A stretch of DNA of 26,063 nucleotides from Desulfobacterales bacterium S5133MH16 (GTDB lineage: Bacteria > Desulfobacterota > Desulfobacteria > Desulfobacterales > UBA11574). Of this stretch, positions 1-26,063 are shown one piece after another; the first letter of the stretch is position 1, and the number at the start of each line of letters is the position of its first letter. The notes beneath the pieces were generated by a model that was not told the DNA's origin, did not search any database, and saw only the letters and a program-made list of their open reading frames with translations. Made by a program: the position numbers and the translations under genes. The stretch spans positions 1 to 26,063 of the forward strand of contig MAXL01000486.1 of assembly GCA_001751005.1 (NCBI GenBank). Direction: 5' to 3'.

Positions 1-1776
1 ATACGATGTCTGCTCACTTCTGCCAACAACATCAAACTCTACCCTCCGGAGAGTAAGGCCGTCAGCTACTCCATTGAAGAACTTTGCAAGGCTCTGAAGG
101 AAATTTTGGTCAGACGGCCTGTCTTCACTTTATCACAAGTCGGCGATGGTCTTTTGGTGAACGGCATAAAGATAGACACCGCAGATTTCAAAACCATGGC
201 GGATAGTTTCCTCAAGCTTCTGGGAAGAATCGGATTAAGTAGTCTTACATTCCTAAAAAACATTTCCACTCAAGAACTGACAACGTTTATTGCTGCGCTC
301 GGACAATTTACGGATGATGAATTGAATAGCGAGTTCTGGCAGCTTTTTGCCATGAAGCAGAAATTATCCTGCATCCTGTTCGACCAAAGTCTTTATGAGA
401 TTCTGGAGGAACCGGTTGAAATCGGTTCTGACCGTACAGGGTCCATCGCGGAGCCAATGGTAGATGATGACACAGATCTTGCGTTTCGGATTGCGGTGAA
501 GACAGAAGTGGATGAGCCCATATCAAAATCGTTTCAGGTAAAAGAAGGTTCGGCGCCGCTCACGGAAGCTTTTATTGAATCAATAATGCAGCAGCTGCAC
601 GATCAGTTTCTCAAGGGTGACGGGAAAAAATCCCGGCAATTGGTCAACCAGCTTTTCCAGGGGTTCGCAGACCAGACCCACAAAATTCGCACGAAAGTGA
701 TCACTGCCTGTGGCAGTTTGCTCGATGATTTGGATTTCGCCTCCCAATCTCAATGGATTGAACTGCTATCAGATCCATTACTGATCATTTTGCCGGAAGA
801 GGAACATTTTGATATCCTTAAACAAACAAGCTTACTTCTTTCTCGAACTACTGCCCATCTCATTCAGTTTGGTGACTATGAGAGGGCCTGTCGAATACAT
901 TCTCATTTACGCCTGCGATGGCAACAGCTGCAAAGCCGTCAAGATCAACAGGTCCGGCAGGAGGAAATAACTTCCATTCAAAAGCTGGACCCGAAAACTC
1001 AGGGGATATTACTGGAAGATATGAAATCCCAGGACCCATCCCGGTTACAACTATCCACCCGCCTTCTTGGCAGTATGGGCCCGGCAGCCTTACCTGTACT
1101 TATCGAGATCATCAAAAAGGAAGATGACCTTAAATTGAGACAGATCGCTGCCCATCTGCTTGGAAATTTGGGTCCGGCAGCGACCAAGATTCTCAGACGT
1201 GAACTGATACTAGAAGGCTTTGCCGAGGAACGTGTGCGAATTCTGGATGTAATCGACAACGTAACCCAGAATCTAAAGACAGAACTGGCTTTCGCTCTGG
1301 GTGACGAGAGCCCCGAAGTTCGGCAAGCAGCGTTTCGTCTCGCAGAGCGCCTGAATAATGAGGATGTGACGTCGCTGCTGTTAGATTATGCCACCCAAGA
1401 AAATCAAAGTATGGCGGTATTTGCCATAAAATCCTTGGGAAAACTCAAATCCACGGAAGTAGTGGATGCGCTTGTTTCCCTGATGGATTCCACCAAAGAG
1501 ACGGAGCGTCTCATTGCCTGTTGCAGGGTTCTTGGGCGAATAGCTGACCCGGCCGGTGTCGAACCACTGGCCAAAATCATGGCCCCCGGAGGGTTTTTCT
1601 CTTTCCGTAAAAAAAAGAACGCCCGGGTTCGTGCCACCGCCGCTTTTGCACTGGCGCAGATAGATCATCCCAAGGTGGCTGAAGTACTCGCTCTTTATGT
1701 GGAAGACCGTGACCCACGGGTTCGACAAATCGCCCGAGATCAGGTGAACCCGCAAAATTCCTCCTCATCCCGCTAA
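1..1776 (+). CDS. HEAT-repeat domain protein, 5'-truncated by the window edge
   Basis: Frame is open from base 1 (IRCLLTSANNIKLYPPESKAV...), so the ORF-track start at 106 is not the true start. The C-terminal half has HEAT/PBS-lyase-like repeats (LGDESPEVRQAAFRLAERL, RVRATAAFALAQI, EDRDPRVRQIA). Confidence 0.8.
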   Translation: MRCLLTSANNIKLYPPESKAVSYSIEELCKALKEILVRRPVFTLSQVGDGLLVNGIKIDTADFKTMADSFLKLLGRIGLSSLTFLKNISTQELTTFIAALGQFTDDELNSEFWQLFAMKQKLSCILFDQSLYEILEEPVEIGSDRTGSIAEPMVDDDTDLAFRIAVKTEVDEPISKSFQVKEGSAPLTEAFIESIMQQLHDQFLKGDGKKSRQLVNQLFQGFADQTHKIRTKVITACGSLLDDLDFASQSQWIELLSDPLLIILPEEEHFDILKQTSLLLSRTTAHLIQFGDYERACRIHSHLRLRWQQLQSRQDQQVRQEEITSIQKLDPKTQGILLEDMKSQDPSRLQLSTRLLGSMGPAALPVLIEIIKKEDDLKLRQIAAHLLGNLGPAATKILRRELILEGFAEERVRILDVIDNVTQNLKTELAFALGDESPEVRQAAFRLAERLNNEDVTSLLLDYATQENQSMAVFAIKSLGKLKSTEVVDALVSLMDSTKETERLIACCRVLGRIADPAGVEPLAKIMAPGGFFSFRKKKNARVRATAAFALAQIDHPKVAEVLALYVEDRDPRVRQIARDQVNPQNSSSSR

Positions 1777-1854
1777 TGGAGGGACAGAACATTGAATCAT
1801 ATCTAAAGCTTTATGGAATCGAATTGTTTCAAACACCCGAGTGGTTGGGGTGGA

Positions 1855-3135
1855 CTAAAGATTCAACCGATTTACCATCGCTTCAAGATAAATCGATTTC
1901 ATTTGTTGACTGGCCATTGCCTGTTTAATGGGCGGAAGTTTCAGAATAATCCCTAAAACAGCGGCCATGGCACGGTGGCTTTTCAACATCTGATTGTCGA
2001 AAATCAACTCTTGAAGCTTGCCCTGCTCAATGGCCATAACCACCACCCGGTGGGCTGTATTCAGCGGTGTAATTACCCTCCGGTTCCTGGATTGCAGGTG
2101 AATGCAATCCTCGGGACAGACCCTGGCACAAACACCACATCCCAGACAAATTTTCTCGTTAACCCGTGCCTTTTTCTTTTTGGGATGATGGGGATCGTTG
2201 GCCGAAACCAGGCTCATCGCCTCGACCGGGCATACGGTTACACATTTTCTGCACCCCGTGCATGCCTCATCTTGAATTTTCGGGATGAAATTGGTTGTAT
2301 GAACCGGCTGCAAAATCGCAAATTTCCGGGCGGTAATCATGGCATCGCAGCAGCATCCGCAGCAATTGCAGATAAAATTCACATCCTTTCTAACATTGTC
2401 GCCGAATTGTACCAGATTGTGCAAATAAGCTGTTTCAAGCAGTTCCAGACATTCCGACACCTCAACCCGTCGGGCATAGTCATATTTTACCAGCGATGAC
2501 GCCACCGAGTTAAAGGTCATGCATATTTCTTTGGGCGCATCACAATCTCGGCCCATATGAGACATTTTATGGCGGCAATAGCAGGTGCTGATCCCTATGT
2601 GTGAAGCGGTTTTAATGACCTCGGTCGCCCTTTCATAATCAAAAATCTGTAATGCGTTCTCCCTTGAAAGAACCGGCTCATGAACAAAAACCCGTCCCAG
2701 CTTGGTTTCTCCGGTAAGAAACAGATTCTTGATAAAATCCTCTTCAACATTGAGATACTGGTAATACAGTTCGCTCAATAGTTTCTGATCAATGTCGCCT
2801 CTGATACGCATCAGGGAAAATTCAAAAAATCCCGCCATAGGGGGCGGCAAACAGTAAACCTGACGACCGTTCTCCTCCATATCCGTCAAAATAGCTCTGC
2901 CACACAGTTGGTCCAAAATTTTCCGTGCTCTGACCCCGTCCATTTTCCATACATGGGCGGCTTTTTCAGCGGAAAACGGTCTTAATGGTAATAGTGATAC
3001 CAGTTTGGCTTCTTTTTCGCTAAAAAGCATTTCCAGGATTTTGTATAATAGTTTTGAAGGAGGCGCGCCCTGGGGAAATCGATTCAAACGATCCACCAGC
3101 TGTACATACCCTGATTTTATGGTGTGATGGGCCAT
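1855..3135 (-). CDS. 4Fe-4S dicluster protein with N-terminal HTH-like region and Cys-rich middle domain
   Basis: CTGCRKCVTVCP and CLGCGVCARVCP ferredoxin motifs, plus CYCR, C(KEI)C and CNCCGCCC motifs. GGAGG RBS precedes ATG at 3135, which is preferred over the TTG at 3147. Confidence 0.8.
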   Translation of the reverse strand: MAHHTIKSGYVQLVDRLNRFPQGAPPSKLLYKILEMLFSEKEAKLVSLLPLRPFSAEKAAHVWKMDGVRARKILDQLCGRAILTDMEENGRQVYCLPPPMAGFFEFSLMRIRGDIDQKLLSELYYQYLNVEEDFIKNLFLTGETKLGRVFVHEPVLSRENALQIFDYERATEVIKTASHIGISTCYCRHKMSHMGRDCDAPKEICMTFNSVASSLVKYDYARRVEVSECLELLETAYLHNLVQFGDNVRKDVNFICNCCGCCCDAMITARKFAILQPVHTTNFIPKIQDEACTGCRKCVTVCPVEAMSLVSANDPHHPKKKKARVNEKICLGCGVCARVCPEDCIHLQSRNRRVITPLNTAHRVVVMAIEQGKLQELIFDNQMLKSHRAMAAVLGIILKLPPIKQAMASQQMKSIYLEAMVNRLNL

Positions 3136-3147
3136 AAAAACCTCCAA

Positions 3148-3645
3148 TTAAATTTCAAGGGTCTTTAAATATTCTACTGCTTTTGGAATTTCCCGTTCGC
3201 TGAAAACACGGATATTATTTTCTTGCAGAAGGACTGTGGTAACGCCTTTGCCCGGCTTTTCAATTCCGGAAAAACTACCGTCGTAAATATATGTACTGCC
3301 GCATGAAGGACTACCATCTTTCATGACGGCAAGCTTGATTTTACGTGAGCGAGCAAATTCAAGTGCTTTTTGAGCACCGGTCAAAAAATATTGGGTAACA
3401 TCCTTCCCTTTGATGTTCATGATCCTTGCATGCCCATTCAATACCGCACTTCCATCGTAGCACAAGATTTCTGAACAGGGTCTTGGCACCGGAAGCCCGC
3501 CGGCAACTTCGGGGCAAAATGGCACCAGACGTCCCCGGAGCTTCCAATCCGATAACATACGGCTATCATACTGCTTAACCCGTCCGTTGTAACGGACATT
3601 TTCTCCGATTAAGCAGGCGCTGACAAGCACTTTATTCATTTTCAC
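3148..3645 (-). CDS. DUF523 / 2-thiouracil desulfurase (TudS)-family protein
   Basis: Family motifs VSACLIGENVRYNG, CPEVAGGLPVPR and KDGSPSCGS. Start is GTG 3645 or ATG 3639. Confidence 0.85.
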   Translation of the reverse strand: MKMNKVLVSACLIGENVRYNGRVKQYDSRMLSDWKLRGRLVPFCPEVAGGLPVPRPCSEILCYDGSAVLNGHARIMNIKGKDVTQYFLTGAQKALEFARSRKIKLAVMKDGSPSCGSTYIYDGSFSGIEKPGKGVTTVLLQENNIRVFSEREIPKAVEYLKTLEI

Positions 3646-3733
3646 CCATAATTTTTTACAGTTGAATCATCAGATTGTATGATACCATAAACTCTATTTC
3701 ATCGAGTTTCAAGTTTTACCGAAGAGTGAAGAA

Positions 3734-3887
3734 TTGATGGCTTCGTAAAAGTCCGATTTAGACGGTTTCGTAAAAAGTTCAAATTCAAGGCGTGCAAATT
3801 TTGCAATCATGAGGCATACTTATCGTACGTTGAATGATTGTGAAATGCAGCACAACGCAGAAGTTGGACTTTTTACGAGACCGTCAA
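3734..3887. mobile_element. MITE-like palindromic element, type A copy 1
   Basis: Imperfect ~22-bp terminal inverted repeats TTGATGGCTTCGTAAAAGTCC / GGACTTTTTACGAGACCGTCAA, with a second internal copy of the left end. About 93% identical by hand alignment to the reverse complement of 12104-12258. No coding capacity. Confidence 0.85.
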
Positions 3888-4055
3888 GAATTTGGCCCGT
3901 TGTTTTAGTAACCCCATTGCCGCACTTTCGCAATAAATTTTAAAGATCAACACTCTTCCTCCTTGAAACTATTCGTGCAGGCAAAACATAAAATTATAGA
4001 CACCCCCCGTAAAAATTAGCCGGCATCTTCTAAAGTCGTTATGTTTTCAAAATTT

Positions 4056-4086
4056 ATTGTTTGACACAATCTAACAATTGTATTAT
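4056..4086 (+). promoter_or_regulatory. Possible -35 box (TTGACA 4061-4066) inside an ATTGT-N5-ACAAT palindrome upstream of the kor/hdr cluster
   Basis: Sequence ATTGTTTGACACAATCTAACAATTGTATTAT. The -10 spacing is not canonical (TATTAT at 14 bp). Confidence 0.35.
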
Positions 4087-4142
4087 TCGATGCTGTTTTT
4101 ATTTAAATTTATAGAACCGCCTAAATAATTGGAGAAATGCCT

Positions 4143-4442
4143 ATGGAATTCTGGAGGGTTCCACTTGACGCGGACACAATACAAGTCTCTCTAGGCATCG
4201 TGCACATCCTGGAGGATCGATGTAAAGGATGCGGATACTGTATCGAGTACTGCCCCAAGCAGGCTCTGGAATTTTCTGCAAATTTCAACCAAAAAGGATA
4301 TCATCCCCCGGTGGTTATAAAGCCCGAGGAATGTGTTAACTGTCACTACTGCGAAATCATTTGCCCGGAGTTTGCTATATTTTCAGTAGAAAGCCCACAA
4401 ACGACCAAACCCGGCCAATCCGAAACCAACCATGCGATATAA
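4143..4442 (+). CDS. korD: 2x[4Fe-4S] ferredoxin-like delta subunit of 2-oxoacid:ferredoxin oxidoreductase
   Basis: CKGCGYCIEYCP and CVNCHYCEIICP motifs; first gene of the oxidoreductase cluster. GGAGA RBS spacing favours ATG 4143 over 4137. Confidence 0.8.
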   Translation: MEFWRVPLDADTIQVSLGIVHILEDRCKGCGYCIEYCPKQALEFSANFNQKGYHPPVVIKPEECVNCHYCEIICPEFAIFSVESPQTTKPGQSETNHAI

Positions 4443-4513
4443 ACCGGCAATCATCATTTTAACTATATGAAACCACGGAAGCACACAGATTATAAAGGTT
4501 AGACAAGAGACAA

Positions 4514-5659
4514 ATGAAACCAGCGGTCCTTACCGGTGAATATTTTATGACCGGCGACGTTGCCTGTGCCGAAGGCGCACTGGCAGCAGGATGCCGTTTT
4601 TTTGGGGGATACCCCATAACACCAGCCACTGAGATCGCCGAACGGATGGCTATCCGGCTTTCTCATGTTGACGGATGTTTTATCCAGATGGAAGACGAAA
4701 TCGGCGCCATGGCCTCAGTACTTGGTGCATCATGGGGCGGTATGAAAAGCATGACCGCCACTTCCGGTCCCGGTTTCAGTCTTATGATGGAAAATATTGG
4801 TCTGGGGATCTGTACAGAAACTCCCTGTGTTGTGGTAAATGTTCAGCGCGGCGGTCCCTCTACAGGTCTTCCTACCCATGGTGCCCAGGGCGACATGATG
4901 CAGGCCCGATGGGGATCACATGGGCACTATGAAATTATTGCCCTAGCGCCGTCCTCACCCCAGGAAATATTTTATTTAACGATCACAGCGTTTAATCTGA
5001 GTGAAAAATATCGGTTGCCGGTTCTCATCATGACCGACGAAATCATTGGGCATATGAGTGAAAAAGTCATTATACCCGAGGCAAAATCAATTAAGACTGT
5101 ATCACGTCCCAAACCCAAAGGGAGAAAAGACCGCTTCAAACCCTTTGCACCCGGGCCTAACGGTGTCGCACCCATGCCGGCGGCAGGGGAAGGCTATAAC
5201 CTGCACATTACTGGTCTTACCCACGATGAAAAGGGGTACCCGGTAATGACCGTAGAAGCTCAGACGGAGATGATGGCCAGGATTACCGAAAAAATCCAAA
5301 GAAATTTAGACGACATCATTCGGACAGATAGTTACCTCCTCGAAGATGCTGAAATTGCCGTTGTTTCTTATGGAATTTCGGCCCGAACCAGCATTGCCGC
5401 GGTAGCTGAAGCCAGAAAGCTGGGGATCAAGGCCGGACTTTTGCGTCTGGTGACGATCTGGCCTTTTCCCGAAGATCAGATTCGCAAGTTGGCAGACAGA
5501 GTCAAGGGATTCGTGACGGTAGAAATTAATCTGGGTCAGATTCATCGGGAGGTTGAACGATGCGCAGGGGGCAAGGTTCCTATCTTTTTAGTCGGACATC
5601 CCGGCGGGACGATTATCCATCCGGACAGCGTTGTTAAAATGTTGATGGAGGCCTTTTAA
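4514..5659 (+). CDS. korA: 2-oxoacid:ferredoxin oxidoreductase alpha subunit
   Basis: GYPITPATE, QMEDEI, TATSGPGFSLM and QRGGPSTGLPT motifs. Substrate specificity is not determinable from sequence. Confidence 0.93.
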   Translation: MKPAVLTGEYFMTGDVACAEGALAAGCRFFGGYPITPATEIAERMAIRLSHVDGCFIQMEDEIGAMASVLGASWGGMKSMTATSGPGFSLMMENIGLGICTETPCVVVNVQRGGPSTGLPTHGAQGDMMQARWGSHGHYEIIALAPSSPQEIFYLTITAFNLSEKYRLPVLIMTDEIIGHMSEKVIIPEAKSIKTVSRPKPKGRKDRFKPFAPGPNGVAPMPAAGEGYNLHITGLTHDEKGYPVMTVEAQTEMMARITEKIQRNLDDIIRTDSYLLEDAEIAVVSYGISARTSIAAVAEARKLGIKAGLLRLVTIWPFPEDQIRKLADRVKGFVTVEINLGQIHREVERCAGGKVPIFLVGHPGGTIIHPDSVVKMLMEAF

Positions 5660-5662
5660 ACC

Positions 5663-6535
5663 ATGGAAGAAATCCCGACACCATCCAAAGAACAACCCCA
5701 TCATCCCCTGGATGATCTTATCCGCACGGATCGCATTCCCCATATCTGGTGTCCGGGGTGCGGAATCGGAACGGTGTTTTCTGCGTGTCTGGCTGCTCTG
5801 AAAGCAAGCGGTATCAACCTTCAAAAAACTGTGATGGTCTCGGGAATCGGCTGTTCGGGACGTGCCGCCGGTTATGTTAAGCTGGATTCCTTTCATACAA
5901 CTCACGGGAGGGCCATACCCTTTGCCACAGGATTAAAACTTGCCAACCCCGAACTTAATATCGTGGTTTTCAGCGGTGACGGCGATCTCTTCGCCATCGG
6001 CGGAAACCATTTTATCCATGCAGCCCGGCGGAATATGGATATAACGGTTATCTGTGTAAATAATTTAAATTATGGCATGACCGGCGGCCAGGTGGCCGCA
6101 ACCACACCTTACCTGGCGAAATCGACAACAACACCTGCCGGAAATCCTGAAACTCCTTTTAATCTGCCGTTAATGGCCTATGCGTGCGGCGCCACGTATG
6201 TGGCCCGATGGACCATGCTGCACATCAGGGATCTTACGGATTCCATAACAGAAGCGCTTTGTAAAAAAGGGTTTTCCTTTATTGAAGCACTTTCTCCGTG
6301 TCCGGTAAATTACGGTCGACGCAATAAACAAAAACCCCTTGATATGTTAAAGTTATACCAGGAAAAAGCGATTATCAAAAATGATGCGGATCCTGCTACA
6401 CTTGATATAGACTTTGAAAAGGGCATCATTTTGGGCAAATTTATCGATCTGGATCGACCAACGTTTATTGAAAATTATGACAAAATCTACCGGCCGAGCC
6501 GTCTTCAGGAAAACGTTCCGGAGTTGAACTCATGA
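5663..6535 (+). CDS. korB: 2-oxoacid:ferredoxin oxidoreductase beta subunit (TPP-binding)
   Basis: WCPGCG, SGIGCS, GDGD...GGNH and NNLNYGMTGGQ motifs, plus SPCP. Confidence 0.93.
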   Translation: MEEIPTPSKEQPHHPLDDLIRTDRIPHIWCPGCGIGTVFSACLAALKASGINLQKTVMVSGIGCSGRAAGYVKLDSFHTTHGRAIPFATGLKLANPELNIVVFSGDGDLFAIGGNHFIHAARRNMDITVICVNNLNYGMTGGQVAATTPYLAKSTTTPAGNPETPFNLPLMAYACGATYVARWTMLHIRDLTDSITEALCKKGFSFIEALSPCPVNYGRRNKQKPLDMLKLYQEKAIIKNDADPATLDIDFEKGIILGKFIDLDRPTFIENYDKIYRPSRLQENVPELNS

Positions 6536-7140
6536 CCGACTCTCAAAATCATAAACAGAAAAAAAAGGAAATTATAATCACAGGCTTTGGTGGGCAGGGT
6601 ATTATCCTTGCGGGTATTATCCTGGGAAAAGCGGCTGCCATTGGTGAACACAGGGAAAGCACACTTGTCCAGTCATACGGGCCCGAGTCTCGTGGAGGGT
6701 CGTGTAGTGCTCAGGTTGTCATTTCCGATGAAATGATTCATTACCCTTATGTCAATCACCCGGATATTTTGGTCTGCATGTCTCAATCAGGCTATGATAA
6801 ACTCATCAAACAGATGAAGGAAAACGGAACGTTAATCATTGATCAAAATCTGGTTCACCCGGCCCGTGGATTGAAATGTGACTTTTTTTCTATCCCTGCC
6901 ACCAGCATGGCCGAAGAGCTTGGACGAGTAATGATTGCCAATATCATTATGCTCGGTTTTTTAACAGCCGTCACAGAGATTATTTCCATGGATGCAGCCC
7001 AAAAATCCGTCACAGAATCAGTTCCAAAGGGCACTGAAAAACTTAACACCAAGGCCTTTAAAAAAGGTCATGACTATGGTCTGGCCACGCTCAAGGGACG
7101 ACAGAAAAAGGCCGCGGGTCAAGCAGGAGCGATTTCATGA
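6532..7140 (+). CDS. korC: 2-oxoacid:ferredoxin oxidoreductase gamma subunit
   Basis: GFGGQGIILAG, QSYGPESRGG and ANIIMLG motifs; ATGA overlap with korB. Confidence 0.92.
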   Translation: MTDSQNHKQKKKEIIITGFGGQGIILAGIILGKAAAIGEHRESTLVQSYGPESRGGSCSAQVVISDEMIHYPYVNHPDILVCMSQSGYDKLIKQMKENGTLIIDQNLVHPARGLKCDFFSIPATSMAEELGRVMIANIIMLGFLTAVTEIISMDAAQKSVTESVPKGTEKLNTKAFKKGHDYGLATLKGRQKKAAGQAGAIS

Positions 7141-10100
7141 AACGTCCCAAAGAACGGCTTCACCGGGTCACGGTTATCGGAGCGACACCGGCCGGCATCG
7201 CCGCAACCAACAAGCTTGGAGAACTGGGCATTCCCCTTACCCTTGTTGATTCTGATTATGATCTGGATAAAAAACTTTCCCGGGATGAGTGGGTTCTGAA
7301 ATCAGGTGTTCCTTTAAACCATGCCCATCGACCCGGGCTTATCAGAATTTTGAGAAACCCTGGCATTCGATGCATTTTTCCCGCAAAAATCTCCTCGATT
7401 AAGCATAATCGACAAGGATTCCGTGTTCACCTAAACATCCTTCAAACCTTCGTAGATCAAGACAAATGCACCCTTTGCGGTCGTTGTGTTGAAATCTGCC
7501 CGGTTCTGCTTCCCGGAGGAGAAAAAGCTATCCAAATTAACAGTCAGCGAAGCCTTCCCGGCAGGCCGGTCATAGACAAGCGGTGCCGGCCACTCTGCCA
7601 GGCAAACTGTCCGCTAGGGGTAAACGCCCAGGGTTACATCGCCCTTGTAAAAGCCGGCAGGTTTGCCGAAGCGCTTGACCTTATCAGGGAAAATAATGTT
7701 CTGCCCGGCATTTGCGGACGCATTTGTACCCACCCTTGTGAGAACTTTTGCAGAAGGGGTGAACTTGATGAGCCTGTCGCCATTATGGATATTAAGCGAT
7801 TTGTGGCAGACTATGATCGCTCCGATCCCAAAGACATAAAATTATCTGATGTTCATAACAGGTCAGAAAAGATCGTCATTATCGGCTCAGGCCCGGCCGG
7901 GATTGCCGCCGCTGCGGACCTGGCCCGATTCGGCCATGATGTAACCGTTTTCGAAAAAGAGAAAGAAGTTGGCGGGTTGCTCCGTTACGGAATTGGGCGT
8001 CATCGCCTGCCCAAAGATATCCTGGATGTTGATCTTGAGTATATTAAGAAACTTGGTGTACGATTCATTATCGGCCATGCCATTGATCTGGTCCAAGATA
8101 TGGATCGGCTCAAAAAAGACTTTGACGCTGTCATTATCTCCATTGGGACGTGGGCTGACCTAAAATTAGGGGTCCCCGGAGAGATGCTGGAAGGGGTTGA
8201 AGGCTGCCTCTCTTTTTTGGGACGTCTCTATCGCGGCGAAATAAAAGCACTAAACGAAAAAGTAGCGGTGATTGGGGACGGCAACGCCGCATTTGACCTG
8301 GCCCGCACACTCTTGCGTCTGGGTGCCCATGTCACAATTCTATCCTGGTTCCCTGAAGATCTTATCCCTGCCAATACCGAAGAAATTGGGGCCACCAGGG
8401 AAGAAGGAATTCTGATTCGGGACTGCACCCAAACCATTGCGTTCTTAGGTCAAAACGGTAAGCTCAATCGGCTGCGTTGCATGCCCACCAAACCCGGAGA
8501 ACCTGATGCTCAGGGTATCCCCTGGCCGGTCATTATCCCCAATAGCCAGCCCTTTGAACTCGAGTTTGACCGGGCTTTTGTTGCCATCGGTCAAAGGGGC
8601 GCACTCCAGGGCAAAAACAATTCGTTCAGCTTTACTGTTTCGGAACAAGGATTGATTGAGGTTGATGAATATTTGCGCACGAATTTATCGAATGTCTATG
8701 CTGTGGGAGATGCGGTTTCAGGACCCTCATCCGTTGTTGAGGCCATGGCCGCAGGCAGGAGGGTTGCCCGCACCGTTCATAGCGATATTTGTAAAGAGGA
8801 GGTCTTTTACCCTCAGCTCTTAAGACCGGAGGACAAAGATTTTCCGGAAATTCCGGCGGACATACCTTCTCAGGCACGGACGATTATGCCGGAAAGGCAA
8901 CCTGCGGTGCGCAAGGATAGTTTCTTGGAAGTCTCCATGGGCCTGAGTGAACAACAGGTCTTTTTGGAAGCAGCCCGTTGTCTTCAATGCGGAGTCTGCA
9001 GCGAATGTCTTCAGTGCGTTGATGCGTGCGGTGCAATCCTTGCAATAAACCATGTACAGGCTCCGGAAGAAACCATTGAACAAACCGGTGTGGTTATCAT
9101 TGCAGACCCGGAATTAGCCCCGAAGATAAAGGGTGAGGATGTCATCCGAGTGTATGGGCCCAGAGCGGCAAAGCCGGATGTTAACGCCATGTTTGTTCGA
9201 GGCTTTGCCGCAGCTTCCCAGGCCATGATATTGCTTGGGGGAACCTTACAACGGCCAAAAGGATATGGTTTGTCGTTTTCCACTCCTGATCCGGGTCTTT
9301 CTCCGGAAATCCGAGTGGGAGTTTTTGTCTGTAAATGTAACAATACCTTTGGATGGCTTGATGACATGAATCAATATGTCGCGGGATTACAATCTCAAGA
9401 AGATGTGGTTCATGCTCAAGTTGTAAACTCGGCCTGTACTCATGAAGGATCATCGAGTATTATCCGAACGATTCGTGAAAAAGGACTCACCCGCGTGGTA
9501 CTGGCATCCTGTGTCTGCTGCCCCCTCAATTTTATTTGCAGCGCCTGTACGGACCAGCGAAGCCGTCTGAAAAACGCCTTGTTTACCGGGACAGGGATCA
9601 GTCGTTCAATGGTGCAGACATGCAACTTAAGAGGAGAAGTCCTTCGTCTTTTAAAACAAAATAAGTCCCTGGCCGTGAAAAAATTTACCGGACTCATCGA
9701 TCGTTCCGTCAATCGGGCAAGAAGATTGAAACCGCTTCCGGATCTTATTAGAAACTATAATTTCACTACGGCGGTAATCGGGACCTCCGAAGTCGCCATA
9801 AGCAGTGCATTGAGCCTTGCCCAAGCAGGGCTGGAGGTATTTTGGTTCCCACAGTCGCAAAAACCGCCGAATCAAATTCCTGATCATCCCAATGTGCACA
9901 GCTTCGGAGGCTTTTCCATCAAAGAATTGAGCGGAACTCTTGGTAATTTTCACATCATCGCAGAATCAGGCAATTCCCGACAAATAATAACTGTGGGAAC
10001 GGTCATCCTGGATGAAAAGTCAAGAAAGAACATTAAGTATATTCACCAGGAGGGTCTGCCGGGCCGAACCGTATCTTCTTCTATGCAGGACATGGGCGTG

Positions 10101-10496
10101 CCCGGAATACCATTCTTTTATCCGGGGTCAACCGCCATTTCCGGACTTTTTTTAGCTGAACCGCCGGGCATCAATGTCTCTAACCGGAAAAAAGGTGCTG
10201 CCGCTGCAGCTCAGGCGGCAGCCATTATGCCGCGGGAACCGCGCCATAACAAAGGATATACCGTTGCAGTGGATGAAAGCCTGTGCCGAAGTTGTGGACG
10301 CTGCATTCGCGTCTGCCCTTATCAGGCGGTGACATTGCACAGAAACGCTATTGACGGATGGGCCGCCTGGGTGGACGAGACTCTGTGTAAAGGCTGCGGC
10401 AATTGCATTTCCGTATGTCCCACCAATGCCGCGGACAGCCCGTATCGTAACCAGGAATTTCTCGAACAGACACTTGAAAAAATATTGCTGACGTAG
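7137..10496 (+). CDS. Large HdrL-like flavoprotein: degenerate HdrA segments surrounding a GltD-like FAD/NAD(P)H module, with several [4Fe-4S] motifs
   Basis: GltD-like CQANCPLG..CGRICTHPCE, GSGPAG (FAD), GDGNAAFD (NAD(P)H) and EAARCLQC motifs. HdrA N-domain-like GVFVCKC..SAC..ASCVCCP..CNLR. Ferredoxin motifs CTLCGRCVEICP, CRSCGRCIRVCP and CKGCGNCISVCP. ATGA overlap with korC. Confidence 0.8.
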   Translation: MKRPKERLHRVTVIGATPAGIAATNKLGELGIPLTLVDSDYDLDKKLSRDEWVLKSGVPLNHAHRPGLIRILRNPGIRCIFPAKISSIKHNRQGFRVHLNILQTFVDQDKCTLCGRCVEICPVLLPGGEKAIQINSQRSLPGRPVIDKRCRPLCQANCPLGVNAQGYIALVKAGRFAEALDLIRENNVLPGICGRICTHPCENFCRRGELDEPVAIMDIKRFVADYDRSDPKDIKLSDVHNRSEKIVIIGSGPAGIAAAADLARFGHDVTVFEKEKEVGGLLRYGIGRHRLPKDILDVDLEYIKKLGVRFIIGHAIDLVQDMDRLKKDFDAVIISIGTWADLKLGVPGEMLEGVEGCLSFLGRLYRGEIKALNEKVAVIGDGNAAFDLARTLLRLGAHVTILSWFPEDLIPANTEEIGATREEGILIRDCTQTIAFLGQNGKLNRLRCMPTKPGEPDAQGIPWPVIIPNSQPFELEFDRAFVAIGQRGALQGKNNSFSFTVSEQGLIEVDEYLRTNLSNVYAVGDAVSGPSSVVEAMAAGRRVARTVHSDICKEEVFYPQLLRPEDKDFPEIPADIPSQARTIMPERQPAVRKDSFLEVSMGLSEQQVFLEAARCLQCGVCSECLQCVDACGAILAINHVQAPEETIEQTGVVIIADPELAPKIKGEDVIRVYGPRAAKPDVNAMFVRGFAAASQAMILLGGTLQRPKGYGLSFSTPDPGLSPEIRVGVFVCKCNNTFGWLDDMNQYVAGLQSQEDVVHAQVVNSACTHEGSSSIIRTIREKGLTRVVLASCVCCPLNFICSACTDQRSRLKNALFTGTGISRSMVQTCNLRGEVLRLLKQNKSLAVKKFTGLIDRSVNRARRLKPLPDLIRNYNFTTAVIGTSEVAISSALSLAQAGLEVFWFPQSQKPPNQIPDHPNVHSFGGFSIKELSGTLGNFHIIAESGNSRQIITVGTVILDEKSRKNIKYIHQEGLPGRTVSSSMQDMGVPGIPFFYPGSTAISGLFLAEPPGINVSNRKKGAAAAAQAAAIMPREPRHNKGYTVAVDESLCRSCGRCIRVCPYQAVTLHRNAIDGWAAWVDETLCKGCGNCISVCPTNAADSPYRNQEFLEQTLEKILLT

Positions 10497-10499
10497 AAA

Positions 10500-12083
10500 A
10501 TGGACGAATTCAAAATAATCTTATTTTTATGTAACTGGGGGCCGCATACCGCTTTCCAAACCCTTCAGGACAATGGAAGTGAAATTCCCGATGAGGTAAG
10601 TATGATTCGGATTCCCTGCACCGGAAGAATCAGCAAATCCCTTTTGTTTAAAGCGTTTGAAATGGGAGCGGATGGTGTGGTTCTGGCAGGATGTAAACCG
10701 GGAACCTGCCGATACGGCAGCGGTACGGCTACCGCCCGTGAGAATACCGAAGATACTCGGGATATTATTGGGCTTCTCGGCCTGGGAAAAGAACGGTTGC
10801 GGCATGTCACATTTCTCCCGGATGAGTCGGATCTGCTACTGCAATTTTTGAATGACTTTTGCAATCAAATCCGGTCGTTGGGCCCGAGTCCTATGGCGCC
10901 TATCCGAATACCGGAATCAGAAGTTATAAGCCGTGAGTCTGTAGCCGAAATCGTTTCTTATCATGATGCCTTTGCATGTCAGGACTGCGGGAAATGCTCT
11001 TCCGCTTGTCCTCTGGCACTGATCGGCAAACCATTCTCGCCCCGGGAACTGGTTAATTCCATCATTGCCGGTGATATGGATTCTCCTTCTGTAAACAAAG
11101 ATGTTTGGTCCTGCCTGACCTGCGGCCTTTGTTATGACCGCTGTCCATCGGCAGTTAATTTTCCCGAGTTTATGCGAGATATTCGCCACGTTATCAGAAA
11201 AAATGGGGGAAATGCTCATGAGGCGCACGGAGGCTTTTTTCAGTCTCTGATGCGAGCCATGACATCACCCGGGCTCAAAACAGAGCGATGGGATTGGCTG
11301 CCCCAAGATGCGGAGGTTGATTCCAAGAGTAAGATCCTTTTTTTCGGCGGTTGTACCCCGTACTTTGACATTTTTTTCAGAAACCATCTCGGTGTTGAAA
11401 CCCTTAATATCTTAAAAGATAGTCTTCGTCTTCTCAATTTCTTCGATATTAAACCGGCCCTGCTCCAGGATGAGCGATGCTGCGGACATGATCTTCTCTG
11501 GTCGGGAGACCAAGAAAATTTTTTAAAATTAGCAGCAATAAATGTGGATTCGATCCATAACCTTGGAATTGATGAGGTGATTACGGCTTGCCCGGAGTGC
11601 TATAGGACACTGGCCCATGATTACCCAAAACATGGGATCAAATTAAATTTCAAGGTAACCCATATCTATGAACTGCTTGAAAACGAGATCAGCAAAGGTG
11701 CGATAGATTTTAAAAAAATTGATAAAAAGATAACCTTCCAGGATTCGTGTCGTTTAAACTGGCTCGAATCGCCTGCAGATCTTCCCAGAAAATTGATCCG
11801 TCGCCTCAAGCCAAGCAGCTTCCGGGAAATGCAGAATAATGGGAGTTCGGCCATATGTTGCGGGAATTGCGCATGGACTGGATGTGATGCGTTCAGCAAG
11901 GCTCTTCAGGTCAAACGCTTGAGACAGGCCCATGCCACAGAAAGTGATCTTCTGGTCACCGCCTGCCCCAAATGCCAGATTCATCTCCGTTGTGCCATGG
12001 AAGATCCTTTTCTCGGAGAAGAACTTAAGATGGAGATGATAGACTTGACCGGTATTATTGCAAAGACCATTTACTGGGAGTAA
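10500..12083 (+). CDS. MvhD/FlpD + HdrC-like + two CCG domains fusion (HdrD-like)
   Basis: N-terminal FLCNWG, IRIPCTGR and GCKPGTCRY (MvhD-like). CQDCGKCSSACP and CLTCGLCYDRCP (HdrC-like). RCCGH/TACPEC and ICCGNC/TACPKC (CCG domains). Confidence 0.88.
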   Translation: MDEFKIILFLCNWGPHTAFQTLQDNGSEIPDEVSMIRIPCTGRISKSLLFKAFEMGADGVVLAGCKPGTCRYGSGTATARENTEDTRDIIGLLGLGKERLRHVTFLPDESDLLLQFLNDFCNQIRSLGPSPMAPIRIPESEVISRESVAEIVSYHDAFACQDCGKCSSACPLALIGKPFSPRELVNSIIAGDMDSPSVNKDVWSCLTCGLCYDRCPSAVNFPEFMRDIRHVIRKNGGNAHEAHGGFFQSLMRAMTSPGLKTERWDWLPQDAEVDSKSKILFFGGCTPYFDIFFRNHLGVETLNILKDSLRLLNFFDIKPALLQDERCCGHDLLWSGDQENFLKLAAINVDSIHNLGIDEVITACPECYRTLAHDYPKHGIKLNFKVTHIYELLENEISKGAIDFKKIDKKITFQDSCRLNWLESPADLPRKLIRRLKPSSFREMQNNGSSAICCGNCAWTGCDAFSKALQVKRLRQAHATESDLLVTACPKCQIHLRCAMEDPFLGEELKMEMIDLTGIIAKTIYWE

Positions 12084-12103
12084 TTGTTTACAATGGAACA
12101 ATA

Positions 12104-12258
12104 TTGACGGTTTCGTAAAAAGTCCAACTTCTGCGTTGTGCTGCATTTCGTAATCATTCAACGTACGAAAAGTACGCCTCATGATTACAAAATTTACACG
12201 CCTTGAATTTGAACTTTTTACGAAACCGTCTAAATCGGACTTTTTACGAGTTCATCAA
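12104..12258. mobile_element. MITE-like palindromic element, type A copy 2 (inverted relative to copy 1)
   Basis: TTGACGGTTTCGTAAAAAGTCC ... GGACTTTTTACGAGTTCATCAA. CAATATTGA spans both junctions (12099-12107 and 12256-12264). Confidence 0.85.
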
Positions 12259-12311
12259 TATTGAAGATTAACTTTTTGCAAACACTTGTACATTGAGAAT
12301 TCGATAAAGGA

Positions 12312-14756
12312 ATGAACATGAAACCTGTTACTTCAATAGATACGAAACCGCAGATGCGTATCGGTGTCTATGTCTGTCATTGCGGCTCAAATATCGCTCA
12401 GACGGTGAACTGCCCAAAAGTTTCCGAAACAGCGTCCGGGCTTGAGGACGTTGTTATTTCAAAGCATATCGCTTACGCCTGTTCCGAGCCCGGTCAACAG
12501 GAAATCCGGGATGATATTCATGAACACGGGTTGGAGCGCATTGTTGTGGCCTCGTGCTCACCGAGACTTCATGAACCCACTTTTCGACAGATGATGCAAT
12601 CCGCCGGTCTTAATCCTTATCTTTTGGAGATGGCCAATCTCCGTGAGCAATGCAGCTGGGTTCATCTGAATGAACCTGATGCAGCAACACAAAAGGCCGA
12701 AGACCTTGTAAATATGGCCGTATCCCGGGCACGATTGCTCCAGCCGCTTGAAGAGGAAAAGCTGCCGCTCACCAAACGAACCCTGGTCATCGGCGGAGGT
12801 ATTGCCGGCATTCAGACTTCCCTTGATCTTGCAGATAACGGTTATGAGGTTGTTCTGGTGGAAAAAAATGCTTCCATTGGCGGAACCATGGCCCAGATTG
12901 ACAAGACCTTTCCGACCATGGACTGTTCCATCTGAATTCTGGGTCCTAAAATGACGGATGTCGGTCGACATCCCCTGATAAAACTCTACACCCTGAGCGA
13001 AATAGTGGATGTTAAAGGCTATGTGGGTAATTTTGATGTCAGGATCTTACAAAAGGCTCGTTATGTGTCAGAGGAAGATTGCACTGCATGTGGTGACTGC
13101 GCTATGGCTTGCCCCGTAGTTCGCCCCGATGAGTTCAATCTGGGCCTATCATCGCGCAAGGCCATTTTCACCCCTTTTCCCCAGGCTGTCCCCTCGGCCT
13201 ATGTCGTCAATATCAATGAATGCTTGGGGCACAACCCCGTGGTTTGCGCAAAATGTCTCGAAGCCTGTGAAAAGGGATGCATCAATTTTCACATGTCCGA
13301 TGATGAAATCCAGGAAAGTGTGGGATCAATCATCGTGGCGACCGGACTGGAGCCGTATGATCCCACTGAGCTTGACGAATACGGATATACAAGATTCGAA
13401 AATGTCCTTACCAGTCTTGAATTTGAACGCCTTATCAATGCCGGGGGCCCTACCAAAGGAAAACTGATTCGTCCCACAGACAGAAGACTTCCTAAATCCG
13501 TGGGCTTTATCCAGTGTGTGGGCTCACGTTCCGCCAGGAAAGGCAGCAGCTATTGCTCCAATACCTGCTGTATGAACACCATTAAAAGTACACTGGTACT
13601 CAAAGAACATTACCCTGATATTGACATAAAGGTTTTTTATATCGACATTCGTGCCGTTGGCAAAGGATTCGAAGATCTCTTTATGCGTAGCCGTCGTCTG
13701 GGAGTGCATTACTTGAGAGGTTTGCCGGGCAACGTTGAAGAGCTGCCGGATCACAGTATGCGGGTTGCGGTGGAGAATACGGTCACAGGCCGGCTGGAAT
13801 TTTTCGATCTTGATATGCTCGTCTTAGCTCTCGGCATGAAGCCGGCCAAAAACACCCGGCGGCTTCAAGAAATGCTGGGGCTTCAGCTAACGGCCGACGG
13901 TTTTTTCCTGGAAGCTCATCCGAAACTCCAACCGGTTGATGCCGCCTCTCGAGGAATTTTCTATGCGGGATGCGCCGAAAGCCCCAAAGATATCAAAGAA
14001 AGCGTTACACAGGCTTCAGCGGCCGCAGTCCGTGCCATTCGCCTGATGCATAAAGGGGAAATTTACACAGAACCGATTACTTCCGAAATAGATCCCGAAA
14101 AGTGCACAGCGTGCGGCAAATGTTCTGAAATTTGTCCCTATAATGCAATTACAAAAGGTATCAGAAAAAAGACACCGTCTGTCGTGAATACGGCAGCATG
14201 CGCCGGCTGCGGCACTTGTGCCGCGGAATGTCCTTATGACGCCATTCTTATGAACCATTTTACGGACGACCAGATTAATAACCAAATCAATTCCATGCTC
14301 GAAAAAAGTTCTCAAGAAAAGATTCTGGTATTTGCCTGCAACTGGTGCTCATATGCCGGCGCGGATTACGCGGGGGTCTCACGTCTTCAATATCCTTCAA
14401 ACGTTCGAATTATCCGGACCATGTGCTCAGGGCGAGTTGACGAAAAATTTATCTTTAACGGCTTTCTTAACGGTGCGCCGGTTGTTCTGGTAAGCGGATG
14501 CCATATTGGTGACTGTCATTATATTGATGCCAACCGCTGGACCGAAAAAAGAGTTAAAAAAATACGCAAAAAAATAGAGAAACTGGGAATCAGACCCGAA
14601 CGGCTCCAGCTTGAGTGGATTAGTGCGGCAGAAGGCAATCGATTTGCCGAGATAATGGGCAGGATGGAGAAACTTCGTCAGGGTGTTTCTATACAGGAAA
14701 TCTCAGAAACAATTGAGATCCTGAAGAATCGGGAAGAAAAATCCGAGGCTCAATAA
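12312..14756 (+). CDS. hdrA: Selenocysteine-containing heterodisulfide reductase subunit A with C-terminal MvhD fusion (814 aa, U208)
   Basis: ORF-track pieces 12312-12935 and 12951-14756 share one frame and are joined by TGA at 12933-12935 in DKTFPTMDCSI-U-ILGPKM, where HdrA has Cys or Sec. Other motifs: GVYVCHCG, GGGIAG, CVGSR..YCSNTCC, and C-terminal FACNWCSYAGAD / MCSGRV / GCHIGDCHY (MvhD). Confidence 0.93.
12956..12973 (+). promoter_or_regulatory. Bacterial SECIS-like hairpin of hdrA
   Basis: Perfect 7-bp stem GGATGTC/GACATCC with GGTC loop, starting 20 nt after the UGA. Confidence 0.75.
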
Positions 14757-15829
14757 TGACAGACTGGGTCGAACAACTCCAAAACAGCGTCAACACCCTT
14801 GACAGACTGAAGGCAGTTGTCAACGTCTCCTCGGAAGAAGAAAAGGCCATAACGACTCTAAATACGAAATGGGGGACAACCCCTTATTTTGCTTCTTTAA
14901 TGGATCCGGATACCCCTGATTGTCCCATACGTAAACAGGTTATTCCTTCTATGAAAGAAACTGAGAATCGATATGGAATTTCCAACTACCTGATCTGGGA
15001 AGAAAATCGTGATACTGAGGAGATCAGACCCGACTGTATTGCCAGGCAGTATCGTGACCGCATCGCTTTCACCGTTACCGATATCTGTGCAACTTACTGC
15101 CGTCATTGTTTTCGTAAAGAACTTGTGGTTGACCGAGATCTTAAGCTTCGCTTTGATTTGGAAGAAGGCATAGAGTGGATCCGTGAACATGAAGAGATTC
15201 GGGATGTTCTCATCACCGGCGGTGACCCTTTCATACTTTCAGACCAAAAGATTGAATATCTTATTCGCAGGCTTCGAGAAATTCACCATGTAGAAATGAT
15301 TCGCTTTGGAACCCGCACACCGATTGTTTTGCCCCATCGAATTACCGATGGTCTCAAAAAGATTCTGAGCAGCTATCATCGGGTGCCAATCTGGGTGAAT
15401 ACCCAATGTAATCATCCAAAAGAAATTACGGAAAAGACGGCAAGGGCTGTTTTCAATCTCCTATCATGCGGAGTCAACGTGGGCAACCAGGCGGTCTTGT
15501 TAAAGGGGATTAATGATGACGTGAAAACGTTTAGGAAGCTTCATCAAAAGCTTTTAGCGGTTCGCATCCGTCCTTACTATGTTTTTTATTGTGAACCGGC
15601 ACCGGGAATCGATCATTTTCGGACACCGGTTGAAAAGGGGGCTGAACTTATTCGAGATGCGCTGCAGGGTCACACGACAGGTCTGGCTCAGCCTATGTAT
15701 GTCATTGCCACCAACATCGGCAAGGTTCCTTTAATGCCGGATTATTACATCATCGAAAAGAATGAAAAAGAATATACGCTGAAAAATTATCAGGGCATTT
15801 ACACAACCTGGCCGAATATGCCGGAATAA
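14756..15829 (+). CDS. KamA-family (lysine 2,3-aminomutase-like) radical SAM protein, divergent active site
   Basis: CATYCRHCFR (CxxxCxxC), DVLITGGD, RFGTRTP, GNQAVLLKGIND, RPYY and GKVP (PLP lysine). TAATG overlap with hdrA. Confidence 0.88.
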   Translation: MTDWVEQLQNSVNTLDRLKAVVNVSSEEEKAITTLNTKWGTTPYFASLMDPDTPDCPIRKQVIPSMKETENRYGISNYLIWEENRDTEEIRPDCIARQYRDRIAFTVTDICATYCRHCFRKELVVDRDLKLRFDLEEGIEWIREHEEIRDVLITGGDPFILSDQKIEYLIRRLREIHHVEMIRFGTRTPIVLPHRITDGLKKILSSYHRVPIWVNTQCNHPKEITEKTARAVFNLLSCGVNVGNQAVLLKGINDDVKTFRKLHQKLLAVRIRPYYVFYCEPAPGIDHFRTPVEKGAELIRDALQGHTTGLAQPMYVIATNIGKVPLMPDYYIIEKNEKEYTLKNYQGIYTTWPNMPE

Positions 15830-15855
15830 CCAGAATGTTTCATGATAACGGCGGG

Positions 15856-16539
15856 CTATTGATTTGGCAGGTAGGGCGTTAGATCTCGGATGTATTCTGT
15901 TAGTATTTTGAAGCCGCCATCCGTTAATACAGAAATTGCTTTTTCCTCATCTTCAGCAGCCACCCTCATAATGAGCTGATAAATGCCCGGGAACTTTTTG
16001 ACCGGCCAGGTAACCAAACTTTGGATACTGATCTGCTGATCCTTGAGGAGTCTCGAAACCTCAGCCACAACTCCGATACGGTCTTTTACCAGAACGATGA
16101 ACCGTGCACTTCCCTCATCTACGCCGATGGCACGTAGCAGCACCTCCAAAACATCGGTAGTCGTGATGATTCCTACGAGTTTTTCCGCTTCCATGACCGG
16201 CAGAGCGCTGATCCGGTTTTCCTGCATGATTAGAGCGGCAGTTTCAATGGTAGTGTCGGATGATATGGTGAGGATGTTTTTTGTCATGATCATTTCAACG
16301 GTCAACTGAGTTAATAGATAATTCAACTCATGAACGCTGAGAGTTGTGGCCGGAGAGGCCCAGCTCTGCTTAACATCTCTGTCCGAGACCAATCCAAGTA
16401 AATTTTCATTTTCATCTACTACCAGAAGGTGGTTAATCCGCTTTTCTTCAATAATATCTTTGGCTTTTATTATGGTTGTATCAGGGGAGACAGTCACAAG
16501 ATATGTATTCATAACACGACCCACGTACATAGAGGCCAC
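15856..16539 (-). CDS. CBS-pair + ACT domain protein (AcuB-like)
   Basis: Two CBS repeats (INHLLVVD..LLGLVSDRD; ISALPVM..LVGIITTTD) and a C-terminal ACT-like segment (KDRIGVVAEVSRLL..ISIQSLV). Confidence 0.88.
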   Translation of the reverse strand: MASMYVGRVMNTYLVTVSPDTTIIKAKDIIEEKRINHLLVVDENENLLGLVSDRDVKQSWASPATTLSVHELNYLLTQLTVEMIMTKNILTISSDTTIETAALIMQENRISALPVMEAEKLVGIITTTDVLEVLLRAIGVDEGSARFIVLVKDRIGVVAEVSRLLKDQQISIQSLVTWPVKKFPGIYQLIMRVAAEDEEKAISVLTDGGFKILTEYIRDLTPYLPNQ

Positions 16540-16610
16540 CTCCTTTGAGCGATAAAAACAGCCTTAACAAAACAAATTATACTATTTTTAAATGCGGAAA
16601 GAAAGAACAA

Positions 16611-16799
16611 TTATTTATGTAATTCTACGTTGTTTAAACAAAATCGTCCTTCTTCGGCATAATCTATGGCATGGAAAACACTTTCTTTTTCATATAAAAC
16701 CTGGTGACATTGTATGGCCTGTAATATTTTACAATCTTTGGCGCATTTTTCTTTAGGTTGATTTTTCTTTTGACAATTTGCACATGGAGAAGAAATCAT
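16611..16799 (-). CDS. Small Cys-rich hypothetical protein (62 aa)
   Basis: SPCANC..KCAKDC pattern; G-rich RBS (GAGGGGGG) upstream of the ATG. Confidence 0.65.
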   Translation of the reverse strand: MISSPCANCQKKNQPKEKCAKDCKILQAIQCHQVLYEKESVFHAIDYAEEGRFCLNNVELHK

Positions 16800-16922
16800 A
16801 ATGCCCCCCTCTGTTATGCTATTTTAATAACGAAAAACCATTTCCCTTAAAATTTAATTACAAATAATTTGCCGGTTTGACTGTAAAACTTAAACAAACT
16901 TTAAATCAAGATAACGCTACGG

Positions 16923-17078
16923 TTACTGAGTTTCTCCGGTGGTCTTTTTCTGGTCCTGAAAAACTTCACAGTTCTTACACCAATTGCGCATGTTCCCTTT
17001 CCTAAAAATTTCCGTGCAGACTTCACGATAATATTGCATTTTTGGATCTTTAGGACAGGTTATAAATGTTTTGCCCAT
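16923..17078 (-). CDS. Small four-Cys hypothetical protein (51 aa), below the ORF-track cutoff
   Basis: Hand translation MGKTFITCPKDPKMQYYREVCTEIFRKGNMRNWCKNCEVFQDQKKTTGETQ. AAGGA RBS 8 nt before the ATG; a canonical promoter lies just upstream. Confidence 0.65.
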   Translation of the reverse strand: MGKTFITCPKDPKMQYYREVCTEIFRKGNMRNWCKNCEVFQDQKKTTGETQ

Positions 17079-17144
17079 CTATTTTTTCCTTAAATTTTAT
17101 GATAATTTCATAATTATTAATATGTTAAATAAATTTTAAACGTT

Positions 17145-17173
17145 AATATAAAATAAAGTGTCTTGTGTGTCAA
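17145..17173 (-). promoter_or_regulatory. Sigma70-type promoter for the small Cys-protein genes
   Basis: Minus strand reads TTGACA-N17-TATATT. Confidence 0.65.
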
Positions 17174-17184
17174 GTAAAAAGATA

Positions 17185-17200
17185 CCACAATATATTGAGG
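17185..17200. promoter_or_regulatory. NrdR-box-like palindrome
   Basis: CCACAATATATTGAGG matches the full CwAtATaTwG core of the acaCwAtATaTwGtgt consensus. A degenerate second box (ATAAAGTGTCTTGTGT, 17153-17168) lies 32 bp away. Confidence 0.5.
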
Positions 17201-17384
17201 TGATTGTTAAAATGTCAGTTAAGCAGGCCATGTGGAGTTGTTCTGCTTACAACGCCGGGGCATATGGATAAATTGCTTGTTATTTCACAGTGTTGCATAA
17301 AATCTGAGATGTGTGACAAGGAGATGTAAAACGTAAAGGAACCCTTATGCCGGGCCTGATAATAAACGGGGATGATAAAAATAA

Positions 17385-17547
17385 TACCTAAGTTGAGCGA
17401 TTTTTTGCGAAGAGATGTGCTGAGATCTTGATGCATAAGAGTTCGCGAAAACCGCAGGCATACCCGTGGATATGTCGAGGATCTTCGCGGATCCGTGATG
17501 CGCAAGAGATCCGCGCAGATCGAGTAAAAAATGGCTCAATTTAGGTA
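17385..17547. mobile_element. MITE-like palindromic element, type C
   Basis: 22-bp terminal inverted repeats with 2 mismatches: TACCTAAGTTGAGCGATTTTTT / AAAAAATGGCTCAATTTAGGTA. Central ACCGCAGGCATA...TATGTCGAGGA core. Confidence 0.7.
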
Positions 17548-17570
17548 ATAGTAAGTTTATGCCGGAGCCA

Positions 17571-18020
17571 TTATTTTTCGATTCTTTTGGTCGCCGGTTT
17601 AATCATTAACCAGCGTTTTATTTTTTGAGAGATTCTTTTTAAAAGCCACTCCTGGGCCTCCGGACTCGCTTTGTCAGCTATTTGATCGGCGAGTGTAATA
17701 TCACCTGCCTGGTACCGCATATATACTTCACTCATATGCATCTCTAAATCAGCAGACAAATGTTTTGCATAAGCCAGGGCAAGTTGCCAGTGGGCAAAAG
17801 TTTCTGATTTGTCGCACTTTTCTACCAGAGCTTGAGGATGTCCGATTTTAGACTCAAGTTTGATCATAAAATTTATTGTCCGGGGGAGTCGCAGCCACTG
17901 GGGAGCGGATTTGTTTTTAGGACGCCCCACAGCCTTCCAAAAATCTGTTAAGCAAAGCAGATCATTCTTTGCCTTAATTTTATGACCTCTGTAGTTTAGA
18001 TCAAATTTTTTATAAACCAT
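17571..18020 (-). CDS. KilA-N domain DNA-binding protein
   Basis: LCLTDFWKAVG..PQWLRLPRT..TFAHWQLALAYAKHLS pattern typical of KilA-N/APSES domains. AAGGGA RBS before ATG 18020; alternative start at 18056. Confidence 0.8.
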   Translation of the reverse strand: MVYKKFDLNYRGHKIKAKNDLLCLTDFWKAVGRPKNKSAPQWLRLPRTINFMIKLESKIGHPQALVEKCDKSETFAHWQLALAYAKHLSADLEMHMSEVYMRYQAGDITLADQIADKASPEAQEWLLKRISQKIKRWLMIKPATKRIEK

Positions 18021-18147
18021 AATTTCCCTTTTGTTCCCGCTTTCTTTTTGATCCATTGGTAAAAAAAATAATAAATTTGGCTTTTTCCAAGCACATCATA
18101 TTTAGTATATAATTAGGTTGTGTGTCAAATACGGAATGTTATCTTGT

Positions 18148-18176
18148 TTGACACGGATGCACCGTTATTGTAAAAT
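18148..18176 (+). promoter_or_regulatory. Sigma70-type promoter of the MlaD-domain gene
   Basis: TTGACA-N17-TAAAAT. Confidence 0.65.
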
Positions 18177-18221
18177 TATGTTCGAATATATAATTATCAA
18201 TCGGATGGAAAGGAGTTATAT

Positions 18222-18896
18222 GTGCTGAAAAGAATTTTGGTTTTACTGATACTGCCGTTTGTTCTTCTGGCGTGTAAAGAAAATTCCCTCAACCTTAAAA
18301 TCCGGTTCCATCAGGTTCAAGGTCTGAAACAAGGAAACCGAGTCATTTTTGGACAAAATCATATCGGCACCGTCAAAAATCTGTTATATTCGAATGAAGA
18401 ATTTTTCATTGTCGATATTGCCATAAAAAAAGATTTTGCTGACCACGCCACAGAGCATTCCAGGTTTTTTATCATTACTGATCCCCAGCACAAGGAGAAT
18501 AAGGCCGTTGAGATGATCCAGATCCGTGACGGCGGAACACTGCTAAAAAATAATGCGACCATAGAAGGTTCCACCGAAACTTCAGTCTTTTTTTATCAGC
18601 TTTTTGGTGGAATTGAGAACGAACTTAAAGATTTTGAAAAACAGTTTGAACAATTCTCGAAAGACTTGAAAGGCATTCCTGAAAGCCAAGAATTCAAAAA
18701 GCTTGAAAACGAATTGCAGCGTCTGGCAGAAGAGATGAAACGATCCGGCCAAGCGGTGCAACAAAAGATAAAGGAGGAATTATTGCCGAAACTTAAAGAA
18801 GAGATGGAAAAACTCAGAAAACGGTTACACGAGTTCGGCCGTGAGGATGAGATGAAACCTCTTGAAATCGAAATGGAAAAAATTCAAAATATATAA
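18222..18896 (+). CDS. MlaD/MCE-domain lipoprotein with C-terminal coiled coil
   Basis: Signal peptide with LLAC lipobox; F..VQGLKQGNRV...IGTV MCE signature; Glu/Lys-rich helical tail; AAGGAG RBS. Confidence 0.78.
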   Translation: MLKRILVLLILPFVLLACKENSLNLKIRFHQVQGLKQGNRVIFGQNHIGTVKNLLYSNEEFFIVDIAIKKDFADHATEHSRFFIITDPQHKENKAVEMIQIRDGGTLLKNNATIEGSTETSVFFYQLFGGIENELKDFEKQFEQFSKDLKGIPESQEFKKLENELQRLAEEMKRSGQAVQQKIKEELLPKLKEEMEKLRKRLHEFGREDEMKPLEIEMEKIQNI

Positions 18897-18928
18897 CGTT
18901 ATAATTTCTTCATGAAAAACAAGAAACC

Positions 18929-18958
18929 TTGCATCGCCAAAAGGTAATATGCTATGAT
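18929..18958 (+). promoter_or_regulatory. Possible sigma70 promoter directly upstream of element B
   Basis: TTGCAT-N18-TATGAT with an extended -10 TG. Confidence 0.45.
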
Positions 18959-18965
18959 ATATAGT

Positions 18966-19110
18966 TAGTGTCCCTCCATAAATGAGGATTTTTGTTCAAG
19001 ATCAAGGCATGTGAAAAAAATAACCACAGGCATATGTTTAATATTCCGAGAATTATTTTTTGAGCATAACGCAGAGATTGGGCAAAAAGACCATTTATGG
19101 AGGGACACTA
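18966..19110. mobile_element. MITE-like palindromic element, type B
   Basis: Perfect 19-bp terminal inverted repeats TAGTGTCCCTCCATAAATG / CATTTATGGAGGGACACTA; 145 bp; TA at both ends. Confidence 0.85.
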
Positions 19111-19140
19111 GGCGTATAATAATAAGTCAGGGCTGCCAAC

Positions 19141-19332
19141 ATGACGGAAAAAGTTTTTATCTACAAGGATAATAAGACGATAATTATTTGCCCTAAATGC
19201 GAAAAATCAAAGACAATAGACGTATCCGAAGAATTGGGTTCCAAATACTTGGTCCGGACAAACCCCGCAAACGGAACCGGCCGGCCTCTCGATCGTAGAG
19301 CCTATAGTTCTGTAAGAACCAAAACAGATTGA
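19141..19332 (+). pseudogene. Probable truncated remnant of a zinc-ribbon/PilZ-type protein
   Basis: MTEKVFIYKDNKTIIICPKCEKSKTIDVS resembles, from memory, N-termini of deltaproteobacterial CxxC-PilZ proteins. The second CxC and the PilZ part are absent and the tail looks non-homologous. Confidence 0.45.
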
Positions 19333-19357
19333 AAATATTGGATAATTGAGAGCAATT

Positions 19358-20266
19358 ATGGATGTTAAAAAACGGCTAAAAAACTTGTTAGAGACGGCGA
19401 AGCTTTATCGATCCCAGGGATTATTATTCGAGGCAAAGGGGAAATATGAAGACGCGGCAGCCTTAATTCAGGAAACCGGTTTAATAAAAGATGGGCAAAA
19501 CCTGATAGACATTATTTCAAAGAAAATTAGTGGCGTAAAAAAAGATATTGAAAGAATAGAAAAGCAACCCACATTACCTGAAGTGTCAGAAAAAAATCAG
19601 GATGTTATCAAGGAACTATTCTCTGAAACAACAGGAAAAGACAAAGATGCGGCAACTCTTGAAGGAGCCATAACACTGGCCAAGTTCGGTCAGTTCGATA
19701 GAGCTTTAAAAGATTTAAACGAGTTGTTAAAAAAAGCTCCTATCCGAATGAATGCTGCTAAAAATATTTTGCGTTGTCATATGGCACGCACTTCCATAGA
19801 GGACGCTGTTGTTCAATTTCAGAAATGGCAGTCAAGCGATATTTTTACAAAGGGCCAGTTGATAACAATCCGTTTGTTTCTTGAAGTTTTCCGTTTCGAC
19901 AACTTTAAAGAAAATATTTCCCTGCAATTAAAGAATCCCGCAGATGTTGAAAATCTTGAGATAACCAATGGCACGGTTCCGGATATCTGTTCCATGATAA
20001 TAACTTTGGTTGATGGGCCATTAAAAGGAGTGACATTTGTTCTTGATGTCCGTTTTCAAATAGGAAATGTAATTACTTTATTCATCGAAGACCACAAGGA
20101 AGAATTGCTGGAAAGTTTTGAAGTTGGCAAAACTCTTGATAATCTGCAGTTTAATACCACTATTGCCATATTTAAAGGTAAAGGGGTCGTTACTGAAAAG
20201 ATTAAGATCGATTCCGGATCAAGGCAGGGAGATTACAGAGTCGACATACAGGTTATGAGTTCGTAA
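19358..20266 (+). CDS. TPR-like helical protein with C-terminal beta-rich (PilZ-like?) domain
   Basis: LYRSQGLLFEAKGKYEDA and AKFGQFDRALKDL helical-repeat-like segments; beta-rich C-terminus. ATG 19358 preferred over TTG 19346. Confidence 0.6.
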   Translation: MDVKKRLKNLLETAKLYRSQGLLFEAKGKYEDAAALIQETGLIKDGQNLIDIISKKISGVKKDIERIEKQPTLPEVSEKNQDVIKELFSETTGKDKDAATLEGAITLAKFGQFDRALKDLNELLKKAPIRMNAAKNILRCHMARTSIEDAVVQFQKWQSSDIFTKGQLITIRLFLEVFRFDNFKENISLQLKNPADVENLEITNGTVPDICSMIITLVDGPLKGVTFVLDVRFQIGNVITLFIEDHKEELLESFEVGKTLDNLQFNTTIAIFKGKGVVTEKIKIDSGSRQGDYRVDIQVMSS

Positions 20267-20301
20267 TTGTTGATAAGATCGATTTTTTACGAATTCATCA
20301 A
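20253..20301. repeat. Minimal type A remnant (two ends, no core)
   Basis: TTATGAGTTCGTAA ... TTTTTTACGAATTCATCAA. The right end plus following TATT matches the type A copy 2 end TTTTTACGAGTTCATCAATATT. Confidence 0.55.
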
Positions 20302-20311
20302 TATTATACTC

Positions 20312-20470
20312 TTAATTTTTCTGCGATGTTTTGTTTTTGCCATTACCTTTATTGCTTGTCACCTGACAAGAATCTTTCAGTCAGGTGGAAATTCCTAATT
20401 TTGGCAGGATATAAGCCTGCAAAAGATACCAGATCCCTACGATGATCACCAACCCAATGATTTCTTTCAT
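20312..20470 (-). CDS. Candidate 52-aa membrane-anchored selenoprotein (U30, UxxxxC)
   Basis: AAGGAG RBS 7 nt before the ATG. Hand translation MKEIIGLVIIVGIWYLLQAYILPKLGIST-U-LKDSCQVTSNKGNGKNKTSQKN; in-frame TGA at 20383-20381 followed by a hairpin. If the UGA is a stop, it is a 29-aa membrane peptide. Confidence 0.65.
20355..20370 (-). promoter_or_regulatory. SECIS-like hairpin of the small ORF
   Basis: CTTGTC-AGGT-GACAAG starting 10 nt after the UGA, extendable by ATT/AAT across a bulged C. Confidence 0.6.
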
Positions 20471-20603
20471 TTTTTATCTCCTTTATTCCGACACCCTCTA
20501 CAGCATTTGATAAAAAACAGGGGTTACAGGTGACGGTTCACGTAATCATGTGCATGTGAAACAGCCTCTGTGATTTCTTTTAAATGTTTCAGATCTTCCC
20601 GGT

Positions 20604-21086
20604 TCATAAATATTTTTTTTCTATCAGGTCCGACAGTGCTTCAATCTCTTCCAAGCCAAATGTGGGCACATTTACACTGATATCCGTATCTGTGACAAGG
20701 GCGATGAAGGTTTTATCATCATTGCAAAGCAGCTTTTTGTTTTTACTGGAGCGACATACTTCTATTTTGGGTCTTTTTTCCTTTTTGAACCCTTCAGTGA
20801 TAACAAGATCCACGTCATCAAAATATTTTTCAATGCTTTCCAACTGCACGAAATTTTCATCTTTTATCATGACGATCCTTTCCCTGGAAGCAACAATGAC
20901 CGTATCTGCACCGGCTGCTTTGTGACGCCAGCTATCCTTTCCTTTTTTGTCCATATCAAAATCATGAGAAGCGTGTTTAACAGTCCCTACCCTGTATCCC
21001 CGTTTTTTAAGTTCGGGAATTAGCTTTTCGATCAATGTGGTCTTGCCGGATTTGGATTTACCTACAACAGAAATAATAGGCAGCAT
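20604..21086 (-). CDS. mobB: Molybdopterin-guanine dinucleotide biosynthesis protein B
   Basis: VVGKSKSGKTTLIEKL P-loop, VGTVKH, GKDSWRH..AGA and DLVITEGFK motifs. Confidence 0.93.
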   Translation of the reverse strand: MLPIISVVGKSKSGKTTLIEKLIPELKKRGYRVGTVKHASHDFDMDKKGKDSWRHKAAGADTVIVASRERIVMIKDENFVQLESIEKYFDDVDLVITEGFKKEKRPKIEVCRSSKNKKLLCNDDKTFIALVTDTDISVNVPTFGLEEIEALSDLIEKKYL

Positions 21087-21192
21087 GGCAACGTACCTTT
21101 TTTATTTGTAACCTCTCAAAAAATCTGATTTTTTACATTTTATCACCAGAGGTCGCCATAATTTATTGAGAAGTTGTTTTTGATTTTGTGTG

Positions 21193-21221
21193 AACATAAG
21201 TAGAAAAATAAATAATGTCAA
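21193..21221 (-). promoter_or_regulatory. Sigma70-type promoter for mobB
   Basis: Minus strand reads TTGACA-N17-TATGTT. Confidence 0.6.
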
Positions 21222-21249
21222 GGTGAGCACAAAAACCGTTCTTAACCGC

Positions 21250-21278
21250 TTGACACCCAGGACCGGTTTCTCTAAACT
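21250..21278 (+). promoter_or_regulatory. Sigma70-type promoter for the aor operon
   Basis: TTGACA-N17-TAAACT. Confidence 0.6.
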
Positions 21279-21365
21279 TGATTATGGGGAAAGATTTGAG
21301 ACAATTACGCCATTGGGTTAAAAAAAATATTTTGAAACAACACTCAAATTTTTATTGGGATTACC

Positions 21366-23114
21366 ATGTATGGATGGTGCGGAAAAATTGCAAAAATAAA
21401 CCTCTCTGATCAAACCTGGAGCGTCGAAACCGCTGATCCGGAAATATTAAAAAAGTTTATCGGAGGGAGAGGCCTGGCCGGATATTACCTCAGAAAGAAA
21501 ATAACTCTTAACTGGGACGATCCGGATATGCCGCTTCTCATTTTTACCGGACCTCTCGTTAACACGCGCTCTCCCACATCCGGACGGATGACCATTATGT
21601 CCCGCTCACCGCTGACCGGTACGGTGGGTGATTCTTCAGTGGGAGGATCTTTTGGCACTGAATTAAAAAAAGCCGGGTTTGACGGCATAATTATAACCGG
21701 AAAGAGTCATATCCTTGCCGGCATAGAGATATTGAACGATTCTATCCGCATTACAGATGCCCGTCATCTTGCCGGACGGGAAACAGGTTATGTTAATTCA
21801 CTGTTAAAGGGTAAAGGATCTAGGGCGGTTATAGGACCCGCAGCGGAAAACGGAGTTGTTTTTTCCAGTGTCATTGTAGATCGATATTTTGCAGCGGGTA
21901 GAAGCGGCATCGGACGGGTATCGGCTTCCAAAAACATAAAATACATTACCGTAAAAGGTACCGGTAAAACTAAAATTTTTAATGCCCAAGATCTGAGAAA
22001 AGCCCGGGAAGATGTTTTCAGGCTTGCAGCGGCTTCACCGGTTCTGCTTGGAGAATTCGGGATATCCCGCTTCGGCACCGGCGCGTTGTATGATCTTATG
22101 GATGCAAGATGCATGATGCCGACCGACAATTTTCGCCAAACAAAGTTCAGCCATGCCTCCTTTATGAATGCCCATGCTTTCAAGAAAAGATATGCCCCTA
22201 AAAAAAGCGGATGCCGGGGATGCCACATTCTTTGTAAGAAAATAACTAAAAACCACACCAGCATACCCGAGTTTGAAACCATGTCTCATTTCAGTGCACT
22301 GTTAGACAACAGCGATATACATACTGTGGTCCGAGCAAACCGGATATGTAATGAAATGGGGATGGATACCATTTCGGCTGCAGCCACCTTGGCGTGCTTT
22401 TCAGAAATATCCCAAAAAAGACTGTCGCCTAATGAAATCGTCTCTCTGCTTCTTGATATTGGGGAAAAAAGGGGGTTGGGTGCAGAGCTCGGCATGGGCG
22501 CTGCAAAATACGCAAAGCGTCGCGGCCGTTCCGATCTTGCAATGGCGGTCAAAGGACAGGAGCTACCGGCCTATGACCCGAGAGGCGCATATGGGATGGC
22601 CTTGGCTTATGCGACATCCACTCGTGGCGGATGCCATCTGAGAGCATACCCTGTCAGCCACGAGATTTTAAGAAAGCCGGTTGCCACGGATCGTTTTACT
22701 TTCAAAGGCAAAGCGAGAATAATAAAAATCGGTGAAGATTTAAATGCGGTAGCCGATTCCCTTACCGCGTGCAAATTCATATTCTTTGCAGCATCCCTGG
22801 AAGAGTATGCCAAGATTTATACCGCCGTTACAGGAATAAAGACATCCGGACAGGATCTGTTTAAGACCGGTGAACGAATCTATTATAATGAACGGATCAT
22901 GAATTCAGCCAACGGGTTTACAGAAAAGGATGACGATCTGCCGGACCGTTTCTTTACATCGCCGGGTTACAAAAACACAAGCATTGATATTGATCCCATA
23001 GACAGAAAAGCGTTTTTAGAAGCCCGTTCCAATTATTATGTGGTCAGAAAACTGGATAAAAAGGGGATGCCGGTTCCGGATACGGCAAGGAAGCTTGGCC
23101 TCGTTATTTCATAA
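21366..23114 (+). CDS. aor: Aldehyde:ferredoxin oxidoreductase family (tungstopterin) enzyme
   Basis: FIGGRGL, SPLTG..SSVGG, GPAAEN, CRGCHILC, EFET, GMDTIS, KGQELPAYDPRG, RGGCH and DSLTACKF motifs. Confidence 0.92.
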   Translation: MYGWCGKIAKINLSDQTWSVETADPEILKKFIGGRGLAGYYLRKKITLNWDDPDMPLLIFTGPLVNTRSPTSGRMTIMSRSPLTGTVGDSSVGGSFGTELKKAGFDGIIITGKSHILAGIEILNDSIRITDARHLAGRETGYVNSLLKGKGSRAVIGPAAENGVVFSSVIVDRYFAAGRSGIGRVSASKNIKYITVKGTGKTKIFNAQDLRKAREDVFRLAAASPVLLGEFGISRFGTGALYDLMDARCMMPTDNFRQTKFSHASFMNAHAFKKRYAPKKSGCRGCHILCKKITKNHTSIPEFETMSHFSALLDNSDIHTVVRANRICNEMGMDTISAAATLACFSEISQKRLSPNEIVSLLLDIGEKRGLGAELGMGAAKYAKRRGRSDLAMAVKGQELPAYDPRGAYGMALAYATSTRGGCHLRAYPVSHEILRKPVATDRFTFKGKARIIKIGEDLNAVADSLTACKFIFFAASLEEYAKIYTAVTGIKTSGQDLFKTGERIYYNERIMNSANGFTEKDDDLPDRFFTSPGYKNTSIDIDPIDRKAFLEARSNYYVVRKLDKKGMPVPDTARKLGLVIS

Positions 23115-23137
23115 AATTACAATAATACAAAGAATCC

Positions 23138-24316
23138 ATGGATCAAATTTTTCGTATATACGAAGATAAATTCCTAAAAAGCGGTCTGGCAGATCAGGGG
23201 ACGCCGCTGCTCGGCCTGCTTGATGCCCGCCTTTCATGGAACAGAGATGACAAGGCGTGTGCTGTACTGGAAAGACTATTTGAACATCTTAACATTAACG
23301 CCCTTGTTTTTTCGCAGCCTGCCGAGCCGTATCGGAGCATCGTAGATTATCTGGCGGAAACTTCAGGCGGAATTATCTTTCCCGGGGACTGTGAATCCAG
23401 AACATTCCTCCATGACCTTCCGGTTTCATTCAGCTTTTCATTGGAGTCCATTATTTTAGCCCTAAAAGAGCGAAAAAGCGTTATCATCCCCGGCCAAGGT
23501 ATTATTACCTACGGCACTGTCGGCCTTGAACAGGCCTATGTTACATTTTCGTCGGTCTGCTTTGCCTGTTTTGTAAAATTCTTCTCAGACTACCTGTTCG
23601 ATATAACACATGGAAAGATAAATAACATAAGGCAGAATCTATTTGACTTGCTTGTGAAAAGACTCGAACCGACTCCCTGTTTTAAAACTTCACTCATGAA
23701 AGGACCATTTGACTCGGAAATCAGTGTTTATCAGGCAATACAGGAAGCAGGAACCCTTATTGTTAAACACCGTCTGGTTGATTCCTATTTTGGGAACATC
23801 TCTTTTTGTTACAATGATACGCTCTATATCAGCCAGACCGGAAGCAGTCTGGACAACCTGCAAGGATTTATAGATCCATGCCCTTTAGACGGATCATCCT
23901 GCACGGCTGTCACCGCTTCCAGCGAACTTCCGGCACACCTGAAAATTGTTAAAAATACCGAGAACAACGCAATCCTGCACGGTCACCCGAGATTCTCCGT
24001 CATACTTTCCATGATCTGTGACATTGAGAAATGCGAATATAGAGGTCAGTGCCACATTAAATGCCCACATGAACGGTTTGTCTGCGACATTCCGATTGTT
24101 TCCGGCGAGGTGGGTTCAGGTCCCTACGGACTGTGCAACACGGTTCCTGAAGCCATTGAGGGCAGGCCGGGTGTTATCGTTTACGGTCACGGTGTTTTTA
24201 CGGCAGGCAAGACCGATTTCAACCGGCCGTTTAAGAATCTTATAAAAATCGAAAATGATTGCCGCACGGAATATTTTAACAGAATCCGTTCATTCCACAG
24301 ATACGGGCGACGGTGA
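23138..24316 (+). CDS. Class II aldolase/adducin-family protein with duplicated fold and Cys-rich insert
   Basis: C-terminal GNIS, SSELPAH, ILHGHP and VYGHGVF motifs; N-terminal part has a degenerate VIIPGQGIITYG equivalent; CDIEKCEYRGQCHIKC insert. Confidence 0.75.
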   Translation: MDQIFRIYEDKFLKSGLADQGTPLLGLLDARLSWNRDDKACAVLERLFEHLNINALVFSQPAEPYRSIVDYLAETSGGIIFPGDCESRTFLHDLPVSFSFSLESIILALKERKSVIIPGQGIITYGTVGLEQAYVTFSSVCFACFVKFFSDYLFDITHGKINNIRQNLFDLLVKRLEPTPCFKTSLMKGPFDSEISVYQAIQEAGTLIVKHRLVDSYFGNISFCYNDTLYISQTGSSLDNLQGFIDPCPLDGSSCTAVTASSELPAHLKIVKNTENNAILHGHPRFSVILSMICDIEKCEYRGQCHIKCPHERFVCDIPIVSGEVGSGPYGLCNTVPEAIEGRPGVIVYGHGVFTAGKTDFNRPFKNLIKIENDCRTEYFNRIRSFHRYGRR

Positions 24317-24951
24317 ATCGTCATCCACAGGGAAGGAATCTCAAGAAACTTTTAGAACGATATGTCATGTTTAATCATTTTGACATTATTGCGCCGTTTT
24401 ATGATCGGGTTATCCATAAACTCGATTTGAAACGCTTGACCGATTTGCTGAAGTTACCGACCAGGGGTCGCATGCTTGATGCCGGCGGTGGAACCGGCCG
24501 GGTATCATCCCGCTTACGGTCCACGATCGATGAAATTGTGGTATGCGATTTGTCTTTGTCTATGCTGAGACAAGCCAAAAACAAAGGCCGGTTATTGACG
24601 GTTCAGACCCACGTAGAAAAACTTCCTTTTCCCGATGAGAGTTTTGAACGGATTTTAGTGGTAGATGCCCTGCATCATTTTTGCAATCAGCGGGAATCCA
24701 TTCAAGAATTGCTGCGTGTGCTCAAAACCGGAGGGTGTTTGGTGATAGAAGAGCCGAATATCGATAATTTCATTATTAAATTGGTTGCTCTGGCGGAAAA
24801 GCTGGCGTTAATGCGCAGTTGTTTCAATTCTTCTGATGAACTTGTCGATATGATAAAGGATCAGGGATTTAATGCCCGTGTTGAAAGTGACGGCCGTTTT
24901 TTTTTCTGGGTGGTTGTTGAAAAAAATGATAGTGGCGTAATGAAGTTGTAA
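24313..24951 (+). CDS. Class I SAM-dependent methyltransferase
   Basis: MLDAGGGTG motif I, VCDLS, LPFPDESF and LRVLKTGG motifs. True start may be ATG 24367. Confidence 0.88.
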   Translation: MNRHPQGRNLKKLLERYVMFNHFDIIAPFYDRVIHKLDLKRLTDLLKLPTRGRMLDAGGGTGRVSSRLRSTIDEIVVCDLSLSMLRQAKNKGRLLTVQTHVEKLPFPDESFERILVVDALHHFCNQRESIQELLRVLKTGGCLVIEEPNIDNFIIKLVALAEKLALMRSCFNSSDELVDMIKDQGFNARVESDGRFFFWVVVEKNDSGVMKL

Positions 24952-24963
24952 AGTATAGATCGG

Positions 24964-25818
24964 TTAAACGCGGCCTCCGCTCCACCTTAGTTTGGCCTTG
25001 AGTACATCAAAATAATGCTGACCCGGCAATGTGATCATTTTAACGGGATAGAGACCTTTCCGGATAATGATGGTGTGCTCTTCATTGATTTCGATACCGG
25101 CCTGGCCGTCAAATGTCAGCATGATATCCGATGACTTTTTTCCAAGCCTGATCTTGATGCTTGCCGAGTCAGGAACAATGAGCGGACGGTTGGTCAGGGT
25201 AAACGGGCAGATCGGTGTCATTAAGATACCCGGTACTGCAGGATGGACAATCGGACCACCGGCAGCAAGTGAATAGGCGGTTGAACCGGTGGGGGTTGCA
25301 ACGATAAGTCCGTCTGCACTGTATGTGGTCAAATAGCAATCGTTAATATACGTTTCGATATGAGCAAGTCTTGCAAGCGCACCCTTGTTGATGACAATAT
25401 CGTTCAATACGGTTTCACGGGCCAGTTCTTTTTCCTTCCTGACAACTTTAACTAAAAGTCGCATCCTGGGCTCTATGTTGAACTCGTTATTTAAAACAGC
25501 CTCGGCAGCAGAAAAAAGGTTCTCTTCGACGGTTTCCGCCAGAAAACCGACTTCACCGAACTTGACTCCGATAATCGGTATGTTCTGGTCTCCTATCCAG
25601 CGAACCGCACTCAAAAAAGTGCCGTCTCCTCCGAGCACGAAAATGGAAAGCAGATTCGCCGGAGCGAATGATTTATCTTTGTCCGCAATTCCGTGTCTTG
25701 GATGCAGGTTTTCTTTTCTGACAACATCTATATCTTTTGAACGCAGCCAATTTTCAAGTTCATAGGCTTTTTTGGTTGCCTCCGCATCTGCTTTTACAAC
25801 AATTCCTATCTGTTTCAC
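24964..25818 (-). CDS. nadK: NAD(+) kinase
   Basis: [41 protein letters not shown] and DGQ motifs; AAGGAG RBS. Confidence 0.96.
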
Positions 25819-25841
25819 GGCTAAGTATTACTCCTTTATTG

Positions 25842-26063
25842 TTATTCCTGAATTTCTCCCCTGCCTTTTACTTTGTGGTGTTCGGTCTTCCAGGGTCTTG
25901 CGGCCAGGATAAAAGCGATAACCAGATTTATCAGAAGCCAGACAATACCGATTAAAACAACTGCCGTCCAGGAGTACCCTCCATAAGGTTTGCTCAGTTC
26001 ATTATAAAAATCGATGGTTAGGAGCGCCACAAGTACAGCCGGAGTAAAAACTTTAATAAAAAA
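25842..26063 (-). CDS. C-terminus of a sodium-dependent (NSS/SNF-family) transporter, cut by the window edge
   Basis: Frame is open to the window end: FFIKVFTPAVLVALLTIDFYNELSKPYGGYSW... with two hydrophobic helices and the PYGGY motif I recall from bacterial NSS C-termini. Confidence 0.7.
   Translation of the reverse strand, partial: FFIKVFTPAVLVALLTIDFYNELSKPYGGYSWTAVVLIGIVWLLINLVIAFILAARPWKTEHHKVKGRGEIQE

Follow-up and report, generated by a model that had tools for sequence, protein, structure and literature searches.

A common strand-specific hairpin core in small mobile elements with exchangeable terminal inverted repeats in Desulfobacterota

Introduction

Correia/NEMIS elements of Neisseria, ERIC/IRU of enterobacteria and RUP of pneumococcus are non-coding repeats of about 100-170 bp with terminal inverted repeats (TIRs) and target-site duplications (TSDs). 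They are mobilised in trans by DDE insertion sequences (ISs), lie between genes in tens to hundreds of copies and form a long hairpin when transcribed. A different architecture is found in the BIMEs of E. coli, which are composed of interchangeable sub-modules, form extensive secondary structures as RNA and are transcribed together with their neighbours. The same properties have been described for BOX (boxA-boxB-boxC; PMC3049150), and the pneumococcal repeats have been viewed as mainly parasitic (Croucher et al. 2011, PMC3049150). For TIMEs and mosaic non-autonomous transposons of the Tn3 family, Szuplewska et al. (2014, PMC4133298) describe short end pairs from ISs or transposons that can mobilise unrelated DNA and thereby generate mosaics.

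We analysed a window of 26,063 nucleotides (the whole stretch of DNA under study) from Desulfobacterales bacterium S5133MH16, which holds four small repeats resembling Correia/NEMIS, ERIC/IRU and RUP in size, ends, copy number, intergenic location and hairpin formation. In contrast to these systems, one interior is common to several unrelated TIR sets with differing TSD lengths, is not derived from the one partner IS identified and displays structural covariation throughout the phylum; no sequence relation to them was seen, and Rfam was negative. The cargo of the Tn3-family TIMEs is arbitrary, whereas it is always the same structured core here. The resemblance to BOX and BIME is architectural only. 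These repeats are not known to be bounded by transposase-specific TIRs with TSDs, and the modules of the elements described here are nested, hairpin within hairpin, instead of being arranged side by side.

Results

The four repeats, which a preliminary description had placed to within about 2 nt of the limits given below, are true MITEs, small and non-coding, with TIRs and TSDs. A covariance model of the core, R1, was built from 48 cores and included no A- or C-type copy. Searching the whole 3-Mb genome, it recovered A1, A2, B and C, each at model positions 1-94 and on the expected strand. The features of the window are as follows:

3736..3885, + strand: type A MITE copy A1, 150 bp, in the order outer-left TIR, inner-left TIR, core, right TIR; core reads on +
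3729..3735 (left) and 3886-3892 (right), no strand: TSD of A1, AAGAATT, 7 bp, read from the sequence
3775..3871, + strand: core of A1, predicted rod; R1 match to model positions 1-94, E 2.7e-9
12106..12256, - strand: type A MITE copy A2, 151 bp; core reads on -, orientation opposite to A1
12100-12105 and 12257-12262: TSD of A2, AATATT
12120..12216, - strand: core of A2, predicted rod; R1 match over the full length, E 7.9e-11
17387..17545, + strand: type C MITE, 159 bp, TIR CCTAAGTTGAGC.../...GCTCAATTTAGG
17382-17386 and 17546-17550: TSD of the C element, TAATA
17416..17517, + strand: core of the C element, divergent, with GC-richer stems; R1 match to positions 1-94, E 4e-4
18968..19108, + strand: type B MITE, 141 bp (145 bp, 18966-19110, counting the flanking TA)
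Ends of the B element: TIR TAGTGTCCCTCCATAAATG, 19 bp, perfect (19/19), repeat I12; equal to the ends of ISNCY_1 ISs
18992..19085, + strand: core of the B element, predicted rod; R1 match E 2.4e-24, also contained in the core alignments named A1 and A2
20274..20305, - strand: solo remnant of the type A outer TIR without core; direct-repeat families D1/D2, inverted repeat I5

In type A the TIR is present three times, as a tandem pair at the left end and a single copy at the right end, and A1 and A2 match in inverted orientation with 95% complementarity over 141 nt. The TIRs are 17-26 bp long in types A, C and D and 19/19 in type B, and the window copies measure 141-159 bp. TSD length differed with the outer sequence of the element, termed shell here. 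Among 29 complete type A copies, 22 had a TSD, of 6 bp in 16 and of 7 bp in six; the TSD was 5 bp in 14 of 24 copies for the D shell, 4 bp in 7 of 10 for the I shell, 5 bp for the C shell, and 6 bp for the B/E shell, where it was exact in 12 of 28 and decayed in the rest. Most core copies are intergenic, with seven of 186 located inside ORFs of at least 90 aa. None of the four window copies is present at the corresponding orthologous site in G103, a genome of the same genus with about 88% nt identity, which lacks the B element and has a 2-nt gap at the C site. Furthermore, A1 is absent at the orthologous site in two congeners, and the A2 site carries a different sequence in a congener. Given the duplications and the empty sites in congeners, the elements are mobile.

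These ends also bear on the suggestion in the preliminary description that the core is a substrate of an HUH nuclease or recombinase. A REPIN-like or attC-like substrate of an HUH (Y1/RAYT) enzyme or a tyrosine recombinase, mobilised in folded single-stranded form, would be in line with the strand specificity of the hairpin reported below and with six Y1_Tnp matches in the genome, five of which exceed the Pfam cut-off. However, TIRs with fixed-length duplications are typical of DDE transposition, the B/E shell consists of the ends of a DDE IS, and the five contigs with the six Y1_Tnp matches hold zero core copies. We disfavour this explanation as scarcely probable.

The detection of A1, A2 and C at full length and on the correct strand by a model without A or C copies places the ordered motifs shared between the types above chance. 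CAAGG, AACGC, ACCRCAGG and CGAGGAT are conserved from shell to shell. With nhmmer, at least 186 core copies were found in the host genome of 3.0 Mb, which contains more than 100 copies of type A. Of 151 genomes sampled from the phylum, 25 gave R1 matches, representing 21 of 111 genera. The apical motif was found at no fewer than 118 loci, nearly all of them in Desulfobacterota MAGs, and its invariance is partly due to ascertainment, since the 48 seed cores were chosen by the pattern of this motif. Sister copies of the C element gave R1 E values of 2.7e-6 and 1.3e-5, and copies with 93-94% identity to this element occur in other families of the order. A comparison with Rfam 15 over the window, as the preliminary description had proposed, yielded no match at the gathering score and, at E<=10, generic hairpin noise (miRNA/snoRNA-like) far below the cut-offs; the core thus matches no Rfam family. 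A search of the literature collection used here revealed no description of these elements, and a DGR preprint mentioning MITEs is unrelated to them.

Every complete core has a shell, and no solo core was found among the core copies. Low shell scores were confined to truncated copies, to copies with an additional module separating the core from the shell, and to type A/A' copies, in which the arrangement of three TIRs shifts the inverted-repeat window. The number of TIR types, given as three in the preliminary description, is at least seven in the host genome alone (A, A', B, D, E, G, C and others). Cores are exchanged among these shells. Those with 90-97% identity occur in unrelated shells, and the maximum interior identity between shell classes is 0.97 for B-G, 0.94 for D-E, 0.93 for D-I and 0.89 for B-D. 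The nearest interior bears another shell for 19 of 80 elements, and the break points between the modules lie at the base of stem P1.

For the B and E shells, a partner IS was identified. Their TIR of ~18 bp (TAGTGYCC...) equals the ends of ISs of the ISNCY family NF033593 (transpos_ISNCY_1), which is probably the ISDol1 group of ISfinder. These ISs, one of which is present in a same-genus genome, are 1.7-1.9 kb long, have the TIR TAGTGCCTGAACGAAAAC or TAGTGTCCATCC... and generate the same 6-bp TAnnTA-type (TAAATA-type) duplication as B/E. Unlike the MITEs, they are coreless: R1 with filters off detected no core inside any IS whose ends had been mapped (L121, L122, L125, L132 and L137), and the sequence shared with the MITEs is restricted to TIR, amounting to about 18 bp or, for L137, to about 30 bp. 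The A, C and D shells do not correspond to this IS. An origin of the MITEs by internal deletion of an ISNCY_1 IS was rejected, since their interior is not IS subterminal sequence and the ISs lack the core. No ISNCY_1 transposase was found in the assembled part of the window's genome. Because the B/E shell equals the ISNCY_1 ends while those ISs are devoid of the core, the latter is not the debris of one IS. Together with the dependence of TSD length on the shell and the near-identical cores in unrelated shells, this substantiates the view that the core is borne by several transposase-specific end sets.

In contrast to B/E, none of the shells A, C, D and I could be assigned to the ends of an IS from the genomes that were searched. 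D-shell TIR pairs 0.6-3.5 kb apart in the collected loci and the own genome were adjacent MITEs only, and a pattern search of five near-complete genomes gave no IS-sized pair. A corresponding search of five genomes with the A-shell pattern resulted in 32-130 matches per genome and no IS; the three IS-sized A-TIR pairs proved to be host genes between two MITEs (enoyl-CoA hydratase, MerR regulator and B12/radical-SAM protein). ISNCY_2 (NF033594) was discarded as partner of A, C or D, being rare (4 of 121 genomes) and having unrelated ends. The ends of an IS4-like DDE transposase element on contig C37, located beside a decayed C-like copy, lack a convincing match to the C TIR. Because their TSDs are 6-7, 5, 5 and 4 bp long, shells A, C, D and I would be served by other transposases.

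The core (~95 nt) is predicted to fold on one strand as a rod, in which P1 is followed by an internal loop where CAAGG faces AACGC, the stems P2 and P3, a further loop with ACCRCA opposite GAGGA, and an apical hairpin. The stem arms quoted in the preliminary description are real, namely CAATCAT/ATGATTG in A1, TAATCAT/ATGATTA in A2, AAAAAATAA/TTATTTTTT in B and TTCGCGAA/TTCGCGGA in C. Compensatory change preserves the pairing of the stems: 93.5% of the cells are paired in comparison to 83.8% in shuffles, and the covariation score of 0.332 (0.151 in shuffles) was reached by none of 500 shuffles, while slid controls collapsed to at most 47.6% pairing. Changes on both sides were counted for 16 of 33 pairs (141 cells), and RNAalifold identified compensatory changes in 21 of 23 pairs. 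These results support the proposed selection on pairing.

Plain descent and decay, according to which all types stem from one IS or MITE and the interior seems conserved owing to recent horizontal spread, is in line with copies that are 93-98% identical across families of the order and show that recent horizontal spread has taken place. The TIRs of B and G, about 65% alike, could be diverged homologues. We nevertheless disfavour this scenario as very improbable, because the stems differ widely between subfamilies and are still paired, with 141 double-change cells, because TIR shells are unrelated where interiors are 90-94% identical, and because TSD length varies by shell and ISNCY_1 ISs have only about 18 bp in common with the MITEs.

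The pairing is strand-specific. G·U was counted in 148 cells versus 35 for A·C, the mean RNA MFE was -29.6 kcal/mol for the forward and -21.7 kcal/mol for the reverse strand, with the forward strand better in 60 of 66 cases, and R1 matches are essentially one-stranded. For recent mutations within families, the ratio of G·U to A·C was inconsistent (40:13 in A, 15:18 in A' and 7:13 in D). Given that G·T wobbles also stabilise ssDNA hairpins, the strand signal cannot separate RNA from ssDNA.

Correia elements have a central IHF site. With this precedent, and with CAAGG, AACGC, ACCRCAGG and CGAGGAT retained in different shells, the loop motifs could be considered to bind a nucleoid protein (e.g. 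IHF or HU) or a transposase accessory factor common to the shells as dsDNA, the pairing being a palindrome by-product. However, the left and right motifs are not mutual complements and hence form no palindrome, P2 and P3 vary freely yet stay paired, which a dsDNA site does not require, and a clean IHF consensus (WATCAANNNNTTR) was not seen by eye in any type. A protein site of this kind appears quite improbable to us.

With regard to expression, copies of B, D, E and I are preferentially sense to neighbouring genes, at a ratio of 31:13 in this genome and of 53:30 in others; for co-directional flanks only, the bias was not significant (22:20 and 26:20). Orientation is unbiased in type A (about 32:34) and leans towards antisense in A' (14:27). 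On metatranscriptome contigs, the depth of the elements was far above that of the flanking genes, a value which sums many copies and organisms, is unstranded and may include DNA carry-over. Inside the elements, neither a sigma-70-like promoter nor a convincing terminator was found. With no internal promoter, any RNA depends on read-through.

Discussion

We hypothesize here, with somewhat better than even confidence, that the elements belong to a phylum-wide superfamily of two-module MITEs, non-autonomous transposons of the DDE type, in which interchangeable shells enclose a common core that is kept as a single-stranded hairpin. The shell would be the outer module of about 27-45 bp at each end, which holds the TIRs and sets the transposase that moves the element. 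The core is probably kept by selection on element lineages and not on single insertions. Concerning its active form, we lean slightly towards RNA from read-through of neighbouring genes over ssDNA, comparable to the case of the Correia, ERIC, BOX and REP repeats. With the reservations given above, the sense orientation of B, D, E and I copies and the depth of the elements on metatranscriptome contigs are hints of RNA. An RNA hairpin of this kind would render insertions harmless or mildly useful, and the conserved purine-rich loops (AAGGA, CAGGA and GAGGA) would bind a putative factor.

Alternatively to a function as RNA, the core might, as ssDNA or cruciform, snap the element of ~150 bp into a hairpin and juxtapose its TIRs, turning grafted IS ends into an efficient substrate with selection on mobility alone. 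As dsDNA, 150 bp corresponds to roughly one persistence length and is hard to loop. A foldback chassis of this kind would account for a core that works with at least five shell types of differing TSD length and, when complete, is always shelled. It would further fit stems that covary while their sequence is free, the lack of an internal promoter and the unbiased orientation of type A, the most abundant type. Nevertheless, a cruciform of both strands predicts no bias of G·T over A·C in place of the 148:35 seen, a simple foldback needs no sequence-conserved asymmetric loops, and the sense bias of B, D, E and I copies is left unexplained. The foldback chassis is in our opinion rather unlikely.

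In a more far-reaching reading, which we judge less likely than not, the core may itself be a strand-specific functional module, an RNA or ssDNA chassis that has its own binding partner, was repeatedly repackaged in the ends of at least five transposon families and accounts for the phylum-wide success of these MITEs. It would then hitch-hike as a structured element, with transposases for its interchangeable vehicles.

As a rule, what lies inside a MITE is taken for an arbitrary remainder of its parent IS. In the present family, the situation is reversed, with ends that are swapped and an interior conserved with RNA-like covariation in the 21 of 111 sampled Desulfobacterota genera. If the core is functional in mobilisation or gene expression, it would represent a widespread uncatalogued structured element and, in addition, provide a natural experiment on the causes of MITE success. 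The covariance model R1 and the catalogue of shells would permit the annotation of these repeats, and they explain the breakage of assemblies of sulfate reducers from cold seeps and sediments into hundreds of contigs.

Elements sharing one interior in the host genome

The window is a complete contig of a 3.02-Mb metagenome-assembled genome (574 contigs, 88.6% complete), and re-reading its sequence confirmed the positions given for four elements in the preliminary description. Their limits were refined from the TIRs and the flanking duplications.

Elements of the window
3736-3885: A1, MITE of type A, TSD AAGAATT
12106-12256: A2, MITE of type A, TSD AATATT
17387-17545: C, MITE, TSD TAATA
18968-19108: B, MITE with a perfect 19-bp TIR when the flanking TA is included (repeat I12)
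20274-20305: remnant, a solo outer TIR of type A without a core, a few bases before a small ORF region (20312-20470)

A1 and A2 represent one 150-bp element in opposite orientations, 95% complementary over 141 nt, with an unusual layout in which the left end has two TIR copies in tandem and the right end a single one. BLASTN against the host genome yielded over 60 close copies for A, approximately ten for B and approximately six copies of C, along with some 40 matches to the interior of B only, at 72-78%, which are elements bearing other termini. Iterated nhmmer searches with a profile built on the interior identified 186 copies (75 A, 42 A', 21 D, 17 E and 11 B, with further types including G and H), only seven of which sit within ORFs of at least 90 aa.

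The shared interior of about 95 nt, here termed the core, was modelled from 48 diverse copies, none of them of type A or C (alignment A2, distinct from the window element of that name). In whole-genome searches, the resulting covariance model R1 recovered A1 (E 2.7e-9), A2 (7.9e-11), B (2.4e-24) and C (4e-4; sister C copies 2.7e-6 and 1.3e-5), and it revealed more subfamilies, among others B2 with GC-rich stems, A'' and J. Because a model lacking A and C seeds matches each of the three types over positions 1-94 and on the expected strand, their likeness is one of homology or strict structural equivalence and not of chance. The ordered motifs reported earlier as common to A, B and C are thus real, all three being found at full length.

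Structural selection on the core

For 66 cores of all types, RNAalifold predicted a rod with compensatory changes at 21 of 23 pairs. A hand-drawn structure of 33 pairs was then evaluated on alignment A2, with 500 shuffles and sliding of the 3' partner as controls. Paired cells amounted to 93.5% (83.8% in shuffles) and the covariation score to 0.332 (0.151), values that none of the 500 shuffles reached; cells changed on both sides numbered 141 as compared to 37 in shuffles, and sliding the 3' partner lowered the paired cells to at most 47.6%. The proposal that selection acts on the structure is therefore borne out by pairing and covariation alike. The C-G to T-A change between A1 and A2 is one of the covarying changes, and U·G intermediates were seen in other A copies.

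The conserved motifs, mostly unpaired, comprise CAAGG (5' side), AACGC (3' side) and, surrounding the apical hairpin, ACCRCAGG...YCGAGGAU. The invariance of the apical motif in the seeds is partly due to ascertainment, since they were fished with it; a modified form of it recurs in the A and C types, whose sequences had been collected by other means.

Strand preference and a possible role as RNA

Among the 33 pairs, G·U occurred in 148 cells versus A·C in 35, of which one doubtful pair supplies 18, and at four pair positions wobbles prevail and A·C never occurs. The mean RNA folding energy was -29.6 kcal/mol for the forward and -21.7 kcal/mol for the reverse strand, the forward strand folding better in 60 of 66 cores. 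The core may act as RNA or as single-stranded DNA. G·T wobbles also stabilise single-stranded DNA, and the ratio of G·U to A·C is inconsistent among recent mutations within families. A role as RNA would be in line with the orientation of B, D and E copies in the host genome, which are sense to neighbouring genes in a ratio of 31:13, and of motif-bearing copies in other genomes (53:30, p = 0.015), but the bias shrinks to 22:20 and 26:20 when only co-directional flanks are counted, is absent in type A and is replaced by an antisense tendency in A'. Likewise pointing to RNA, element bins in four sediment and cold-seep metatranscriptome runs had a depth of 24-257 and the C element approximately 270-635, versus 0-10 for most gene bins; these depths, however, add up numerous copies from numerous organisms, and at the borders of the elements the contigs diverge. 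No promoter-like site was found inside the elements.

A very high depth was also observed at 16823-17423 of the window (606 in run X15 and 1183 in run X17), adjoining a near-consensus promoter, TTGACA-17-TATATT, on the minus strand (17173-17145). It is probably due to genes of small Cys-rich proteins and not to the C element.

Mobility and exchange of shells

The length of the target duplication is fixed for each shell, i.e. the end-pieces carrying the TIRs.

Target duplications by shell
A, ends GACGGTCTCGTAAAAAGTC: 6-7 bp, 22/29 complete copies
D, ends GAGACCTTTGAAAAATG: 5 bp, 14/24
B/E: 6 bp, pattern TAnnTA, 12/28 exact
I, ends GAGCCACTTTCAAAACG: 4 bp, 7/10
C, ends CCTAAGTTGAGCG: 5 bp, by eye in two copies

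The syntenic region of a genome of the same genus (G103) is about 88% identical and lacks A1, A2, B and C, with a 2-nt gap at the site of C; A1 is likewise absent from a further genome (G022). C-type copies of 93-94% identity are present in other families of the order, so that the elements must have spread horizontally. At the site orthologous to window 12097-12306, G103 has another hairpin repeat, GGTGTCAGGTGTCAGG...CCTGACACCTGAAACC (C155, ~35239-35445; L196), in place of A2, so that two unrelated repeats have inserted at one intergenic spot.

Interiors are almost identical between unrelated shells (identity 0.97 for B-G, 0.94 for D-E, 0.93 for D-I, 0.92 for E-I and 0.89 for B-D), and in 19 of 80 elements the closest interior carries a different shell. 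Alignments break sharply at the base of helix P1, leaving about 90 nt of 90-94% identity between unalignable ends. Every complete core has a shell; apparent exceptions reflect truncation, an extra 38-nt module between shell and core, or the three-TIR layout of A/A', which offsets the inverted-repeat window.

The 38-nt module, an AT-rich hairpin with the sequence GCCTGCCCAGTTAAATCCG...AACCGGGG, is placed precisely where shell and core meet; D-type copies have it on the left side, whereas one B-type copy has it on the right side in inverted form (host C452:6025-6229, C199:7529-7733, C531:3276-3480, C293:4429-4633 and the C521:8074 region; also L070 and L114). Inserted inside the core at fixed points, after CAAG and after ACCAC, are two mini-hairpins, GC-rich and approximately 32 nt long, which begin with CCTCCGGCCCGTAGGG... 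and CCCCAGTACGATCTGCCGG... (e.g. host C292:123-359, C318:2355-2591, C312:1-200, C102:3004-3241 and C265:99-336; also L080 and L107). They were found another 24 times away from cores, within repeats of other families, and seem to form a smaller layer of mobile modules in their own right.

A core-less D element at host C134:622-660, in which GAGACCTTTGAAAAATGTTCAATTTTG is joined directly to CAAAGGTCTC, apparently arose by deletion between short TTTTG repeats at both junctions. One D-type element has inserted into an A-type element (L090:2701 region), giving a nested pair of MITEs. Single host genes for an enoyl-CoA hydratase, a MerR regulator and a B12/radical-SAM enzyme (L172, G041:C222; L173, G040:C1; L174, G041:C164) are enclosed by A-type TIRs that face inward at a distance of 1.1-2.0 kb from each other; such arrangements might conceivably act as composite transposons.

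Distribution and known relatives

The apical motif was found in at least 118 loci; with few exceptions, the matches listed come from MAGs that bear labels such as Desulfobacterales, Desulfobacteraceae, Desulfobulbales relatives, Desulfatiglandaceae and Syntrophaceae. Of 151 genomes of the phylum, representing 111 genera, R1 detected the core in 25 genomes from 21 genera, frequently with dozens of copies each. Rfam contained no matching family, and the literature searched held no description of these elements. Among described repeats, hairpin MITEs and the modular BOX repeats (PMC3049150) come closest; in the MITEs studied here, the conserved and structured part is the interior rather than the ends.

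Partner transposases

Sampling of 121 genomes from the order showed transposase genes recognised by NF033593 (family ISNCY_1) in 25 of them. The complete ISs of 1.7-1.9 kb, one of them from the same genus (L120), end in TAGTGCCTGAACGAAAAC or TAGTGTCCATCC..., the ends of the B/E shell, and generate a TAAATA-type duplication as the MITEs do; past approximately 18 bp the two have nothing in common. No core was detected inside these ISs by R1 with filters off, the two significant matches being neighbouring MITEs beyond the IS ends. The gene is absent from the 88.6% complete host assembly, and no partner IS turned up in the genomes searched for any of shells A, C, D and I. The suggestion that several transposases stand behind the elements is upheld, like that of structural selection; the proposed HUH route is not supported, as the five contigs with six Y1_Tnp matches hold no core copy.

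On host contig C37 (L119), a gene for a 454-aa IS4-like DDE transposase (PF01609; 98-1462) adjoins a decayed C-like element at 1672-1811, and its ends gave no clear match to the C TIR. In G104:C218 (L133), an ISNCY_1 IS at 190-2075 has a solo C-type TIR on one side and an entire MITE of type C on the other; its insertion may have taken place within a C element or next to one.

Follow-up and report, generated by a model that had tools for sequence, protein, structure and literature searches.

A conserved seven-gene operon joining a four-subunit 2-oxoacid oxidoreductase to HdrL-like, MvhD-HdrD and selenocysteine-containing HdrA proteins in Desulfobacterota

Background

In Syntrophobacter fumaroxidans, the gene cluster Sfum_0012-0018 was named 'HdrAL/POR' from its annotation (Sedano-Nunez et al. 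2018, PMC5947623). In tubeworm symbionts and Thioflavicoccus mobilis, korABCD-tfrAB is interspersed with flxABCD-hdrABC in rTCA clusters, and direct electron delivery to the OGOR acting as a carboxylase was proposed (Rubin-Blum et al. 2019, PMC6315080). Direct handing of bifurcated electrons to a CO2-fixing enzyme has a precedent in Hdr-Vhu-Fwd (PMC13518236). According to the account of Yan et al. 2017 given in PMC5861303, HdrA2B2C2 of Methanosarcina acetivorans uses F420H2 as the donor and free ferredoxin and CoM-S-S-CoB as the acceptors. In Desulfobacterium autotrophicum, HdrL1-3 are large fusion proteins in which a complete HdrA is joined to a GltD-like NAD(P)H module, with MvhD coming next (Strittmatter et al. 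2009, PMC2702500).

Here we analyze a locus of Desulfobacterales bacterium S5133MH16 that shares features with each of these systems. The window, i.e. the whole 26,063-nucleotide stretch of contig MAXL01000486.1 that was examined, contains at positions 4137-14756 one self-contained seven-gene operon composed of korDABC, an hdrL-like gene, mvhD-hdrD and hdrA(Sec)-mvhD (Table 1). A previous sequence-only reading of this DNA took the combination to be uncharacterised, which holds for its biochemistry; however, the cluster had already been named in print as 'HdrAL/POR' (PMC5947623), and a similar idea of kor-hdr coupling had been published for the tubeworm symbionts (PMC6315080).

As in the operon analyzed here, the seven loci of 'HdrAL/POR' combine an HdrA/HdrL-type heterodisulfide-reductase-like set with a 2-oxoacid (called pyruvate):ferredoxin oxidoreductase, and the two clusters are presumably orthologous. 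In one of the Syntrophobacter/Syntrophobacteraceae genomes, the block is located at the end of the chromosome, in keeping with the low numbers of the Sfum_0012-0018 locus tags. The 'POR' label finds no support in the present locus, where Por profiles score 3-5 times below OGOR-type ones. With the tubeworm-symbiont cluster, the locus shares a four-subunit enzyme of OGOR type and an NAD(P)H dehydrogenase/Hdr bifurcation set; the symbiont cluster also contains a GltD-like gene. However, the symbiont cluster uses Flx subunits and separate HdrABC, whereas here, by Pfam and NCBIfam matches, there are no Flx-type genes, the NAD(P)H module takes the form of an NfnB/GltD-type core located inside HdrL, HdrB and HdrC are fused in MvhD-HdrD, and HdrA carries both MvhD and Sec, so that the block does not belong with FlxABCD-HdrABC. 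In addition, tfrAB and rTCA genes are absent from the block, which stands alone and is hosted by Desulfobacterota.

HdrA, the MvhD domains and the CCG clusters are common to this block and the methanogen Mvh/Vhu(Fdh)-HdrABC-Fwd/Fmd assemblies (5ODC, 7BKB, 9SW2; PMC13518236), and 7BKB and 9SW2 are among the PDB matches here. The proposed donor is NAD(P)H, as opposed to H2 or formate, and a TPP-dependent 2-oxoacid oxidoreductase takes the place of formylmethanofuran dehydrogenase as the CO2 enzyme. Unlike in methanogens, the disulfide is presumably not CoM-S-S-CoB; Desulfobacterota are not known to make CoM or CoB. The HdrA-MvhD fusion is an architecture in common with M. acetivorans HdrA2B2C2 which, as far as the account mentioned above describes it, lacks Kor and HdrL, unlike the block here. 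Finally, the HdrL-like protein has the GltD/NfnB-type NAD(P)H-FAD module of the flavoproteins HdrL1-3, NfnB, StnC and DsrL and, as in HdrL1-3, HdrA-like sequence is fused to this module and an MvhD domain comes after it.

Results

The eight genes described in the previous reading as co-oriented are all on the plus strand, as verified by open reading frames and Pfam/NCBIfam matches, and the stop/start overlaps that it noted are real (6532-6535, 7137-7140 and 14756); for korD, it chose a start at 4143, which is close to the ATG at 4137 and an alternative to it. Also in agreement with that reading, a Pfam scan of all other open reading frames of at least 80 aa detected no catalytic subunit of hydrogenase or formate dehydrogenase in the window. 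An aldehyde:ferredoxin oxidoreductase is encoded in the window as well (21366-23114).

Table 1 Features of the seven-gene operon and its surroundings.
Feature	Coordinates	Strand	Remarks
MITE-like palindromic element	3747..3887	.	Upstream of korD, outside conserved module; 141 nt, 95% complementary to 12104-12244
korD	4137..4442	+	Delta subunit of four-subunit 2-oxoacid:ferredoxin oxidoreductase, 2x[4Fe-4S]; Fer4 matches, top NCBIfam OGOR_delta
korA	4514..5659	+	Alpha subunit; POR_N and PFOR_II; nearest PDB 1YD7, E 1.9e-120
korB	5663..6535	+	Beta subunit, TPP and [4Fe-4S]; TPP_enzyme_C
korC	6532..7140	+	Gamma subunit; POR domain; stop overlaps hdrL start
hdrL-like	7137..10496	+	1119-aa Fe-S flavoprotein; Pfam/NCBIfam; PDB 8OH5_C, 9BOV, 5JCA, 4YLF, 5ODC
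mvhD-hdrD	10500..12083	+	[2Fe-2S] MvhD (FlpD), HdrC-like 2x[4Fe-4S] (Fer4), CCG x2; PDB MvhD and HdrC matches
Second MITE-like copy, inverted	12104..12244	.	In hdrD-hdrA spacer
hdrA-mvhD (Sec, HdrA2 type)	12312..14756	+	One in-frame TGA read through; NCBIfam HdrA2 1195 vs. cut-off 1100
UGA (selenocysteine codon) of hdrA	12933..12935	+	In-frame; motif DCSI-U-ILGPK
SECIS-like hairpin	12956..12973	+	7-bp stem, GGUC loop, 23 nt past UGA
KamA-family radical SAM gene	14756..15829	+	TIGR00238 298.5 vs. cut-off 199.2; remnant of GS-like / KamA / M20 triad

Across Desulfobacterales, Syntrophobacterales, Desulfobulbales and Desulfatiglandales, the four orders covered by the genome-collection scan, about 90 loci have the seven genes in the same order; this order is identical in genomes of the same genus, in nine other families of the order and in the best 80 loci of that scan. 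Recurrence of this arrangement (of the seven genes, not of all eight) in about 90 independent loci is far beyond chance. Cultured carriers include Desulforhabdus sp. TSK, Desulfoferrobacter suflitae, Desulfobulbus alkaliphilus, Desulfosarcina sp. BuS5, Desulfonema ishimotonii and D. limicola, and the block is present in five Syntrophobacter/Syntrophobacteraceae genomes. Flanking genes are not conserved; the largest family among them, an MFS transporter, occurs at 6 of 66 loci. The tightest junction of the block is that between korC and hdrL (at most 5 nt in 88 of 91 loci, with an overlap in 69 of the 91). The wider spacing between hdrL and hdrD (median 20 nt) and between hdrD and hdrA (median 60 nt) counts against a complex. 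No natural fusion of Kor and HdrL was found among these loci, a long open frame in one genome not being a fusion. Cold-seep metatranscriptome contigs match korA, korB, korC, hdrL, hdrD and hdrA, and one of them spans korC/hdrL, at low depth and with DNA carry-over possible.

The alpha, beta, gamma and delta subunits of a KorDABC/OorDABC-type enzyme are all present, as indicated by Pfam and NCBIfam matches and by cysteine conservation. KorA passes the NCBIfam model for the 2-oxoacid:acceptor oxidoreductase alpha subunit (571.9 vs. cut-off 411), cysteines 30, 33, 64 and 213 of KorB are conserved, and all eight cysteines in the two CxxCxxCxxxC motifs of KorD are 100% conserved among orthologues. 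OGOR-type NCBIfam models rank first for beta (2-oxoglutarate:Fd oxidoreductase beta) and delta and second for alpha, each below its equivalog cut-off (236 vs. 364, 69 vs. 125 and 375 vs. 579, respectively), and Vor profiles, like those of Por, score far lower. These sub-cut-off equivalog scores count against the wired complex proposed below, as do the nature of KorD, a conventional delta subunit for which free ferredoxin could well be the acceptor, and the presence of at least five other KorA paralogues in the genome.

Given that KorDABC holds all parts of a stand-alone enzyme and that many paralogous loci encode an HdrL-type protein but no kor (PMC2702500), the operon could encode co-transcribed but separate enzymes, i.e. 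a ferredoxin-dependent OGOR and an independent Flx-Hdr-type NAD(P)H/ferredoxin:disulfide oxidoreductase joined only by the free ferredoxin pool. We consider this improbable because the adjacency of Kor and HdrL is unbroken in the approximately 90 loci, across several orders, with the tightest junction precisely at this point, and because neither the block nor its flanks contain a conserved ferredoxin gene.

In the HdrL-like protein, ferredoxin motifs and HdrA fragments without flavin surround an NfnB/GltD/StnC-type NAD(P)H-FAD core (approximately residues 149-640). StnC (8OH5_C) and NfnB (5JCA_L, 4YLF_B) align to residues 149-627, and 32 of 32 cluster cysteines are conserved in 92 orthologues. 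Internal homology with the neighbouring HdrA is detectable, with a degenerate GxGxxG and without the Sec motif: the FAD fold core, GxGxxG and the Sec/Cys motif are all missing from the HdrA parts, and the protein contains no Sec. Because these pieces have no flavin signatures, HdrL would seem to serve as the entry site for NAD(P)H and as a wire. With 1119 aa, compared to approximately 1480-1500 aa in the HdrL paralogues, a fragmentary HdrA part and only a partial alignment to these paralogues (37% identity, residues 66-656), the protein appears to be fairly named 'HdrL-like'.

MvhD-HdrD combines HdrC-like 2x[4Fe-4S] with two CCG domains, i.e. an HdrB-like disulfide reductase site, and so is of the HdrD / HdrBC-type CCG disulfide reductases. 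Both Cx..CCx..CxxC sets (C285, C327/C328, C364, C367 and C417, C453/C454, C489, C492) are 98-100% conserved in 83 orthologues, as are the ligands C160-170 and C205-215; the MvhD cysteines are conserved as well. No HdrE cytochrome b or transmembrane partner was found in or beside the block at any locus, which separates it from membrane-bound HdrDE. DsrC with both arm cysteines is encoded elsewhere in the genome, and, of 10 other carriers tested, 9 have a dsrA match over the cut-off.

HdrA aligns end-to-end with M. wolfeii HdrA (5ODC, E 1.7e-229; residues 3-651 of 5ODC_A to residues 14-664), with Sec208 in the position of Cys197, VIGGGIAG present and MvhD at 669-785. The full-length match, the Cys197 equivalent, the fused MvhD and the NCBIfam HdrA2 score place the protein in the HdrA2 subtype, and these features make it a likely bifurcating flavoprotein. 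A TGA codon occupies the Sec position in 77 of 77 orthologous loci, and in none is there a Cys codon. All 72 distinct sequences retain the SECIS-like hairpin, and at one stem pair U-A is replaced by C-G in a compensatory manner.

The presence of the MITE-like element upstream of korD varies among genomes of the genus. The hdrD-hdrA spacer, which holds the second copy, is 229-236 bp here and in one other locus compared to 42-66 bp in three others. In one metatranscriptome, the second copy reached a depth of more than 1600.

The eighth gene passes the KamA subfamily model (TIGR00238) but scores below the equivalog cut-offs of arginine, lysine and glutamate aminomutases (365.8 vs. 600, 356.1 vs. 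525 and 351.5 vs. 650, respectively). The sequence-only reading included it in a supercluster of eight genes tied to an unusual aminomutase, possibly for amino-acid degradation, and named a lack of linkage in other genomes as grounds for giving this up. Conserved synteny was indeed found for the seven kor-hdr genes but not for kamA. In favor of a pathway served by all eight genes, kamA abuts hdrA with a 1-nt overlap in the window, one RNA-library contig spans the hdrA/kamA junction, and the adjacency is kept within the genus. However, orthologues with 73-88% identity from sister genera and other families are found without kor-hdr, within a glutamine-synthetase-like / KamA / M20-peptidase triad, and about 85 kor-hdr blocks outside the genus lack kamA, the linkage being confined to this genus and one close sister. 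In one locus of that sister, the block is inserted upstream of an intact triad. Moreover, other genomes of the genus have a spacer of approximately 140 bp between hdrA and kamA and a ribosome-binding site of kamA's own; the overlap at 14756 is a deletion of approximately 145 bp at an AATAAT microhomology that is found only in this MAG. A shared role of the eight genes is, accordingly, very improbable. Gene neighborhoods point to insertion of the Kor-Hdr block upstream of the triad, with subsequent loss of the other two triad genes in the genus, and the kamA-like gene is a lineage-specific chance neighbour with no functional tie to the Kor-Hdr module. The aminomutase is thereby removed as a false lead, outside the Kor-Hdr system.

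Discussion

The previous reading joined the kor and hdr-type genes in one unit that connects a 2-oxoacid enzyme to NAD(P)H and to a disulfide reductase of the CCG type, and this part of it is supported by the invariant gene order in at least four orders, translational coupling of korC and hdrL, full conservation of the cofactor ligands, and the lack of any other conserved neighbour. From the genomic comparisons, we consider it reasonably probable that the seven genes encode a single soluble Fe-S/flavin complex in which Kor is wired to an HdrA-type flavin-based electron-bifurcating module. The linkage, the coupling, the intact ligands, Sec and SECIS are observed, and the physical complex, its substrates and the direction of its reaction are our inference. 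The OGOR-type Kor would be linked to the HdrA module via iron-sulfur chains, instead of free ferredoxin, and the HdrA flavin would be the junction of three redox couples. NAD(P)H (approximately −320 mV) would enter HdrL at its NfnB/GltD-type FAD site; the two CCG clusters of MvhD-HdrD would reduce a disulfide or trisulfide, for which DsrC is a candidate; and the third couple, of very low potential, would be acyl-CoA + CO2 / 2-oxoacid at Kor. The presumably orthologous 'HdrAL/POR' cluster of S. fumaroxidans was undetected in any proteome (PMC5947623), which counts against the complex.

The sequence-only reading weighed only the oxidative direction; the reductive direction, i.e. 2-oxoacid synthesis, is at least as likely, and we prefer it at roughly even odds. 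In the oxidative direction, the same complex would oxidize a 2-oxoacid and feed low-potential electrons to the Hdr module, reducing NAD(P)+ and/or DsrC, either by confurcation with a thiol to yield 2 NAD(P)H or as a ferredoxin-free 2-oxoacid:NAD(P)+/disulfide oxidoreductase. The synteny evidence applies equally to such a reaction. Furthermore, OFORs are reversible and mostly oxidative in heterotrophs, the carriers include heterotrophic degraders of propionate and hydrocarbons, and NAD+-linked 2-oxoacid oxidoreductases are known, with PadEFGHI models among the weak NCBIfam matches. However, downhill transfer from approximately −500 mV to NAD(P)+ needs neither a full bifurcating HdrA nor a CCG site, thiol-oxidising confurcation would oppose sulfite reduction in carriers of dsrAB/dsrC, and the failure to detect the cluster of S. 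fumaroxidans extends to catabolic proteomes (PMC5947623). All told, oxidative operation appears rather unlikely.

In the preferred, reductive direction, electrons from NAD(P)H would be bifurcated such that exergonic disulfide reduction pays for the low-potential electrons delivered to Kor, which would carboxylate succinyl-CoA or another acyl-CoA; in bacteria, the complex would then correspond to the Hdr-Fwd super-assembly of methanogens. The most specific form of this proposal, a ferredoxin-free CO2-fixing bifurcation machine in which HdrA splits NAD(P)H electrons between a DsrC trisulfide/disulfide, through which it would be connected with sulfite reduction, and a docked 2-oxoglutarate (2-oxoacid) synthase, is possible but tentative, with the chances somewhat against it.

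The source of very low-potential electrons for reductive carboxylation is an open question in strict anaerobes whose electrons are at the NAD(P)H or quinol level, among them sulfate reducers, syntrophs and the partners of alkane-oxidising archaea at cold seeps. Because the block is present in cultured strains, the hypothesis can be tested at the bench. If it is true, the Kor-Hdr complex would represent a new class of flavin-based electron-bifurcating enzymes with a TPP enzyme as the partner and would directly connect the redox metabolism of carbon with that of sulfur; should the DsrC-linked machine exist, dissimilatory sulfur reduction would directly fund reductive carboxylation.

Gene content of the window

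The source metagenome-assembled genome (MAG) comprises 3.0 Mb in 574 contigs, and the window is one complete 26-kb contig (C486). The ORF listing and profile scans bear out the eight co-oriented genes of the sequence-only reading, the stop/start overlaps read between them are genuine, and neither a hydrogenase nor a formate dehydrogenase catalytic subunit was detected among the remaining window ORFs scanned. A promoter and terminator scan of the window gave matches at chance level only; the sole apparent terminator of note was the SECIS-like hairpin seen from the opposite strand. Downstream of the block, genes for MobB, a tungsten/molybdenum aldehyde:ferredoxin oxidoreductase and a class II aldolase-domain protein are clustered; the oxidoreductase is a further ferredoxin-linked enzyme, with no syntenic tie to the block. 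A MITE-like palindromic element occurs in two inverted copies that flank korD through hdrD, and the copy in the hdrD-hdrA spacer is variably present across genomes of the genus. This element reached a depth of >1600 in one aquatic metatranscriptome, so that the family is either very abundant or transcribed.

Features of the window and of the loci compared with it
Feature	Location	Description	Basis
Fe-S protein and desulfurase genes	1855-3645	430-aa Fe-S protein; 2-thiouracil desulfurase-family gene (minus strand)	
MITE-like element	3747-3887; 12104-12244	141 nt, copies 95% complementary	
Eight same-strand genes	4137-15829		ORF listing, profile scans
korD, korA, korB, korC		Four-subunit 2-oxoacid:ferredoxin oxidoreductase	Profile scans
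HdrL-like gene		Fe-S flavoprotein, 1119 aa	Profile scans
MvhD-HdrD fusion		Downstream of HdrL-like gene	Profile scans
HdrA-MvhD fusion		Single in-frame TGA at 12933-12935	ORF and profile scans
KamA-family radical SAM gene	ends 15829	Last of the eight	Profile scans
Stop/start overlaps	6532; 7137; 14756		
SECIS-like hairpin	12956-12973	7-bp stem, GGUC loop, 23 nt 3' of TGA	
Spacer deletion	14750-14760	Against L002:12362-12507 (same-genus locus)	
Downstream cluster	20604-24316	MobB on minus strand	
Aldehyde:ferredoxin oxidoreductase	21366-23114		
Class II aldolase-domain protein	23138-24316		
Triad loci outside the window's genus	L006:11146-14734; L003:2868-6431; L012:2859-6433; L031:16226-19897	Divergent GS-like ligase (436 aa), KamA-like (357 aa), M20 hydrolase (392 aa)	
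HdrL-like, HdrA-related stretch 1	residues 10-158	Start of HdrA FAD domain and inserted ferredoxin	
HdrL-like, HdrA-related stretch 2	residues 723-901	HdrA N-terminal Cys domain	
HdrL-like, HdrA-related stretch 3	residues 992-1118	HdrA C-terminal ferredoxin domain	

Conservation and distribution of the seven-gene block

The seven-gene redox module, from korDABC to hdrA, is real and strongly conserved. Genomes of the same genus share the arrangement of the window exactly. Nine further families of the order have full-length HdrL-like orthologues (55-71% identity); in eight, the gene is preceded by korDABC and followed by mvhD-hdrD and hdrA, with the order unchanged, and the contig from the ninth carries hdrL alone. 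A wider scan, with one genome per species, yielded 504 relatives, and among the best 80 loci (58-91% identity), which were inspected, gene order was the same wherever the contig was long enough, except at L069, where several genes had no match, and L076, which carries a 2-kb insertion. The hosts belong to Desulfobacterales, Syntrophobacterales, Desulfobulbales and Desulfatiglandales, with one MAG each labelled Syntrophales and Acidobacteriota. The Acidobacteriota-binned contig (L037, DATKYC010000224.1) carries an HdrL-like orthologue (65% identity) together with korC, hdrD and hdrA, by either horizontal transfer or mis-binning. Many metagenomes from cold seeps and marine sediments contain almost identical DNA. 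The module is an accessory one with a patchy distribution: in an evenly drawn sample of the phylum, 14 of 283 high-quality genomes, and 14 of 199 genera, carry the orthologue.

No junction of the block, including those within kor, is as tight as korC/hdrL. Of 91 loci, 88 have these two genes no more than 5 nt apart and 69 have them overlapping, as ATGA or TAATG, which is the pattern expected if the subunits are produced in fixed stoichiometry. A 1321-aa open frame in one genome (G303) was considered as a Rosetta-stone Kor-HdrL fusion and rejected, the junction being a normal ATGA overlap and the upstream frame open by chance. Clustering of all ORFs within 5 kb of either block end at about 66 loci revealed no conserved neighbour; none of DsrC, sucCD, a ferredoxin or a regulator, sought within the same distance on each side, was conserved, and the commonest flanking family, an MFS transporter, was found at 6 of 66 loci.

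Origin of the kamA linkage

The linkage of all eight genes had also been proposed; across other genomes it holds for the kor and hdr genes and fails for kamA, which does not belong to the kor-hdr system, given that its orthologues (73-88% identity) occur without kor-hdr in sister genera and other families. Outside the block, a 436-aa glutamine-synthetase-like (GS-like) gene sits 12 nt upstream of the kamA orthologue, and an M20 glutamate-carboxypeptidase-like hydrolase gene usually comes next after it. This triad may represent a beta-amino-acid pathway, e.g. of the beta-glutamate or beta-glutamine type. At locus L031 (HdrL 79% identical), the order is thiouracil desulfurase, kor through hdrA, GS-like, KamA, M20 and CBS-ACT, an intermediate state which shows that the block entered ahead of a triad that was still complete. 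The desulfurase adjoins the triad in sister genera and so marks the kor-hdr insertion point. The Fe-S protein and desulfurase genes are upstream neighbours conserved within the window's genus and L031. The window's genus subsequently lost the GS-like and M20 genes, retaining only kamA; a GS-like orthologue was not found in the source MAG, where the best match has 35-39% identity.

In other genomes of the genus, hdrA and kamA are separated by a spacer of ~140 bp with a GGAGG ribosome-binding site. Compared with L002, the window lacks ~145 bp through a clean deletion between two AATAAT/ATAATG microhomologies, which took the spacer together with kamA's own ribosome-binding site and changed the second codon of kamA from E to T; among the genomes compared, this deletion is confined to the source MAG. 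The 1-nt hdrA/kamA overlap results from the loss of the spacer, and translational coupling of kamA to hdrA was rejected. The aminomutase link, on which the impression of an eight-gene 'supercluster' rested, is a by-product of gene loss and local deletion in the lineage.

Anatomy of the encoded proteins

All four Kor subunits and every cluster cysteine are conserved. OGOR-type profiles ranked first or second for each subunit, the cut-off being passed by the generic alpha model alone, and the Por, Vor and Ior models scored far lower; among solved structures, those nearest to the alpha subunit are Pyrococcus 1YD7, a 2-oxoglutarate synthase (8YS5) and the OGOR of Magnetococcus (6N2N). The identity of the Kor substrate is a prediction from these matches.

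In the HdrL-like protein, residues 149-627 align to StnC (8OH5_C), 9BOV, NfnB (5JCA_L, 4YLF_B) and GltD, which are NADPH-FAD-[4Fe-4S] proteins, and three other stretches are homologous to parts of the neighbouring HdrA. In the latter, the GxGxxG motif reads GATPAG and GTSEVA and the Cys/Sec motif is absent; HdrA residues ~167-520 are unmatched. Across 92 orthologues, none of the 32 cluster cysteines varies. The protein, which bears generic database names ('FAD-dependent oxidoreductase', '4Fe-4S ferredoxin', 'hypothetical protein BuS5_02559'), may be read as a flavoprotein serving as the entry point for NAD(P)H, with a long Fe-S wire.

In MvhD-HdrD, the four cysteines of MvhD, a pair of ferredoxin motifs and a pair of complete CCG motifs show 98-100% conservation. 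HdrA-MvhD scores above the HdrA2 model cut-off and aligns over the full length of M. wolfeii HdrA (E = 1.7e-229), with Sec208 aligned on Cys197 and VIGGGIAG intact. The hdrA TGA is kept in 77 of 77 loci, and the SECIS-like hairpin is conserved, including a compensatory change of a stem pair from U-A to C-G.

Expression

Four metatranscriptome runs of cold-seep or aquatic origin gave matches to korA/B/C, hdrL, hdrD, hdrA and kamA at 95-100% identity and a low depth of 1-8, these being assembled contigs only, with DNA carry-over possible. One contig each bridges korB/korC, korC/hdrL (7030-7284) and hdrA/kamA (14499-14789). These matches are weakly compatible with transcription of the block in situ.

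Proposed mechanism and direction

Kor is inherited as one unit, and probably translated as one, with an NAD(P)H flavoprotein of the NfnB type, a complete HdrA of the bifurcating type and a disulfide-reductase site of the CCG type, and we infer that the Kor and Hdr proteins form one complex. The HdrA flavin would join three couples, namely NAD(P)H (~-320 mV), a disulfide, likened to CoM-S-S-CoB at ~-140 mV (PMC5861303), and acyl-CoA + CO2 / 2-oxoacid (~-500 mV). In the reductive mode, NAD(P)H would be bifurcated, such that disulfide reduction drives carboxylation. This direction is tentatively favoured, because methanogen Hdr-Vhu/Fdh-Fwd assemblies offer a direct precedent (PMC13518236; PDB 7BKB, 9SW2), and because a full bifurcating HdrA would be superfluous for downhill oxidation. 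It is rather unlikely that the complex runs oxidatively, as originally suggested, or in a confurcating manner. For the disulfide couple, DsrC is an available candidate partner, since the source genome and a distant carrier each encode a DsrC that has the two arm cysteines, and dsrA is present in 9 of 10 other carriers. A 97% complete full-block carrier, G090 (loci L111 and L112), has no dsrA match and encodes a true DsrC with both C-terminal arm cysteines.

Relation to known systems

HdrL was defined in Db. autotrophicum (PMC2702500). In S. fumaroxidans, 'HdrAL/POR (Sfum_0012-0018)' was named and went undetected in proteomes (Sedano-Nunez et al. 2018, PMC5947623); it is very probably the same cluster, given that Syntrophobacter genomes carry the block. 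In tubeworm symbionts and T. mobilis, korABCD and tfrAB lie amid flxABCD-hdrABC, for which an OGOR-feeding complex was proposed (Rubin-Blum et al. 2019, PMC6315080); the idea is shared with the block, whereas the subunit set and the hosts differ. None of the HdrA complexes listed in the review of Buckel and Thauer includes a 2-oxoacid enzyme (PMC5861303), and a full-text literature search found no paper characterising the block. Although the gene combination had already been noticed in genome papers, it is, as first stated, uncharacterised biochemically, and the block constitutes a variant of the HdrA-based bifurcating systems.

Follow-up and report, generated by a model that had tools for sequence, protein, structure and literature searches.

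The locus and its aminomutase gene

The window, by which is meant the whole 26,063-nucleotide stretch of DNA analysed in this study (contig MAXL01000486.1 of Desulfobacterales bacterium S5133MH16), contains a gene for a KamA-family radical SAM/PLP aminomutase that directly follows an hdrA-mvhD fusion gene and is termed here the E/A type, after the residues found at two substrate-side positions. The relevant features are listed below, with residues of Clostridium subterminale lysine 2,3-aminomutase (LAM; PDB 2A5H) given for comparison.

12312..14756, + strand: hdrA-mvhD fusion gene encoding a single 814-aa selenoprotein (TGA at 12933-12935 read as U208); context
14745-14748, + strand: GAGG ribosome-binding site, from the sequence
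14754-14758, + strand: TAATG overlap of the hdrA stop codon (TAA, 14754-14756) and the aminomutase start codon (ATG, 14756-14758), which share an A
14756..15829, + strand: gene for P0001, the 357-aa E/A-type aminomutase of the KamA radical SAM/PLP family, from TIGR00238 and an AF2 model
15047..15049, + strand: Q98, in place of LAM R112 (2A5H alignment, codon checks)
15086..15115, + strand: CxxxCxxC motif of the [4Fe-4S]/SAM cluster (C111, C115, C118) and R120 (2A5H alignment, codon checks)
15218..15226, + strand: GGD (G155-G156-D157), glycine-rich SAM-binding motif (family alignment, codon checks)
15404..15406, + strand: Q217, in place of LAM H230 (2A5H alignment, codon checks)
15593..15595, + strand: E280, in place of LAM D293, invariant in the clade (2A5H alignment, codon checks)
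15707..15724, + strand: A318-T-N-I-G-K323, with A318 for LAM D330, a short loop and the PLP lysine K323 (LAM K337), from the alignment
15856..16539, - strand: CBS-CBS-ACT domain gene, convergent to the aminomutase gene and also adjoining it in the same close kin; context

Profile searches placed P0001 in the KamA family (TIGR00238, 298.5 bits against a cut-off of 199.2), and the Radical_SAM (PF04055, 39.5) and LAM_C (PF12544, 39.2) domains both scored above their cut-offs. The set of cofactor motifs is complete, as C111/C115/C118, G155-G156-D157, K323 and R120 all occupy family-invariant columns; the cysteine motif and R120 are likewise invariant in 133 of 133 clade members, and G155 and G156 among 40 family members. 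A LAM-like fold is predicted (AF2 pLDDT 89.4, pTM 0.90), the best PDB match of the model being 2A5H (Foldseek E 6e-38, TMq 0.84) and the second viperin, with a TM of only 0.45. A search of the ESM Atlas returned generic KamA names only.

The substrate pocket and its relation to characterised enzymes

Residues were assigned from a HMMER alignment of P0001 to 2A5H (E 1e-91) in combination with codon checks. The original prediction that the CxxxCxxC motif, R134 and the PLP lysine are retained was borne out: C111/C115/C118 correspond to C125/C129/C132, R120 to R134, the ligand of the alpha-carboxylate, and K323 to K337. The changes it had proposed were recovered as well. D293 and D330, the ligands of the lysine epsilon-amine in LAM, are replaced by E280 and A318, H230 and R112 by Q217 and Q98, the loop APGGGGK is reduced by two residues to TNIGK, and DPLHE becomes NYLIWEE. 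The Zn ligands are missing, since D254 stands at C268 while C375, C377 and C380 are absent from a protein that ends near LAM residue 370. P0001 also has E in place of LAM R136 and retains the Q258 equivalent. Of 94 other family representatives, 86 carry R or K at position 112, here Q98. The shortened loop is not unique to P0001, as it recurs in the exemplar for arginine 2,3-aminomutase and in several further subfamilies. The importance of the D330 equivalent is apparent from the substitutions D331G in Bacillus subtilis LAM and D339H in Porphyromonas gingivalis LAM, which result in an alanine 2,3-aminomutase (PMC9850924). Realignment will restore Asp at neither key position, as both columns directly follow ungapped conserved anchors (RPYYxxxC-D/E and PxYVx-D/A).

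To our knowledge, only three or four specificities are established in the KamA family, namely lysine (both stereochemistries), glutamate and arginine. In agreement with the original prediction as regards lysine and glutamate, the E/A pair fits none of these types, lysine enzymes being D/D, arginine enzymes D/T and glutamate enzymes K/N, the last pair, as originally proposed, having been confirmed in exemplar P0139, which passes TIGR04368. P0001 also fell short of every equivalog model (bits/cut-off: arginine 366/600, AblA 356/525, glutamate 351/650, EpmB 194/369).

The nearest labelled neighbour in the tree is arginine 2,3-aminomutase (Arg-AM; BlsG type, TIGR04468), represented by exemplar P0127 (630 bits, cut-off 600). 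P0127 and P0001 have in common the radical SAM/PLP KamA fold and motifs, a length of approximately 350-385 aa, the lack of a C-terminal Zn/tetramerisation tail, an equally short Lys loop (LTTRIGK and IATNIGK, respectively) and a single remaining acid in the side-chain pocket. However, the two are 43-44% identical, and P0001 has E for D at position 293, A for T at 330, Q for K at 112 and Q for H at 230, together with a remodelled DPLxE motif and a 5-residue insert. KamA/AblA (2A5H, TIGR03820) is 39% identical over its full length (TM 0.84) and shares the CxxxCxxC, R134, GGD, Q258 and K337 equivalents, while P0001 differs from it in the D293, D330, H230, R112 and R136 replacements, the loop and the Zn site described above. 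Glutamate 2,3-aminomutase (Eam, TIGR04368, P0139) belongs to the same family, with the same cofactor motifs, and both it and P0001 have replaced the D293/D330 pair, although Eam combines K/N with a full-length loop (NAPKGLGK) and P0001 combines E/A with a short one. EpmB (YjeK, TIGR03821) is, similarly to P0001, a short KamA-family enzyme without a Zn tail, whereas the EpmB-like genes beside efp/epmA in Desulfobacterota encode D/D and a long loop; in the window the aminomutase gene adjoins neither efp nor epmA.

Extent and conservation of the E/A clade

E/A-type proteins constitute a tight group in Desulfobacterota, whose members are 71-100% identical and whose nearest outsiders are at 46%. 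Among 1.84 billion 50%-cluster representatives, one full-length sequence matched at 76% (660 bits) and the next at 46% (313 bits), while more than 120 clusters lie at 80% identity or above. The clade is monophyletic (SH-aLRT 100) on a long stem (0.74), and joins P0127 and P0131 at SH-aLRT 96 in a tree that held one verified Arg-AM exemplar only. Since E280 is present in 133/133 members, a count taken from per-column conservation, and A318 in 131/133, the changed substrate-side residues are a fixed property of the clade rather than the product of chance; further clade-specific residues are Q98, E122, W81, Y78 and C218. The clade is common in Desulfobacterota of marine sediments and cold seeps, and is very strongly conserved, with a fixed, different pocket. 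Literature searches on the E/A clade, on 'glutamine aminomutase' and on BlsG residues found nothing.

Genomic context and transcription

The original prediction had also placed the enzyme in an electron-bifurcation operon. Coupling to the Kor/HdrL/HdrA-MvhD bifurcating complex, for instance by being reduced by it or feeding it, draws on the TAATG overlap with hdrA, which is present as had been reported and recurs in a relative at 97% identity, on RNA contigs that span the hdrA-aminomutase junction, on the requirement of radical SAM enzymes for a low-potential electron donor, and on Kor/Hdr synteny kept in three close relatives (89-97% identical proteins). However, hdrA lies upstream of the aminomutase gene in the genus-level lineage only, and co-location with hdrA/kor is restricted to close kin whose proteins are 89-100% identical. 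Even there the junction is variable, with gaps of 135 nt and 385 nt in relatives at 89% and 92% identity, respectively, the 135-nt gap being AT-rich and carrying its own AGGAGG. At approximately 18 other loci, from at least nine families, the orthologue has neither Hdr nor Kor genes nearby, as judged from gene maps and Pfam contexts. When every protein of the window was compared by tblastn with 15 orthologous loci, only the aminomutase was recovered, plus a glutamine synthetase (GS)-like gene in six. As all three approaches agree, a conserved Hdr/Kor link was rejected. We would accord the coupling hardly any credence, as it is already largely refuted by comparative context, and the position behind the hdr genes is judged to be a local accident of gene order with no functional link. 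The aminomutase is a stand-alone module outside the Kor/Hdr machinery, and its gene adds nothing to flavin-based electron bifurcation.

Metatranscriptome contigs from cold-seep samples cover positions 14967-15210 with 0 mismatches at low depth, and the junction at 14756 is bridged by two such contigs, which, being from RNA libraries, can contain DNA; in this genus transcription probably continues from the Sec-hdrA gene into that of the aminomutase. Na+/c-di-AMP riboswitches sit on ablA/eam (PMC9337991). An Rfam search of 8 E/A loci gave no riboswitch match, and control of the ablA/eam kind was rejected.

In other genomes a GS-like ligase gene adjoins the E/A gene in 9 of approximately 22 loci. 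Its orthologue occurs in 4 of 401 genomes of the phylum, beside the E/A gene in three of the four, and was not found in the genome under study (88.6% complete). The ligase pocket is itself rebuilt (GS R321 to Ala, G265 to Arg) while metal and ATP motifs are kept, and the loss of R321 would suit an acyl substrate other than glutamate more than it would ordinary synthesis of glutamine. The ligase is likely the downstream partner of the E/A enzyme where the two occur together. EpmA directly adjoins the GS-like/E/A pair in one locus (L003) and lies three genes away in another (L050).

Proposed reaction and candidate substrates

On these data it is about an even prospect that the gene encodes a working radical SAM/PLP 2,3-aminomutase of amino acids whose specificity class is distinct and as yet uncharacterised. 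By analogy with the chemistry of the family, the C111/C115/C118 cluster would cleave SAM reductively, and the resulting 5'-deoxyadenosyl radical would abstract the 3-H from a free L-alpha-amino acid bound to PLP as an aldimine. PLP would sit on K323 in the resting state, with R120 as the ligand of the alpha-carboxylate, and the amino group would then migrate from C2 to C3 to give a beta-amino acid. The pocket is predicted to offer a single acid of greater length (E280), Ala where the second would be (A318), the neutral Q98 and Q217, and a short Lys loop. As it is unlike the pockets of the enzymes for lysine, glutamate and arginine, the substrate may be some other polar amino acid that requires only a single carboxylate partner. 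Glutamine (yielding beta-glutamine) would be the first guess, followed by ornithine-, arginine- and citrulline-like side chains, so that the candidates comprise glutamine and other amino acids with a polar or basic side chain. The glutamine idea has its weak point in leaning on the GS-like neighbour, which its own genome appears to lack. Of the original suggestion of an aminomutase for a different substrate, the family and the altered pocket, which is fixed clade-wide, have stood, while the change of substrate is plausible but unproven. The idea that the enzyme is naturally an alanine 2,3-aminomutase, providing beta-alanine for CoA, was also considered and found unsupported, PanD being present in 6 of 10 carriers with no anticorrelation.

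Lysine has to be weighed as a rival substrate because the genus possesses EpmA but no ordinary EpmB. P0001 might be a disguised lysine 2,3-aminomutase in which E280 alone binds the epsilon-ammonium and which replaces EpmB in giving EpmA beta-lysine for elongation factor P. Binding of lysine or arginine through E280 alone is conceivable, given that E often replaces D and that Arg-AM works with a single acid, as its exemplar illustrates. The genome under study encodes EpmA (326.6 bits, cut-off 286.9), on another contig and without a KamA neighbour, and its sole KamA-family gene is of the E/A type. Within the genus, the E/A type is present in 13/13 genomes, EpmA in 9/13 and a D/D EpmB-like gene in 0/13, the E/A type being the sole KamA-family gene seen there, and the near-closed genome G206 shows the same pattern. 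In the phylum sample, a hand tally found a KamA-family match in 152 of 156 EpmA-positive genomes; E/A-only genomes retain the lysine-pocket motifs of EpmA (LEWY, NxFxEL, ALGxDR) without alteration, and the proximity of EpmA to the GS-like/E/A pair in L003 and L050 points the same way. Since EpmA in the genus is intact and of the lysine type, and no D/D-type EpmB is found there, no candidate source of beta-lysine other than the E/A enzyme is visible in the genus. Nevertheless, half of the carriers in the phylum sample (7 of 14, at 94-100% completeness) lack EpmA, and 4 of the 12 other genomes of the genus have the E/A gene without EpmA; its frequency of 50% in carriers is similar to the phylum background of 39%. 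Five genomes (G194, G226, G283, G160 and G390) also carry a D/D-type KamA, G194 having a canonical epmB(D/D)-efp-epmA cluster and a separate E/A gene, and mutation at the D330 equivalent moves LAM away from lysine (PMC9850924). We consider the lysine explanation unlikely. A role of the E/A type as a general EpmB was rejected on account of the carriers without EpmA and the canonical cluster in G194, and is kept as a genus-level rival only.

That P0001 is an ordinary arginine 2,3-aminomutase of the BlsG type whose sequence has diverged is improbable. TIGR04468 is its top-scoring equivalog model, and it resembles P0127 in loop length, overall size and missing Zn tail and groups with it in the tree; against this stand the distance from the model's cut-off, the identity of 43-44%, the clade-fixed replacements at 293, 330, 112 and 230, the long stem branch, and the dependence of the grouping on a single verified exemplar. 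That P0001 is a second glutamate 2,3-aminomutase of independent origin, producing beta-glutamate as an osmolyte that a GS-like partner amidates to beta-glutamine where present, is very improbable. Such an enzyme would account for the adjacency of the ligase and suit the marine-sediment and cold-seep origin of the organism and its kin, and the GS of Methanohalophilus is capable of converting beta-glutamate to beta-glutamine (PMC1224877). In contrast, a Glu at position 293 would repel the gamma-carboxylate, the verified Eam exemplar being K/N; the known pocket-lining positions show no clade-specific new basic residue, and a separate long K/N-type paralogue (L038, the P0053 locus and genome G123) suits the role better.

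Returning to a specificity class of its own, we tentatively propose, with slightly less than even confidence, that the clade acts on a substrate novel to the family, for example glutamine to give the osmolyte beta-glutamine directly, and that in marine-sediment sulfate reducers the product may have more than one fate, as a free solute, as a substrate of the GS-like ligase, or as the group attached to EF-P where EpmA occurs without EpmB. The clade represents a clean and cheap target for a new beta-amino-acid-forming reaction, the elucidation of which would clarify the role of the paired, rebuilt GS-like ligase and the modification of EF-P in genera that possess EpmA without EpmB.

An E/A-type member of the KamA family

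The aminomutase P0001 is encoded by a gene with GAGG located 7 nt 5' of its ATG:

14756-15829, + strand: E/A-type KamA-family gene, 357-aa ORF
14754-14758, + strand: TAATG stop/start overlap with the upstream gene, ATG and TAA having one base in common

Pfam searching identified Radical_SAM and the start of LAM_C in P0001, while NCBIfam models place it in the KamA subfamily TIGR00238 (298.5 bits, cut-off 199.2) and leave it far short of the models for arginine 2,3-aminomutase (366 bits, cut-off 600), AblA (356, 525), glutamate 2,3-aminomutase (351, 650), AblA-like-2 (238, 396) and EpmB (194, 369). Its AlphaFold model (pLDDT 89.4, pTM 0.90) matches Clostridium subterminale lysine 2,3-aminomutase (LAM; 2A5H) with a TM of 0.84, the next fold being viperin at 0.45.

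The original prediction described a substrate pocket remodelled relative to LAM, and this observation is confirmed: all of its residue calls proved correct in a HMMER alignment to 2A5H (E 1e-91), with codon coordinates checked on the window DNA. P0001 retains C111/C115/C118, R120 (=R134), G155-G156-D157, Q245 (=Q258) and K323 (=K337) of LAM, whereas D293 is replaced by E280, D330 by A318, H230 by Q217, R112 by Q98 and C268 by D254. The LAM motif DPLHE becomes NYLIWEE, the loop APGGGGK becomes TNIGK and is two residues shorter, and the Zn ligands C375/377/380 lie beyond the C-terminus of P0001. As the alignment is free of gaps around both 293 and 330, the E/A assignment survives, with Asp at neither position.

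Extent and placement of the E/A clade

The E/A pair is unlike the D/D of lysine and the K/N of glutamate 2,3-aminomutases, the latter having been recovered, as proposed, in the glutamate exemplar P0139 (HAK ... NAPKGLGK; NCBIfam score 693 > 650). Among 108 usable KamA-family representatives D/D occurs in 74 and K/N in six, and E/A is confined to the P0001 clade; a further dozen or so minor types (Q/D, M/G, I/A, R/S and others) would therefore imply many further putative specificities in the family. AblA proteins P0125 and P0128 (NCBIfam) carry QCD ... DAPGG(A/G)GK, and the arginine 2,3-aminomutase exemplar P0127 (630 > 600) carries HCD ... LTTRIGK, its short Lys loop being common to the E/A clade and several other groups. 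In a maximum likelihood tree (quick IQ-TREE, LG+C20) the E/A clade has an SH-aLRT of 100 and a long stem (0.74), and groups with P0127 and P0131 (SH-aLRT 96). The clade may thus be sister to the arginine enzymes, a provisional placement because the tree holds just one verified row of that type.

A word-indexed search returned more than 120 clusters of length ~357 that are 80-100% identical to P0001, the named ones belonging to Desulfobacterales, Syntrophobacterales or 'Deltaproteobacteria' metagenome-assembled genomes. When 1.84 billion 50%-identity representatives were searched exhaustively, the clade was reduced to a single full-length representative (P0122; 76%, 660 bits) and fragments, and the nearest protein outside it was 46% identical (313 bits). 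Orthologues (71-100% identical) occur in 14 of 401 genomes sampled across the phylum, representing at least nine families; all other KamA matches there are at most 46% identical to P0001. Across 133 clade sequences, 154 of the 357 positions reach 98% conservation or more, including E280 (133/133) and A318 (131/133). A 5-residue insert is also clade-specific, as are swaps at otherwise near-invariant sites: P->Y78, E->W81, R/K->Q98, R->E122, Y->W141, F->C218 and Q->Y278.

The Hdr/Kor neighbourhood and its transcription

Upstream of the aminomutase gene the window encodes ferredoxin, korA, korB and korG, a 1119-aa GltD/HdrL-like protein, an MvhD-HdrD fusion and hdrA-mvhD; a further gene converges from downstream:

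12312-14756, + strand: hdrA-mvhD, a single 814-aa selenoprotein with in-frame TGA at 12933-12935 (U208, context DCSI-U-ILGPKM)
15856-16539, - strand: CBS-CBS-ACT gene, convergent to the aminomutase gene and retained there in 3/3 close relatives

ORF callers break hdrA-mvhD into 207-aa and 601-aa pieces, both in the window and in relatives' records. Because amino acids are the usual ligands of ACT domains, the CBS-CBS-ACT protein might have a regulatory link to the aminomutase.

Coupling of P0001 to this electron-bifurcation operon, which had been proposed from the gene overlap, is not supported. The Kor-Hdr-KamA-(CBS/ACT) order recurs around proteins 97%, 92% and 89% identical to P0001, and the hdrA-kamA junction varies among them: the overlap recurs in the first, while gaps of 385 nt and 135 nt separate the genes in the second and third. 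The 135-nt spacer (locus L053, 7866-8000) is AT-rich with its own AGGAGG, which makes it likely that either a recent deletion produced the one-base overlap of the window or a recent insertion produced the spacer. Beyond close kin the arrangement was not found: in 15 further loci, whose flanks are otherwise unrelated to one another, the aminomutase was the sole tblastn match to any window protein. No riboswitch was detected in eight E/A loci (Rfam). In one carrier, the E/A gene shares 22 nt at its 3' end with an FmdE-domain/zf-DksA protein gene (L052, 1411-2085).

Numerous metagenomes from marine sediments and cold seeps contain the window stretch, and cold-seep metatranscriptomes contain parts of it. 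RNA-library contigs, which are strandless, of depth 2-4 and possibly subject to DNA carry-over, match the aminomutase gene without mismatches (14967-15141 and 15051-15210); two more span the hdrA/kamA junction, one at 14499-14789 and the other, with 3 mismatches, at 14687-14957, which fits read-through from hdrA into kamA in the window's lineage.

A glutamine-synthetase-like neighbour and candidate substrates

The sole recurrent neighbour of the E/A gene is a 436-aa glutamine-synthetase (GS)-like gene, directly adjoining it in 9 of ~22 loci; copies of the gene include L001 8541-9851 and L003 8679-9989, and those of L037, L036, L050 and L051. Orthologues occur in just 4 of the 401 phylum genomes, three of them adjoining the E/A gene, and none was found in the window's own genome (assembly 88.6% complete). 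The protein scores below the GlnA cut-off (353 against 429 bits), and its nearest solved structures are archaeal and Gram-positive GSI-alpha enzymes. It retains the canonical GS motifs FDGSS, ExE, HHEV..Q.E, NRS..R.P and R.E.R, its metal and ATP motifs included, whereas DNG(S/T)GMHxH reads QNRNAFHIH (G265 -> R) and NSYKRL reads NSYKAY, replacing by Ala the Arg that we take to be R321 of S. typhimurium GS, an alpha-carboxylate ligand. In L004 the gene is called as two pieces of 175 and 253 aa (8653-9958), suggesting a frameshift or assembly error; a group II intron (Rfam RF02005, RF00029; 19269-19933) lies ~8 kb downstream of the pair.

P0001 is plausibly an aminomutase that would act on a different substrate. 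With R120 and K323 retained, that substrate is probably a free alpha-amino acid carried on PLP. The pocket has one acid left, one methylene longer, and Gln at two otherwise basic positions; it would appear to accommodate a side chain with a neutral amide or ureido group, or a cationic one that is shorter or delocalised, better than lysine, and glutamate would probably fit poorly. In engineered LAMs, a shift from lysine to alanine was brought about by losing the D330 equivalent (PMC9850924). Both beta-glutamine and beta-glutamate are known to act as osmolytes, and in Methanohalophilus beta-glutamine is the product of a GS (PMC1224877); together with the GS-like partner and the marine habitat, this makes glutamine, converted to beta-glutamine, our first guess, and no more than a guess. 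A beta-alanine-for-CoA role found no support, PanD being present in 6/10 carriers.

The enzyme might instead supply beta-lysine to EpmA, the EF-P lysine aminoacylase, in the window's genus, which we consider unlikely. The own genome encodes EpmA (TIGR00462, 326.6 bits against 286.9; contig C99, L063 744-1679, - strand), and its sole KamA-family gene is of E/A type. All 13 genomes of the genus (own and G401-G412) have the E/A type and nine have EpmA, a D/D EpmB-like gene was found in none, and in several the E/A gene is the sole family member; yet four retain it without EpmA. G206, a nearly closed genome of another family in the order, likewise combines EpmA with the E/A type and no D/D EpmB-like gene, but G194 has a textbook epmB(D/D)-efp-epmA cluster and a separate E/A gene. 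Some KamA match exists in 152 of 156 EpmA-positive genomes of the phylum sample (hand tally), although 7 of its 14 E/A carriers lack EpmA. EpmA-bearing relatives outside the genus have a ~390-aa D/D KamA; EpmA substrate motifs are identical in E/A-only and D/D genomes, and EpmA adjoins the GS-like/E/A pair in L003 and lies three genes off in L050. With evidence for and against a general EpmB role, the beta-lysine source is therefore retained as a genus-level rival only, glutamine being preferred.

Additional KamA paralogues

Two further types of KamA paralogue occur in loci or genomes with E/A genes:

L038 1223-3031; the P0053 locus; G123 contig C12 (L057); G160 contig C16 (L073): K/N type, ~600 aa
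L044 1060-2241; L045 9186-10364: M/G type

The K/N-type protein (NTK ... FNVPGQGK) has an N-terminal extension of ~180 aa and falls far short of the Eam cut-off (217 against 650 bits); some genomes carry it alongside the GS-like/E/A pair, and in G123 it is sited elsewhere in the genome. The M/G type, with the short loop GHDIGK, directly adjoins the E/A gene in two genomes.

What the first reader, a model, noticed from the sequence alone, without database searches (positions are those of the whole stretch)
20312..20470. Hidden 52-aa membrane selenoprotein candidate with a UxxxxC motif
Seen: strong RBS, one hydrophobic helix, then LPKLGIST-UGA-LKDSC. A 6-bp hairpin with a GG-containing loop starts 10 nt after the UGA, close to the spacing of the E. 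coli fdhF SECIS, and the frame stays open for 22 more codons. The region is blank in the ORF track. A competing 8-bp helix (CACCTGAC/GTCAGGTG) would sequester the UGA itself and exclude the SECIS fold. From memory, similar short proteins elsewhere have Cys at this position (unverified). Inference: a minimal membrane-anchored redox or metal-binding selenopeptide, normally mis-annotated as a 29-aa peptide or missed, possibly with structure-controlled readthrough; it lies downstream of mobB on the same strand.
Basis: partly seen in the sequence, partly recalled or inferred. Interest (0 to 1): 0.82.

Follow-up and report, generated by a model that had tools for sequence, protein, structure and literature searches.

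The report
Known small membrane selenoprotein, unannotated here
The 29-codon membrane ORF after mobB is really a 52-codon gene whose UGA is almost certainly read as selenocysteine. [quoted passage not shown]

Summary
It lies on the minus strand, 20470 to 20312.

The UGA at 20383-20381 is conserved in all 111 homologous loci I extracted from the same phylum. It is followed by an invariant Cys, four residues on in 105 of them, and by at least 16 more sense codons.

The 6-bp hairpin with an AGGU loop starts 10 nt after the UGA. It shows compensatory changes (U-A to C-G at two pairs, never unpaired) and fits the bacterial SECIS consensus. The rival UGA-sequestering helix shows no covariation.

Homologues in Planctomycetota, Myxococcota, Acidobacteriota and other phyla have Cys at the Sec position (C-x4-C) and lack the hairpin.

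The genome has tRNA-Sec, SelA and SelB.

The family is not new. [quoted passage not shown] This scan has met the family before on other DNA. It has no Pfam or NCBIfam model and is usually cut to 29 residues.

Function is unknown. Gene neighbourhoods point to thiol or persulfide redox chemistry at the membrane: thioredoxin, rhodanese, disulfide oxidoreductases, and ECF sigma with zinc-finger anti-sigma. They do not point to molybdenum cofactor synthesis.

The parts
20312..20470 (-). Complete selenoprotein gene: 52 codons with UGA as Sec30, stop TAA at 20314-20312. Product: MKEIIGLVIIVGIWYLLQAYILPKLGIST-U-LKDSC-QVTSNKGNGKNKTSQKN.
   Evidence: Orthologues with the same layout in 111 loci. Matches the sequences printed in Data S1 of PMC12013277.
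20478..20482 (-). Shine-Dalgarno AGGAG, 7 nt before the ATG.
   Evidence: A GGAG-type motif is visible in the 16 nt printed before the start codon of most of the 52 orthologous loci (read by eye, not counted).
20405..20461 (-). Codons 4-22: the single transmembrane helix (IIGLVIIVGIWYLLQAYIL).
   Evidence: Flank charges suggest N-out/C-in: N flank net -0.3, C flank net +1.1 (inference).
20381..20383 (-). In-frame UGA, read as Sec30. Cys in homologues from other phyla.
20366..20368 (-). Cys35 codon (TGT), partner of Sec in the U-x4-C motif. Its third base pairs inside the SECIS stem.
   Evidence: Invariant in alignment A1. Pair 30-37 covaries: UA 36, CG 10, UG 2.
20355..20370 (-). SECIS-like hairpin CUUGUC-AGGU-GACAAG. 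The stem starts 10 nt after the UGA and the loop 16 nt after it.
   Evidence: Covariation. MFE hairpin with the loop at +16 in 50 of 52 orthologues. Absent at that place in 57 Cys forms.
20360..20387 (-). Alternative helix CACCUGAC/GUCAGGUG that would bury the UGA. It forms on paper in this genus only and is not conserved.
   Evidence: MFE -13.8 kcal/mol. (no compensatory change; 10-32 of 48 sequences unpaired at four of its eight pairs).
20524..20607 (-). 27-codon remnant of the C-terminus of an HD-domain gene. In relatives that gene sits intact between mobB and the selenoprotein gene.
   Evidence: (…LKEITEAVSHAHDYVNRHL) against cluster 1 (…KEITAAVKHAHDYVERRL).
20604..21086 (-). mobB, the upstream gene on the same strand, probably co-transcribed.
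   Evidence: PF03205, 171 bits. Promoter-like site at 21221-21193 and no terminator-like site in between.

Best explanation
Window 20470-20312 (minus strand) is one gene for a 52-residue, single-pass membrane selenoprotein.

How the UGA is read (mechanism inferred from what is known of SelB and fdhF; the hairpin's conservation is shown). When the ribosome reaches UGA30, the hairpin CUUGUC-AGGU-GACAAG sits at the mRNA entrance, 10 nt downstream. It acts as a bacterial SECIS: SelB with Sec-tRNA(Sec) binds it and selenocysteine is inserted.

What the product is (architecture shown, topology inferred). It has an N-terminal transmembrane helix followed directly by a U-x4-C pair and a short Lys/Asp/Glu-rich tail. 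It is probably oriented N-out/C-in, which puts the selenol/thiol pair at the cytoplasmic face of the membrane.

What it belongs to (shown). [quoted passage not shown] It is therefore a known predicted selenoprotein of unknown function.

Most likely role (inferred from neighbourhoods only, about 35% confidence). The protein would be a membrane-anchored selenenylsulfide/dithiol centre working in thiol or persulfide (reactive sulfur) redox homeostasis or sensing. It would be serviced by cytoplasmic thioredoxin and, in many lineages, wired to an ECF sigma / zinc-finger (RsrA-like) anti-sigma pair.
For: (1) The UGA and what follows it are conserved.
- 52 matches in 51 of 61 related genomes span the TGA; every one holds in-frame TGA (one TGA each, three in G013) and no other stop.
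- 178 of 401 genomes across the phylum have a match. All 150 listed matches contain the TGA.
- In 111 extracted loci, 88 have exactly 29 codons before Sec and 105 have U-x4-C. All have at least 16 codons after Sec.
- P23, G26, T29, U30 and C35 are invariant.

(2) The hairpin behaves as a SECIS.
- Pair 27-40 is UA 27, CG 20, UG 1. Pair 30-37 is UA 36, CG 10, UG 2. Neither is ever unpaired.
- 35 cells changed on both sides, against 18.7 +/- 3.4 in shuffles (0 of 500 reached it).
- The loop starts exactly 16 nt after the UGA in 50 of 52 loci. Loops are AGGU, AGUU, GGGU or GGGC, which fits the bSECIS consensus quoted in PMC13188914.
- More distant members keep a hairpin with the loop at +16 or +23: 53 of 59 meet the criteria.

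(3) Sec/Cys pairs exist.
- 51 of the best 150 hits of a profile search have Cys at the Sec position.
- 57 genomic Cys-form genes read ...G-x-x-T-C-M-S-G-A-C....
- The Sec and Cys profiles align with 99.7% probability, E 1.5e-26, Sec on Cys.
- Cys forms lack the hairpin: 0 of 57 at +16, and 17 of 57 scattered hairpins meet the loose criteria.

(4) The recoding machinery is in the genome: tRNA-Sec 75 bits, SelA 599 bits, SelB 381 bits.

(5) Family identity. [quoted passage not shown] 'Unknown (Geobacter lovleyi)' appears in Table S3 of PMC5029168.

(6) Role.
- Operon-like neighbours of 56 Cys-form loci: thioredoxin 12, rhodanese 12, zf-HC2 11, Pyr_redox_2 9, TauE 6, DsbD_TM 5, metallo-beta-lactamase 5, YgaP_TM 5.
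- The neighbouring thioredoxins have CxxC and no signal peptide.
- Among the 73 operon-like downstream neighbours scanned, taken from about 94 non-redundant Sec-form loci, ECF sigma appears 10 times and zf-HC2 9 times.

(7) No terminator-like site and no Rfam family in the region. An RNA-library contig spans 20222-20430, across the UGA.
Against: - There is no protein-level evidence for Se incorporation or for translation past the UGA.
- The window's own hairpin folds at only -6.8 kcal/mol. That is weaker than the -7.5 of the consensus model; the family median is -8.4.
- The isolated RNA prefers the UGA-sequestering helix.
- SelD was not found above its cut-off in this MAG, which is 88.6% complete in 574 contigs: best hit 70 bits against 125.
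- For the role, no neighbour is universal and contexts are heterogeneous. MerR, ArsR, HMA ATPase and RND efflux genes also occur.
- In this window the neighbours are only mobB and a convergent TPR protein.
- Topology rests on the positive-inside rule alone.
Confidence: 0.9

Rival explanations
1. The UGA is a genuine stop. The product is a 29-residue membrane peptide, and the conserved downstream sequence is a regulatory RNA hairpin or terminator rather than coding sequence.
For: Gene callers report the 29-aa form in more than 100 database clusters. The most conserved nucleotides are the hairpin itself. Metatranscriptome contigs from relatives match only 20352-20388.
Against: Full-length homologues with Cys at the UGA position and the same C-x4-C layout exist in other phyla, and they lack the hairpin. 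The frame stays open at least 16 codons in all 111 loci despite divergent tails. There is no U-tract or terminator-like site. The hairpin's geometry and loop fit a SECIS. The family is listed as a selenoprotein by specialists.
Confidence: 0.03
2. Sec insertion is gated by an RNA switch. The 8-bp helix CACCUGAC/GUCAGGUG hides the UGA and excludes the SECIS fold, so readthrough is structure-controlled.
For: The helix is the MFE fold of the isolated RNA in this window and in most loci of its genus, plus L034 of another family: -11.4 to -16.2 kcal/mol.
Against: There are no compensatory changes. Pair 15-30 breaks in 10 of 48 sequences, pair 16-29 in 32, pair 9-36 in 20 and pair 12-33 in 11, because the 3' arm covaries with the SECIS partner instead. 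A ribosome decoding the UGA has already unwound the 5' arm, which frees the 3' arm for the SECIS hairpin (inference from ribosome footprint geometry).
Confidence: 0.05
3. The U-x4-C pair is mainly a soft-metal or metalloid ligand (Hg, Cu, Cd, As, or selenium itself) for sensing or trafficking at the membrane, rather than a thiol/persulfide redox centre.
For: Some loci carry MerR (3), ArsR/HTH_5 (3) and HMA-domain proteins (2) upstream. One locus has a P-type heavy-metal ATPase directly upstream. One Cys-form locus has ArsR plus a Czc-like RND pump. Vicinal Sec/Cys pairs bind soft metals (general chemistry).
Against: These neighbours are a minority. Thioredoxin, rhodanese, disulfide oxidoreductase, TauE, DsbD and ZAS anti-sigma genes are several times more frequent. 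ArsR-family regulators also sense persulfides, for example BigR-type regulators (background knowledge, not tested).
Confidence: 0.2
4. The protein serves molybdenum or tungsten cofactor handling, because it follows mobB and lies beside an aldehyde:ferredoxin oxidoreductase gene.
For: mobB is within two genes upstream in 18 loci (19 hold one in the fetched stretch), and AOR is divergent in several loci of the same family.
Against: The linkage is confined to one family of the order. Elsewhere the gene sits after unrelated genes. Cys forms in other phyla are never next to mobB among the 105 neighbours scanned. In this window, the HD-domain gene that relatives have between mobB and this gene has decayed to a remnant.
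Confidence: 0.04

Closest known systems
[quoted passage not shown]
   Same: Same family. The printed members read ...LLQAYILPKLGISTUMRNACQVTS......ILPRLGVPTUMADTCSPGG... and so on. They have the identical layout of one TM helix, P-x2-G-x2-T-U-x4-C and a charged tail.
   Different: Nothing structural; this is an unannotated orthologue. The published lists give no function, no Cys homologues and no context. The 2016 count was 5 genes in 5 organisms, against 178 of 401 genomes of the phylum here. The family is absent from Table 1 of the 2026 catalogue and has no Pfam or NCBIfam model.
E. coli fdhF SECIS and the bacterial SECIS consensus (Zhang and Gladyshev model, as quoted in PMC13188914)
   Same: In-ORF hairpin just after the UGA. 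Small apical loop with G followed by G or U in its first positions. Loop 16 nt after the UGA, the lower limit of the 16-37 range. Stem of 5-8 bp.
   Different: It is a minimal 6-bp stem with a tetraloop and no bulged U. The window's copy is -6.8 kcal/mol, weaker than the model's -7.5. A second geometry, with the loop at +23 and G(G/U)(A/C) triloops, is used by other classes of the phylum.
Unnamed Cys-form homologues (all 'hypothetical protein') in Planctomycetota, Myxococcota, Acidobacteriota, Omnitrophota, Nitrospirota and Armatimonadota, e.g. in Lacipirellula limnantheis I41
   Same: Same length and architecture. P23, C30 and C35 are invariant. The profiles align with 99.7% probability.
   Different: Cys replaces Sec, there is no SECIS hairpin, and tails are longer and more acidic. 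They occur in genomes with and without SelA: 2 of 5 tested have it.
Other small membrane or short-motif selenoproteins: LULAxC-motif TsoA (NF045695), YgaP-like_TM/DUF2892 and DUF6132 forms
   Same: Short proteins with Sec close to a Cys. The YgaP-like/DUF2892 and DUF6132 forms are membrane-embedded or anchored, and earlier notes of this scan found them cut short at the UGA.
   Different: No sequence relationship: no NCBIfam or Pfam hit at E <= 1. The motifs differ (U-x3-C in LULAxC), and the DUF2892 and DUF6132 proteins have two helices.
SigR-RsrA type ECF sigma / zinc-finger anti-sigma thiol-stress switch with thioredoxin regulon (Streptomyces; background knowledge)
   Same: The family is repeatedly encoded next to an ECF sigma, a short soluble zf-HC2 anti-sigma (about 85 aa, HxxxCxxC) and thioredoxin.
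   Different: No small membrane Sec/Cys protein is part of the described SigR-RsrA system. Any interaction here is hypothetical. This window has no such pair nearby.
Eukaryotic SELENOK / SELENOS (background knowledge)
   Same: Single-pass membrane selenoproteins with Sec in a short, disordered cytosolic segment.
   Different: No homology. There Sec is near the C-terminus and the SECIS lies in the 3' UTR. This is an analogy only.

Membership tests
Bacterial SelB/SECIS-decoded selenoprotein | In-frame UGA conserved among orthologues, with coding conservation continuing past it | tested here: met
   TGA in all 111 loci; Cys five residues on (U-x4-C) in 105 of 111, six or seven on in the rest; at least 16 further codons.
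Bacterial SelB/SECIS-decoded selenoprotein | Homologues with Cys aligned to the UGA position | tested here: met
   51 metagenomic and 57 genomic Cys forms; hhalign 99.7%.
Bacterial SelB/SECIS-decoded selenoprotein | bSECIS geometry: 3-9 nt apical loop with G in its first two positions, upper stem 4-16 bp, 16-37 nt from UGA to loop | tested here: met
   loop AGGU, 6-bp stem, spacing 16 nt. Compensatory changes.
Bacterial SelB/SECIS-decoded selenoprotein | bSECIS stability, MFE <= -7.5 kcal/mol | tested here: inconclusive
   -6.8 kcal/mol in this window; family median -8.4, range -4.0 to -15.7.
Bacterial SelB/SECIS-decoded selenoprotein | Sec machinery in the same genome (tRNA-Sec, SelA, SelB, SelD) | tested here: met
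   tRNA-Sec 75.3 bits, SelA 599 bits, SelB 380.6 bits. SelD was not found over its cut-off (70 against 125 bits) in an 88.6%-complete MAG.
Bacterial SelB/SECIS-decoded selenoprotein | Selenium shown in the protein (75Se labelling or mass spectrometry) | not testable with these tools
   No proteomic data were available. The RNA contig across the UGA does not show translation.
[quoted passage not shown] | Sequence match to the members printed by the authors | tested here: met
   One printed member shares LLQAYILPKLGISTU and CQVTS with the window's peptide. Others match the class-II members found. The comparison was by eye on the printed text, not by an alignment tool.
LULAxC-motif selenoprotein TsoA (NF045695) | Match to the NCBIfam model; L-U-L-A-x-C motif | tested here: not met
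   no NCBIfam hit at E <= 1. The motif here is T-U-x4-C.
YgaP-like_TM / DUF2892 small membrane (seleno)proteins (PF11127) | Match to the Pfam model; two-helix hairpin | tested here: not met
   no hit; one helix only. PF11127 proteins do occur as neighbours of Cys forms.

The most novel reading that the evidence does not exclude
The family is a membrane-surface selenol/thiol (U/C-x4-C) sensor or relay for reactive sulfur or thiol stress. It would be reduced by a dedicated cytoplasmic thioredoxin and would signal to a soluble RsrA-like zinc-finger anti-sigma factor and its ECF sigma. That would make it a third component of ZAS-type switches, one that has gone unnoticed because the gene is tiny and, in Desulfobacterota, cut short at its UGA.
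Probability: 0.2. Interest if true: 0.6.

Novelty: already known. Interest (0 to 1): 0.3.

Why it matters
The gene corrects the annotation: one 52-residue selenoprotein instead of a 29-residue peptide or nothing.

The family is one of the most widespread selenoproteins of Desulfobacterota, found in 178 of 401 sampled genomes. Even so, it is:
- cut short in more than 100 database clusters;
- without any Pfam or NCBIfam model;
- missing from the 2026 catalogue of 119 families;
- known only as a name in supplementary files.

The additions made here give a testable functional lead for an abundant protein of unknown function in sulfate-reducing sediment bacteria. These additions are:
- the Cys-form relatives in other phyla;
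- the two SECIS geometries;
- a neighbourhood signature of thioredoxin, rhodanese, persulfide genes and ECF sigma with ZAS anti-sigma.

A curated HMM would let annotation pipelines call the gene.

Tried and rejected
- Pfam and NCBIfam scans of Sec and Cys forms found nothing.
- An Rfam scan of the region gave only a chance snoRNA hit on the other strand.
- The terminator scan found none, so the hairpin is not an intrinsic terminator.
- The UGA-sequestering helix was rejected as a conserved element.
- The nine 'full-length' database proteins P0001-P0009 turned out to be TGA read as Trp by code-4 gene calling, not Cys forms.
- The search for related loci with the Cys alignment failed because no stretch was conserved enough. 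It was replaced by a degenerate DNA pattern scan. Two of its 60 hits were chance and one had no ORF.
- Comparing open-frame lengths in the three frames after the hairpin was uninformative, because downstream genes overlap the tail in other frames.
- Full-text searches for the family name, for 'UxxxxC' and for membrane selenoproteins found nothing.
- The protein atlas returned only 'hypothetical protein' clusters.
- I did not run structure prediction. A 52-residue single helix with a disordered tail would not discriminate between the hypotheses.

Full report
**What is there.** The finding lies on the minus strand. An AGGAG Shine-Dalgarno (20482-20478) precedes the ATG at 20470 by 7 nt. The frame encodes MKEIIGLVIIVGIWYLLQAYILPKLGIST, then TGA (20383-20381), then LKDSCQVTSNKGNGKNKTSQKN and TAA (20314-20312). 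The ORF list shows only the 29-codon piece. Ten nucleotides after the UGA lies the perfect hairpin CUUGUC-AGGU-GACAAG (20370-20355). The alternative 8-bp helix CACCUGAC/GUCAGGUG also exists. It is the minimum-free-energy fold of the isolated RNA, at -13.8 kcal/mol, z = -1.4. mobB lies upstream on the same strand.

**Is the UGA decoded?** A six-frame search of 61 related genomes gave 52 strong matches in 51 genomes. Each match runs across in-frame TGA into the following residues: one TGA each, except the broken G013 copy with three. Across the phylum, 178 of 401 sampled genomes (118 of 255 genera) have a match. All 150 listed matches contain the TGA, and none has TAA or TAG at that place.

I extracted 111 loci.
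- 88 have exactly 29 codons before the TGA.
- 105 have Cys five residues after it (U-x4-C); six have that Cys one or two residues further on.
- All continue for 16-43 sense codons into a Lys/Asp/Glu-rich tail of variable sequence.
- In an alignment of 40 members, P23, G26, T29, U30 and C35 are invariant.

**The hairpin.** I counted pairs on an alignment of 51 orthologous segments.
- The five core pairs are essentially always formed.
- Two pairs show full compensatory change: pair 27-40 is UA 27, CG 20, UG 1, and pair 30-37 is UA 36, CG 10, UG 2. Neither has any unpaired case.
- Cells changed on both sides number 35, against 18.7 +/- 3.4 in shuffles (0 of 500 reached it). The slid controls collapse.
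- The changes pair a synonymous third position (TGT/TGC, TCT/TCC/GCC) with a first position that alters the amino acid (ACA/GCA, AGC/GGC). This is what an RNA constraint predicts.

Folding the 45 nt after the UGA puts the apical loop exactly 16 nt downstream in 50 of 52 loci. The loops are AGGU (36), AGUU (6), GGGC (4), GGGU (3) and GGUU (1). [quoted passage not shown] The window's copy is slightly weaker than the model's energy threshold, at -6.8 against -7.5 kcal/mol; the family median is -8.4.

More distant members of the phylum keep a hairpin, partly in a second geometry with the loop at +23 and G(G/U)(A/C) triloops. 53 of 59 meet the criteria.

The UGA-sequestering helix shows no compensatory change. 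It breaks in 10-32 of 48 sequences at four of its eight pairs. It is a by-product of the Thr-Sec and Cys-Gln-Val codons in this genus, not a conserved switch.

**Sec/Cys pairs.** A profile search of 1.84 billion representative proteins found 1122 relatives. Among the best 150:
- 56 end at residue 29;
- 28 have 'W' at the position, which is TGA read by code-4 gene calling, as also seen;
- 51 have Cys there, in a G-x-x-T-C-M-S-G-A-C motif.

A DNA pattern scan of one genome per species found 57 genuine Cys-form genes. They lie in Planctomycetota (including the isolate Lacipirellula limnantheis I41), Myxococcota, Acidobacteriota, Omnitrophota, Nitrospirota and Armatimonadota. In the Cys-form alignment of the metagenomic relatives, P23, C30 and C35 are invariant. 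That profile aligns to the Sec-form profile with 99.7% probability, E 1.5e-26, with Sec on Cys.

None of the 57 has the hairpin at +16. Only 17 have any hairpin meeting the loose criteria, and these lie at scattered positions. The hairpin therefore goes with the UGA, not with the protein sequence.

**Machinery.** The window's genome is a MAG of 574 contigs, 88.6% complete. It has tRNA-Sec (75.3 bits), SelA (599 bits) and SelB (381 bits). SelD was not found above its cut-off, which I put down to incompleteness but cannot show. SelB is over its cut-off in 48 of the 61 genomes searched (the window's own and 60 relatives); most of the others are incomplete assemblies. Cys forms occur with and without SelA: 2 of 5 genomes tested have it.

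**Other checks.** There is no terminator-like site and no Rfam family in the region. The DNA is found in marine-sediment and cold-seep metagenomes. One metatranscriptome contig covers 20222-20430, across the UGA. Contigs from relatives match only the 20352-20388 core. This shows presence in RNA libraries and nothing about translation.

**Is it new?** No Pfam or NCBIfam model hits either form. Sources call it 'hypothetical protein'. Table 1 of the 2026 catalogue of 119 prokaryotic selenoprotein families has no matching entry.

[quoted passage not shown] I checked this. Table S3 of Peng et al. 2016 (PMC5029168) lists 'Unknown (Geobacter lovleyi)' with 5 genes in 5 organisms. [quoted passage not shown] Six entries there carry that name, and the four whose sequence I fetched include ...LLQAYILPKLGISTUMRNACQVTSKQ......ILPRLGVPTUMADTCSPGG... 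and ...ILPRLGVQTULSGACAPEDR.... These are plainly this family, in both of its SECIS classes.

The family is therefore already known to specialists as a predicted, uncharacterised selenoprotein. Other notes show that this scan has met it before on other DNA (e1-2336591, e1-2982535, e1-5146984).

**What it probably does.** The architecture is shown: one transmembrane helix, then immediately P-K-L-G-I-S-T-U-x4-C, then a charged tail. Flank charges suggest N-out/C-in, which would place the pair at the cytoplasmic face. The N flank is net -0.3 and the C flank net +1.1; in Cys forms they are -0.5 and +0.6. This is an inference.

Neighbourhoods differ by lineage.
- In the window's taxonomic family the gene follows mobB and an HD-domain gene, 17 times directly behind the HD gene. 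Here that gene has decayed to a 27-codon remnant at 20524-20607.
- In 10 loci it follows a Tat-exported 4Fe-4S protein and a 4-helix membrane protein.
- In 10 Sec-form loci an ECF sigma gene comes immediately after it, followed in 9 of them by an 85-residue zf-HC2 (HxxxCxxC) anti-sigma gene.

Cys forms give the clearer picture. Among 105 operon-like neighbours of 56 loci, the counts are thioredoxin 12, rhodanese 12, zf-HC2 11, pyridine nucleotide-disulfide oxidoreductase 9, TauE 6, DsbD_TM 5, metallo-beta-lactamase 5 and YgaP-like 5 (individual loci). The adjacent thioredoxins have CxxC sites and no signal peptide.

This is the gene set of thiol and persulfide (reactive sulfur) homeostasis. 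I therefore favour a membrane-anchored selenenylsulfide/dithiol centre that is reduced by thioredoxin and in many lineages tied to an RsrA-like switch. I put that at about 35%. A soft-metal role is the main rival at about 20% (MerR, ArsR, HMA and RND neighbours). A molybdenum-cofactor role is unlikely, because the mobB linkage is confined to one lineage.

**Verdict.** Its RNA-switch idea is not supported. The gene is an unannotated member of an already listed selenoprotein family of unknown function.

Noticed in passing
window 20524-20607 (-): This 27-codon ORF (…LKEITEAVSHAHDYVNRHL) is the decayed C-terminus of a ~260-aa HD-domain gene. That gene is intact between mobB and the selenoprotein gene in 17 related loci. 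Here and in several genomes of the same genus it has been deleted.
   Followed up: partly
L073-L132 (phylum-level loci), e.g. L093, L097, L114: The family uses two SECIS geometries: loop at +16 (AGGU tetraloop, the CQVT-type sequence) and loop at +23 (7-bp stem with GGA or GUC triloop). The second imposes the conserved peptide x-[IV]-[EG]-[DS]-R after the Cys.
   Followed up: partly
L037 (G013:C13:10031-10183): One genome of the same genus has a copy without a recognisable N-terminal helix. The frame upstream differs, and three TGA were counted in the open frame. It may be a broken copy or an assembly problem.
   Followed up: no
P0124, P0154, P0157, P0159, P0201, P0257, P0259: A few metagenomic relatives have Gly, Arg or Ser at the Sec/Cys position. 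These codons are one substitution away from TGA (GGA, CGA/AGA, TCA). They may be real losses of the redox residue or sequencing errors.
   Followed up: no
L024, L046, L055, opposite strand to the family gene: Three loci share a frame reading …LP.PRG.A-TGA-H.AG… on the other strand. This is a conserved stretch of unknown nature, possibly an RNA gene or another frame of a conserved gene.
   Followed up: no
L039:687-2154, L046:2389-3835 and 8 other loci: A conserved pair lies directly upstream of the selenoprotein gene in 10 genomes: a Tat-signal 4Fe-4S protein (~330 aa) and a 157-aa four-helix membrane protein without any Pfam match, with His residues in its helices.
   Followed up: partly
G000 (own genome): SelD was not found above its cut-off (best 70 bits, at C55:4475-5164), although tRNA-Sec, SelA and SelB are present. 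The MAG is 88.6% complete.
   Followed up: no
window 20352-20388: Metatranscriptome contigs of other organisms (word depth up to 95) match only this 35-nt UGA-plus-SECIS core. Homologues therefore seem to be present in sediment RNA libraries, and this is the most conserved DNA of the gene.
   Followed up: no
If right, it is a second Sec codon in the same 26 kb. I did not check it.
   Followed up: no
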